A stretch of 64,000 nucleotides of DNA from Macrostomum lignano (GCA_002269645.1 NIVC01000581.1:372001-436000); one strand, 5' to 3'. Shown: positions 1 through 64,000, numbered from the stretch's first letter. Translations and numbers: made by a program. The notes: generated from the letters alone by a model not told the origin.

Positions 1-275
1 TAGATTTTCTCATAGAATTTCTCGCATTAGACTCTCTCAGTCCTTGGACTCTCTCACCTTTAACTCTCACCTTGGACTCTCTCACCTTGGACTCTCTCAC
101 CTTGGACTCTCTCACCTTGGACTCTCTCACCTTTAACTCTCGCCTTGGACTCTCTCACCTCGGACTCTCTCACCTTGGACTCTCTCACCTTGGACTCTCA
201 CCTTAGATTTTCTCATAGAATTTCTCGCATTAGACTCTCTCAGTCCTTGGGTTCTCTCACCCCGGACTCTCTTGC
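1..275. repeat. Degenerate ~15-bp tandem repeat (CCTTGGACTCTCTCA)
   Basis: The unit is visible repeatedly. A ~47-bp non-unit segment (TAGATTTTCTCATAGAATTTCTCGCATTAG...) occurs at both 1 and 204. Confidence 0.9.
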
Positions 276-853
276 CCTGGACTCCTCCACATGAAACTCG
301 CCTCCGGCTCAGGCTGGGCTCTCCTCAGAGACGGCTTGCCGATCGCGCAGAAAATTCGCTACGGCCGATCGCCTCCCAAATGCGGAGCCACCTGGCATTT
401 GTCAGGCATTCTGCATTGCTCAGTCAGGCGCAAATCAATTTCGCCGAGGACAAAAGCGCTCGATTTCAGGCCTTCCGCCCACTGCTCAGTCCAATCTGTC
501 AATCACAGCCTGTCTCGCACAGGCTTCTGCAAATCTCAAGAATCAGCCTCAGCCACCTGTAATTTCTGCATTGAAAACTGAATTCATGGCTTGCTCATTA
601 ATTTGGGATCCCCATCCCATTGTTCCCGGCCACTCGGCCGTGGCTCCGGCACAATATGAAGGAACCGCACCGGCCGCCTCCACTGCCTCCCATGCCGACC
701 GCCTGCAGCAAACATTCATTGACGGCCTGAGCTCTGCAATTCAGCATCGAATCCACCTGCGACTTCCGGCTCGACTCAAAGATGTGAGCTTGTTTTAGAA
801 AGAGGGATGTTCATGGACCATCTGCTGTGTGCTGTGGTTTCTTGTCACATCTC

Positions 854-1150
854 CCTATCTGACACACTGGACCCTATCTGACACACTGGACCCTATCTGA
901 CACACTGGACCCTATCTGACACACTGGACCCTATCTGACACACTGGACCCTATCTGAAACACTGGACCCTATCTGACACACTGGACCCTATCTGACACAC
1001 TGGACCCTATCTGACACACTGGACCCTATCTGACACACTGGACCCTATCTGAAACACTGGACCCTATCTGACACACTGGACCCTATCTGACACACTGGAC
1101 CCTATCTGACACACTGGACCCTATCTGACACACTGGATCCTATCTGACAC
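854..1150. repeat. 19-bp minisatellite (CTATCTGACACACTGGACC)
   Basis: About 15 near-perfect copies ending just 5' of the prohormone-like ORF. Confidence 0.95.
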
Positions 1151-1191
1151 AAGCAAGCCATCCGCCCAGTTCGAGTTTCCAGCCCGGCATA

Positions 1192-1797
1192 ATGACGGCA
1201 TTGTCGGGCTCAGCGGGCCAGGTGCTGCTGCTGCTGCTGCTGTCCGCCGCTGCCACGTCGGCCAACGCGCAACCCCCGCCGGCGCCGATGCCCGCCTCCA
1301 TGGCTGCGTCGGCCGCCGTGGGCCGGAAGGGCTCACCTCCGCTGACTTCAGCAGCCGCGGTGGTGGCGGCCGACCTGCAGGACGCTGCGCCCTGGGACGA
1401 GGATGACGCGCTCGCTGAACTTGGCGACGCGGTCGAAATCGACGACGATGAGGATGTCGGGGATCGCCTCAGACGTCGAGCAGCCAACGAGCCAACGAAA
1501 AGCGGCGAGAGCGGCGGTGGCGGCGGCGGCGACTGCCAGCTGCTGATGGCCGGGCGCGATGTGCGTCGCCGAATGTCCCGGTCGGAGCTGCGCCGGCTGC
1601 TGGGCCGGCTGGTGAAGGAGCACCACGCCTTCCACCTGCCCGGCAAGCGCGTTGGCGGACGGGGCCGCCCGCTGTGCCGCTACGGCAAGCGCGGCCAGTG
1701 GCGACCCTGCAGCCTGCACTACAAGCGGCTGCAGAGCCGGCGGCCCTACGCCTATCACTGGCCGATCATGAACATCCTGGGCGGCGCGCTCGGCTAG
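1192..1797 (+). CDS. Secreted prohormone/neuropeptide precursor-like protein (201 aa, single coding exon)
   Basis: Hydrophobic signal peptide (VLLLLLLSAAATSANA-Q), an acidic spacer, an RLRRR furin-type site, then G-KR, G-KR and KR dibasic sites delimiting short peptides. GC-rich coding-like codon usage; a pyrimidine-rich AG lies 9 nt upstream of the ATG. Confidence 0.7.
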   Translation: MTALSGSAGQVLLLLLLSAAATSANAQPPPAPMPASMAASAAVGRKGSPPLTSAAAVVAADLQDAAPWDEDDALAELGDAVEIDDDEDVGDRLRRRAANEPTKSGESGGGGGGDCQLLMAGRDVRRRMSRSELRRLLGRLVKEHHAFHLPGKRVGGRGRPLCRYGKRGQWRPCSLHYKRLQSRRPYAYHWPIMNILGGALG

Positions 1798-1854
1798 CCG
1801 CGCTTTCCGCGGGCAAATCAGCTGTGGGATTGACCGGACCTTTTTACTGAGCAA

Positions 1855-2345
1855 CTTAGTCTAGGCTTGACCATCCGTTCTCCCAGACTCCACCAAATAG
1901 GTTCGATTCCCCTCCTCCTAAACCTTTGACCCACCTCATAACTGGACCCATCTTCTCATGCATGTACATGTAGGTTGACCCGCTTCCCCTTAGCCTTGAA
2001 TCATCTCCTAGGCTTGACCCGCTTCCCCCTAGGCTTGACCCATCTTCTTGTAGGTTTGACCCGCTTCCCCTATAAGCCAGCTTCTTTAAGGTTTGATCTA
2101 CCTTCTTCCAGTCTTGACCCACTTTCTTCTAGGTTTGGCTCACTTTTTAGGCTTGACTCACCTATTAGACTTGACCCAGTTTTTAGGCTTGAATCACCTA
2201 GGTTTGACTCATTTTCTAGGTTTGACCCACCTGGGCTTGGCAGACTTTCTAGGTTTGGTCCACCTACTAGGCTTGACCCCCTTTTTCAAGGCTTGACCCA
2301 CCTCGTATAGTTTCAACCACCTTCTAAGGCCTGAACCACACCTTT
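1855..2345. repeat. Degenerate tandem repeat built on AGGCTTGACCC
   Basis: The motif recurs at irregular spacing downstream of the prohormone stop codon. Confidence 0.8.
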
Positions 2346-2684
2346 GGCTTGACCCGCAGGATTTTCTCCCTTGCTTGTAAAATCTCAGTGGCTTGATTCT
2401 ATCTTCAATCTATAGGCTTGAAATCTTTTTGCAAGACCACATGTAAAAGCAGCTGTACACGTATTTGAACGGCCCACCCTCTCCCAACCCGATTTGGACA
2501 AGCCCTGCAGACTGACTGGCGCGGACCGGCCGCCCCGTGGCAGATAAAATACAATGCAATGCATGGCTGGCATTCCGCACTGCGGACTCGATTCATCTGG
2601 CAGCCACGATGCTCTCACAGCTCCGCCTCTTTGTCTCGCGTTTGCACAGCCAGCGATTTGATGTGGCCTCTCCCATGTATCCCA

Positions 2685-3350
2685 GCATCCCTTGTTCTCC
2701 CACACAGCATCTCTCCCACCCAGCATCTCCTGCTCTCCCGCACCCTGCATCTCCTCTCCCACCCAGCATCTCTTGCTCTCCCACTCTGCATCTCCTGCTC
2801 TCTTACCCAGCATCTCCTCTCCCACCCTGCATCTCCTGCTCTCCCACCCAGCATCTCCTACTCTCCCACCCAGCATCTCCTGCTCTCCCACCCAGCAATC
2901 TCCTGCTCTCCCACCCAGCATCTCCTACTCTCCCACCCAGCAATCTCCTGCTCTCCCACCCAGCATCTCCTCTCCCACCCTGCATCTCCTGCTCTCCCAC
3001 CCAGCATCTCCTACTCTCCCACCCAGCAATCTCCTGCTCTCCCACCCAGCAATCTCCTGCTCTCCCACCCAGCATCTCCTGCTCTCCCACCCTGCATCTC
3101 CTCTCCCACCCTGCATCTCCTGCTACCCACCCAGCAATCTCCTGCTCTCCCACCCAGCATCTCCTGCTCTCCCACCCTGCATCTCCTCTCCCACCCTGCA
3201 TCTCCTGCTACCCACCCAGCAATCTCCTGCTCTCCCACCCAGCATCTCCTGCTCTCCCACCCTGCATCTCCTCTCCCACCCTGCATCTCCTGCTCTTCCA
3301 CCCAGCATCTCCTCTCCCACCCAGCACCTCCTCCTCTCCGACCCAGCACC
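2685..3350. repeat. Pyrimidine-rich minisatellite (CCCAGCATCTCCTGCTCTCCCA and variants)
   Basis: Visible tandem units; they explain the many overlapping low-complexity ORFs here. Confidence 0.9.
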
Positions 3351-4337
3351 TCCCTTCTCCACCAGCTGCTCCGCAAGCAGCAGTGCAAATGAGTAACAAA
3401 TCAAAAAGCCCCGGGTGCCAGGACCAGCTCAAGTAGTTGCCCGGGACTGCCCAGGCACTGATATGCCTCCAATGCTAATTAGTTTATTCTGAAATTGACT
3501 AGATGGCTAGCAAAGCTTTGCATTAGAATGACGAGGCAGCAAGGGTGCAGAGGTTAATCAGGTGACCTCATGGATATCCAGTGGGTGCTCGATAATCAAT
3601 CAGTAAAACAATTGCTGAGGAACTGTTAAGTAGTGGCTGGGAGATGAAACAGCAAACAGGCTTACTGTATAGCTAATCCGAGCAGTTCACAAAAGTTCGT
3701 TGTCGCCTGATAAATACGGACAGAATGCGCCTGACTAGAGAGTAACGATATAAGTAGTATAGAGAGCAAACTAGTAGATAAAACTGAGTGATAAATAAAA
3801 GTGTAGCGAACAGAGCAATGCTATCGTGGCCAGGGAGCGGCATCCATGCGGATTTTCCTATTATGCTGATGCGGTGGCGGCTCTGTGGCAGTGAGGCTGC
3901 TGCTTTCCAGGGTACAGGAATAATAATAACCATAGTCGTAGCAGCAATAATAATAATAATATCTGTTATAATAAAAGAAAACAAGGAAAAGCTACCGACA
4001 AATAAATTACAGACAAAAAAAATTACGACGGCTGATGGAGAAAAAGCGACTACTGCAGATTCTCGCAGCAATAATATGCATTACAGGTGTAAGCTAACAG
4101 AGGGGATTAAATAAAACCGATTAGCTCAAGAAGAACTGAGAATAATTAAAGTGTTTAAACTGCTCAACATAAAACGGGTAATTAAAAACAGTCTGCGGAT
4201 TTTCCTATGCGCTCTGGCAGGGCCAGGAGAACCCAATGCCAGGCCAGTGAGACATGACTGGTAAGCAAGAGCTCCTGCGGCGGGAATGGAGGATGACCAA
4301 AGCTGAGGAAGGCTAGAGAAGAGATTGGAGAGAAGGT

Positions 4338-4515
4338 ACAGACAGACAGATAGATAGACAGACAGGCAGACAGACAGACAGGCAGATAGACAGACAGACA
4401 GACAGACACACAGACAGACAGACAGACAGATAGATAGACAGACAGGCAGACAGACAGACAGGCAGATAGACAGACAGACAGACAGACAGGCAGACACACA
4501 GACAGGCAGATAGGC

Positions 4516-4576
<61 letters not shown>

Positions 4577-4585
4577 GGCAGGCAG
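4338..4585. repeat. (CAGA)n microsatellite
   Basis: Visible directly; lies just 3' of the synaptogyrin stop codon. Confidence 0.95.
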
Positions 4586-4635
4586 GAGCAGTCCAACAGA
4601 GCAGCGAGCACTCAGGTCACCTAGTCAGTGCCGCC

Positions 4636-7600
4636 TCAGTAGGCGGGCGGCTGGAACTGCTGGCCGCCGCCGAAGTCTCCCCCACCGCCTCCGGCGCCGA
4701 ACGGAGGCTGCTGGAAGCCACCACCCGGGGCTCCGCCGACTCCACCACCGACTCCGCCGCCGACTCCGCCGCCGACTCCGCCGCTACCATCTGCGCCGGC
4801 GATCTGGCTCTCGATCTGGGTACAGATGGGATGAGGCGGTGGGTAGGGTTCGTGAAATTCTCGGCGAGACTGGCACCCCAACCATGTCCTAAACACGGAG
4901 TGGCACCCCAACCATGCCATAAACCCGGACTGGCACCCCAACCATGCCATAAACCCGGACTGGCACCCCAACCATGCCCTAAACACGGAGTGGCACCCCA
5001 ACCATGCCATAAACCCGGACTGGCACCCCAACCATGCCCTAAACCCGGACTGGCACCCCAGCCAGCCCCAGACCCGGACTGGCACCGCCCGCATTCATCA
5101 GTGCACCGATCCGCTCACCTGGTCGGAAGTCTGGAAGGCGCCCTGCGCGCCCATGCGGAATTTCTGAAAAGCAAAGAAGGCCAGCGCGCCGAAGCTGGCG
5201 ATGGAGAAGAAGGAGAAGGCGATGCTGGCGCGCACGTTGGAGGCCTGCCACGGCTTCACGTCGTTGATGAGGATGAACTCCTCGGAGGTGGTGGTCCACT
5301 TGTTGGTGAGGTAGCAGAAGGCCACGAAATAAAAGAAGGCCCAGGCAGCTGCGGGAGTTGAAGGCGCCAGGCAATGAAAAGTATTTTTATGTCATTGAAA
5401 AGCTTGGCATGCAGACAGCAAAACAAGCGAAAAGTTTTCAACGAAATTTTAAATTGATGTTCTCGTAGCAGCTGCTGACCCAACTCCCGCGGTAAATTTG
5501 CGGGAAATTCAGGACCTCTTTGTGTACTTTGTGTGCCTGAACTGCTCGGCTCGGGTGCGGTAATACTTAGAGTATTTCAGTGTTTATACTACTTTAAGTA
5601 GGCTTTTCTATCAAACGGAACCCATTTTCTAACGGCCATAGGTCTGGCAGTAGCCAGGCAATCTGACAAGAGTACCGAAGGCGACTACACTTTCATTCAC
5701 ACTCATCCCAGATTCACCCTGCATGCTGGCATTCACACCCATCCCAGATTCACCCTGCATGCTGGCATTCACACCCATCCCAGATTCACCCTGCATGCTG
5801 GCATTCACACCATCCCAGATTCACCCTGCATGCTGGCATTCACACTCATCCCAGATTCACCCTGCATGCTGGCATTCACACCCATCCCAGATTCACCCTG
5901 CATGCTGGCATTCACACCATCCCAGATTCACCCTGCATGCTGGCATTCACACTCATCCCAGATTCACCCTGCATGCTGGCATTCACACCCATCCCAGATT
6001 CACCCTGCATGCTGGCATTCACACCCATCCCAGATTCACCCTGCATGCTGGCATTCACACTCATCCCAGATTCACCCTGCATGCTGGCATTCACACCCAT
6101 CCCAGATTCACCCTGCATGCTGGCATTCACACCCATCCCAGATTCACCCTGTAACTCACCAGAAAAGCCGAGATCGCCAATGACAAGAAACTTGCGATGC
6201 TGCACGGAGGACAGCTTCTCGAACAGCACATCACCCAGCAGAAACAGGATGCAGGCAATGAAGGCGAACACGCCAACAAAGATGCCAAAGCCGCAAGCAT
6301 TCTTGTCGCCTTTCATGATGCAAACATCTTCTACATAGCCTCCACTGCTGATGCAGCCAAATACAATCACAGCAAAAAACTGCAAGCCAGATGATGATTG
6401 AAGATCAAATAATTTCTTACATTCAAATGAATCTAGAAATCTCTTTCATAGACTTCAAGTGTTTCTGTACTACCATTTTATTATAATTTATGATTGTTAT
6501 AGTTGACTGCATTACTATTAGGCCCCTAGTGACAATCAATAAATGATTATATACTAGGATTGACCCAATAGCAGTGTTGGGCACCGTTAATGAAAATCTT
6601 AACTTCCGTTAATAGCAAAAGCGTTAGCGTTAAAACAAAAAAATCTTAACTTTTTAACTCCTAATTTCGTTAAGTTAACTGAAAGTTAACTGATAATTGT
6701 TAATAAGCATTAATCCGTTCAAGTTAACACAGAAAATATGGAAATCTTGCACATTTTTTCCAAAACAGACTTCATAATGCACGTCTTTGCTATTCCATCT
6801 TTTTAGCGAAACACAGAAGTCATTGAAGCGATTTGAAAGCTAAAAAAGTAATAAATAATCATTTTAAAAACTTGCATGCATAATACTACTAAAAGTAAAG
6901 CATATGGTAAAAAAGTAACTTATTTTATTTGAAACTTAAAAGCTAATAATGAGAAATTCATAATTAAATATGCATAGGAAGGTTGTTTCAGTACCATTAG
7001 CAGGCGCAGCAGAAAGTTGCGAAAGATTGGGACAGAAGTGAATCAAAGCAATCAATGCTCACGCACAAGAAATAAAGTTTCACACTATTTTAATTCATTA
7101 TTTTAAAGTTTATTCGTAAGAAGTTTTTAATTACTTGTACATCTGTATGATCATCATCATAAAAAAGAGATTATATTTAGGCATATAGGTAAGCTCAAAT
7201 ACGTTTGTAATGTTTAAACTTCTTGTAAGACTTCTATTTTTCATTCCTTCTTTGTATCTTTGGTCATTGACATAGACACTACCATTAATGATGAATTTAT
7301 CGTTAATTCACAAATTTTTAATGCAAATTTGTTAATCCATTAGTTCAAAAAAATCTTAACGACAGTCTGTTAATGTTAATTAAAAATCTTAACACTTATT
7401 AATGCTTATTAATGGATTAACACTTATTAACGGACTGGTGCCCAACACTACCCAATAGTAAAACAGCTGTTCAAGCCAGCATGTGAAATAAGTAAATAGA
7501 AAGTTTATTAATGTTTAACTAGACTCTGATGGGAAGTAATTTAACGAACGAACCTTGAAGATTGCCTAAATATTGAATGCTAAACCTATTGAACATATTT

Positions 7601-7907
7601 TAATGCATAACTTTAGCTAATTTGTTTCCCTCTAATGTGCAACAGTACCAGTTTAGGAAATTTTAGGAAAAATATATTAGGCACTTCGGTATACTGGAAC
7701 AGGAAACAATGCCTTCAGTTTTATATCTACTGCACACCTATATGGCCGTAGGCGTATCATATCATACATACATATTTTGTAGCAGCTTACCCAAGAGACA
7801 AGACGAAGGATAGTTGTAGGTCGCTTTATAAATTCAAGTGGATCGAACGCGAAGCCGAAACCTTGTGCTTTTCCAGCACCATACGCGCCATCGGTATTAT
7901 TATCCAT
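4636..7907 (-). CDS. SYNGR: Synaptogyrin (MARVEL-domain four-TM vesicle protein), 248 aa, 4 exons
   Basis: Exons 7907-7791, 6379-6160, 5348-5119, 4815-4636, all GT/AG with consistent phase (747 nt). Family-typical segments: GAYGAGKA..FDPLEFIKRPTTILRLVSWFFAVIVFGCIS, NACGFGIFVGVFAF, DLGFS..WAFFYFVAFCYLTNKW, RASIAFSFFSI, and a Gly/Gln/Pro tail ending PPAY. Confidence 0.95.
4868..5085. repeat. 30-bp minisatellite in synaptogyrin intron 3
   Basis: GGACTGGCACCCCAACCATGCCATAAACCC, about 7 copies. Confidence 0.95.
5690..6150. repeat. 36-bp minisatellite in synaptogyrin intron 2
   Basis: CATCCCAGATTCACCCTGCATGCTGGCATTCACACC, about 13 copies, abutting the donor at 6159. Confidence 0.95.
6572..7450. 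mobile_element. Non-autonomous hAT-type DNA transposon (MITE) in synaptogyrin intron 1
   Basis: Terminal inverted repeats CAGTGTTGGGCACC ... GGTGCCCAACACTA, an exact 8-bp TSD CCCAATAG at 6564-6571 and 7451-7458, many subterminal GTTAA/TTAAC motifs, and no ORF. Confidence 0.9.
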
Positions 7908-8940
7908 TTGGTTTCCGTGGAACTAGTTATAAAGTGCAAGTATTATAAATGTCTAGATTCTAACTTTTTTAATTAAACACTAGCTTTCCAGATTACAGCT
8001 ATCCAGATTGCTTTCTTAACAATCTCAGGATGAAAAAATGTGCTAGAACACCTGAGGAATAATGAATATTAAGCGTATTTATGACTTTCGAGTTATCATT
8101 ACCTCATATACTTAAAAGTCTGCTTACTATCTCTGCTACCGAAATACTAAAAAGTATTGAAATCAAATACTAGCAACCAATCATTTAAACCGTATAACAA
8201 AAAATACATTTAGGCTAAGTAGAAAACAAAAAAAAATAAAGAGAGCACGCCTATTTATTTTAATAATATTGCTTTGCTTCATATCGTTTTTTAAATAGTA
8301 AGCTTGATTTGTTCTAACTTTCACGGAATCTTCAACGGCTGGCTTCAAGATCTGACTGTTATTTGTTTATTGTTGGTTGATTGATCTGTCAGTGCTTCCT
8401 GTCCTATGACAGGACCAAGGACTACTCACATAAGTAAAAAGACGGGAAACTAGGTTTCTAGAAATCTTAGGAGGCTGATTTTACTGAAAAATACATTACG
8501 GAAATATAGGCCCTATGATTTTCATTTTCAGCACAAAATTTGTTGATTTAGATAGGAGGCAGACCCAGTGTTTAACTTTTAATATGTATTCTTTAAGTTC
8601 TATTGACTTACTCATCTCATAGTTCTACTCATAAAGCTTTTCATTTAGAAAATTATGATTCTTTGTTATTTGTATTTCCTACATGTATCTTTTAGAAAGA
8701 AAAAGAAAGAGAAAGAGAGAATTTTAAAAGAAAGAAAGGACATTAAAGTCTAAGCCAATAAGAAAAAAAAATTAATTTCAAAGCAAAATATGGCTTGTAA
8801 AGCTATGTAACCTATGTTGTAACAATAACAAGGTAAATTATTGGGGAATAGTAATAAAATTTATGTAGTAATCAAATTAGCTTTCTTAGCACAACATTAG
8901 TAATACTAAGGGCCTTGAATTGGGATTAATAGAATATCTT

Positions 8941-10268
8941 CAGTGTTGGGCAAGTTACTTTGAAAAAGTTCTGGTTAAGTAATTTCCGGTTCCAAGGAAA
9001 GTAACTTTTGGCACTTGTTCCAATACTAGTACTTTTTATAAAAAGTAACCTCCAGTACTTTTGTTACCAATACCAGTCCTTTATTTTAATAAAGAACAGC
9101 CAATTAACAAGTGCTCAAACATGTCTTTGTGAACAAAGCAAAAATTATTTGTTGGTCAAGACATGCTGTTATTCCTCAAAAAAGATGCTACATAATATTT
9201 TTTATTGTATCCAAAATTTGAGTGGATAAACAAAACCTTTACAAAACAAGGATTAGTAGCATCTGATATATCAAGATGCTACACTTGCGATTTGTAGAAA
9301 AAAATTTGGAGGCTGATTTTCAAATGTTGATTCTGACTTTTCAGAAGTATGAATGAAGATAATTTTTGTCCAATAGAATAGGTATATCACAATGAGCAGA
9401 ATACTTCTTCAGATAACTTTTAGTTTTTGTGGGTCATCTTGTCCCTATACTAATATTGTGCTGTAGTTTTAAAACAGCTATACTTTTATAGTAGTGTAAG
9501 TGTACTTTTGCATAGCTGACTCATTTAGAATCAATGATAATCTTCTGGCAGCCTTGGAAATGCCAGTTAACAATTAAGAAAAAAGATACCAAGACAACAA
9601 ATGGATGGAATTTGATAGATGGACCAATGCACAAGATTTAAAATAACTTGATTAGTGTGCCATATGCTGCAATCAGAAAATTATAATTAGCCTCATAAGA
9701 GTTAAAAGTCAAAATGCTCTTTAAATGCATCATTTTTAGAATGCATCATTTGTGTCGTCCTGTATGAACATTGAAAATAAAGAAATTGGCCTTCAAAAGA
9801 TTTTCTACAAATCATGTGTGTAGTATCCTCATATACTGCTAGTTATCCTTGTTAGATCGAAATCTGTTGTTAAAGGACGTTTATTGTTTTGAAAGTGTCT
9901 TGTTTTAGCATTAGTAGTTACCAATAATTACTTAATTCTATGATTTTAGGATGCTTAAAATGTGCTTTAACTGAAAAGATAAAAACCACACAAACTAGGA
10001 TCATTTCTTTTTTACCTTTTTATTTTATAATTGTACTATGAGTATTTTGGTCAAAGTTTTGCACTTTTGGGAAATATTTAGTGCTAAATTGGCTGTTTGG
10101 CAGCTAAAATTTCATTTTAAAGTGCCAGAGGACTGGACTTATCAAAAAGTAACTTCCGTTACCCTAGTCCGGCATTCTGAAAAAAAGAACTGGAAAAAAG
10201 TGCCATTTTAAAAAAAGTAACTTCTGGTACTAAAAGTGCCATAAGTGCTGGAACTTTGCCCAGCACTG
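8941..10268. mobile_element. Non-autonomous hAT-type DNA transposon (MITE) between synaptogyrin and the Macro-TIR gene
   Basis: TIRs CAGTGTTGGGCAA ... TTGCCCAGCACTG, an exact 8-bp TSD AATATCTT at 8933-8940 and 10269-10276, and subterminal AAGTAAC motifs. Confidence 0.9.
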
Positions 10269-10609
10269 AATATCTTATATACTAGTTGAGGGCAATAGGC
10301 CTCCATATGGATGATATGGCTTGCTAGTTGAAGTATTTATCTACAGAATGTTTCCCTAATCACTAGTGACTAGGTAATTGCAGCTTTAAATGCACTGGAG
10401 ACTATATCTAGATAGCTAATTTTGATAGTAGCTTGTAGCAAGACCAATAGTAGCTTGTATTAATACTTTGCTCTGCTCAAGTAACTATATAATTGTTCTA
10501 GCTTGAAGTTTTGACCTTAGTTGGCTAGGTTTTAATAATGCAGAATAATATATTACTTTGCCTACTGCCTATACCCATTGCATTAATTACTTCAGTGCAC
10601 CTGATTAAA

Positions 10610-13600
10610 ATGCTGCGTCAGGTGTCCCAAATTCAGGTGGACTCGCCCAGCAGAGTCCAGCAGGCTGAGATGCAGCTTTGTCTGGGAGACATCACCAAGA
10701 TTGAGCCTGGTGGGGAGCCTTATGATGTCATCATGATCTCGGCCTTCTCTGGTGAGCAAACTTATGGGTTGTGAATTGAGATCAGGCTAGCAGTGTTAAA
10801 GTATAAGGAAGCACAGTAGGGGCAGAGTAGCTCAGCACAGTAGTCAGTAGGGGCAGAGTGGCTCAGCACGCAGAGTGGCTCAGCACGCAGAGTGGCTCAG
10901 CACGCAGAGTGGCTCCGCACGCAGAGTGGCTCAGCACGCAGAGTGGCTCCGCACGCAGAGTGGCTCAGCACGCAGAGTGGCTCAGCACGCAGAGTGGCTC
11001 AGCACGCAGAGTGGCTCCGCACGCAGAGTGGCTCAGCACGCAGAGTGGCTCAGCACGCAGAGTGGCTCAGCACGCAAAGTGGCTCAGCGGTAACGCATCT
11101 GGCTCATCACACCAAAACACCTTGGGCTCGATTTCATGTGTTGCAGGTCTGCTGCCGCCGTGATCTGCGGCAGTGCCCAAGCCTGCTAGCATAGCTACAA
11201 TAGATTAACTCTGCTTGCAAGTGTTGCAATATGTGCCGATTAGTTTGAACTGGTCGAAAAAATCTTTGCATGACAATTTTTTGAGATTGATTTTGAGCTG
11301 TCACGGGGCTGCTCCAGTTTGTTGTTCTACCGTTAATTAAATTCCTATGATCTGAAGCTCACGCGACCCTCGCTTCAGCCGACTACTCAGCAGTCCCGTC
11401 AACCGTTATCGGCGCCCTGAAGCGCCAGTTCAACCTGAGCGTGCGGGACCTGGCCAGGGAAAAGGCCGAGGACTTGCGGAAAAACTTCAACTGCTGGATC
11501 TCCAAGCCGCTGCCTTCTGATCTGCCGTACAAGTAAGGCAGACCTGCGCTTGCGAATAAGAGCACTTTGCGTCAGACTGACTGGCTGTCAGACACTGACT
11601 GGCTTCTGTTACACTGACTGGCTGCTGTCACACTGACTGGCTGCTTTCAGACACTGACCGGCTGCTGTCACACTGACTGGCTGCTGTCACACTGACTGGC
11701 TGCTGTCACACTGACTGGCTGCTTTCAGACACTGACCGGCTGCTGTCACACTGACTGGCTGCTGTCACACTGACTGGCTGCTGTCACACTGACTGACTGG
11801 CTCCCACTCACCACCAACAGGCGGCTGCTCTGCTTCGAGCAGCAGGTGGTGGCCAACAGAGAGCGCAGTCCCGAGAAGGCGGTAGGCGAGATCTTCCGTG
11901 CCATGTTCACGGTGTTCGCCGACAACATGAGCGTCATCAGCCCGCTGCTGGCCACGGGCTGCCAGCGGGCCTCCAAGTCGCGCATCATGCACGCGCTGGT
12001 AACGGCCTGGCACACGTGGATCAGCATCGGCCTGCCCATGCGGCGCTACACTCTGGTCATCTACACCTCCAAGCTGGCCGTGGAGAGCCTCGCCGAGGAC
12101 GACAGGCGGGCCGTCCAAGAGTTCCAGCGGCTCAAGCACGCCTTCGAGAGTCGGCACAGAAAGCCGGACGTGAGCACCGGACGTCAGTGTTTGGGTTGAG
12201 GAGTTCTAGGCAGAGCAAGCTGGAGTGGACTGTGGAACCGTCAGTGTTTGGGTCAAGGAGTTCTAGGCAGAGCAAGCTGGAGTGGACTGTGGAACCGTCA
12301 GTGTTTGGGTCAAGGAGTTCTAGGTAGAGCAAGCTGGAGTGGACTGTGGAACCGTCAGTGTTTGGGTCAAGGAGTTCTAGGCAGAGCAAGCTGGAGTGGA
12401 CTGTGGAACCGTCAGTGTTTGGGTCAAGGAGTTCTAGGTAGAGCAAGCTGGAGTGGACTGTGGAACCGTCAGTGTTTGGGTCAAGGAGTTCTAGGTAGAG
12501 CAGGCTGGAGTGGACTGTGGAACCGTCAGTGTTTGGGTCGAGGAGTTCTAGGCAGAGCAAGCTGGAGTGGACTGGAACCCTTCCTAATTTACATCTGAGA
12601 GAATTTATTTCTTACTATCTTTACCGAAGCTCTAGAACTGCCTTCCCGATCTCCCTAGCCTACAGCCAGCCAGCCAGTCTTATGGTGCATGAAAATGGCC
12701 AGTTTCCACTCCAGATAAAAGATCCAGAAGTCCTTGTCCAATTGCCCCAACCCTCAGCCGGTCCCCATTGAGGCGGACCTGCTAGTGGTCTGCAGCGAGA
12801 AGGACCTGCAGTTCCTGGAGCGGACCACCCGCAGTCTGAAGGCCAACCAGAAAAGCCTGCGCTGCCGCAAGGTGGTGCACAGTGACGACAGCAGCAGCAG
12901 CTCGTCGGGCGATGAGGCTGCTGAAGGCAGCAAAGCGGCGGCTGCGACGTCAGCAATCGACGCCCGGCGCTCCGACATGCTGGGCAGCCGTCTGGTGGTC
13001 TGTCTGCTGTCGCAGGCCTTCCTGGCCACCCGGGCCTGCGTCGAGGATTTCAACGTGGCGATGTGCCTGGCGCACACGCGGTGGCATCCCTTCCTGCCCG
13101 TCTGCCTGGAGCGGCTGGCGAGCCCGCCTACGTACATGTCGCTCATCCAGTGGATTGACTGCCGGCCCAAACCGACAGACCAGCCCGGCTGCGACAAACT
13201 GCAGGCCGCCATCGGGGAGATCGGCGGCAGGCTGGAGCAGCTTGCGTTGGGTAAGTGAAGTGGCCAGGTGGGTGAGTGAAGTGGCCAGGTGGGTGAGTGA
13301 AGTGGCCAGGTGGGTGAGTGAAGCGGCCAGGTGGGTGAGTGAAGCGGCCAGGTGGGTGAGTGAAGCGGCCAGGTGGGTGAGTGAAGCGGCCAGGTGGGTG
13401 AGTGAAGCGGCCAGGTGGGTGAGTGAAGCGGCCCAGTTTGAGTTTGCGTGTTTTAAACCGCATCCAACAGGTGTCTCCAAGCAGGCCGAGCCGGCTCTGG
13501 GACCGGCCGCGGTGGCCGGCGGCGGCAGCGGCTACGACATCTTCATCTCCTACTGCCACCGCAACTCGGCCGCCGTGGAGCCGTTCCTCACCCACCTGCG

Positions 13601-16092
13601 GCTCGCCTGCCCCGCGCTGCGTATCTTCTTTGACAAGCAGGGCATCCAGACGGGCTACTCCTGGATGGAGACCATCTACTCTGCCATTAGCGGCAGCCGT
13701 CTCATCGTCGCCTTCTTGACGCCGGACTACGCCAAGTCGGCCGTCTGTCTGGAGGAGTTCACAATCGCCTCCATGCTGCACCGCTGCGACCGGCACCAAG
13801 CCCTGCTGCTGCCCGTCTGCCTGGAGCGCCTGGGGCCCGCCTGCCCTCCTGCGCTGCAGTCCGTGGCCCGCTGGCTGGACGCCACCGGCTCCAGGGAGCA
13901 GTGCGTCAAGCGGGTGGCCGTCTCCGTTGCTAAGGTGCTGACGGCCAAGTCCGGGGACAAGAAGGCGGCGCATCTCAGAGAACAGCTGTTTCCGGATTGC
14001 CACGTGAGTTTCTGTTTCAGAAAGTTACGCGATCCGTTTCAGAGTGTCACGTGATCTGTTTCAGAGTGTCACGCGATCTGTTTCAGAGTGTCACATGATC
14101 TGTTTCAGATTGTCACGTGATCTGTTTCAGAGTGTCACATGATCTGTTTCAGAGTGTCACGTGATCTGCTTCAGAGTGTTACATGATCTGTTTCAGAGTG
14201 TCACGCGATCTGTTTCAGAGTGTCACATGATCTGTTTCAGATTGTCACGTGATCTGTTTCAGATTGTCACGTGATCTGTTTCAGATTGTCACGTGATCTG
14301 TTTCAGAGTGTCACGTAATCTGTTTCAGAATGTCACGTGATCGTTCTTGGAAGTGTCGCGTCAAAATTACTTGATGCATTGTAAATTTTCTCCGAATTCG
14401 GTCATATGTTTTGAAAACTGTCTCCGAGTGTCGGGCGATGCACCAGTGTCTCCCGCACCCGCCGCCAGGAACTCTCCACCCTGATGTCCCAGACCGACAA
14501 GCTGCGCCAGTCGCTGCTGAATGCAAAACCGCCGCTGCTCAGCTCAGCCAGCCTGGGCGCTTTCGTGAAGGCCGCGGCGGCTGCAGCTGCTGAGAGGCCC
14601 CTGCCAGTTGTGGACATCTGCCACGCGGCCCTGGTCTGCCACCCCGATGAGCGCGAGCCGCTGGTTGAGGCCGTCCGACTTCAAGCCAAGGAATTCGCGA
14701 CCGACCTGCAGGTGCGCTGTCTGGACTCCGAACAGGCGCATGACGATATGGAGGCGATGGAGCAGGTAGGACTGGGAGTGATGCAGCAGGTGAGACTGGG
14801 AGTGATGCAGCAGGTGAGACTGGAAGTGATGCAGCAAGTGAGACAGACTGGGAGTGATAAGGCAGGTGAGACTGGGAGTGATGCAGCAGGTGAGACTGGG
14901 AGTGATGCAGCAAGTGAGACAGACTGGGAGTGATGAGGCAGGTGAGACTGGGAGTGATGCAGCAGGTGAGACTGGGAGTGATGCAGCAAGTGAGACAGAC
15001 TGGGAGTGACGAGGCAGGTGAGACTGGGAGTGATGCAGCAAGTGAGACTGGGAGTGATGCAGCAAGTGAGACAGACTGGGAGTGATGCAGCAAGTGAGAC
15101 AGACTTGGAGTGATGCAGCAGGTGAGACTGGGAGTGATGCAGCAGGTGAGACTGGGAGTGATGCAGCAGGTGAGACTGGGAGTGATGCAGCAGGTGAGAC
15201 TGAGATTAATGAAGCAGGTGAGGTGGCAGGTGAGCCTGCAAGCCTTCAACCCTCTCACTCGATCAGGCCAGCGTGGTGGCGCTGTTTCTGTCGCCGGTGT
15301 TCCTGACGTCCGCCCGGCTCACCAGCCTGTTGTACCTGGCGCTGTGCCGTAGGCGGAGCCGGTCGGCCCCGGTGCTGCTGTTCTGCCTGAACCCGCTGCC
15401 GCGGCACCCGGCATTCTTGAGCCTGCTGCCCGTGAATGCCAGCATGGAGGATGTCAAGGTGAGTCGCGGGCTGCCTGCGGCGGGGCTGCCAGGCCTTCAG
15501 CGCTATTAGCAATTCCCGAATCCCCTCAGACGCTGGCCTTCATGTACAACGGCCAGCAGAAGGAGCTGTCCGCCTGTCTCGGGCCGGCCTCGCGCCAGCA
15601 GTTCTACAAGCTCACCCACGCCGAGTCCGTCTTTGCTGTCTGCTGCGCCCGGGCCATCGTTGAGCGGCTGCTTGGGTAAGGCATGAGTTCTCATGTCAGT
15701 CTCACACAGTTCTCATGTCAGTCTCACGCAGTTCTCATGTCAGTCTCACGCAGTTCTCATGTCAGTCTCACACAGTTCTCATGTCAGTCTCACGCAGTTC
15801 TCATGTCAGTCTCACACAGTTCTCATGTCAGTCTCACACAGTTCTCATGTCAGTCTCACACAGTTCTCGCCCTAAATCGCGCCCCATCGCCTGCAGGCTG
15901 CCGGAGAGCCTGGTCACCACTCCCGCGGTGCTGGTCTCGCTGTCAGAGCTCGCTGCTGGTGCCTACCTGCGGGATCCAAACGAACCAAAGCCTTGGAAGC
16001 AGGTGAGAGTGGCTGAGTAACTGGCAGGGACAGACTGAGTGCAGGATTATTGCTTAATCCATTCCGCATTGCAGGTCATGGAGCCAATTTAA
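10610..16092 (+). CDS. Macro-like domain + three TIR-type domain protein (809 aa, 10 exons)
   Basis: Exons 10610-10751, 11379-11532, 11821-12169, 12758-13250, 13471-14003, 14469-14765, 15267-15458, 15530-15675, 15897-16002, 16075-16092; all GT/AG with an open frame across 2430 nt. Macro-fold motifs LCLGDITKI..YDVIMISA, VIGAL and SVISPLLATG. Canonical TIR YDIFISYCH..RIFFD..GYSWMETIYSAI..SRLIVAFLTPDYAKSAVCLEEF in exon 5, a related TIR in exon 4 and a degenerate one in exons 6-7. Confidence 0.88.
10855..11090. repeat. 17-bp minisatellite, Macro-TIR intron 1
   Basis: GCAGAGTGGCTCAGCAC, about 13 copies. Confidence 0.95.
11570..11800. repeat. 19/20-bp minisatellite, Macro-TIR intron 2
   Basis: CACTGACTGGCTGCTGTCA units. 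Confidence 0.95.
12180..12575. repeat. 57-bp minisatellite, Macro-TIR intron 3
   Basis: CCGTCAGTGTTTGGGTCAAGGAGTTCTAGGCAGAGCAAGCTGGAGTGGACTGTGGAA, about 7 copies. Confidence 0.95.
13251..13430. repeat. 21-bp minisatellite, Macro-TIR intron 4
   Basis: GTGAGTGAAGCGGCCAGGTGG units; the first unit is the intron's first 21 nt. Confidence 0.95.
14004..14345. repeat. 22-bp minisatellite, Macro-TIR intron 5
   Basis: GTGATCTGTTTCAGAGTGTCAC units. Confidence 0.95.
14766..15205. repeat. 24-bp (with 29-bp variant) minisatellite, Macro-TIR intron 6
   Basis: GTGAGACTGGGAGTGATGCAGCAG units starting at the donor. Confidence 0.95.
15685..15868. repeat. 22-bp minisatellite, Macro-TIR intron 8
   Basis: GTTCTCATGTCAGTCTCACACA units. 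Confidence 0.95.
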
Positions 16093-16619
16093 GCTGCCGC
16101 AGCTCTTTCAATCAGCAACAGTTTTTGCTTGATTTGACTGCCGCCGAAAGTAGTGCAAGAGCTTTTTACTAGCTTCATTAAAACAGAAATCCGTAATTTT
16201 TGGCGTTTTTACATGGTACTATCAATATTACTGTAAGTAGCTTTAATGCGATGCTATTATAATCTATTTTCAAATAGCCGTTTTGCGCCATTTGTGTGTG
16301 CAGAGCGGCAAAATTTATCTCAGTTTATGGTTTTTATATTCTATATTTTTGCACTAAAATTTATTGGCTGTGATTATTATTTAAGTATCTTATTACACTG
16401 ATGTATTAGATTATAATAACTATACAGTAAGCAAAGACAGCTTTGGCTTCCCTGAGCGAATAGGAGTGCACCCCTGGCATTCCTGCAGATTGCTATTGCA
16501 GTAAATACATGGGTTGTCAAGTGCTTCTGTTGCACTGCGCCACGCTCTTATCAAACTTTAAGTTTGAATTTTATCTCTTTCGTGTGCTCAGTTCTTTGAT
16601 ATTCCAGCTTAGCGTTCGT

Positions 16620-17103
16620 GTGAATGAACCAGGGATCTAACTGGTGACGTGAATGAACCAATGGTCTAACTGGTGACGGTGAATGAACCAGTGATTTAAC
16701 TGGTGACGGTGAATGAACCAGTGATCTAACTGGTGACGGTGAATGAACCAGTGATTTAACTGGTGACGGTGAATGAACCAGTGATTTAACTGGTGACGGT
16801 GAATGAACCAGTGATTTAACTGGTGACGGTGAATGAACCAGTGATTTAACTGGTGACGGTGAATGAACCAGTGATTTAACTGGTGACGGTGAATGAACCA
16901 GTGATTTAACTGGTAACGGTGAATGAACCAGTGATCTAACTGGTGACGTGAATGAACCAGTGATCTAACTGGTGACGTGAATGAACCAGTGATCTAACTA
17001 GTGATGTGAATGAACCAGTGATCTAACTGGTGACGTGAATGAACCAGTGATCTAACTGGTGATGTGAATGAACCAGTGATCTAACTGGTGACGTGAATGA
17101 ACC
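16620..17103. repeat. 29/30-bp minisatellite
   Basis: GTGAATGAACCAGTGATTTAACTGGTGACG units. Confidence 0.95.
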
Positions 17104-17719
17104 TATACATCTCCCAATCCCAGTCTCCGAATCATATTCTCCAAGTTGCCGAAAACCGTCGTTCTCTCCGTGGACTTGTAACTGTATCTAAAATGGCTGA
17201 TTCTTCAATAGCGAGTGACTTGGACTGCAGTGCCGAGCTGCATTGAGTGGGTGAGTCTGAGTGCATCCAAGCCAACTTTATTGACACAGCTCCATGCCCA
17301 GAGCTTTATTCTCTCAAGCAGCCGCAAGCGTCCTGTGGAAAGCAGCAGCTCCCTCCAGGTCTTTCCCAGCCGCGCCAGGCACTGGGGCAAACACTGGCAC
17401 CGGTGTCTGCGACTTGCAGGCGGTGAGGATCCACTTTGAAATTCAAACCACTCAGGAAAGGAAGCCAAGCAGAAAACTGGGGCAAATATCCTATGTATGA
17501 TTTTTTTAAAATTGGCTGTCTGAGATGCTCCGGAATAATAGAAATTTCACACAACGGTTTCATATCTCTTGCAAAGCTCTTCAGACAATAGAAATAAAAA
17601 AAGCATGTGCCAAGACCATATTAAACAGAATTTTGTTTGCCTCAAATATCGGGATGTATCCCTAGCAAATTGTGATTGTCGGAGTGTTTATTCTTGGGGA
17701 AGTGTAGTTGTCCGAGTGT

Positions 17720-18315
17720 TTATACCTCCGTGGAAGTGTAATTGTTCGAGTGTTTACCTCCGTGCAAGTGTAAATTGTCCTTGGAAGTGTGATTGCCCGA
17801 ACCTTTACCCCCGGGGAAGTGTGATTGCCGGAGTGTTTATCCCCGGGAAGTGTGAGTGCCGGAGTGTTTATCCCCGGGAAGTGTGATTGCCGGAGCGTTT
17901 ATCCCCGGGAAGTGTGAGTGCTGGAGTGTTTATTATCCACGGGGAAGTGTGAGTGCCGGAGTGTTTATCCCCGGGAAGTGTGAGTGCTGGAGTGTTTATC
18001 CCCGGGAAGTTTGATTGCCGGAGTGTTTATCCCCTGGAAGTGTGAGTGCCGGAGTGTTTATCCCCGGGAAGTGTGAGTGCTGGAGTGTTTATCCACGGGG
18101 AAGTGTGAGTGCCGGAGTGTTTATCCCCGGGAAGTGTGAGTGCTGGAGTGTTTATCCCCGGGAAGTGTGAGTGAATGGAGTGTTTATCCCCGGGAAATGT
18201 GAGTGCCGGAGTGTTTATCTCCGGGGAAGTGTGAGTGCTGGAGTGTTTATCCACGGGAAAGTGTGAGTGCCGGAGTGTTTATCCCCGGGAAGTGTGAGTG
18301 CCGGAGTGTTTATCC
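17720..18315. repeat. ~31-bp minisatellite
   Basis: GGAGTGTTTATCCCCGGGAAGTGTGAGTGCC units, increasingly degenerate toward the left edge. Confidence 0.95.
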
Positions 18316-18419
18316 TCTGCTGAATCCACTGTGCATCTCCTGCGCATGGTGTCTGCATGGCTCCTCGTGACTGTCTCCCGTTATGTTTGATAACAGACTA
18401 CGATTTATGATGTCCATGT

Positions 18420-18735
18420 ATTAATATAATGATAATAATTGACTACACCTGACCCAAAGTGCAGAAATGCAACCGACCACTCAGCCGCAGCTATTGCGCA
18501 GAGCATCAGAAGGCTGCGTACGGCTGTTCAATCCAATGACTGGCGGGGGGGAGTCACCACACACCCTCAGTTACCCCAGCTAATGCTGGCACCCATTTTA
18601 CAGCTGGGTGAACTGAAGCAATGCAGGGTTAAGTGTCTTTCTCAAGAACATGAATTGTTCCGAATAAGTCGAGAATCGAACCCCCGACCTTTCAATCGCG
18701 AGTCCGACGCTCTAACCACTAGGCTAGAGCAGTAA
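18420..18735 (-). mobile_element. tRNA-derived CORE-type SINE
   Basis: On the minus strand: A-box TAGCCTAGTGG (18726-18716), B-box GGTTCGATTC (18682-18673), then TTCTTGAGAAAGACACTTAACCCTGCATTGCTTCAGTTCACCCAGCTGTAAAATGGG resembling the MIR/CORE domain, ending in an ATT-rich tail near 18420. Confidence 0.75.
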
Positions 18736-18743
18736 AGCTGCAG

Positions 18744-20017
18744 CAGTAAAGTGCATCACGCAAAAGTGCACATGCAGACAGTCTCTTGCTAGAAGTCAGT
18801 AGCGCGTGGACGCCCCGCGTACTTGAAGCAGGGCAGCAACTCGACGTGGCATGCTGAGCCTGTTGATGCGGTCCTGTGGCAGCTGCTGCCAAACTTCCAT
18901 CACTGCCAGCCGCATCCGCAGGAGGATTCTGCTGCTGCTGGGTGCGTCGCTTGATAACGTCCGAGGCGTACTCGACTGGGTTCATGTCCGGCGACCTTAA
19001 AGGCCAACGCAGCATTCGGATTCCCAGCTGCTCTTCCAGTAGATGCACAGCGACTGCTCGATGCGGCGGAGCGTTGTCATCTTGAAGGATGCAGCTCTGG
19101 GAGAAGCTCCTGTCCAGACTCCCGCCACACACGCACTCGGGAGAAGCTCCTGTCCAGACTCCCGCCACACACGCACTCGGGGAGAAGCTCCTGTCCAGAC
19201 TCCCGCCACACACGCACTCGGGGAGAAGCTCCTGTCCAGACTCCCGCCACACACGCACTCGGGGAGAAGCTCCTTTCCAGACTCCCGCTACACACGCACT
19301 CGGGAGAAGTTCCTGTCCAGACTCCCGCCACACACGAACTCGGCCGTCGCTGTGGAAAAGACGAAAGCGACCCTCGTCGCTGAAAACCACTCGCCTTCAC
19401 TGCGCAGGTGACAGTCGCAGCCGCTTCCTCATCTTCCGGGAACGCCAACGCTGTCTCTCAGATTCTGCGCTGGACTGTCTGGCACTGGGCAGCTAGCGTG
19501 ATGAACTCTCGCGCCATAGCAGGCGCAGCATCGTGGCTGGCTGGCAATGTCCGGTTCGCGCGGACAAGCCAAAGAAGTCGTCAGCTCTCGCAGTTGTCTG
19601 CCTTCGCAGTCGGCCAGAGTTGCCATGGGCAACCGAGCTGGTGCGTTGCCACTTGGCCAGCAGCTGCCGGATGGATCGTCTTCAGCGCGCGGCCTGCAAG
19701 AAGTGCGTGCCATGCAGCTCCAGCCATTCCGACAGCTCGCAGCTTTTCAGCGGTGGTCGTCATGTGCCTCACCAGTATAATCGCAATCACTGACTGCCAC
19801 ACTGACAGCCACATTCCTGCGTTTTTACTGCCGCCTGCTAGAGGTGAGAGGTGGCTGTTACGCAACTCTGCTGAGCCGCGGCATCCAGCAAGCCGCGCCA
19901 GGGGGGTGGGGTTTAGATGCTGCTGAGTGCAGTTTCTCGTGCATCAACTGCACCTTTTTAATGATTGCCTTTGAAACAAGGATCCGCAGAGAGCGTCGCT
20001 GCGAGCACTTCACTGTA
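18744..20017 (-). mobile_element. Decayed Tc1/mariner (DD34E-type) transposon
   Basis: Minus-strand fragments EKLRAVGM, TVQRRI*ETAL (DNA-binding region), VFSDEGRF, ILQDDNAPPH and WPLRSPDMNPVE give the D, D, E catalytic motifs with frameshifts. Possible degenerate CAGT(A/G)AAGTGC termini at 18744 and 20015; the ends are uncertain. Confidence 0.8.
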
Positions 20018-20956
20018 TCACTGTCTTAAAATGTACTAATAAATCATCACACTGTATCATCAATGAATCCGTATATAGTATGCACCCTGTAGTAAATTTA
20101 TAAGGCTTCAGACTCGTTCAGCACCATCAAATAAGGCTAAATTTCGTGTGATCACACAACTTGTACATCAGTAGTCTAGCGCGGCACTCGCGGCACTAGC
20201 GCGGCACTCGCGGCACTAGCGCGGCACTCACTGCCAGCGGTCCCAGGCTCGATTCCAAGTGGTCATATTAATTTGGGACTAAATTTGAATCTCAGCTTGG
20301 GTCTGCTCGTGCAATTAACGCCAACCCCCAAGGCGAAGTGGAATGTACATGCCGATGAATAAAGTTGAGGCCGCTGTACACTCCAGTATGCCGATGCGCA
20401 TGACTGCCTGCTAAGGGGAGTCGGCAGAATGGGCAGAAATTTCTCTCTTGACGGTTGTGACAGTGTCGCTTAAAGGTGCTCCAGGGTGCATACAGCCTCC
20501 TGCCTCTAAAAGAATCCAACCATGCTTCTGAGGACTTGTCTGCTCTCATATAGAGCTCCAAGAAGGTTATATATTTAGCTGCTTATTGCTACTCGTAGAA
20601 AAGCCTGCTCAAGATATCGAATCATTTTTTGCTACTGTCTCTGGTGTTGAGTCTGAAGTTTATCAAATGAAAGAGACGATCAACATGAATGAGATTGGTT
20701 TTCTTTTTTGAATTGCCGATGTTTTTCGTCCAACAAAAGGACACAGTTTTACATGTAAATAACAATATCCGAAATCTAAAGTTTTCTAGGAATATTGAAT
20801 TCTGCTTGGTTCTTGCAACACATACTGTCTCGAATGTACGAGCGCTTGTGAAAAGTTTCAAGCCATGGATTTCAAGGCTGTCAAAGACAATCAAACTCTT
20901 TCCGCAAAGATAAAAACACATGCTTCCTTATCCAACGAAAGTCCTTTCTCAAAATA

Positions 20957-22972
20957 TCAAACCCGCTGTTGCTCTGAGCTCATTTCATCGAGTTTTCCTT
21001 CATCTAAATGAGCAGAGCTGCCATTTTGCATTTTAGGCATCGCGTGTACTGCGTTTGCATTCGAGCGCCTCTTCAGCACTTTGATCAGGTTGTACAGCAG
21101 CTCGACGAGCTCGCACAGGCTCAGCAGGCTGCAGCCGAGGTAGATGCCCGCAGTGCCGCCCATGTCGGCGATGAACGTCTGCAGAGAGTAGCCGGGCGAC
21201 AGCCGGATCTGCGAGCTGCGCGACTCCTGGCTGCGCAGCGTCACTTTCAGGCCCGAACGGGAGAAGAACTTTTCAGCCAATTGTTCCAAATGCGAAAGAC
21301 TGAAATAATAGATGGATATGAGCCGATAAATAGCTGACCAAGCGGGCCTCGAAACGTTCGGCTCCTGTTCCAAGATTGTCTTCATCACGTCGGTGATGAC
21401 CCGGATCTGCCCGTTCTCGTTGGGCCAGTTCGCGCTGGAGGTGCTGGTCTCGTACTTCCGTGACACGCACAGCTGCCTGCTCTGGCACAGCTGCTGGAAG
21501 TCGCTCAGCGCGGCCGTGTCAGCTGTGAACGCCTGCAGGAGGTTCGACTCGATCTGAGACTCGTTCAGGCCGCTCGCATTCAGGCAGAAGCGCAGGTGCC
21601 TGAACTGCCACGGCAGCGGGTTCACGTACGGACTGCAGCCGCCGTTCACAGACAGCTGCCGAGCGAACTCTGAGAAGTAGCAGAAGCTGTTGCTGTAGCC
21701 GAACGCGTACGCCGAGCCGTCGTACGGATTGACGAACTGCACGTCGGGAGCCTCCGTCAGGCAGCGTCCGCCGTACGCCTCGGGCTCCTTCTTGATGCTC
21801 TGCATGCTGAGCCCGATGCTGTAGGACCTGCCGGGAGCGAGCAGGAAGTTGGTCACGAACCTGCTCGGGTACTCGCCTCGAGGAGCCAGGTACAGCCTCA
21901 TTCCCATCGGCCTGTCGATCTCGTAGGGCGAGTCCAGGTCCCAGTCGTACACGAATGTACTCAGGTTGTTGTACAGCGGGACCGTCACGCTCATTACCTG
22001 TGAATACGCGCTGACATTCAATACGCTATAAAAGTCGGTGAAGTACGGATCCAGAATGAACTGGAAGCTGATCTCCGAGTTGACCTTGCTCAGCTCAGCG
22101 AGTCTCTGCTCGGTCAGCTCGACCTTGAGACACTTGAGGTGATTCGAGTGATAGAAGGGTCTGAGGGAGACGCCCGACTTGCTGTCGTTCTTCAGTACCG
22201 TCTGCTGCTCCTTGTGAGCGAGATGGTCCACCAGCAAGCTGTACGGCATTGACTGGATGGCGGACTTCAGTCTGTACAGCTTCATCTGCTCGATTTGAGA
22301 CTCGGTGGCGTTCGCGAGCGACGAGTTGAGCAGCCGTTGCAGCGCCGAGTCGAAGGTGGCGAGCGAGGCGGTCACCCTGGCGTTGATGTCGGTGACGAAC
22401 TCGCTGGCGAGCGTGACGGAGTAGGTGCCCGACACCTGGACATTGTTGCAGAAGTACACGTCGGGAAACTGGAAGTCCACAGCCTCGGCCTCGTAGGAAG
22501 TGCTGACCTCGCCTCTGACGAGCTTGCTTGTGAAGCCGTGCATGCTGAAGGTGAACACAGCGAGCAGGGCCAGGAAGGCCAGCAGCCAGCAGAGCTTGAT
22601 GTAGAGCGGCCTCTGGCCCGCCAGCCTGCTGAGCCCGTGGGCTGTGGTCTCGCTGGCAGCCGCGGCCAGGACCTGCGTCAGCAGTGCTCCAGTGCTCTTA
22701 CTCTCTTCTGAAGCTGGCGTGGCGTGGACTTTGTTCTAAAAATAGTTCATTTGTATTTGTGCGGCTTTTTACATAACGCCTTACAATATTCTGCCTATTA
22801 CTGTTTCAGGTTCGTTCGGGGACTTTGAAGTGAGGCAACACATCCGCCTGAGGTTATACGAACTACATGTGAGTGCGAAATGTCCTTTACAGCGTTTTTG
22901 AGAGCGCCTCAGCTAATGCTGATTTTTTCTTAATTCTCGGAAGGCCCACAAACAGGAACTCACATCTTCCAT
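20957..22972 (-). CDS. DEG/ENaC (amiloride-sensitive channel) family subunit, ~595 aa
   Basis: Main exon 22735-20957 (acceptor TTTTAG), plus a probable 9-nt first coding exon MED at 22972-22964 with a GTGAGT donor. Motifs: ETTAHG, TM1 KLCWLLAFLALLAVF, FPDVYFCN, Cys-containing thumb, and TM2 ADMGGTAGIYLGCSLLSLCELVEL with the GxS filter. Confidence 0.92.
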
Positions 22973-24476
22973 GTGCGACCACTTGATGGAGAGCAGTAGT
23001 GAAGAGTTAAACTGTTCTTGAGACAAATAACACGAGACTGAGCCATGCAGTCCGATGCTTTTGCTCGCCTTTATCTACCTCCGGCCCGAGCGGCTTTGAT
23101 GCGGGCTGGTTGCCATAGAGATGCATTGCCTGCTGCGCGCTGCTGCGCGCTGCTGCTATGAAGAACGGCATTGGCCTGAAGGCAGGCTTCTTTTCCAGCA
23201 TAGAATTGTCCTCAAGTCAGCAAAGCACTTCATTCAGTATCTTATTGAGCAAACATAGCTGCCACATCTCTCTGTGCCTTCAGTGCAGAAGGTAAACTCT
23301 CTGGAAAAAAAGCGCTTGCTGCAAGTAGCTCGTAAAGTACGCGCGCTTTTGTCGATAATTTTTTTCAACTTTGAATTGGAAATTGGGACCGGTATTGAGT
23401 ATCCTGAGTCATTAAATTACTACCGGTGGGAACTGGACTATCATTGAGACCTTGAGGGCTAAGGCGATTGAATTCGTGATCTGCTGAAGCAGCAGAACGA
23501 CACCGGGAGCGGAGTGCTTCCAGGCAGTTTTTTCACAATTCTTTTTAGCCTTTTTGCACGCAGTGGGGCTTGTGGACGAGTTCACCTTGTTAGTTACCAT
23601 TTTTTACTTCAGGGTACACCACTTTCCGAGCAATGCGTGCAGCCTTCATCACATTTTAACTCTGCAAGGTAACTCGAGGCACTGGCTGGTCGTAGACACG
23701 TCACAGACTCATGGCAGCTGAGCGAACAGCTAAAAGAGTCCAGGCACCGTTGCTATGGCAACAGTACACAATCATAGTCAGTATAAACTCATTTCGTCAT
23801 TAAAGAAGTCTTCGATTCAGCAGGGTTGCTAAGAAGCTTTGGAAGCGGTACCTGCTGCTGGGCTGTTGTTACTGCAGACTGCAAAGCTGAGCACACATTT
23901 GTGAGCCCAACTGCATGGGTGAGCACGTAAACAAATGTGAGATGGGTGAGGAGGAATTACAAAAGTTGATAACCAGAGATTCCTACAGGCATGACAGTTG
24001 CTCTTGCTCACAGCACTAAAGTTTGGGCGGTACTTCATTAAACACAAGCCTTTATTCCCAAGGTTAGTAATTGTAAATTTGTGTGCTTCCATGCAGCTGA
24101 GGTGACACACAAGTAATGGCGCACCGCGCCCTCGCACCGCGTATTTAAATTATTGTTTTCTATAGAGAAGGCAGGCGGCAACTCTGGTTTTCGGAAGAAT
24201 AGCTGAGCATAGAGAGCCGCTGAGTGCTCTGTGACGGCAGCAGCTGCGGGTGCAGCGCAGGGCGTCAACCCAGCATATTGTACAGCTCTGTGCTGCTGCT
24301 CAGATGTGCTCTAAAGTTTATAACTGGGCAGAGAATGTCGGGGGGGGGGCAGAAGGGTCTGACACTGACTGCTGGCTGCCCGCTCTCATTCCCATTGCCC
24401 GGTCTTAAAGCATAGCGCAGTGCGACAGAAGCTTTCAAATACAGCAACTCAGGGGAAGAGCAAGCCAGCCGCAAGC

Positions 24477-26509
24477 ATGCCGTCAACTTCCTGGAGATGT
24501 CACCGTCGTTGGCGTCGCCTTCGTGACGACGTAGAAGAGGCCGGCTTCGCCGAGACAGAAGGCCTCCTTTCTGGCAGCTTCAGTGCAGCGCAGGACGCGA
24601 ACGCCGATGATGCATCGGCCGACTGCCCAGCTGAGGGCGAAGTTGCAGCTGCGGAGCCGCTGGTTCAGGAGGAAGCGACGGACGTGGCGACCGCGACTTT
24701 CAGGACTGGCAAGGGACGGTCGGCTCGAAAGCTGGCCAGGACTGCTAAGAGAAAGGTGCGAAATTTCATCCCCAGTTATATCCCCCCCTAGCTGGACTCC
24801 GATCCAACCCAACTGCTGGACTAAATCCAACCCAGCTGGACCCGATCCAACCCACCTGGACCCGATCCAACCCAGCTGGATTCCGATCCAACCCAGCTGG
24901 ACTAAATCCAACCCAGCTGGACTAAATCCAACCCAGCTGGACCCAATCCAACCCAGCTGGACCCAATCCAACCCAGCTGGACCCGATCCAACAAAGCTGG
25001 ACCCGATCCAACCCAGCTGGACCCGATCCAACCCAGCTGGATTCCGATCCAACCCAGCTGGACTAAATCCAACCCAGCTGGACCCAATCCAACCCAACTG
25101 GACTAAATCCAACCCAGCTGAACTAAATCCAACCCAGCTGGACTAAATCCAACCCAGCTGGACCCAATCCAACCCAGCTGGACCCAATCCAACCCAGCTG
25201 GACTAAATCCAACCCAGCTGGACTAAATCCAACCCAGCTGGACTAAATCCAACCCAGCTGGACTAAATCCAACCCAGCTGGACTAAATCCAACCCAGCTG
25301 GACCCAATCCAACCCAGCTGGACTCAATCCAACCCAGCTGGACCCGATCCAACCCACCTGGACCCGATCCAACCCAGCTGGATTCCGATCCAACCCAGCT
25401 GGACTAAATCCAACCCAGCTGGACTAAATCCAACCCAGCTGGACCCAATCCAACCCAGCTGGACCCAATCCAACCCAGCTGGACCCGATCCAACCCAGCT
25501 GGACCCGATCCAACCCAGCTGGACCCGATCCAACCCAGCTGGATTCCGATCCAACCCAGCTGGACTAAATCCAACCCAGCTGGACCCAATCCAACCCAGC
25601 TGGACCCAATCCAACCCAGCTGGACTCCGATCCAACCCAGCTGGACTCTGATCCAACCCAGCTGGACCAAATCAAACCCAGCTGGACCCAATCCAACCCA
25701 GCTGGACCCAATCCAACCCAGCTGGACTCCGATCCAACCCAGCTGGACTCCGATCCAACCCAGCTGGACTCCGATCCAACCCAGCTGGACCAAATCAAAC
25801 CCAGCTGTACCCAATCAAACCCAGCTGGACCCAATCCAACCCAGCTGGACTCAATCCAACCCAGCTGGACCCGATCCAACCCACCTGGACCCGATCCAAC
25901 CCAGCTGGATTCCGATCCAACCCAGCTGGACTAAATCCAACCCAGCTGGACCCAATCCAACCCAGCTGGACCCAATCCAACCCAGCTGGACTCCGATCCA
26001 ACCCAGCTGGACTCTGATCCAACCCAGCTGGACCAAATCAAACCCAGCTGGACCCAATCCAACCCAGCTGGACCCAATCCAACCCAGCTGGACTCCGATC
26101 CAACCCAGCTGGACTCCGATCCAACCCAGCTGGACTCCGATCCAACCCAGCTGGACCAAATCAAACCCAGCTGTACCCAATCAAACCCAGCTGGACCCAA
26201 TCCAACCCAGCTGGACCCAATCCAACCCAGCTGGACCCCGATCCAAAATACGAGCTAGGTCATAAATGCGCATATGCATCGAAGTATTGCAATATTTCAA
26301 AACTTTCAAATTTTTTTTATAAAATAAAACTATCATCAAGCACAAACCCACCCCTGCACCGGCAGCTCTCCCGGCTGTTCCGCAGGCTGTGGCGCGGTGT
26401 ACGGAAGTCTGCGACCTCAGCGGGCGCACTGAGCTCCGGCCAGGACTGGCTGCTGGGCATGGAGTGGCTCGCTACGCTGCCAGCAGCGGGCCTGAAGGCG
26501 TCCGGCTGA
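24477..26509 (+). CDS. Orphan two-exon protein (~140 aa; acidic N-half, basic amphipathic helix)
   Basis: Exons 24477-24755 (AAG|GTGCG) and 26366-26509 (CAG|CTC) join in frame as KLARTAKRK-LSRLFRRLWRGVRKS. Both are GC-rich and flank a minisatellite like the other introns here. The start codon is uncertain. Confidence 0.5.
24790..26240. repeat. 20-bp minisatellite (TGGACCCAATCCAACCCAGC)
   Basis: About 70 copies with variants, inside the intron of the orphan gene. Confidence 0.95.
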
Positions 26510-26809
26510 ATGCTGGATGGTTGAAAATACAAGTGCGGCCCTGTAGACGTAAATTTTAGCATAATGCGGTGCAAGCTTATCTTCCTATGTTAAAAGCAGT
26601 CTGCTCAAACCTGCGAAACAGCCACCTTCAACAAAGCAGGTTTTTGCCTCGCTGTTATGCCCTCGTGTTGCGCATTTTTATGTACATAACAAATTCACTT
26701 CAAGTGTTCCGGGCTGCAGCGCGAGGATTCAATTGTGAACTAATTAGACAAAGCTCTTGTTGAAATCTATATTTCGAGTGGCTCTAATTTTAGAGTGCCT
26801 CGTATTTTA

Positions 26810-27970
26810 GCGGGGATGTGGGGGATGTGAGTGGCTGTGGGGGATGTGAGGGGGCTGTGGGGGATGTGAGTGGCTGTGGGGGATGTGAGGGGCTGTGGGG
26901 GATGTGAGGGGGCTGTGGGGGATGTGAGGGGCTGTGGGGGATGTGAGGGGCTGTGGGGGATGTGAGGGGGCTGTGGGGGATGTGAGGGGGCTGTGGGGGA
27001 TGTGAGTGGCTGTGGGGGATGTGAGGGGCTGTGGGGGATGTGAGGGGCTGTGGGGGATGTGAGGGGGCTGTGGGGGATGTGAGGGGGCTGTGGGGGATGT
27101 GAGGGGCTGTGGGGGATGTGAGGGGCTGTGGGGGATGTGAGGGGCTGTGGGGGATGTGAGGGGCTGTGGGGGATGTGAGGGGGCTGTGGGGGATGTGAGG
27201 GGGCTGTGGGGGATGTGAGGGGCTGTGGGGGATGTGAGGGGCTGTGGGGGATGTGAGGGCTGTGGGGGATGTGAGGGGCTGTGGGGGATGTGAGGGGCTG
27301 TGGGGGATGTGAGGGGGCTGTGGGGAATGTGAGGGGGCTGTGGGGGATGTGAGGGGGCTGTGGGGGATGTGAGGGGGCTGAGGGGGATGTGAGGGGCTGT
27401 GGGGGATGCGAGGGGCTGTGGGGGATGTGAGGGGCTGAGGGGGATGTGAGGGGGCTGTGGGGGATGTGAGGGGCTGAGGGGGATGTGAGGGGCTGTGGGG
27501 GATGTGAGGGGGCTGTGGGGATGTGAGGGGGCTGTGGGGGATGTGAGGGGCTGTGGGGATGTGACGGGGCTGAGTGGGATGTGAGGGGCTGTGGGGGATG
27601 TGAGGGGCTGTGGGGGATGTGAGGGGGCTGAGGGGATGTGAGGGGCTGTGGGGGATGTGAGGGGCTGTGGGGGATGTGAGGGGCTGTGGGGGATGTGAGG
27701 GGCTGTGGGGATGTGAGGGGCTGTGGGGGATGTAGGGGATGTGAGGGGGCTGTGGGGGATGTAGGGGATGTGAGGGGGCTGTGGGGGATGTGAGGGGGAT
27801 GTGAGGGGCTGTGGGGGATGTGAGGGGGCTGTGGGGGATGTGAGGGGCTGTGGGGGATGTGAGGGGGCTGTGGGGGATGTGAGGGGGCTGAGGGGAATGT
27901 GAGGGGCTGTGGGGGATGTGAGGGGCTGTGGGGGATGTGAGGGGCTGTGGGGGATGTGAGGGGCTGTGGA
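26810..27970. repeat. G-rich ~19-21-bp minisatellite (GGGGGATGTGAGGGGCTGT)
   Basis: Visible directly; the 470-aa and 426-aa P/H/S/T ORFs are read-throughs of it. Confidence 0.95.
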
Positions 27971-28549
27971 GAAGTGAAAAGCGCAGTGGGTGGAGACGTG
28001 AGGGTGTTGCGGAAGCCAGCAACGGTGTGTCCTGTAAGAAGTGGAGGCTGATGATGAAAAAACGAATAAAAACGAAAGCAGAGTCATGAGACATTTTAGG
28101 AAAATAAAAGCAACTGAAATGAAGGCCTGGGCTGGCTATTATTACGCACGATATGTATTTATCAATTCTGATGCTCAGCACGGATCCCCCAGAAAAGCCC
28201 ACAAGAGCAGCAGGGGGATAACTTCAATTAAGCAAGCTGAGCAAACTTGTGAGCGAATATTTGATAAAAATATTTTCCATTGTAAAGCAATCGAAATGCG
28301 CGAAATTATTGGCTTCCAGACTGGGAGACTCCGTCCGCGCTATTGAGAGTAGCAACCATAAAATGCGACGGATCAAGTTTAATAAAAGTACTCTGAGACC
28401 GAATTAAGTTAGCGCAATTAATACCGTAATTTCTACAAGCGAGCGACATGCGATTTTTATGAGGAAAATGCGCGACCGAAAATCCAGACGGAATAAATTG
28501 CAAAAGTCATTCGCTAACCTTAAATTGCATCAATAGGGGCATGGTGGTC

Positions 28550-29045
28550 CAAGACATGACATTCAGGACATAATGTTCAGGAGAGATTATGTTCAGGACT
28601 TATGTTCAGGAGAGATGATGCTCAGAAGAGATTATGTTCAGGACTTATGTTTAGGAGAGATGATGCTCAGGAGAGATTATGTTCAGGACTTATGTTCAGG
28701 AGAGATGATGCTCAGGAGAGATTATGTTCAGGACATGATGTTAAGCACATGATGCTCACGACATAATGTTGAGGACATGATATTTTGGAAATTATGTTCA
28801 GGACATGATTAAATTCCTCAGGATGTAATATTCAGACAAGATGATGTTCAGGACATGTTCAGGACATGATGTTCAGGACATGATGTTCAGGACATGATGT
28901 TCAGAAGATGATCTTCAGGACATGATGTTCAGGACATGATGCTCAGGACATGATGCTCAGGACATTATGTTCAGGACATGATGTTCAGGACATGATGCTC
29001 AGGACATTATGTTCAGGACATGATGTTCACGACATGATGTTCACT
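28550..29045. repeat. 14-bp degenerate minisatellite (CATGATGTTCAGGA) overlapping the CDC45 stop
   Basis: The unit matches the last codons of CDC45 (minus strand GTGAACATCATGTCGTGA). Confidence 0.9.
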
Positions 29046-32000
29046 AGCGCGTCGCAGAACTTCCTGGCGTCCTCGCGGTGCAGCCGCACAGCGTGCCCGT
29101 CGAACTCGGCCTCGCCGAGGGCCCGGCAGCCACGGGCGGCCTCCAGCATGGCGGCGCGGAACACGTTGCGGCAGTCCTCGGCACCCACGGGCGGCAGGCC
29201 GAGGAAGACGGTGCTGAACTCGGGGGCCACGCCGGACCCCGGCAGCTGGCAGGTGGCCAGCAGGGGCAGCTGGCCGGCCCGCCGCATCTTGCCGAGGCTG
29301 ACGAAGCCCCGCTGCGCCAGGCTGGCCAGCAGGTGCAGCGCAGCCGGGCCCGCCTGCTCGGGCAGCGACACGAACAGAAAGGGGCCGAGGTTCACCACCG
29401 AGCCCTGGTCCAGCAGCGCCTGCACCTGCTCGGTCTGGGGAGGCGGGCAATCGGCAGAGACCGACTTAAGTCCGGGCTGCTGTGCGGAACTCGCAGGAAC
29501 TGGGAGAGAAATTCCCGTGACCCATTGACCCAACCCCAGTCCCTGACCCGTGACCCATTGACCCAACCCCAGTCCCTGACCCGTGACCCATTGACCCAAC
29601 CCCAGTCCCTGACCCGTGACTCATTGACCCAACCCCAGTCCCTGACCCGTGACCCATTGACCCAACTCCATTCCCTGACCCGTGACTTATTGACCCAACC
29701 CCAGTCCTTGACCCGTGACTCATTGACCCAACCCCAGTCCCTGACCCGTGACCCATTGACCCAACCCCAGTCCCTGACCCGTGACCCATTGACCCAACCC
29801 CAGTCCTTGACCCGTGACTCATTGACCCAAACCCCAGTCCCTGACCCGTGACCCATTGACCCAACCCCAGACCCTGACCCGTGACCCATTGACCCAACCC
29901 CAGTCCCTGACCCGTGACCCATTGACCCAACCCCAGTCCCTGACCCGTGACCCATTGACCCAACCCCAGTCCTTGACCCGTGACTCATTGACCCAACCCC
30001 AGTCCCTGACCCGTGACCCATTGACCCAACCCCAGTCCCTGACCCGTGAACCATTGACCCAACCCCAGTCCCTGACCCGTGACCCGTTGACCCAACCCAA
30101 TCCTTAACTCCGTCACCCACCTGTCCGCTCAGCCAGTCGCGCACCAGGCCGAGGTCCCGGCAGACGCCCTCGCTGCACTCGATGGTGACGCAGTCGATGG
30201 CGGCGCAGAAGTCGCCCCGGGTCAGGTGGCAGGCGCACAGCAGAGCGCAGTCAGTGGCCACCAGGGCTGGCCGGAAGGCCGCCTTGGCAGTGAATGTGGG
30301 CAGGAAGAGGCGCTCCGGGTCCAGCTTGAACTTGCCTGGGGGGAGGGTTGGCGCATTGACTGCTGTGGGTCTGCGATCACCAATAGCTCAAAGGGTGCCT
30401 GCAAACCTCGATACCTTAAAGAGTCAACTGAGAACCCTGGTTCCTCATAGGGTCCTCTGGGAAATTTAGATGGCTCCTACGTCATTCAAATGATCCTGCA
30501 ATCTGACAACACCGGCCAAATATTCTGCCCGGGTCCCAGCGCCGCTCACCCGCCAGCCGGCTGAAGGAGTTCTCCAGCCCGTTCTGCAGCTGCAGGGACA
30601 TGCAGTCGAACGGCTGCCGGGCCTCTCTCTGGGCGATGCCGGCATCAGCGAGGAACTGCAGCAGCCGCTGGCGGCCGCGGGAGCCGAACAGCTGCAGGGC
30701 GCAGGCGGTGTGCGGGCTGCAGCGCATGCAGTCCTCCAGGCTCCAGTGCCGCAGCAGCCACAGGTTCAAGCAGCGGCTGAACTGAAGCTCGGCAGGGGAG
30801 GAGATGGTCTCCTGGCGGTGGGGTGGCGGTTTGGGTCAGTTAAGGTCAAGGCCGCCCTGAAGCTGCTCACAAGGTTGGGTCATAGAAATCTGAGCTCCTC
30901 AGTTCATCAGCAGCCCCCACCTGCAGCTGCGATTCCAGGGTAGTAGCGGAGGCGGAGGCCGCTGAGGAGGCGTTTCGCCAGCTGGTCACGTGGGCCTGCA
31001 GGCCGCAGACGGCCTCAAAGTAGGCGTCCCAGTCTAAGCGGCCGCTCAACAGCTGCCAGGTGTGGCCAACGATGGCGCACCACAGAGCCGAGAGGCTGGG
31101 CCGGGAGGTGCGGAAGGCCTGCTCGAGCAGCAGCAGGCTGGAGGTCGGGCCGTGGTAGGTGAACTGCTCGTGCTCCAGCAGCGCCCGCTCCCTGCGGCTG
31201 CGCCACTCGCGGCGGGCGCGCCGACGTTCAGCGGCGCTCAGGGCGGCCGTAGCGGCGTCCGGGTCGGCGTCTTCGTCCGCATCTTCCGCGTCCGAGTTCT
31301 CGTCCTAGCGGCGAGAGGCAGGGTTAGTGCTTATGGTTAGGCTCAGGTAAATGGAATCGGTTGGTGCGTGTGGGAGACTCAGGTGAATGGCAGGAGATTC
31401 AGGTGAATGGCAGGAGACTCAGATAAATGGCAGGAGACTCAGGTGAATGGCAGGAGATTCAGGTGAATGGCAGGAGACTCAGATAAATGGCAGGAGACTC
31501 AGGTGAATGGCAGGAGACTCAGGTGAATGGCAGGAGACTCAGATAAATGGCAGGAGACTCAGGTGAATGGCAGGAGATTCAGGTGAATGGCAGGAGACTC
31601 AGATAAATGGCAGGAGACTCAGGTGAATGGCAGGAGACTCAGGTGAATGGCAGGAGACTCAGGTGAATGGCAGGAGACTCAGGTGAATGGCAGGAGACTC
31701 AGATGAATGGCAGGAGACTCAGGTGAATGGCAGGAGACTCAGATGAATGGCAGGAGACTCAGGTGAATGGCAGGAGACTCAGGTGAATGGCAGGAGATTC
31801 AGGTGAATTGCAGGAGATTCAGGTGAATTGCAAGAGATTAAGATGAATGGCAGGAATTGGAGCAGCAGACCCACAGAAAAGTGTCACAGAACAGGGTTAG
31901 TTTTCTATACAATGCACTGCGCACTCACATCAGAGTCGCGGAAGACGACACCGTAGGCAGGAACGGTGACCTCCTCGCCCTCGCTGACCAGCAGGTGCAC

Positions 32001-32749
32001 CTGCTGCTGGTTGTAGAAGTTGCTAATGTGGAAGGGCCGGTGCGAGTCGATAACGTAGAATTGAAAGTCTGCCGGAGGCTGCAGCGTCTCCCAGATGTCG
32101 ATGGTGGCGCCGCAGTTCACCAGCACTCCGAATGAGACCTGCGGGTGGGAGGCTCGCTCTGGCCTTTAGTGTGCAGCGGTGGAACTCTGGCGAAGGAGGA
32201 TTCCACCTGAACAACTCGGAAGATTGGGTCTGTACCGTCTGTGTGCCTTAGTCGAAAACATAGTTGCAAAATGAAAAAGCTGTTTGCCATTTGGGTCTGA
32301 AATGTCACATTTGCAACGGTGCTACAGCAGTTCGGATCATCTGTTCCACCAAAATAAGGAGCGCTTACGCCTTCGCAGTTGTCGCGGAAACTGTCTTTGA
32401 CATCCAGATAGTTGGCCACGGGCAGCAGGGTGTACATGGTGTGCTGGCACTTGAACAGGCTCTGCAGTTCGGGATGGTGGGCTTCAATGACTGCCAGCTA
32501 TAAAAAATTGCTCAGCCTTGCAACAAAAGAGTTCAGAAACGAGTTTACCTGCAAGATTTTCCAAGCGCAAATGCCTTCCGGGTCGAGGCTGACAAAGACC
32601 AGAACTCTCTGAAGTGGGAATGGGCGGTCACTTTAGCCTGCTAGCCAGCTGATTGGTAAATCAGTCACACATTAATAAGCCAATTAACAATGACTCACTT
32701 CGCCACTCAAAAACTCCTGGAGGACTTCAAGAAAGTTTTTGCACAGCAT
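29027..32749 (-). CDS. CDC45: Cell division control protein 45 (CMG helicase subunit), 550 aa, 8 exons
   Basis: Exons 32749-32699, 32608-32549, 32461-32369, 32138-31929, 31304-30921, 30781-30550, 30335-30121, 29434-29027; all GT/AG with consistent phase (1653 nt). CDC45 hallmarks: RVLVFVS..CAWKILQSLF, YTLLPV, LVNCGATID, VIDSHRP, an acidic loop then RREW, YHG, LWCAIVG, LRHWSL, QFLADAG, GPFL, KFCDALVNIMS*. Confidence 0.95.
29515..30105. repeat. 33-bp minisatellite, last CDC45 intron
   Basis: CCCATTGACCCAACCCCAGTCCCTGACCCGTGA, about 18 copies. Confidence 0.95.
31370..31855. repeat. 20-bp minisatellite, CDC45 intron 4
   Basis: GGCAGGAGACTCAGGTGAAT, about 24 copies. Confidence 0.95.
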
Positions 32750-34956
32750 AGCAATTTGTTGTGCTGAAATTGCACAAGCAGAAGTGATTATAAAAGTACT
32801 AAAAATAAACAATCATAGCTGCCTAGGCTCTTGGTAGTAGGTACTGCCATCTTAGTTATAACCAAAAAGCAATACTTTAATTGCATATAAAGCAGTTATT
32901 TTACAAGAAAGGCTCTCTATATATAATTATACCACATTTTACAGAAAACTATGTTAAACTTGTCAGATAAAATTAAGAAGATTGCATATATATACTTAAT
33001 TAAGTCAATTTATTTTGGTATTTACAAAATGGTATTTGGTATTTACCATTTATATTAAAAAATGCTAAGCATCTTAAAAAACATAAAATATTCTTTGGTA
33101 TATAATATAATGATTATAAATTTACAAGGTGGCTTTGGATTCTTAATAGTATTGGCCTAGCTTACAGGCTAGGATCTAGGCTTAATAATGAAAAATATAA
33201 GACATTCAATTTAGCCATGTAGCGTAAAGTAATTAAAAAGCTCATTCATCTATAAATTTAATATATAATGAGGCCATTATTAGTTAATAATATTTAGACT
33301 TAGTCTATATAAGCTTTTATTAAAAATAGGCCTAGTAACCCTAGTTATTACTTTATTATTATTAGGCCTAGGCATTGTACTATAAGCCTAGCATAGCATA
33401 GGTTACAATCCTTAAAAATGAACAGTGGTCCTAATCTTGATCCCAAAAGGCTCTATTTTGGCCTATAGGCCTACTATAACATTATCTTTGGACTAGGCCT
33501 ACTGCCAGTGCCAGTTAGCCTAGACACCTAGCATTTTGCTTAGCATGGCTTTTATAGGAAATAGGCCTGTTGCGTACATGACTTGCTTGCCAAAGAGTTC
33601 TCGTGGCTAATTGGCGGGGTTGTTTGTCTTCTGCCCTGACCAGCCTAGCCAAATCATGCTAGTTAGTTACGCCATAACATTTATGGTTGAACTAGGCCTA
33701 CTTGAACTACAAATATAAGTGCGCACCATCCTTCCAAGCCTTTTTTGCTTTTGTCCTGACTTTTCTACCCTGCAATGGCCTACGAAATTTGATAAAATAT
33801 GTTCTATTAAATTAAAAAGTATTTGACTTGCTCGTTACAGTTGTATACATTATGCATGTAGCCTATGTGGCAATGTGGGCATGTGGCGCAAGCAATGTTG
33901 GGCTGGGCCGTTGGGGCGAGAATCGGCACGGTGAAAGAATTCAATTTTCTTTTCTATTGCGTTAAGTTCAAATTACTCAGTTTTTAAAAAGCCGTTAGAA
34001 AATTCCGAGAAGTTACTGAATTTTGCATGCCTTCTATAGACGGTTTTTGTTGCAAACAGTTTGATTGATGTTAATTTAAACTGCGGATGCCATGACGAGG
34101 GAAACTTCAGATGGAAATTTGGCAACAAGTGCATTGTCTCTGATAGGTTTATAACAGTTGCACAACTACATACATGCGTACATCTACAATACTTTGAAAA
34201 TAATCCCCTGATGAGTTTCATCAAACATGTCTCCCCTTGACGGACCATCGTTTTCATAGGACTGCGTCTTTTTTCGTCGCTGTTTGCTTTTGTTGCACCA
34301 ATGCGTAAGAACAGATACAGAATGTTATAGCACTGATAAAAGGAGAGGGGATGGAGCTGGGCAGGCAGGCAGAATGGTATCTCCTCTATATCTAAAATAC
34401 AAAATTAGTGCCATGCTTTAACCAAATCACCAGTTGCTCCAGATGTATACTAGAAATATATATATTATTTAAATGCAATTGCATTATTTCAGACGCTGAT
34501 GACAGATATCCTGCCATTGCCCATCTGTACCGTTCCAGAATGCTCTCGGACGCCCAAAATAAGAATTCTAATGCAACGGCTGAGACAATTCAACCTCCTA
34601 AGACGGTAAACTCTGCAATTAGGCGAGAAAACATATGTTGCAAACATCCAGTAAACATAAAAATGTACGGTTAAAAGTCTTGAAACAAATGCGTGTTTCA
34701 ATTTCTATGCTGGGCTAATTGTGTGCTTCATTCAGCAAACGTTCTCTTTAAAAATCACTCAGTCTTAACTTGCCGATGGATTGTGGCATATATTTATTTG
34801 ATATAAAGGCTTAAAAGTTGTTTTCAGAATTTTTAATACATTTCTTAATAATAGGCAGGCAGGCAGGCAGGCAGGGGTGGATTATATAATTCAGCAAGGC
34901 ATTAAATTATTTTCATGAATCGGCGTCACCGTTTTCCACCCTCTCTCAGAGGTCTC

Positions 34957-35726
34957 TCAGGCCCGGATCCACAGCTCGCCCGGCAGCGCGGCCACTGACG
35001 CAGGCGTCGCGGCAAACCGCAGCAGGTAGCAGCGGCTGTCGGCAGTAAAGAACGCGGCCTGGCAACCGCTGGCCGCGGCCCGACACTCCATCAGGCAGCC
35101 AATAAGAAATCTCGATGCACCAGCAGTTTGAGTTTTCACGGAGTATCTGAGATTCACTTTCACCAGCTGCGTTGAGGCGACGGCGACTGTTTCAAAAATA
35201 TCTTCAACTACAAAAGCGTTTCAACAGACAGTTATAGGTATAGAATTATAAATAGATAGGTGTACTTAAGTACGTATGCTAATGAACAATTGCCAGCCAT
35301 CGCTCACCTTGGTAGCGAATCTCGTACATGGAGATCCTGAACCCATTTCCGCACTTCTGGGAGGTGTTTCCGTCGCACCCCATCGAACAGTCTGCCTCTG
35401 GAGCAGGGCCAGATGAGCCGTACGAGAAGTCGCAGGAGCAGATGGTGCCATACTGGACGCCAAAGTAGGTGAAGCCTCCCAGAGCGCACAGCTGGCTGCA
35501 CATCTCCAGCGTCATGCCAGTGATGGAAGTCAGGCCTTCGTCAAGCCTCGTCACCGGGTAAAGGCCCCAGCTGGTCCAGGCCTCTTAGGCCCAGCAGGTC
35601 GCGGGTCGGGGAGCCCTCAAAGAAGCAGCCAAGGTAGCGGAAGGTCAGCTGGCGAGTCACCTTCGCCCACTGGGCCTGGGAGAGCATCAGCAGGAGGAGC
35701 GCAGCGGCTGGATAGCGCGAGTTCAT
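34957..35726 (-). pseudogene. Secreted WSC + PAN/apple-like protein, paralog A, with a 1-nt frameshift (pseudogene or assembly error)
   Basis: Exon 1 35726-35308 has a signal peptide and WSC motifs YLGCF, MTLEMCSQLC..GFTYFGVQYGTICSC, CSMGCDGNTSQKCG. Exon 2 35207-34957 has CLMEC..GCQAAFF..CYL. An extra base in the AAA run at 35560-35562 breaks the frame: exon 1 is 419 nt versus 418 nt in paralog B. Confidence 0.8.
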
Positions 35727-36044
35727 TGCTATGAGATGAGAATTTGCAGTGACCGATTAGCGCAGGTTTATTTAGCACAGGACTTGCACTTTGCCTTCAG
35801 TTTGCTTTCCTTGCCTCTGGATAAGGGAGAGAGCGATGGGCCGCAGTGAAGTGGTGGAAAGCTTTTATCATCCACGAGCTTGTTAGTGACCAGCTCAGTA
35901 CTCAACCGACTAAAAGCAGAAGTTTTTAGCCAACCCATGTAGCTTTTACCGCTGTGCTAATGCATCAGCAGAATCGGATGTAGGAACAGGATGATACATC
36001 GGGTCCGTCCACCAAACTGGATTAATTTGCCTTGTGCTTCAAGC

Positions 36045-37200
36045 TTTTATAGGCCGTATGTTGACAAAATGTTCGAGATTTTTGACAATGCTAAAGATCA
36101 TTAGAATTCTTTCAAAGTCATCAACTCCATTCACCCTAGCATTAAATTTATATACTGTGCAGAGGAGACAAGAAACTTCCCTTTCTTGACACAGGTGACT
36201 GCATGTACTGGAAGCTTGCTAATACTACGATGTATCGTAAGCGTACCTTCACAGGGCTGATGCTGAACTGTGGTGCGTTATGCCCGTTTAATTGGAAAAG
36301 CGGTCTGGTCAGATGCCTTCTGCATATTTCTGCATGAGGTGTGTTGCTCTTGGGCGATCGTTTCACGAGCTTACTCTGACCGAATTTCTCAGATCTAATG
36401 GCTGGTTTCACCAATCGCATGGCCCATGGTTTTGTCACGGAAAAATGAATTCATCTAAGCTGTGCAAGAGGTCTAACTCTTAAAAGGATGACCCTCTCTT
36501 TCGCACTGACAAGATTGGTCGTTATGTGAGTTGACTAGAATCCATTGCGCCTCTTACCCTCAAGGCTGGTGTTGCTTATCAGTTCCGTTGATCAGAGTAT
36601 TTCCTATACGGGAAAAATAACCGTCATCTGCACACTAGGGTTAGACAGCACTAGCTCAGATTCTGCCATTCAAAATCATTTTTTTGATGTGCAGGAGAAT
36701 GAACAGATGCCGCTGGCTAAGGAGATCGATAGTTGTTGTATTGACAGTTGAGGCCGGTTCGAATTCCCTCCAGCAGCTCTGCGGGGTCAAATCTTGCTCA
36801 AACCAATGTACCGTTGGTTCATACTCTTTTTAAAACTAGTTTGAGTAACCTTTGGCTCGCGAAGCTACTTGTGGTAATGTGAACCGGCTTTAAACTTAAA
36901 ATTCTTGAAACTAACAAACCTAATCTACTCGTAATAACTGGCAATTGGAGCTTAGAGTGTTCTGAGATAGGCACGGTTTACCTTTAGTCTGTTGTTGTTA
37001 TTTGTTTGTTTTATTGATCAGACTGCCCCTGACCTATGTTTAGGATGTTGGGGGCAGTACCTTGTGCTTCTCATCGATTATTCTTCAAATTTTCATTTTT
37101 TATCATTATTGTTCTCATTACACATGCATATTTATTTGGTTGATTGAATAAAAAGTTACCTGCCCTAAAGACGTCATAGTTATATAGACGAAACGCGTTT
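36045..37200 (+). mobile_element. Decayed Penelope-like retroelement (RT C-terminus + GIY-YIG endonuclease + 3' end)
   Basis: Frame-broken FYRPYVDKMF..INSIHPSIKF..FPFL, TTMYRKRTFTGLMLN..CPFNWKSGLVRCLLH (Penelope-type RT/thumb), and KAGVAYQFR..SYTGK..RHLHTRVRQH..SAIQNH (GIY-YIG). An AT-rich tail follows, with a hammerhead-like motif at 37165-37199. Confidence 0.72.
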
Positions 37201-38005
37201 GCGTTCACGTGTTAATGTTTATGTCGAAAATTCCTTTCCTACTCTGACTTGTGGTTCGCAAGGCAGGGACCAACTCAAAAGACGCCACTCTGTCAAAGTA
37301 CTCCAAAAGTAGAAAGGATCAGCCTAGGACGTCAAGCCGCCAGAGCCTGGAAGTAGCAGCTAATTTGATCTTTGCAGTTCCAAATTCAGTCTTTTGTCAG
37401 ACAAGTGACAAGTGTGAACTATAGGAGCAAGACAGCGGCTTGCAGCGGCTTGAAGAAGTAAGTTCCAGCACAGAAGATGCTGGGGATGAAGAGGACCGAT
37501 CGCCGATCACCAGCAGTATGCCACAATTTCTACCAAAAATACGCCTTTGATGCCATCAATCGTGACGGAACCATTTTCTGGTTGAAGATCTGCTTGCCTC
37601 ATTCCAAATGGCGTTGAATCCAGCTTGTCACTGAGTTGTACGAACATGTACATCGAGTGTGCATGTGCTGTTTGGGGCTGCTCGAGAATCGGCTCCAATA
37701 GAAAAGCCCTGGGTGTCCAGACAAAACTACCTGATTAGCTAGAACCTGCTGTTGAGACCATAAAACCGTAAGGGCATTCGGATTTGCTCTTTACCAATAG
37801 CTAGCTTAAGCCTGAGAACAGCTCATACTGTCGTAGTAGCTGCTTGACTCATTATACCGGTATGTCTTGACTAGTTAAGGACCCTAGTTAAGGTTTGGAA
37901 GAGTCTGAGCAAGACTACTATAGCTGTTGCGGCTGCTGGACTCGTTTCTCAAGTTACCCAGCTGACAACTACTGAGACCCATGCCATGTTCTTGTTTGAT
38001 GTTCA

Positions 38006-38400
38006 GTGGCCGGGAACCCCGCCTTCATGATATCGGAGCCCAGGCACCCATTCTTCTTGTTCTGCATGCTGCAGCTAGCTGAGGGACCTGTTCTAGACGT
38101 CTTTGAATTTGCCGGTCTGCTGGGCCTTTGCTGGGATCGTGCTGTAGCCGCCCACGCGCGACTTCCCAGACAACAGCTTCAGAACCAGCACCACGGGCTA
38201 CAAGGGTTGAACCATAAGGCTCAACCGCGTTGTGCAACCCCATCGGGGTTTGAATGTTGCCGAAGCTTGACTGGGCAAGTTCTTCAAGGACGTGCACATG
38301 CACAACCTGGATCGCATCACAGACCGGAACGACATTCCCTACGTCATGCACGACAACAACAAGATGCGCTCGCCAAATAACGGTTCGATTGATTGCAAAT
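38006..38400 (+). pseudogene. Possible decayed glycosyltransferase (GT32/DXD-like) fragment
   Basis: AGNPAFMISEPRHPFFLFCMLQL resembles the N.FM.S.P.HPF motif of that family. Downstream frames are interrupted by stops. Confidence 0.2.
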
Positions 38401-38624
38401 GCCACGTGTTTCTTCCAGGAGCGCTTAAACTGCCTTCCATTTATTTTATTTACATCTGCGTATATTAAATATGCATCGTAGGCAGTCTTTCATGAAAATG
38501 TCACTCGTAAATTTCTAGACGTATTGCTACTAAAAGTATTATGATTGATAAAATCGGTACGCTCGCATTGTTATAGCTCGTAATAATAGAACATGAATAA
38601 TTCCAATTGTAAATGAAACCAGTA

Positions 38625-38875
<251 letters not shown>

Positions 38876-38927
38876 AATGGTTAAGTTTTCCAGCTCAATC
38901 AATCCTGTATCCCCACTCAGGCTGCAG

Positions 38928-40086
38928 TCAGGCCCGGCTCCAAAGCTCGCCCTGCAGCGTGGCCAGAGACGCGGGCACAGCGGCAAACCGTAGCAGATGG
39001 CAGCGGCTTCCAGTGGTGAAGAAGGCGGCCTGGCAACCGCTGGCTGCGGCCTGGCACTCCACCAGGCAGTCAAAGAGGCTCCTCCCCGAGCCCAGACTGC
39101 CGGTTGTCACGGAGTAGCCCGGGCTCACCGTCACCTGCAGCACTGAGCCACCAGCGATCCGTTTAAACACGTTGCCGTCTGAAAATTTGAGGGTTGAATC
39201 GCGCGAATACGAGCTAGTTATGGGGTACACGCCACTGGGAGGGAATTTAAGTTGCCCATGGCATTCCAGCCACAATCCAAGGATTTAGTTATCAAAAGCA
39301 GTAAGCATGTATGTAGTGCTTTTCCCCGATCAGAGCAGCAGAGCTGGAACGCTTGCTTTGGGTCTGAAATATTCCTGGATATTTTATGTGCTCATTTTTG
39401 CAGCAGAGAGATCTTGCATACGGAGAAAAGCAGCTTGAAGCAGCCTTTGTCCAAGAAAGACCGGTTTTCTGAGGTCAACTTCAGCAGCATCAACCTCAGT
39501 TTTAAATCCGCAGACAGCTTGGGTTTTAATTGAACTCTATTGACGACTATGAACTCTATGGACTCAGAGTTCTTCTATAATGCTATTGATAAGTGTCTCT
39601 GAGATCTACAGTGAGCTCACTCAACCAACCCCAGTAGACTAAAATTTCAGGTCTAAGCAACTGCTCACCAAGGTATCGGATCTCGAACATAGAGTTCCTG
39701 GAGTAGCCTCCGCACTTTTGTGTAGCATTTCCAACGCAGCTATAAGAGCAGCTGGACTCCGTAGCCGGGCCGTAGGATCCGTAGGTGAAGTCGCAAGAGC
39801 ACACTCGGCTGTATTGCACGCCAAAGTAGGTGAAGCCGCCCAGAGCGCAGATCCGGCCGCACAGCTCGTGCGTCATGCTCGAATTCCACGCCAGGCCCTC
39901 TATGGCGCTCGCGATTGGGTGCGGGCCCAGCTTCGCCAGGCCCTTCATGCCGCCCAGGTCGCGACCGCTTGGCGCGCCCTCCACGTAGCAGCCGAGGTAG
40001 CGGAAGGTCAGCTGCCGAGCCGCCTCAGCCAGCGAAGCCTGGGGGATCAGCAGCTGCAACGCAAGAGCAGCGAGCTGCACAAGCAT
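38928..40086 (-). CDS. Secreted WSC + PAN/apple-like protein, paralog B (222 aa, 2 exons)
   Basis: Exons 40086-39669 and 39178-38928 (TTTTCAG acceptor, phase 1). Signal peptide MLVQLAALALQLLIPQASLA, WSC YLGCY..MTHELCGRIC..YFGVQYSRVCSC..CSYSCVGNATQKCGG, and C-terminal CLVEC..GCQAAFF..CHL. Exon 2 is 251 nt, identical in length to paralog A. Confidence 0.88.
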
Positions 40087-40499
40087 CTTGTGGCTGAGGC
40101 CCGAGAGTCGGAGGACTGGCTGCTGGCTGAAGCGTCTGGGTCGGAAAATTAAGTCAGCGGCTGGCCGCAGCAGGTTTCGGCATTCATTGGTCGGGTCGCT
40201 GCCAACCAATGACACATAGATGGCGCATTGACACCGCAGCTTGCAGTTCGCTGTGCCCTGCATTGTATGCTCACGAAACTTACAGGAAATTCGGGGAATC
40301 ACCTGATGCCTACTGCCAAGCAGCTCCCAATAGACTTTATAGACTTTAAATCCCGTGTTTGCGGGCCTCAGTTCGGGTTGTGTTTGATGAGCAATTTTAC
40401 ATGCTCATCATGGTATCTCCCTTAGCCCTTTTTGTTCTTGAGATGAGTTGTTCAGGTCAGATCGCTAAGATTCCTGCTAACCGAATCCTCGCTCCCCCG

Positions 40500-41000
40500 A
40501 ATCGAACTAGAAATGACATTCATTGACTCAGTGCTCCCTCTGTTTTCTTCTTTTTTGCGCGAGGCCCAGCATGGCTTCAGCCAGACTCGTAAAGCAAAAT
40601 CCGTTTTAACCTTTAAAATTTTAATGATGCTGTGGGAGCTTTTGTTATTGCAAAATAACGATTGACAGCTCTAGGGTAGGTTTGAGTCATTCCAACGCGA
40701 GAATTATAAACAGGTGCCTTTAAAACGCTTCACGCAGCTGAGATGACGGCAACGTATCGCCTGTCAGTTATCAAATGTCATTAGCATCTGCAGCTGTCTC
40801 ACAGAAGACAGGTAGCTACTTTCTATGCATCGAGCCTGCGAATGCTAACCGCCTTGAGTGCAAAGGGGGCTGTTTAGATGTTGGCTGTTGTAGAAAAACC
40901 AAATGTCACGTTATTTTCGTGCGAGGCTTGTATGCCAATATGAAGATATCAGAGTCAACTTGCACTGAGCAAATCAGGCTGGTGTATAGGGTTCAATAAT
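40500..41000 (+). mobile_element. Possible highly decayed non-LTR (LINE) reverse transcriptase trace
   Basis: EAQHGFSQTR resembles QHGFR..RS, and LYANMKI resembles LYADD.KI, in the expected order but in broken frames. Confidence 0.28.
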
Positions 41001-43009
41001 TACTTTGAGTCGGAATGGGAGCAGCGTTTCACATCTGCCATTAATTATTTTCCTCGAACTCTACAGCCTACAGCAGTGCGTATTAGAGGGTTTTTCCTAA
41101 GCGTCTTGCTCATTTGGAGTGCACCCAGATGACCATTGGATTGCAGGTATGAAGATTCGACTTTAAGGTGAGGGTCAGCCAGTGTACCTGTACGAAACGC
41201 AGCTAACCTTTCTGGGGCTTCAGCTTCTGTTTTCTGCTTTCATGAGCTCAGAGCCAAGCTTTTCGTTTTATGATGCTAAAATATTAAAATTTGGTTTCTT
41301 CGCCATGCCGGCCTACATGGATGACCTCGTCTGTCGACAAGGTCCAAGATCTGTTACGCGTTTTATCTTCTGCTCTTCGAATAACAGGCTGTCGAAGTCG
41401 TGTTTACAGACTTTCGTGTCGCAAGTTGCTTGGCACGAGGTTTTTCACCGACCTCTAATCAACATTATCAACGAGCTGCATCAGCCTCATGACTGCTCTT
41501 GTGAGCCTGTCTGTGGTGGGCCACCTCTCCTGGTGCCATTTGGCTTTTAAAGCGCTGCATAGGTATCAGCCTGTGGACTTGTGTTGCCATGGAGACCAAC
41601 TCGTCGTCTTCAAGTTCCGCGACTGTGGTCCATGACGGTGATGGAATCCATGGTTGGTGCCTCGTTGATCGGCAAAATGATGCGAATGGTGTTTTCAGGA
41701 TTACTGCATCAATTAAAGGGAAGCTGTGGTTATCCTGCCGGCTGCTTTGAGATGGGGCCAGCCTGCCAGTCCAATCTCAAAGGATACGTAGTCGGCAGGG
41801 TTATGTTAGATTCTGAGGGGAGGTGTATCCAGGGATCCGCACGCCATTCAAAGATCCGCAACTGATGCGGTTGCTGCCGTCCTGGTGTCTTAACGTTCCT
41901 GGCGTCGGTTAGCTGTTGGCCGATGCTGGTGTTAGGGTACAGGTCTCCGGCCTCTTGCGATCTCCAGTGGGGAGACCGTGAGGCAACAATGTACTTGTAT
42001 TCTGCACTCCTACCCCAGAGAACGCAAAGCTCAACATAAGTTAGGCTTTAAAATCTCCGGGGCGTTGCGATCACCTTTGGGCATAATTCAGAGTCAATGA
42101 ATTTTGTTTATAGTCACTCACCCCTCTAACTTTCAAAGCGTGCATAATTTTTTGATATTGATAGTCCTTGAGATGGTTGCTATGTCCTATGTACACAGTG
42201 CTCACTTGTCAAATAAGTAAGTTATATAAACAGTTCAACACTATATAATTCACCACACGTATCGCTAAGAGAAGGCCTCACTATGGCACCTGACGTCAAA
42301 CGAAAATGACAAATTGAAGCGTCGAATTAGAAAAAAGCCGAGTTTTGCTGTTCAAAATGGCTAAATGTAATATCAAGTGAAAAATAAGACCAACAGCATG
42401 CACCAGGCGCACGCGCACCAGGTCAGGCCCCCCGGGGTTCTTCGACCAGGGAACCGAGTCAGAGTTAGAATTTTCGACACGATGACCGTCCGCAAAGGCG
42501 GAAAATCCCAAATAACAAAGCCGGAGTTCCTGAAGTAAACCTTAGTTGTTATCAAGTTCAGAGATTCCAAGCTGATTTTCGATCTCCGGGACGGACAACA
42601 GTAGCTGCCTCGTAGTCTCCGGGGTGGGGAGATCAGAAAGTGCCCCGGAGACTGCAAAGCAACTACCGTTCTCCGACCCGGAGATCGCAAAGTCTCTGGA
42701 GGAGATCGCAAAGCATATTCAGTCTCCGGAAAGAGACCCTAAGGCCAGGAGATGATAAAGTGTAATACCGGGTACCGCTTGCTCTCGATCGCGTCAAGAG
42801 TTGCCTTAATTTTGTTTTTCGTGCTTATTGCACTGTGCAAAATTTTCCCTGTGGTGTTTTCGGAACACGCGTTTTCAGTTTTTGACTTCTCCCGTTTTTT
42901 CACTTCACATGTGAATTGTGAAAAATGGGAAAAATGTTCACATGTGAATCACATGTCACAGTCCGCCTCTCTGCACCGCTGACCCTTTAAGCCGCCGCAT
43001 CTGACCTCC

Positions 43010-43420
43010 TTGACGCAGCGTACGCACTGCAGTCACGTAGAGCAATCTTCCGGTCCTGGCGCAGCTACTTCAGAAGAACGGGGCCAACCCGGCTCGATCC
43101 CACCGGTCGGTGCTACTGAACTACCTGGCCCACCTGGTCGAATGGCACCTGAGATCGTTCAACAGTCTGCGTGTCCACATCAGCGCGCATTGTTCAGTTG
43201 GTTCAGTTTGTGGTGCTGAGGACCCAGCAATACATCACCGGGTCATAAGACGGAAGCATGCGAGGCTGCTGTCCCCTTTCAACGCCAACCCGAAGGGGTT
43301 GAGCTCTCCGTCCGGTTATGGCAAGACGAACCCAGTGTGGCTGCACTGCTTCTAAGGCTAAAAGGACATCTGCTTTGGCCTGTGCATAGCTCCGCATCAG
43401 CTTGGCAGCAAGCAACCTGT
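43010..43420 (+). mobile_element. Possible decayed DIRS-type tyrosine-recombinase N-terminal region
   Basis: FRSWRSYF..VLLNYLAHLVEWHLRSFNSLRVHISA..RLLSPFNANP resembles the W..F..W / VL.FL..L...S..T.RVH.SA / RLLKG.FN..P pattern; frameshifted. Confidence 0.3.
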
Positions 43421-45460
43421 CTTTCTTATCAGTTGGCGAGCTAACTGCCTGCATGTCTGCATGCCTTGAAGTTTGACAGTTTTCTCTAGTGCTGCCTAGC
43501 AACCGATGGGCAGGGCTCTCATCCGTTCTCGGTACGCAACTTGAGCAGAGGAGTTGCTACCTGACCGGGCTTACCATCTTGGGCTTACCTCTCAAGTGGT
43601 GAACTGGCGGAGTGGTGTTGTGACATGCATACTTTTCAATCTGCAGATTCCGTGCTTGCAGCTTTGCATTTTGCTGTTGCTCTTGGATAGAAGTGCTTTC
43701 GAGTGGTTCGTGCCTTCGATTTCACGGTTTTTTCTGCTCTTATCCGTGCCCGTGCCTCAATACGATTCTATACATTTTTTCTGAAGTTCTCTCATCTGTT
43801 ATTTTTGTAAGTTGAGCCTCGGGTTGCATCTCCCAGCCTTTCATAGCCTTTCATAGCCTTTCATAGCCTTTCATAGCCTCGCCACACTCGACTGTCTTGT
43901 CAGGTCTTCAATTCCCTCCCCTAGCAGTGTAAAGGTCTTTTTATTATCGAAAACAAGTCCATCAGTGCCAGCAGCTTGAGCATAATCTTGGAGTCAAAGG
44001 GTTGCCTGGAACGTTTTCGGACACGTCAAAGCGGCATGGAAGCCTAAAGAATTGCAGAAGCAGACAAAAAAGCTCAAGGCTATATGTATAGCTTTCTGAC
44101 AGCATTGCTTCGGAAGTTCCTTTTTGGAACTCGGAAAGTGGGACGTTTGGCTGAAACGGTTCGGTTGCCATACTGGCTGGAGGTCAATTCAAAAAGCCTG
44201 TGACTATTACACACCTATTGCGCTAATTTAATTGCAAGTTTCAACGTGCAAAATTACAAGTTATACCCCAGTGTACGAGTTTGGGGCGCAGCAGTGCACA
44301 GTGGCCGGTGGGGCATTGCTGTTAGCTCGTACAAACGCCGTGCTGTGTAAAGCGTCTGTCCTGGGCTGGCCTGGTCGTTCGCAGGGGTTTCCAGGCAGGG
44401 GCGGGCGCCAGCTTGTGTGCATGTTGGGGGGGGGGGTGTTGAGAGCCGCGGCGGCGAAAAGCCTCCAAGTGGCAGCTGATCCGGCAATACGCGCGAGCAA
44501 CACGGCTTATTCGGCCCCAGGCAGAGTACGCAGCGCTGCGCACCCCGGCTCGGACCTGTAGCAGCACAGCTAAGCTGCTTATCAGTCCCTCTCTCTCCCT
44601 CTGCGCAGGCTCCATGGCGCACATTGAAAGCCTGGCAAAGCTGTGTTTCGCTTTTAAAAAGCAAAAGGAGACAGGTATGTACGCTGAATAGCTGGTCAGC
44701 CAGAACTGCGAAGTGTGTCAAGGAAACTACAGCAACTATCGAGGTGAGTTTTGACGACTCGGGAGAACTTTGTGGGACACCAAATTTTTTGTGATATAAA
44801 AATTATACAGCTTTCGAGCATAACTTAACAGCCAAATGGTGGTTTGGGCATGCAGCGCAAAAGAAATTTCTGAAATAGAACTGCTCAGAAAGGTCAATTC
44901 AATACTTTCACTTTTTATGATTACGTTTTTGCGTTCTATTTGGGTTTCTATTTATTCAAATTGGTGCGTGGCCGTCAGCAGTCTGACGTGGCAGCGGGGC
45001 GGAAATTTTACACAGACAAGGCTAGAAATCCATAGACAAAAGAAATCGATTGGCCTAAGTGCGAGCAACTTCAGGGCCATAGCTGGAATGCATGGTTAAA
45101 GTACAGTCTGGTGGACAGAGAGAGGACAGTGGATGCATGCGTGACTGCTGGTTTAGACTTTGATGTTTGTGAAATTGACCGAACAGATGGCAAAAAAACT
45201 AATTGCCTGGTGATCCAAGTTCTCAGTCTCTGCTGGACTCGTTGCAACGCACCAAAGTGGATCGGAAGCAAAAAAGTATAAATTGAGAGCTCTGGAGAGT
45301 AAGATCAGATGTTAAATTTTGGCTCAGAAAGGCAGTTTCTGGGGTGGGAACTCGTAAAACATGCCGAGTTTAATTGGTCTAGCGTTTTTGGGCCTAGCGT
45401 TTTTGACCAAGTCGTCCTTGAGGGCCAACTTCAAAGCACAGAGAGTGTGCGTGCCTGACA

Positions 45461-45500
45461 CAGGGACTACTCAATAATTACATGTATTGAGTAGTCCCTG
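45461..45500. mobile_element. 40-bp hAT-like mini-element (hairpin) with 8-bp TSD
   Basis: Perfect 16-bp inverted repeat CAGGGACTACTCAATA / TATTGAGTAGTCCCTG, flanked by GCCTGACA at 45453-45460 and 45501-45508. Confidence 0.85.
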
Positions 45501-45622
45501 GCCTGACAATAAGAAAATCAGGGCCGCTGCAAACCCTTGATTTGTGGCAGCGCCTACACTAGCGGGCGTGCATTGATAAACACCGGCAATGACGCCCCAC
45601 ATTTTCAGGTTGACGGCTCCGA

Positions 45623-47759
45623 ATGGCAGGGAACACCAGGGGCAGCGGGCGATGGCCGGAGCCGGAGCGGCTGACGGACGAGGAGTTGCACCGGCTGATC
45701 CTGCAGGCCTACGAAGACTCGGCCGACCTCACGCAGCTGCAGCTCAGCATGCAGGCCGTCATGCTGGCCGACCCGGAGCGAATCCGTCAGGCCTACAAGC
45801 GGGTCGTGCAGCTCAAGGGCGGCGCCCGGGGCCGCTCCGTCTCTGAGGTTCGTGGCTTGCGGGCTTGCGGGCATGACATGGTTGTGTTGGCTCAGTGTTG
45901 CCTCAGGGCATGAGATCGGCATGACAAGGTTGTGTTGGCTCCATGAGATCAGCATGACATGGCTGTGTTGGTTCCATGAGATCGGCATGACATGGCTGTG
46001 TTGGCTCAGTGTTGTCTCAGGGCATGAGATAGGCATGACATGGTTGTGTTGGCTCAGTGTTGCCTTAGGGCATGAGATCGGCATGACATGGTTGTGTTGG
46101 CTCAGTGTTGCCTCAGGACATGAGATCGGCATGACATGATTGTGTTGGCTCAGTGTTGTCTCAGGACATGAGATCGGCATGACATGGTTGTGTTGGCTCA
46201 GTGTTGCCTCAGGGCATGAGATCGGCATGACATCGTTGTATTAGCACCCATGTGAGCGCGTGCATTCGTAGGTATCCAGGTTTAATGCAAAATGTGATGA
46301 CGAAAGCTGACCGAATTTATTATTAATTACCTTAGTATTCAGACAAGGCTGGCGTCGGCCCTATAAGCGCACCATAATTGCCAATAAATCTTGCTCGAAT
46401 TCTTGCAGCAACAGCAGCAGCAGCCGCCGCCGCCTCGGCCCTCGCTAATCCTGATGGACGCCGGGAGCCAGCAGCGGAAGTCGCAGCGGCGCAGGTCCAA
46501 CCCGGCACAGCAGCGCGGCGGGCACCGGAAGAGCGGCAGCTCCTCGGATGCGGCCGCGCTGTCAGCCCTGATGGACGCGTCCGCCTTCAAGGAGGTGGCG
46601 GGCAGCCTGGAGACGCTGCGGTCCGAACTGGCCGCCCTGTGCCGCGTGCGCCACGAGAACCTGCTGTGCCTCACCGGCGCCAGGCCCGGCAAGGCCGGCC
46701 GCTTCACCCTGGAATTTGACCTGGCCAGCGCCAGTCACGTGACCCTGCTGGAGCTCTTTCGCGAGGCCGGCGCCGAGGGCCAGCCGCTGAACGGCTGCGA
46801 GATCGCCTGTGTGCTGGCGCAGGCCTGCCTCGGGTTGCTTTTTCTCACCGACTGCGCTGCCGTCACCGTCCTGCGCAACGTGCGGCTGCGCCCCGAGGCC
46901 TGCCTGCTCACCAGAAACATCCTGCTCACCAGCAGGTGCGAAAAGACACTGCAGTCCCTCCCACAGACACTGCAGTCCCTCCCACAGACACTGCAGTCCC
47001 TCCCACAGACACTGCAGTCCCTCCCACAGACACTGCAATCCCTCCCACAGACACTGCAGTTCCTCCCACAGACACTGCAGTCCCTCCCACAGACACTGCA
47101 GTCCCTCTCACAGACACTGCAGTCCCTCTCACAGACACTGCAGTCCCTCCCACAGACACTGCAGTTCCTCCCACAGACACTGCAGTCCCTTCCGCCTCTC
47201 TCGCACCTGCAGCGGGCTCATCAAGCTCTGCGGCCATCATCAGGCGCTGCAGCTGCCGCGGTCCTCCATGCTGTCGAGAGCGGTTCCAACCAGAAGCATC
47301 CTGGAGGAGGGGGCCGAAGACGAGCTGGACGACGAGTTCCTGGAGAGCGAGCCGGACAGTGCTCGCGGCCGGCCGGGCCAGCTGGCTCACCGGTTGGCGC
47401 AGCTGCTGTACGAGCTGGACCACACGGAGCACCGGCCGCTGCGCTGTCTCACCGACTGCTCGCGGGCGGAGCGCGAGCTGCTGGACCAGCGGTACGCCCG
47501 GCTGTTCGGCCTCTGCTCGGACTGGGACGCCACGAAACCGGTGGGTGCGAGCCTGCATGCCGAGTCCAGTCGGGCTGGGTGCACTTTTGTCAAGTTTTAT
47601 TGACAAGAAGGTAAGATTTGATTTACTCACACCGATGCCCACTCATTCCAGCTGGATCTGCGCTGCGTGCTGCATTCGAACTTCATCAATGAGCAGACTT
47701 CGTCCATAAACAGCTACCAGATGCCGCTGGAGTTGGTGTTCGCCACCAGGTCTTGCTAA
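45623..47759 (+). CDS. Protein-kinase-fold pseudokinase (395 aa, 4 exons)
   Basis: Exons 45623-45847, 46409-46935, 47213-47540, 47652-47759; all GT/AG with consistent phase (1188 nt). Kinase scaffold [50 protein letters not shown] and [14 protein letters not shown], but no GxGxxG, HRD or DFG. Confidence 0.75.
45868..46235. repeat. 48-bp minisatellite, pseudokinase intron 1
   Basis: GGCATGAGATCGGCATGACATGGTTGTGTTGGCTCAGTGTTGCCTCAG units. Confidence 0.95.
46942..47190. repeat. 21-bp minisatellite, pseudokinase intron 2
   Basis: CAGACACTGCAGTCCCTCCCA, about 12 copies. Confidence 0.95.
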
Positions 47760-48200
47760 GCAGTCCACATTACCAGATGAGCAGCCCACAACTGATGGCT
47801 CAGTCCCACGAACAATCCACCTCAAGCAGCTCAATGGGGCATCGCTGTATCAGATTTTGTACCAGGGCGCTGGCGGAGAAGAGCAGCCCTCAGGGTTTTG
47901 CTGCGACTGAAAGCTCAGAAGCTGCCCGTCATTTCTATTTGTAAAAAACATCGCACAACAAAGCTGTGAATTTGTGAAACAACTGCATCCTTCTTTAATG
48001 AAATATACTGTTTTTAGTTCTAAAATGCATGTTGCAGCTTCACATACACAATACACTGATCTTCAAGCAGATTGAGGTCACTAAACTGAAAGTCTAAAAC
48101 AAACTACTGTTGTTCAGGTCATCCTGCATCGGCTTTCTTTGAAGGCACTTAAAGGCTTTGAAAAATTGAAGGCACATCAGGAATGAGTTTTAGACGCCTG

Positions 48201-51200
48201 AGATCAGTAGTGATTGTCAGGAGGATGAGGAGTGATTCTCAGGGAGGATCAGGAGTGATTCTCAGGGAGGATCAGGAGTGATTCTCAGGGAGATCAGGAG
48301 TGATTCTCAGGGAGGATCAGGAGTGATTCTCAGGGAGGATCAGGAGTGATTCTCAGGGAGGATCAGGAGTGATTCTCAGGGAGGATAGGGAGGATCAGGA
48401 GTGATTGTCAGGGAGGATGAGGAGTGATCCTCAGGGAGGATCAGGAGTGATTGTCAGGGAGGATCAGGAGTGATTCTCAGGGAGGATCAGGAGTGATTCT
48501 CAGGGAGGATAGGGAGGATCAGGAGTGATTGTCAGGGAGGATCAGGAGTGATTCTCAGGGAGGATCAGGAGTGATTCTCAGGGAGGATAGGGAGGATCAG
48601 GAGTGATTCTCAGGGAGGATGAGGAGTGATTGTCAGGGAGGATCAGGAGTGATTCTCAGGGACGATCAGGAGTGATTGTCAGGGAGGATGAGGAGTGATC
48701 CTCAGGGAGGATCAGGAGTGATTCTCAGGGAGGATCAGGAGTGATTCTCAGGGAGGATAGGGAGGATCAGGAGTGATTGTCAGGGAGGATGAGGAGTGAT
48801 CCTCAGGGAGGATCAGGAGTGATTCTCAGGGAGGATGAGGAGTGATTCTCAGGGAGGATCAGGAGTGATTCTCAGGGAGGATCAGGAGTGATTCTCAGGG
48901 ACGATCAGGAGTGATTCACAGGGAGGATCAGGAGTGATTCTCAGGGAGGATCAGGAGTGATTCTAAGGGAGGATAGGGAGGATCAGGAGTGATTGTCAGG
49001 GAGGATCAGGAGTGATTCTCAGGGAGGATCAGGAGTGATTCTAAGGGAGGATAGGGAGGATCAGGAGTGATTGTCACGGAGGATCAGGAGTGATTCTCAG
49101 GGAGGATCAGGAGTGATTCTCAGGGAGGATCAGGAGTGATTCTCAGGGAGGATAGGGAGGATCAGGAGTGATTGTCAGGGAGGATCAGGAGTGATTCTCA
49201 GGGAGGATCAGGAGTGATTCTCAGGGAGGATAGGGAGGATCAGAGTGATTGTCAGGGAGGATCAGGAGTGATTCTCAGGGAGGATCAGGAGTGATTCTCA
49301 GGGAGGATAGGGAGGATCAGGAGTGATTCTCAGGGAGGATCAGGAGTGATTCTCAGGGACGATCAGGAGTGATTCACAGGGAGGATCAGGAGTGATTCTC
49401 AGGGAGGATCAGGAGTGATTCTCAGGGAGGATCAGGAGTGATTGTCAGGGAGGATCAGGAGTGATTCTCAGGGAGGATCAGGAGCGATTGTCAGGGAGGA
49501 TCAGGAGTGATTCTCAGGGAGGATCAGGAGTGATTCTCAGGGAGGATGAGGAGTGATTGTCAGGGAGGATCAGGAGTGATTCTCAGGGAGGATCAGGAGT
49601 GATTGTCAGGGAGGATCAGGAGTGATTCTCAGGGAGGATCAGGAGCGATTGTCAGGGAGGATCAGGAGTGATTCTCAGGGAGGATCAGGAGTGATTCTCA
49701 AAGGGAGGATGAGGAGTGATGCTCAGGGAGGATCAGGAGTGATTCTAAGGGAGGATCAGTAGTGATTGTCAGGGAGGATCAGGAGTGATTCTAAGGGAGG
49801 ATCAGTAGTGATTGTCAGGGAGGATCAGGAGTGATTGTCAGGGAGGATCAGGAGTGATTCTCAGGGAGGATCAGGAGTGATTCTCAGGGAGGATCAGGAG
49901 TGATTCTCAGGGAGGATGAGGAGTGATTGTCAGGGAGGATCAGGAGTGATTGTCAGGGAGGATCAGGAGTGATTCTCATGGAGGATCAGGAGTGATTCTA
50001 AGGGAGGATCAGGAGTGATTGTCAGGGAGGATCAGGAGTGATTGTCAGGGAGGATCAGGAGTGATTGTCAGGGAGGATCAGGAGTGATTCTCAGGGAGGA
50101 TCAGGAGTGATTCTCAGGGAGGATAGGGAGGATCAGGAGTGATTGTCAGGGAGGATCAGGAGTGATTCTCAGGGAGGATCAGGAGTGATTCTCAGGGAGG
50201 ATAGGGAGGATCAGGAGTGATTGTCAGGGAGGATCAGGAGTGATTCTCAGGGAGGATCAGGAGTGATTCTCAGGGAGGATAGGGAGGATCAGGAGTGATT
50301 CTCAGGGAGGATCAGGAGTGATTCTCAGGGACGATCAGGAGTGATTCACAGGGAGGATCAGGAGTGATTCTCAGGGAGGATCAGGAGTGATTCTCAGGGA
50401 GGATCAGGAGTGATTGTCAGGGAGGATCAGGAGTGATCCTCAGGGAGGATCAGGAGCGATTGTCAGGGAGGATCAGGAGTGATTCTCAGGGAGGATCAGG
50501 AGTGATTCTCAGGGAGGATGAGGAGTGATTGTCAGGGAGGATCAGGAGTGATTCTCAGGGAGGATCAGGAGTGATTGTCAGGGAGGATCAGGAGTGATTC
50601 TCAGGGAGGATCAGGAGCGATTGTCAGGGAGGATCAGGAGTGATTCTCAGGGAGGATCAGGAGTGATTCTCAGAGGGAGGATGAGGAGTGATGCTCAGGG
50701 AGGATCAGGAGTGATTCTAAGGGAGGATCAGTAGTGATTGTCAGGGAGGATCAGGAGTGATTCTAAGGGAGGATCAGTAGTGATTGTCAGGGAGGATCAG
50801 GAGTGATTGTCAGGGAGGATCAGGAGTGATTCTCAGTGAGGATCAGGAGTGATTGTCAGGGAGGATCAGGAGTGATTCTCAGGGAGGATCAGGAGTGATT
50901 GTCAGGGCGGATCAGGAGTGATTGTCAGGGAGGATCAGGAGTGATTCTCATGGAGGATCAGGAGTGATTCTAAGGGAGGATCAGGAGTGATTGTCAGGGA
51001 GGATCAGGAGTGATTCTCAGGGAGGATCAGGAGTGATTCTAAGGGAGGATAGGGAGGATCAGGAGTGATTGTCAGGGAGGATCAGGAGTGATTCTCAGGG
51101 AGGATCAGGAGTGATTCTCAGGGAGGATCAGAAGTGATTCTCAGGGAGGATAGGGAGGATCAGGAGTGATTGTCAGGGAGGATCAGGAGTGATTCTCAGG

Positions 51201-54200
51201 GAGGATCAGGAGTGATTCTCAGGGAGGATAGGGAGGATCAGGAGTGATTGTCAGGGAGGATCAGGAGTGATTCTCAGGGAGGATCAGGAGTGATTCTCAG
51301 GGAGGATAGGGAGGATCAGGAGTGATTCTCAGGGAGGATCAGGAGTGATTCTCAGGGAGGATCAGGAGTGATTCTCAGGGACGATCAGGAGTGATTCACA
51401 GGGAGGATCAGGAGTGATTCTCAGGGAGGATCAGGAGTGATTCTCAGGGAGGATCAGGAGTGATTGTCAGGGAGGATCAGGAGTGATTCTCAGGGAGGAT
51501 CAGGAGTGATTCAGGGAGGATCAGGAGTGATTCAGGGAGGATCAGGAGTGATTCTCAGGGAGGATCAGGAGTGATTCTAGGGAGGATCAGGAGTGATTGT
51601 CAGGGAGGATCAGGATCAGGAGTGATTCTCAGGGAGGATCAGGAGTGATTCTCAGGGAGGATCAGGAGTGATTCTCAGGGAGGATAGGGAGGATCAGGAG
51701 TGATTGTCAGGGAGGATCAGGAGTGATTCTCAGGGAGGATCAGGAGTGATTCTCAGGGAGGATAGGGAGGATCAGGAGTGATTGTCAGGGAGGATCAGGA
51801 GTGATTCTCAGGGAGGATCAGGAGTGATTCTCAGGGAGGATAGGGAGGATCAGGAGTGATTCTCAGGGAGGATAGGGAGGATCAGGAGTGATTCTCAGGG
51901 AGGATCAGGAGTGATTCTCAGGGACGATCAGGAGTGATTCACAGGGAGGATCAGGAGTGATTCTCAGGGAGGATCAGGAGTGATTCTCAGGGAGGATCAG
52001 GAGTGATTCTCAGGGAGGATCAGGAGTGATTCTCAGGGAGGATCAGGAGTGATTCTCAGGGAGGATCAGGAGTGATTGTCAGGGAGGATCAGGAGTGATT
52101 CTCAGGGAGGATCAGGAGTGATTCTCAGGGAGGATCAGGAGTGATTCTCAGGGAGGATCAGGAGTGATTCTCAGGGAGGATCAGGAGTGATTCTCAGGGA
52201 CGATCAGGAGTGATTCACAGGGAGGATCAGGAGTGATTCTCAGGGAGGATCAGGAGTGATTCTCAGGGAGGATCAGGAGTGATTGTCAGGGAGGATCAGG
52301 AGTGATTGTCAGGGAGGATCAGGAGTGATTCTCAGGGAGGATCAGGAGTGATTCTCAGGGAGGATCAGGAGTGATTCTCAGGGAGGATGAGGAGTGATTG
52401 TCAGGGAGGATCAGGAGTGATTGTCAGGGAGGATCAGGAGTGATTGTCAGGGAGGATCAGGAGTGATTCTCAGGGAGGATCAGGAGTGATTGTCAGGGAG
52501 GATCAGGAGTGATTCTCAGGGAGGATCAGGAGTGATTCTCAGGGAGGATCAGGAGTGATTCTCAGGGAGGATCAGGAGTGATTCTAGGGAGGATCAGGAG
52601 TGATTCTCAGGGAGGATCAGGAGTGATTCTCAGGGAGGATAGGAGGATCAGGAGTGATTGTCAGGGAGGATCAGGAGTGATTCTCAGGGAGGATCAGGAG
52701 TGATTCTCAGGGAGGATAGGAGGATCAGGAGTGATTCTCAGGGAGGATCAGGAGTGATTCTCAGGGAGGATCAGGAGTGATTGTCAGGGAGGATCAGGAG
52801 TGATTCTCAGGGAGGATCAGGAGTGATTCTCAGGGAGGATCAGGAGTGATTGTCAGGGAGGATCAGGAGTGATTCTCAGGGAGGATCAGGAGTGATTGTC
52901 AGGGAGGATCAGGAGTGATTCTCAGGGAGGATCAGGAGTGATTCTCAGGGAGGATCAGGAGTGATTCTCAGGGAGGATCAGGAGTGATTCTCAGGGGATC
53001 AGGATGATTGTCAGGAGGATCAGGAGTGATTCTCAGGGAGGATCAGGAGTGATTCTCAGGGAGGATCAGGAGTGATTCTCAGGGAGGATAGGGAGGATCA
53101 GGAGTGATTCTCAGGGAGGATCAGGAGTGATTCTCAGGGAGGATCAGGAGTGATTCACAGGGAGGATCAGGAGTGATTCTCAGGGAGGATCAGGAGTGAT
53201 TCTCAGGGAGGATCAGGAGTGATTGTCAGGGAGGATCAGGAGTGATTCTCAGGGAGGATCAGGAGTGATTGTCAGGGAGGATCAGGAGTGATTCTCAGGG
53301 AGGATCAGGAGTGATTCTCAGGGAGGATGAGGAGTGATTGTCAGGGAGGATCAGGAGTGATTCTCAGGGAGGATCAGGAGTGATTGTCAGGGAGGATCAG
53401 GAGTGATTCTCAGGGAGGATCAGGAGCGATTGTCAGGGAGGATCAGGAGTGATTCTCAGGGAGGATCAGGAGTGATTCTCAGAGGGAGGATGAGGAGTGA
53501 TTGTCAGGGAGGATCAGGAGTGATTCTAGGGAGGATCAGGAGTGATTGTCAGGGAGGATCAGGAGTGATTCTAAGGGAGGATCAGAGTGATTGTCAGGGA
53601 GGATCAGGAGTGATTGTCAGGGAGGATCAGGAGTGATTCTCAGGAGATCAGGAGTGATTGTCAGGGAGGATCAGGAGTGATTCTCAGGGAGGATCAGGAG
53701 TGATTCTCAGGGAGGATCAGGAGTGATTGTCAGGGAGGATCAGGAGTGATTCTCAGGAGGATCAGGAGTGATTCTAGGGAGGATCAGGAGTGATTGTCAG
53801 GGAGGATCAGGAGTGATTCTCAGGGAGGATCAGGAGTGATTCTAAGGGAGGATAGGGAGGATCAGGAGTGATTGTCAGGGAGGATCAGGAGTGATTCTCA
53901 GGGAGGATCAGGAGTGATTCTCAGGGAGGATAGGGAGGATCAGGAGTGATTGTCAGGGAGGATCAGGAGTGATTCTCAGGGAGGATCAGGAGTGATTCTC
54001 AGGGAGGATAGGGAGGATCAGGAGTGATTCTCAGGGAGGATAGGGAGGATCAGGAGTGATTCTCAGGGAGGATAGGGAGGATCAGGAGTGATTCTCAGGG
54101 AGGATAGGGAGGATCAGGAGTGATTCTCAGGGAGGATCAGGAGTGATTCTCAGGGAGGATAGGGAGGATCAGGAGTGATTCTCAGGGAGGATAGGAGGAT

Positions 54201-57200
54201 CAGGAGTGATTCTCAGGGAGGATCAGGAGTGATTCTCAGGGACGATCAGGAGTGATTCACAGGGAGGATCAGGAGTGATTCTCAGGGAGGATCAGGAGTG
54301 ATTCTCAGGGAGGATCAGGAGTGATTGTCAGGGAGGATCAGGAGTGATTCTCAGGGAGGATCAGGAGTGATTCTCAGGGAGGATGAGGAGTGATTGTCAG
54401 GGAGGATCAGGAGTGATTCTCAGGGAGGATCAGGAGTGATTGTCAGGGAGGATCAGGAGTGATTCTCAGGGAGGATCAGGAGTGATTGTCAGGGAGGATC
54501 AGGAGTGATTCTCAGGGAGGATCAGGAGTGATTCTCAGGGAGGATGAGGAGTGATGCTCAGGGAGGATCAGGAGTGATTCTAAGGGAGGATCAGTAGTGA
54601 TTGTCAGGGAGGATCAGGAGCGATTGTCAGGGAGGATCAGGAGTGATTCTCAGGGAGGATCAGGAGTGATTCTCAGGGAGGATGAGGAGTGATGCTCAGG
54701 GAGGATCAGGAGTGATTCTAGGGAGGATCAGGAGTGATTGTCAGGGAGGATCAGGAGTGATTCTAGGGAGGATCAGGAGTGATTGTCAGGGAGGATCAGG
54801 AGTGATTGTCAGGGAGGATCAGGAGTGATTCTCAGGGAGGATCAGGAGTGATTCTCAGGGAGGATCAGGAGTGATTCTCAGGGAGGATGAGGAGTGATTG
54901 TCAGGGAGGATCAGGAGTGATTGTCAGGGAGGATCAGGAGTGATTCTCAGGAGGATCAGGAGTGATTCTAGGGAGGATCAGGAGTGATTGTCAGGGAGGA
55001 TCAGGAGTGATTGTCAGGGAGGATCAGGAGTGATTGTCAGGGAGGATCAGGAGTGATTCTCAGGGAGGATCAGGAGTGATTCTCAGGGAGGATAGGGAGG
55101 ATCAGGAGTGATTGTCAGGGAGGATCAGGAGTGATTCTCAGGGAGGATCAGGAGTGATTCTCAGGGAGGATAGGGAGGATCAGGAGTGATTGTCAGGGAG
55201 GATCAGGAGTGATTCTCAGGGAGGATCAGGAGTGATTCTCAGGGAGGATAGGGAGGATCAGGAGTGATTCTCAGGGAGGATCAGGAGTGATTCTCAGGGA
55301 GGATCAGGAGTGATTCTCAGGGAGGATCAGGAGTGATTCTCAGGGAGGATCAGGAGTGATTCTCAGGGAGGATCAGGAGTGATTGTCAGGGAGGATCAGG
55401 AGTGATTCTCAGGGAGGATCAGGAGTGATTGTCAGGGAGGATCAGGAGTGATTCTCAGGGAGGATCAGGAGTGATTCTCAGGGAGGATCAGGAGTGATTG
55501 TCAGGGAGGATCAGGAGTGATTCTCAGGGAGGATCAGGAGTGATTGTCAGGGAGGATCAGGAGTGATTCTCAGGGAGGATCAGGAGTGATTGTCAGGGAG
55601 GATCAGGAGTGATTCTCAGGAGGATCAGGAGTGATTCTCAGGGAGGATGAGGAGTGATGCTCAGGGAGGATCAGGAGTGATTCTCAGGGAGGATCAGGAG
55701 TGATTGTCAGGGAGGATCAGGAGTGATTCTAGGGAGGATCAGGAGTGATTGTCAGGGAGGATCAGGAGTGATTGTCAGGGAGGATCAGGAGTGATTCTCA
55801 GGAGGATCAGGAGTGATTGTCAGGGAGGATCAGGAGTGATTCTCAGGGAGGATCAGGAGTGATTGTCAGGGAGGATCAGGAGTGATTCTCAGGGAGGATC
55901 AGGAGTGATTCTCAGGAGGATCAGGAGTGATTCTAGGGAGGATCAGGAGTGATTGTCAGGGAGGATCAGGAGTGATTCTCAGGGAGGATCAGGAGTGATT
56001 CTAGGGAGGATAGGGAGGATCAGGAGTGATTGTCAGGGAGGATCAGGAGTGATTCTCAGGGAGGATCAGGAGTGATTCTCAGGGAGGATCAGGAGTGATT
56101 CTCAGGGAGGATAGGAGGATCAGGAGTGATTGTCAGGGAGGATCAGGAGTGATTCTCAGGGAGGATCAGGAGTGATTCTCAGGGAGGATAGGGAGGATCA
56201 GGAGTGATTGTCAGGGAGGATCAGGAGTGATTCTCAGGGAGGATCAGGAGTGATTCTCAGGGAGGATAGGGAGGATCAGGAGTGATTCTCAGGGAGGATC
56301 AGGAGTGATTCTCAGGGAGGATCAGGAGTGATTCTCAGGGACGATCAGGAGTGATTCACAGGGAGGATCAGGAGTGATTCTCAGGGAGGATCAGGAGTGA
56401 TTCTCAGGGAGGATCAGGAGTGATTGTCAGGGAGGATCAGGAGTGATTCTCAGGGAGGATCAGGAGCGATTGTCAGGGAGGATCAGGAGTGATTCTCAGG
56501 GAGGATCAGGAGTGATTCTAAGGGAGGATAGGGAGGATCAGGAGTGATTGTCAGGGAGGATCAGGAGTGATTCTCAGGGAGGATCAGGAGTGATTCTCAG
56601 GGAGGATCAGGAGTGATTCTCAGGGAGGATAGGGAGGATCAGGAGTGATTGTCAGGGAGGATCAGGAGTGATTCTCAGGGAGGATCAGGAGTGATTCTCA
56701 GGGAGGATAGGAGGATCAGGAGTGATTGTCAGGGAGGATCAGGAGTGATTCTCAGGGAGGATCAGGAGTGATTCTCAGGGAGGATAGGGAGGATCAGGAG
56801 TGATTCTCAGGGAGGATAGGGAGGATCAGGAGTGATTCTCAGGGAGGATCAGGAGTGATTCTCAGGGACGATCAGGAGTGATTCACAGGGAGGATCAGGA
56901 GTGATTCTCAGGGAGGATCAGGAGTGATTCTCAGGGAGGATCAGGAGTGATTCTCAGGGAGGATCAGGAGTGATTCTCAGGGAGGATCAGGAGTGATTCT
57001 CAGGGAGGATCAGGAGTGATTCTCAGGGAGGATCAGGAGTGATTCTCAGGGAGGATCAGGAGTGATTGTCAGGGAGGATCAGGAGTGATTCTCAGGGAGG
57101 ATCAGGAGTGATTCTCAGGGAGGATCAGGAGTGATTCTCAGGGAGGATCAGGAGTGATTGTCAGGGAGGATCAGGAGTGATTCTCAGGGAGGATCAGGAG

Positions 57201-60200
57201 TGATTGTCAGGGAGGATCAGGAGTGATTCTCAGGGAGGATCAGGAGTGATTCTCAGGGAGGATCAGGAGTGATTCTCAGGGAGGATCAGGAGTGATTCTC
57301 AGGGAGGATCAGGAGTGATTGTCAGGGAGGATCAGGAGTGATTCTCAGGGAGGATCAGGAGTGATTTCAGGGAGGATCAGGAGTGATTCTCAGGGAGGAT
57401 CAGGAGTGATTCTCAGGGAGGATGAGGAGTGATTGTCAGGGAGGATCAGGAGTGATTCTCAGGGAGGATCAGGAGTGATTCTCAGGGAGGATCAGGAGTG
57501 ATTCTAGGGAGGATCAGGAGTGATTGTCAGGGAGGATCAGGAGTGATTCAGGGAGGATCAGGAGTGATTCTCAGGGAGGATCAGGAGTGATTCTCAGGGA
57601 GGATCAGGAGTGATTCTCAGGGAGGATAGTCAGGAGTGATTGTCAGGGAGGATCAGGAGTGATTCTCAGGGAGGATCAGGAGTGATTCTCAGGGAGGATA
57701 GGAGGATCAGGAGTGATTGTCAGGGAGGATCAGGAGTGATTCTCAGGGAGGATCAGGAGTGATTCTCAGGGAGGATAGGGAGGATCAGGAGTGATTCTCA
57801 GGGAGGATCAGGAGTGATTCTCAGGGAGGATCAGGAGTGATTCTCAGGGAGGATCAGGAGTGATTCTCAGGGAGGATCAGGAGTGATTGTCAGGGAGGAT
57901 CAGGAGTGATTCTCAGGGAGGATCAGGAGTGATTCTCAGGGAGGATCAGGAGTGATTCTCAGGGAGGATCAGGAGTGATTCTCAGGGAGGATCAGGAGTG
58001 ATTCTCAGGGAGGATCAGGAGTGATTCTAGGGAGGATCAGGAGTGATTGTCAGGGAGGATCAGGAGTGATTCTCAGGGAGGATCAGGAGTGATTCTCAGG
58101 GAGGATCAGGAGTGATTCTCAGGGAGGATCAGGAGTGATTGTCAGGGAGGATCAGGAGTGATTGTCAGGGAGGATCAGGAGTGATTGTCAGGGAGGATCA
58201 GGAGTGATTCTCAGGGAGGATCAGGAGTGATTCTCAGGGAGGATCAGGAGTGATTGTCAGGGAGGATCAGGAGTGATTCTCAGGGAGGATCAGGAGTGAT
58301 TGTCAGGGAGGATCAGGAGTGATTCTCAGGGAGGATCAGGAGTGATTCTCAGGGAGGATCAGGAGTGATTGTCAGGGAGGATCAGGAGTGATTCTCAGGG
58401 AGGATCAGGAGTGATTGTCAGGGAGGATCAGGAGTGATTCTCAGGGAGGATCAGGAGTGATTCTCAGGGAGGATAGGGAGGATCAGGAGTGATTCTCAGG
58501 GAGGATCAGGAGTGATTCTCAGGGAGGATCAGGAGTGATTCTCAGGGAGGATCAGGAGTGATTCTCAGGGAGGATCAGGAGTGATTCTCAGGGAGGATCA
58601 GGAGTGATTGTCAGGGAGGATCAGGAGTGATTCTCAGGGAGGATCAGGAGTGATTGTCAGGGAGGATCAGGAGTGATTCTCAGGGAGGATCAGGAGTGAT
58701 TCTCAGGGAGGATCAGGAGTGATTGTCAGGGAGGATCAGGAGTGATTCTCAGGGAGGATCAGGAGTGATTGTCAGGGAGGATCAGGAGTGATTCTCAGGG
58801 AGGATCAGGAGTGATTCTCAGGGAGGATCAGGAGTGATTCTCAGGGAGGATCAGGAGTGATTCTCAGGGAGGATCAGGAGTGATTCTCAGGGAGGATCAG
58901 GAGTGATTCTCAGGGAGGATCAGGAGTGATTCTCAGGGAGGATCAGGAGTGATTCTCAGGGAGGATCAGGAGTGATTGTCAGGGAGGATCAGGAGTGATT
59001 CTCAGGGAGGATCAGGAGTGATTCTCAGGGAGGATCAGGAGTGATTCTCAGGGAGGATCAGGAGTGATTCTCAGGGAGGATCAGGAGTGATTGTCAGGGA
59101 GGATCAGGAGTGATTCTCAGGGAGGATCAGGAGTGATTCTCAGGGAGGATCAGGAGTGATTGTCAGGGAGGATCAGGAGTGATTGTCAGGGAGGATCAGG
59201 AGTGATTCTCAGGGAGGATCAGGAGTGATTCTCAGGGAGGATAGGGAGGATCAGGAGTGATTGTCAGGGAGGATCAGGAGTGATTCTCAGGGAGGATCAG
59301 GAGTGATTCTCAGGGAGGATCAGGAGTGATTCTCAGGGAGGATCAGGAGTGATTCTCAGGGAGGATCAGGAGTGATTCTCAGGGAGGATCAGGAGTGATT
59401 CTCAGGGAGGATAGGGAGGATCAGGAGTGATTGTCAGGGAGGATCAGGAGTGATTCTCAGGGAGGATCAGGAGTGATTCTCAGGGAGGATCAGGAGTGAT
59501 TCTCAGGAGGATAGGAGGATCAGGAGTGATTCTCAGGGAGGATCAGGAGTGATTCTCAGGGAGGATCAGGAGTGATTCTCAGGGAGGATCAGGAGTGATT
59601 CAGGGAGGATCAGGAGTGATTCTCAGGGAGGATCAGGAGTGATTCTCAGGGAGGATCAGGAGTGATTGTCAGGGAGGATCAGGAGTGATTCTCAGGGAGG
59701 ATCAGGAGTGATTCTCAGGGAGGATCAGGAGTGATTCTCAGGGAGGATCAGGAGTGATTGTCAGGGAGGATCAGGAGTGATTGTCAGGGAGGATCAGGAG
59801 TGATTCTCAGGGAGGATCAGGAGTGATTGTCAGGGAGGATCAGGAGTGATTCTCAGGGAGGATCAGGAGTGATTGTCAGGGAGGATCAGGAGTGATTCTC
59901 AGGGAGGATCAGGAGTGATTCTCAGGGAGGATCAGGAGTGATTCTCAGGGAGGATCAGGAGTGATTCTAGGGAGGATCAGGAGTGATTGTCAGGGAGGAT
60001 CAGGAGTGATTCTCAGGGAGGATCAGGAGTGATTGTCAGGGAGGATCAGGAGTGATTCTCAGGGAGGATCAGGAGTGATTGTCAGGGAGGATCAGGAGTG
60101 ATTCTCAGGGAGGATCAGGAGTGATTCTCAGGGAGGATCAGGAGTGATTGTCAGGGAGGATCAGGAGTGATTGTCAGGGAGGATCAGGAGTGATTCTCAG

Positions 60201-63200
60201 GGAGGATCAGGAGTGATTCTCAGGGAGGATCAGGAGTGATTGTCAGGGAGGATCAGGAGTGATTGTCAGGGAGGATCAGGAGTGATTCTCAGGGAGGATC
60301 AGGAGTGATTCTCAGGGAGGATCAGGAGTGATTCTCAGGGAGGATCAGGAGTGATTCTCAGGGAGGATCAGGAGTGATTCTCAGGGAGGATCAGGAGTGA
60401 TTGTCAGGGAGGATCAGGAGTGATTCTCAGGGAGGATCAGGAGTGATTCTCAGGGAGGATAGGGAGGATCAGGAGTGATTCTCAGGGAGGATCAGGAGTG
60501 ATTCTCAGGGAGGATCAGGAGTGATTCTCAGGGAGGATCAGGAGTGATTCTCAGGGAGGATCAGGAGTGATTCTCAGGGAGGATCAGGAGTGATTCTCAG
60601 GGAGGATCAGGAGTGATTCTCAGGGAGGATCAGGAGTGATTGTCAGGGAGGATCAGGAGTGATTCTCAGGGAGGATCAGGAGTGATTCTCAGGGAGGATC
60701 AGGAGTGATTGTCAGGGAGGATCAGGAGTGATTCTCAGGGAGGATCAGGAGTGATTCTCAGGGAGGATCAGGAGTGATTCTCAGGGAGGATCAGGAGTGA
60801 TTGTCAGGGAGGATCAGGAGTGATTCTCAGGGAGGATCAGGAGTGATTCTCAGGGAGGATCAGGAGTGATTCTCAGGGAGGATCAGGAGTGATTCTCAGG
60901 GAGGATCAGGAGTGATTGTCAGGGAGGATCAGGAGTGATTCTCAGGGAGGATCAGGAGTGATTCTCAGGGAGGATCAGGAGTGATTGTCAGGGAGGATCA
61001 GGAGTGATTCTCAGGGAGGATCAGGAGTGATTGTCAGGGAGGATCAGGAGTGATTCTCAGGGAGGATCAGGAGTGATTCTCAGGGAGGATCAGGAGTGAT
61101 TGTCAGGGAGGATCAGGAGTGATTCTCAGGGAGGATCAGGAGTGATTCAGGGAGGATCAGGAGTGATTGTCAGGGAGGATCAGGAGTGATTCTCAGGGAG
61201 GATCAGGAGTGATTCTCAGGGAGGATAGGGAGGATCAGGAGTGATTGTCAGGGAGGATCAGGAGTGATTCTCAGGGAGGATCAGGAGTGATTCTCAGGGA
61301 GGATAGGGAGGATCAGGAGTGATTGTCAGGGAGGATCAGGAGTGATTCTCAGGGAGGATCAGGAGTGATTCTCAGGGAGGATAGGGAGGATCAGGAGTGA
61401 TTGTCAGGGAGGATCAGGAGTGATTCTCAGGGAGGATCAGGAGTGATTCTCAGGGAGGATAGGGAGGATCAGGAGTGATTCTCAGGGAGGATCAGGAGTG
61501 ATTCTCAGGGAGGATAGGGAGGATCAGGAGTGATTGTCAGGGAGGATCAGGAGTGATTCTCAGGGAGGATCAGGAGTGATTCTCAGGGAGGATCAGGAGT
61601 GATTCTCAGGGAGGATCAGGAGTGATTCTCAGGGAGGATCAGGAGTGATTCTCAGGGAGGATCAGGAGTGATTCTCAGGGAGGATCAGGAGTGATTCTCA
61701 GGGAGGATCAGGAGTGATTCTCAGGGAGGATCAGGAGTGATTCTCAGGGAGGATCAGGAGTGATTCTCAGGGAGGATCAGGAGTGATTCTCAGGGAGGAT
61801 CAGGAGTGATTCTCAGGGAGGATCAGGAGTGATTCTCAGGGAGGATCAGGAGTGATTCTCAGGGAGGATCAGGAGTGATTGTCAGGGAGGATCAGGAGTG
61901 ATTCTCAGGGAGGATCAGGAGTGATTCTCAGGGAGGATAGGGAGGATCAGGAGTGATTGTCAGGGAGGATCAGGAGTGATTCTCAGGGAGGATCAGGAGT
62001 GATTCTCAGGGAGGATCAGGAGTGATTCTCAGGGAGGATCAGGAGTGATTCACAGGGAGGATCAGGAGTGATTCTCAGGGAGGATCAGGAGTGATTCTCA
62101 GGGAGGATCAGGAGTGATTCTCAGGGAGGATCAGGAGTGATTCTCAGGGAGGATCAGGAGTGATTCTCAGGGAGGATCAGGAGTGATTCTCAGGGAGGAT
62201 CAGGAGTGATTCTCAGGGAGGATCAGGAGTGATTCTCAGGGAGGATCAGGAGTGATTCTCAGGGAGGATCAGGAGTGATTGTCAGGGAGGATCAGGAGTG
62301 ATTCTCAGGGAGGATCAGGAGTGATTCTCAGGGAGGATCAGGAGTGATTCTCAGGGAGGATCAGGAGTGATTGTCAGGGAGGATCAGGAGTGATTCTCAG
62401 GGAGGATCAGGAGTGATTCTCAGGGAGGATCAGGAGTGATTCTCAGGGAGGATCAGGAGTGATTCTCAGGGAGGATCAGGAGTGATTCTCAGGGAGGATC
62501 AGGAGTGATTCTCAGGGAGGATCAGGAGTGATTGTCAGGGAGGATCAGGAGTGATTCAGGGAGGATCAGGAGTGATTCTCAGGGAGGATCAGGAGTGATT
62601 CTCAGGGAGGATCAGGAGTGATTCTCAGGGAGGATCAGGAGTGATTCTCAGGGAGGATCAGGAGTGATTCTCAGGGAGGATCAGGAGTGATTCTCAGGGA
62701 GGATCAGGAGTGATTCTCAGGGAGGATCAGGAGTGATTGTCAGGGAGGATCAGGAGTGATTCTCAGGGAGGATCAGGAGTGATTCTCAGGGAGGATCAGG
62801 AGTGATTGTCAGGGAGGATCAGGAGTGATTCTCAGGGAGGATCAGGAGTGATTCTCAGGGAGGATCAGGAGTGATTCTCAGGGAGGATCAGGGAGGATCA
62901 GGAGTGATTGTCAGGGAGGATCAGGAGTGATTCTCAGGGAGGATCAGGAGTGATTCTCAGGGAGGATAGGAGGATCAGGAGTGATTGTCAGGGAGGATCA
63001 GGAGTGATTCTCAGGGAGGATCAGGAGTGATTCTCAGGGAGGATAGGGAGGATCAGGAGTGATTCTCAGGGAGGATCAGGAGTGATTCTCAGGGAGGATC
63101 AGGAGTGATTCTCAGGGAGGATCAGGAGTGATTCTCAGGGAGGATCAGGAGTGATTCTCAGGGAGGATCAGGAGTGATTCTCAGGGAGGATCAGGAGTGA

Positions 63201-64000
63201 TTCTCAGGGAGGATCAGGAGTGATTCTCAGGGAGGATCAGGAGTGATTCTCAGGGAGGATCAGGAGTGATTCTCAGGGAGGATCAGGAGTGATTCTCAGG
63301 GAGGATCAGGAGTGATTCTCAGGGAGGATCAGGAGTGATTCTCAGGGAGGATCAGGAGTGATTCTCAGGGAGGATCAGGAGTGATTCTCAGGGAGGATCA
63401 GGAGTGATTGTCAGGGAGGATCAGGAGTGATTCTCAGGGAGGATCAGGAGTGATTCTCAGGGAGGATCAGGAGTGATTCTCAGGGAGGATCAGGAGTGAT
63501 TCTCAGGGAGGATCAGGAGTGATTCTCAGGGAGGATCAGGAGTGATTCTCAGGGAGGATCAGGAGTGATTCTCAGGGAGGATCAGGAGTGATTCTCAGGG
63601 AGGATCAGGAGTGATTGTCAGGGAGGATCAGGAGTGATTCTCAGGGAGGATCAGGAGTGATTCTCAGGGAGGATCAGGAGTGATTGTCAGGGAGGATCAG
63701 GAGTGATTCTCAGGGAGGATCAGGAGTGATTCTCAGGGAGGATCAGGAGTGATTCTCAGGGAGGATCAGGAGTGATTGTCAGGGAGGATCAGGAGTGATT
63801 CTCAGGGAGGATCAGGAGTGATTCTCAGGGAGGATCAGGAGTGATTCTCAGGGAGGATCAGGAGTGATTCTCAGGGAGGATCAGGAGTGATTGTCAGGGA
63901 GGATCAGGAGTGATTCTCAGGGAGGATCAGGAGTGATTGTCAGGGAGGATCAGGAGTGATTCTCAGGGAGGATCAGGAGTGATTCTCAGGGAGGATCAGG
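48201..64000. repeat. 23-bp satellite array (CAGGGAGGATCAGGAGTGATTCT), at least 15.8 kb, runs off the window
   Basis: Continuous array of roughly 650-690 units. Main variants are GATTCTC and GATTGTC, plus a 9-bp insertion (TAGGGAGGA). Confidence 0.99.

What the first reader, a model, noticed from the sequence alone, without database searches (positions are those of the whole stretch)
10610..16092. Animal Macro-TIR-TIR-TIR fusion: a Thoeris-like signal-maker and sensor in one spliced gene
Seen in sequence: a 10-exon, 809-aa open frame joins a Macro-fold N-terminus to three TIR-type domains, with no LRR, TM, death, SAM or ARM region. The Macro part keeps the ADP-ribose-contacting GDIT and PxxxTG loops, but the hydrolase NAAN/GGG loop is replaced by ISAFSADYSAVPST. 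Established: enzymatic TIRs (SARM1, plant TNLs, bacterial ThsB) cleave NAD+ into ADPR-derived signals, and type II Thoeris pairs a TIR with a Macro-domain effector that binds the TIR product. Inference: this may be a cytosolic innate-immune module in which the TIR makes an ADPR-type messenger and a non-hydrolytic Macro domain senses, sequesters or auto-regulates it. It is not a standard Toll/MyD88/SARM1 architecture. I cannot tell whether the family is already annotated in other invertebrates.
Basis: partly seen in the sequence, partly recalled or inferred. Interest (0 to 1): 0.85.

Follow-up and report, generated by a model that had tools for sequence, protein, structure and literature searches.

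The report
Flatworm Macro-like plus triple-TIR gene
This is a real, intact flatworm gene joining a divergent ADP-ribose-binding-type (Macro) domain to three TIR immune domains, and its Macro-TIR core turns out to be an untested two-domain unit that is also widespread in bacteria and archaea.

Summary
Window 10610-16092 (+) has a 10-exon, all GT-AG, 809-aa open frame. It is the Macrostomum lignano gene already in UniProt as A0A1I8H2J0, "TIR domain-containing protein".

Residues 1-215 model confidently (pLDDT 91) as a Macro fold. GDIT and the P..TG.Q loop are kept. The NAAN Asn and the GGG/Asp of MacroD-type hydrolases are missing. Three TIR units follow, and only TIR2 keeps the catalytic Glu (E475).

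- The family is conserved in molluscs, brachiopods, nemerteans, echinoderms and hemichordates.
- Most orthologues end in a CaaX prenylation box. The flatworm copy does not.
- The Macro-like + TIR pair is not an animal invention. About 340-aa stand-alone homologues (32% identity, colinear) occur across many bacterial and some archaeal phyla, nearly always as Macro-like followed directly by TIR.

A 2026 preprint's supplementary table already tags this family "MACRO" + TIR, but nobody has tested or discussed it.

My best reading is a self-contained nucleotide-gated TIR enzyme. No specific link to the Thoeris ThsA Macro domain was found. Ligand binding and NAD+ cleavage are inferred, not shown.

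The parts
10610..10751 (+). Exon 1 (aa 1-47): start codon and first strands of the Macro-like domain. Includes G26-D27-I28-T29 (10685-10696) and the start of the SAF motif that replaces NAAN.
   Evidence: ATG, GT donor. G26, D27, T29 and S44 invariant in 18 sequences. GDITKL aligns with GDITKL of E. coli YmdB.
11379..11532 (+). Exon 2 (aa 48-98): Macro-like domain. Holds Y50, the first helix, D79-L-R81 and C86-W87-x-S89. The W87 codon is 11495-11497.
   Evidence: W87 is 100% conserved and D79, R81, C86 and S89 are >=93% conserved across 187 animal and prokaryotic sequences.
11821..12169 (+). Exon 3 (aa 99-215): rest of the Macro-like domain. Holds C103-F104-E105 (E105 codon 11837-11839), the loop-2 motif I138-S-P140-L-L-A-T-G145-C-Q147, and W165/G169.
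   Evidence: AF2 pLDDT 91.4. Foldseek hits to Af1521, macroH2A, YmdB and PARP9/14/15 macro domains. E105 is 100% conserved.
12758..13250 (+). Exon 4 (aa 216-379): TIR1, degenerate in this species. A Ser-rich low-complexity insert (aa ~256-285) sits where orthologues have the conserved VWQ..IY stretch. Asp313 occupies the catalytic-Glu position (CVEDF). The C-terminal PTYMSLIQWIDCR motif shared with bacterial homologues is kept.
   Evidence: TIR_2 28.2 bits, covering only profile positions 47-117; 13/13 orthologues hit TIR_2; profile best hit is the MyD88 TIR, 1.7e-8..
13471..14003 (+). Exon 5 (aa 380-557): Gly/Ala linker and TIR2, the well-conserved and catalytically plausible TIR. Holds the YDIFISY strand and the S469..C472-L-E474-E475-F motif. 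The E475 codon is 13755-13757.
   Evidence: TIR_2 2.4e-29 and 102.8 bits for the whole protein, best stretch 403-524. Cat1, TLR15/TLR2 and Roq1 TIRs. Glu at this position in 44/45 animal relatives; bacterial-type TIR models (PDC-S66, SAVED-TIR, ThsB).
14469..14765 (+). Exon 6 (aa 558-656): helical linker and first part of TIR3.
   Evidence: AF2 secondary structure of P0001, with strand/helix alternation from residue 571 (P0001 numbering, which is window numbering minus 39).
15267..15458 (+). Exon 7 (aa 657-720): core of TIR3. Leu replaces the catalytic Glu (SARLTSLLYLAL, where orthologues have S..H.EELHIAL).
   Evidence: 16.4 bits, E 0.013 in this protein; 11/11 orthologues hit TIR_2, best 3e-9..
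15530..15675 (+). Exon 8 (aa 721-768): end of TIR3.
15897..16002 (+). Exon 9 (aa 769-804): C-terminal tail, modelled with low confidence.
   Evidence: pLDDT <50 for the last 35 residues of the model (P0001 residues 736-770).
16075..16092 (+). Exon 10 (aa 805-809 plus stop): ends ...QVMEPI. It lacks the polybasic + CaaX box found in most orthologues.
   Evidence: same last exon in UniProt models P0001 and P0002; about 20 of 31 orthologues end in CaaX; no convincing alternative CaaX exon downstream.

Best explanation
IDENTITY (shown). This is an intact gene of the flatworm Macrostomum lignano for a soluble cytosolic protein. It has a divergent Macro-fold domain (aa 1-215), then TIR1 (about 216-370), TIR2 (about 398-540) and TIR3 (about 600-760).

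It is the flatworm member of an orthologous family found in Spiralia (molluscs, brachiopod, nemertean, flatworm) and Ambulacraria (echinoderms, hemichordates). Residues 21-351 (Macro-like + TIR1) are colinear homologues of a roughly 340-aa stand-alone Macro-like-TIR protein that is widespread in bacteria and present in archaea. TIR2 and TIR3 look like internal duplications of that TIR.

MECHANISM (inferred). It most likely works as a self-contained, nucleotide-gated TIR enzyme. This is the same logic as TIR-STING, TIR-SAVED and CARF-TIR (Cat1): a nucleotide-binding domain fused to a TIR controls TIR assembly and NAD+ cleavage.

The Macro-like domain keeps the adenine-contacting Asp (GDIT) and the phosphate loop 2. 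It has lost the MacroD-type catalytic Asn and Asp and the Gly-rich loop 1. It has its own invariant pocket residues: D39, S44, Y50, D79, R81, W87, S89 and E105. I therefore propose that it binds an ADP-ribose-type or NAD-derived ligand rather than hydrolysing ADP-ribose in the classical way.

TIR2 is the only TIR with the catalytic Glu in this protein, and it has Glu in 44 of 45 animal relatives. It would be the NAD+-cleaving unit, with a cADPR- or ADPR-type product. TIR1 has Gln in most animals, as MyD88 does, and Asp here. TIR3 has Leu here. These two would act as non-catalytic partners supplying TIR-TIR interfaces.

Most orthologues would be membrane-tethered by C-terminal prenylation. The flatworm protein has lost that signal.
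For: - Gene model. It is the same locus as UniProt A0A1I8H2J0.
- Macro fold: the AF2 model has pLDDT 91.4 and pTM 0.89. Foldseek gives 115 PDB hits at E<=1e-3. The top hits are all macro domains or macro-carrier fusions, with TM 0.55-0.68 normalised to the query. All 7 PDB profile hits are macro domains. hhalign against YmdB gives E 1.5e-4, with GDITKL identical and loop 2 aligned. Independently, HHsearch in bioRxiv 10.64898/2026.04.20.719644 labels residues 18-184 of the paralogue as MACRO.
- TIRs.
- Catalytic-residue census.
- Obligate pairing: of 187 proteins with a full Macro-like domain, 167 have a TIR directly after it (114 with one, 8 with two, 45 with three). Of the 20 without a TIR, 18 are sequences of 260 aa or less. 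All 10 prokaryotic proteins scanned have TIR_2 right after the domain.
- Breadth: 1264 cluster representatives at E<=1e-3, and 76 named prokaryotic genomes.
- Stand-alone nature: no conserved neighbour gene outside Chitinophagaceae.
- Colinear alignment with the Ca. Uabimicrobium amorphum protein: 32% identity, E 6e-44. TIR2 aligns to the same bacterial TIR at 33% identity, E 1e-23.
- Invariant pocket residues.
- Precedent for enzymatic non-TLR animal TIRs: 12 of 61 tested animal TIRs made a cyclic ADPR isomer, mostly canonical cADPR, in E. coli (bioRxiv 10.64898/2026.04.20.719644).
Against: - No binding or enzymatic data exist for any member. The TIR clusters of this family are marked untested in that preprint.
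- A catalytic Glu alone does not predict activity. The TLR2 TIR has it and is inactive.
- Pfam Macro models do not match at E<=1, so the ligand could be something other than an ADPR derivative.
- The 100% conserved Glu105 and other polar invariants fit an enzyme as well as a binder.
- In this flatworm copy TIR1 carries a low-complexity insert, TIR3 is degenerate and the CaaX box is missing, so this copy may have reduced or altered function.
- The full-length model is only moderately confident (pLDDT 68, pTM 0.51), so nothing can be said about how the domains communicate.
Confidence: 0.45

Rival explanations
1. The Macro-like domain is an enzyme, not a sensor. It would process the TIR product, for example by opening or trimming a cADPR/ADPR derivative to make or destroy the signal. 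Alternatively it would remove ADP-ribose from a protein or nucleic-acid target. Catalysis would use a site different from MacroD, centred on the invariant Glu105 with D79, R81, S44 and Y50.
For: - E105 and W87 are 100% conserved, and D27, D39, S44, Y50, D79, R81 and S89 are >=93% conserved, over 187 sequences from animals and prokaryotes. That is more polar invariants than a simple binder needs.
- Other macro classes use non-MacroD catalytic residues: TARG1 uses Lys/Asp and PARG uses Glu-Glu (established knowledge).
- PMC9503650 records a prediction that macro domains of TIR anti-phage systems regulate them by acting on cADPR.
- One prokaryotic locus has a NUDIX gene directly downstream (L019).
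Against: - The Asn and Asp needed by MacroD-type hydrolases and the Gly-rich loop 1 are replaced.
- No structure with ligand is available to place Glu105 near the scissile bond.
- Fusing an enzyme that destroys the product to the enzyme that makes it, in a stand-alone gene, would be futile unless it is regulated.
Confidence: 0.2
2. One reading: a Thoeris-like circuit folded into one chain. TIR2 would make an ADPR-type messenger and the Macro domain of the same protein, or of neighbouring copies, would sense it. This would give feed-forward oligomerisation or feedback inhibition.
For: - The architecture puts a catalytically plausible TIR and a Macro fold in one chain.
- Prokaryotic homologues are stand-alone genes with no separate signal producer nearby. 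That leaves the protein's own TIR as one possible source of the ligand.
Against: - No PADLOC model of any kind, ThsA included, matches the Macro-like region of the window protein, two animal orthologues or 10 prokaryotic homologues.
- The PDB profile hits do not include ThsA.
- A diffusible messenger is not needed within one polypeptide.
- In the best-studied sensor-TIR fusions (STING, SAVED, CARF) the ligand comes from another enzyme (established knowledge).
Confidence: 0.15
3. A non-enzymatic adaptor or scaffold. The three TIRs would mediate TIR-TIR contacts in a Toll/MyD88-like pathway. The Macro-like domain would dock the protein onto ADP-ribosylated proteins or another partner.
For: - The TIR1 profile matches the MyD88 TIR best (1.7e-8) and has Gln at the catalytic position, as MyD88 does.
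- Fold matches include the MAL and MyD88 filament TIRs.
- Most orthologues carry a CaaX membrane anchor, as expected for a receptor-proximal adaptor.
- The cytosolic, evolutionarily conserved invertebrate TIR proteins (ecTIR-DC) have been proposed as adaptors or regulators (PMC6321704).
Against: - Glu at the catalytic position is kept in TIR2 in 44/45 animal members, and in at least 81% of the prokaryotic single-TIR homologues (about 90% of those aligned at that column). Those prokaryotes have no Toll pathway.
- TIR2 resembles bacterial enzyme-type TIR models.
Confidence: 0.12
4. This particular flatworm copy is a decaying paralogue with little or no function.
For: - TIR1 has a Ser-rich low-complexity insert and only a half-length Pfam match.
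- TIR3 is below threshold and lacks the Glu.
- The CaaX box is absent.
- M. lignano has several near-identical copies, P0002 and P0003. Those are database protein models, some with internal deletions or frame-disrupted stretches relative to this locus.
Against: - All ten exons are open and all splice sites are canonical.
- The Macro-like domain and TIR2 keep every family-invariant residue.
Confidence: 0.08

Closest known systems
Prokaryotic stand-alone Macro-like-TIR proteins (about 340 aa; e.g. Ca. Uabimicrobium amorphum NZ_AP019860.1 locus L010, Nostoc sp. CHAB 5824 L003, Ca. Methanocrinis natronophilus L008). Databases call them only 'TIR domain-containing protein'.
   Same: Colinear homology over Macro-like + TIR (32% identity, E 6e-44). 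They share the invariant residues (GD, SAF, DY, DLR, CW.S, CFE, P..G.Q, W..GLP) and the C-terminal LP.YM..QY.DCR motif of the TIR.
   Different: They have one TIR, usually with the catalytic Glu. The animal proteins have three TIRs, and the TIR next to the Macro-like domain has usually lost the Glu. Some prokaryotic versions carry N-terminal T6SS-sheath, Hsp70 or kinase-FHA modules. None has been characterised experimentally, as far as I could find.
Type II Thoeris (ThsB TIR + ThsA TM-Macro effector)
   Same: It pairs a TIR with a Macro-fold domain. The ThsA macro domain binds ADPR, IAD and His-ADPR made by the TIR, and oligomerises (PMC11204291; bioRxiv 10.1101/2024.01.03.573942).
   Different: Thoeris has two separate proteins, and its Macro domain is attached to transmembrane helices as the effector. 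Here the Macro-like domain is fused to the TIR and there is no TM segment. No PADLOC model, ThsA or otherwise, matches the Macro-like domain. Loop 1 is very different from canonical ADPR-binding macro domains.
Sensor-TIR fusion effectors: TIR-STING, TIR-SAVED (Cap12) and CARF-TIR (Cat1)
   Same: A nucleotide-binding domain and a TIR sit in one chain. Cat1 is the best PDB sequence hit of TIR2 (3.4e-5), and the SAVED-TIR model hits TIR2. TIR-STING is likewise shared between bacteria and invertebrates such as oysters (established knowledge).
   Different: The sensor fold here is Macro, not STING, SAVED or CARF. The ligand and its source are unknown. There are three TIRs in tandem.
Non-hydrolytic reader macro domains (macroH2A1.1, PARP14 macro 2/3, PARP9 macro 2)
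   Same: They are the closest solved folds, along with Af1521 and YmdB. The best sequence-profile hit is PARP14 macro 3 (E 0.076). Like them, this domain lacks MacroD catalytic residues.
   Different: Identity is only 11-20% over the listed fold matches (about 14-18% for these reader macro domains). Pfam Macro does not match. The family has its own invariant Trp87, Glu105 and DLR motifs, and is never found with PARP or histone domains.
SARM1 (ARM-SAM-SAM-TIR)
   Same: It is an animal cytosolic TIR enzyme whose N-terminal domain binds NAD-related nucleotides (NMN/NAD+) to gate the TIR (established knowledge).
   Different: There are no ARM or SAM domains here. The regulatory fold is different, and the family is not orthologous to SARM1.

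Membership tests
Macro domain superfamily (fold) | Three-layer alpha/beta/alpha fold with a central mixed sheet, superposable on solved macro domains | tested here: met
   AF2 pLDDT 91.4. Foldseek gives 115 PDB hits at E<=1e-3; the top 50 are all macro domains or macro-carrier fusions, probability 1.00, TM 0.53-0.68 (query-normalised) and up to 0.78 (target-normalised). Viral macro domains also match.
Macro domain superfamily (sequence) | Match to Pfam Macro-clan models at the gathering threshold | tested here: not met
   No Macro family at E<=1 in hmmscan of the full protein, nor at E<=0.01 in 10 prokaryotic homologues. Only profile methods reach it: PDB profile E 0.076, hhalign against YmdB E 1.5e-4, and HHsearch >=80% probability reported in the preprint's Table S2.
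Macro domain superfamily (ligand site) | Adenine-contacting Asp in the GD(I/V)T motif and the phosphate-binding loop 2 (P..(S/T)G.(Y/F)G) | tested here: met
   G26-D27-I28-T29 aligns with GDIT of YmdB. I138-S-P140-L-L-A-T-G145-C-Q147 aligns with FPAISTGVYG. G26, D27, P140 and G145 are conserved in >=87% of 187 sequences.
MacroD-type ADP-ribosyl hydrolases | Asn of NAAN, the Gly-rich loop 1 (GGG) and the following Asp | tested here: not met
   In the hhalign alignment NAAN corresponds to (V/I)SAF, so the last Asn becomes Phe46. GGGVD corresponds to xxGTVI, so the Asp becomes Ile. The same holds in all orthologues.
Macro domain (function) | Binds ADP-ribose or a derivative | not testable with these tools
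   Needs ITC, thermal shift or a co-crystal. No coordinates were available for docking.
TIR domain (Pfam TIR_2 / TIR) | Passes the Pfam gathering threshold | tested here: met
   Whole protein: TIR_2 102.8 bits (cut-off 28) and TIR 48.5 bits (cut-off 21.3), best stretch on TIR2 at 403-524. TIR1 segment alone: 28.2 bits against 28, a partial match. TIR3 segment alone: 16.4 bits, fails, but 11/11 orthologous TIR3 segments match TIR_2 at E<=0.1 (best 3e-9).
Enzymatic (NAD+-cleaving) TIRs | Catalytic Glu on helix alphaC (the (W/V)C..E(L/F) motif) | tested here: met
   Met for TIR2 only: C472-L-E-E475-F. Glu is there in 44/45 animal relatives. Not met for TIR1 (Asp313; Gln in 24/45) or TIR3 (Leu; Glu in 27/45).
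Enzymatic (NAD+-cleaving) TIRs | Measured NAD+ consumption or cADPR/ADPR production that depends on the Glu | not testable with these tools
   The family's TIR clusters (representatives A0A1S3JVX5_1/_2/_3) are marked 'no' in the last column of the preprint's Table S3. I take that column to mean not tested.
Type II Thoeris | ThsA-type Macro domain (PADLOC ThsA models) attached to TM helices, encoded next to a ThsB TIR gene | tested here: not met
   No PADLOC model of any kind hits the Macro-like region. No TM segment. It is a single fused gene, and prokaryotic homologues have no conserved partner gene.
Metazoan Macro-like + 3xTIR orthologous group (spiralians and ambulacrarians) | Colinear Macro-like, TIR1, TIR2, TIR3 with the family-invariant residues | tested here: met
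   27-34% identity; the full-length orthologues cover 83-88% of the query, E 1e-60 to 1e-84. 29 invariant columns are all present in the window protein. 45 proteins show the Macro + 3 TIR architecture.
Metazoan Macro-like + 3xTIR orthologous group | C-terminal polybasic stretch + CaaX box (present in about 20 of 31 full-length members) | tested here: not met
   The window protein ends ...KPWKQVMEPI. No credible downstream CaaX exon.
SARM1 / MyD88 / Toll-like receptors | ARM + SAM domains (SARM1), a death domain (MyD88), or LRR ectodomain + TM (TLR) | tested here: not met
   Pfam finds none of these at E<=1, and there is no TM segment.

The most novel reading that the evidence does not exclude
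The Macro-like-TIR pair is an ancient, stand-alone immune sensor-effector shared by bacteria, archaea and invertebrate animals, as TIR-STING is. A previously unnamed Macro subfamily, with invariant Trp87 and Glu105 and no MacroD catalytic residues, would recognise an infection-derived ADP-ribose-type molecule. Candidates are a product of viral ADP-ribosyltransferases or of NAD+ breakdown. Binding would switch on NAD+ cleavage or cADPR signalling by the adjacent TIR. In animals the unit was expanded to three TIRs and anchored to membranes by prenylation.
Probability: 0.3. Interest if true: 0.8.

Novelty: new variant of a known kind. Interest (0 to 1): 0.6.

Why it matters
Fusions of a nucleotide sensor to a TIR (TIR-STING, TIR-SAVED, CARF-TIR) are central to bacterial immunity. 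One of them, TIR-STING, is a textbook example of an immune module shared with invertebrates.

A Macro-fold sensor fused to a TIR would be a further such module. It is conserved at 32% identity, colinearly, between prokaryotes and spiralian/ambulacrarian animals, and has its own invariant pocket. If it binds an ADPR-type ligand, it would link ADP-ribose sensing directly to TIR enzymology in animals.

The timing is good. The first data showing that many non-TLR animal TIRs make cADPR have just appeared (bioRxiv 10.64898/2026.04.20.719644).

The hypothesis is directly testable. The bacterial homologues are small single genes suited to phage-defence and NADase assays. M. lignano is a transgenic and RNAi-tractable flatworm (my own knowledge).

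Tried and rejected
- Alternative 3' exon with a CaaX box. I scanned all + frames from 15897 to 24000. The only hits were short, non-basic, AT-rich fragments, so I rejected them.
I used P0001, the same locus minus 39 aa, instead.
- The look-up of encoding contigs for P0001 returned nothing on record, so I have no contig-level gene calls or transcript evidence for M. lignano.
- The search for related loci with the 30-sequence alignment failed because it was too diverse. It worked with 8 sequences.
- Conserved operon partners of the prokaryotic homologues. All-against-all clustering of 815 neighbouring ORFs found shared neighbours only within Chitinophagaceae. Ten adjacent genes from other phyla were unrelated housekeeping genes.
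- A link to ThsA or other defence families through PADLOC and NCBIfam. Only the TIR parts matched.
- Gerdol et al. 2017 (Dev Comp Immunol 70:145), which classifies invertebrate cytosolic TIR proteins into ecTIR-DC families, is not held. I could not tell which ecTIR-DC number this family carries.
- Searches of the Aravind-lab papers (PMC7159879, PMC8195603, PMC9503650) found Macro and TIR mentioned as separate components of conflict systems. None describes this fused pair.
- The ORF 12882-14054 that runs through intron 4 is a by-product of GC-rich sequence. It is in the wrong frame for exon 4.


Full report
**1. The observation**

The region was read and the splice model rebuilt from the sequence. 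Ten exons are all flanked by AG and GT. They join into a 2430-nt frame of 809 codons plus a stop: 10610-10751, 11379-11532, 11821-12169, 12758-13250, 13471-14003, 14469-14765, 15267-15458, 15530-15675, 15897-16002 and 16075-16092.

The protein's best database match is UniProt A0A1I8H2J0 of the flatworm Macrostomum lignano (P0001, E = 0). tblastn shows P0001 is 100% identical across whole exons such as 5 and 9, so it is this very locus.

It splices out 39 residues across the exon 2/3 junction. The paralogue P0002 keeps those residues, and they hold family-invariant positions (D79, L80, C86, W87, C103, F104, E105). The 809-aa model is therefore the better one.

On the full protein Pfam reports only TIR_2 and TIR, apart from one sub-threshold Glyco_transf_4 match at E 0.21. 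The most hydrophobic 19-residue window is a TIR core strand. The statement "no LRR, TM, death, SAM or ARM" stands.

**2. The N-terminal domain**

Pfam does not call a Macro domain. Four independent lines say the fold is Macro.
- A profile of 17 orthologous N-termini (A2) finds only macro domains in the PDB, though weakly. PARP14 macro 3 scores E 0.076, followed by PARP15, alphavirus nsP3 and Af1521.
- AlphaFold2 on that alignment gives pLDDT 91.4 and pTM 0.89.
- Foldseek against the PDB gives 115 hits at E<=1e-3. The top hits are Af1521, macroH2A, YmdB, and PARP9/14/15 macro domains. The "SPX" entries are macro-carrier fusions.
- hhalign against E. coli YmdB (sequence from my memory) gives E 1.5e-4.

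In the hhalign alignment GDITKL matches GDITKL, and loop 2 (PLLATGxQG) matches FPAISTGVYG. NAAN is replaced by (V/I)SAF, and GGGVD by xxGTVI.

The same conclusion was reached independently. Supplementary Table S2 of Hurieva et al. (bioRxiv 10.64898/2026.04.20.719644) labels residues 18-184 of the M. lignano paralogue A0A1I8IEA3 as "MACRO" by HHsearch. It does the same for family members from Lingula, Mizuhopecten and Strongylocentrotus. The main text never mentions macro domains. The family's TIR clusters carry "no" in the last column of Table S3, which I take to mean not tested.

**3. The three TIRs**

- *TIR2* (about 398-540) is unambiguous. The whole protein scores TIR_2 at 2.4e-29 with its best stretch there, and the PDB hits are Cat1, TLR15/TLR2 and Roq1.
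- *TIR1* just reaches the Pfam threshold in this protein (28.2 bits against 28), and only over its second half. A Ser-rich low-complexity insert replaces the conserved VWQ..IY stretch. All 13 orthologous TIR1 segments match, and their profile hits the MyD88 TIR at 1.7e-8.
- *TIR3* is below threshold here (16.4 bits) but matches in 11 of 11 orthologues.
- The full-length model, built on P0001, has pLDDT 68. It shows three flavodoxin-like units and matches plant, MAL, MyD88, Hydra and AbTir TIRs.

| TIR set | n | Residue at the catalytic-Glu column | Window protein |
|---|---|---|---|
| Prokaryotic single TIR | 114 | Glu in at least 92 (10 are gapped at this column) | - |
| Animal TIR1 | 45 | Gln 24, Glu 12 | Asp |
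| Animal TIR2 | 45 | Glu 44 | Glu475 |
| Animal TIR3 | 45 | Glu 27, Ile 10 | Leu |

Only TIR2 is catalytically plausible in this protein.

**4. The family in animals**

Orthologues covering about 86% of the length come from several phyla:
- bivalves and gastropods;
- the brachiopod Lingula;
- the nemertean Tubulanus;
- crinoids, sea stars, brittle stars and sea urchins;
- the hemichordates Saccoglossus, Ptychodera and Glandiceps.

They are named "uncharacterized protein", "TIR domain-containing protein" or, by automatic rule, "ADP-ribosyl cyclase/cyclic ADP-ribose hydrolase". No vertebrate, arthropod or nematode member appeared among the hits examined.

One cluster consists of 2.4-2.9 kb contigs that encode the whole 774-780 aa protein. 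They look like assembled transcripts, which argues that Macro and TIR parts are on one mRNA in relatives (inference from contig length).

About 20 of 31 full-length members end in a polybasic stretch plus CaaX, mostly CxxL. That predicts geranylgeranylation and a membrane-tethered cytosolic protein. The flatworm protein ends QVMEPI, and I found no alternative exon.

**5. The unexpected part: a prokaryotic two-domain unit**

An exhaustive HMMER search with the Macro-like profile found 1264 cluster representatives at E<=1e-3, of which 227 are at E<=1e-30. After the animal proteins come hundreds of roughly 340-aa proteins.

All ten that I scanned have a TIR_2 domain directly after the Macro-like domain, and Pfam sees nothing in the Macro-like part. 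Some carry extra N-terminal modules: T6SS sheath VipA/VipB, Hsp70, or a protein kinase with FHA.

A scan of one genome per species recovered 76 loci. They come from Cyanobacteria, Planctomycetes, Chloroflexota, Actinomycetes, Myxococcales, Bacteroidota, Acidobacteria, Gemmatimonadales and Proteobacteria. Three are from archaea: Methanocrinis, a Methanotrichaceae MAG and a Lokiarchaeon.

Of 187 proteins with a full Macro-like domain, 167 have a TIR immediately after it. Of the 20 without one, 18 are sequences of 260 aa or less.

The window protein's residues 21-351 align colinearly with the whole Ca. Uabimicrobium amorphum protein at 32% identity, E 6e-44. The alignment includes the C-terminal PTYM..Q.IDCR motif. 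TIR2 aligns with the same bacterial TIR at 33%.

Across all 187 sequences W87 and E105 are 100% conserved. G26, D27, D39, S44, Y50, D79, R81, C86, S89, C103, G145, W165 and G169 are at least 91% conserved.

Neighbour analysis found no conserved partner gene outside Chitinophagaceae. In that family a patatin, a DUF4071-like protein, a TIR-TM protein and an outer-membrane barrel flank the gene. Elsewhere the neighbours are unrelated housekeeping genes. The unit therefore behaves as a stand-alone gene. PADLOC and NCBIfam recognise only its TIR part, through models such as PDC-S66, SAVED-TIR, ThsB-like and retron-TIR.

**6. How it most likely works**

*Shown:* the gene, the folds, the homology, and which residues are kept or lost.

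*Inferred:* the rest. The best-supported model is a nucleotide-gated TIR. Four observations support it:
- The domain pair is obligate and always in the same order.
- It stands alone in prokaryotic genomes.
- The Macro pocket keeps its adenine and phosphate contacts but has its own invariant distal-site residues.
- A Glu-bearing TIR is retained.

This matches the logic of TIR-STING, TIR-SAVED and CARF-TIR, where ligand binding to the fused sensor drives TIR assembly and NAD+ cleavage. TIR active sites form between neighbouring TIRs (established for SARM1, plant TIRs and AbTir). The Glu-less TIR1 and TIR3 could therefore serve as built-in partners for TIR2.

Recent data show that 12 of 61 tested animal TIRs bearing the Glu make a cyclic ADPR isomer, mostly canonical cADPR, in E. 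coli. That makes activity plausible but not assured, since TLR2 has the Glu and is inactive.

The main rival is that the Macro-like domain is itself an enzyme using Glu105. Sequence alone cannot separate binder from enzyme.

No PADLOC model, ThsA included, and no PDB profile hit links this domain to the type II Thoeris ThsA Macro.

A pure adaptor role and decay of this particular copy are less likely but not excluded.

**7. Known or new**

The gene and its orthologues are in public databases. The Macro + TIR label exists in one supplementary table of a 2026 preprint. Macro and TIR are each known parts of NAD+/ADPR conflict systems, and a regulatory role for macro domains in TIR systems has been predicted (PMC9503650).

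I did not find any description of this fused Macro-like-TIR family, of its invariant residues, or of its distribution from bacteria and archaea to invertebrates. I also found no experiment on it. Gerdol et al. 2017 could not be read and may list the animal proteins as one of its ecTIR-DC families.

I rate it a new variant of a known kind, namely sensor-TIR fusions. Interest is 0.6. The architecture claim is solid, and the bacterial-to-animal conservation is a real lead. The mechanism is untested, and the flatworm copy is a partly degenerate representative.

Noticed in passing
window 10752-15896 (introns 1-6 and 8 of the gene): Seven of the nine introns are 38-91% minisatellite, with units of 17-57 bp. 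The arrays in intron 4 (13248-13433, 21-bp unit containing GGTGAGTGAAG) and intron 6 (14756-15222, 24-bp unit GATGCAGCAGGTGAGACTGGGAGT) start at the exon/intron junction. They repeat the 5' splice-site sequence many times, with unit lengths divisible by three. Alternative donor use could add in-frame repeats.
   Followed up: partly
window 48202-64000: A satellite of a 23-bp unit (AGGGAGGATCAGGAGTGATTCTC) fills the last 15.8 kb of the window, with GC skew about +0.55. Other long arrays lie at 24790-26238 (20 bp x 71) and 26812-27969 (19 bp x 60).
   Followed up: no
window 11440-11860 (exon 2/3 junction): The public model A0A1I8H2J0 (P0001) removes 39 residues (RDLAREK...CFEQQV) by using an internal donor and acceptor. 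This deletes invariant core residues of the Macro-like domain and is probably an annotation error.
   Followed up: yes
orthologues P0004-P0036 (C-termini): About 20 of 31 full-length animal orthologues end in a polybasic stretch plus a CaaX box (for example SKSCQIL, SSTCNIL). That predicts prenylation. The flatworm protein lacks it.
   Followed up: partly
P0080, P0111, P0113, P0049 (metagenomic proteins): Some prokaryotic Macro-like-TIR units are fused behind a type VI secretion sheath (VipA+VipB), behind Hsp70, or behind a Ser/Thr kinase plus FHA domain. The sheath fusion is an odd architecture that I did not pursue.
   Followed up: no
loci L029-L045, L059-L063, L074 (Chitinophagaceae): Here the Macro-like-TIR gene sits in a conserved, co-oriented cluster. 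The other members are a patatin-like phospholipase, one or two roughly 460-aa DUF4071-like proteins, a TIR + TM protein and an outer-membrane-barrel-like protein. It looks like a multi-TIR defence island. These gene identities rest on my reading of the sequences, not on a family search.
   Followed up: partly
L010 6001-8421 and L014 5947-8428 (Ca. Uabimicrobium): Two Macro-like-TIR genes lie in tandem in both Uabimicrobium genomes. One of them has the highest score to the animal-derived profile among the named prokaryotes.
   Followed up: no
P0044 (Pavlovales sp. CCMP2436, 637 aa): A haptophyte alga encodes the Macro-like domain at residues 16-191, with weak TIR matches further downstream. The family therefore exists in at least one non-animal eukaryote.
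   Followed up: no
window 18719-19390 (-), 20957-22558 (-), 39583-40302 (-): Other coding signals in the window are a DDE_3 transposase fragment, a 533-aa single-exon ORF of the amiloride-sensitive sodium channel (ASC/DEG-ENaC) family, and an ORF with a WSC domain. None is related to the TIR gene.
   Followed up: partly
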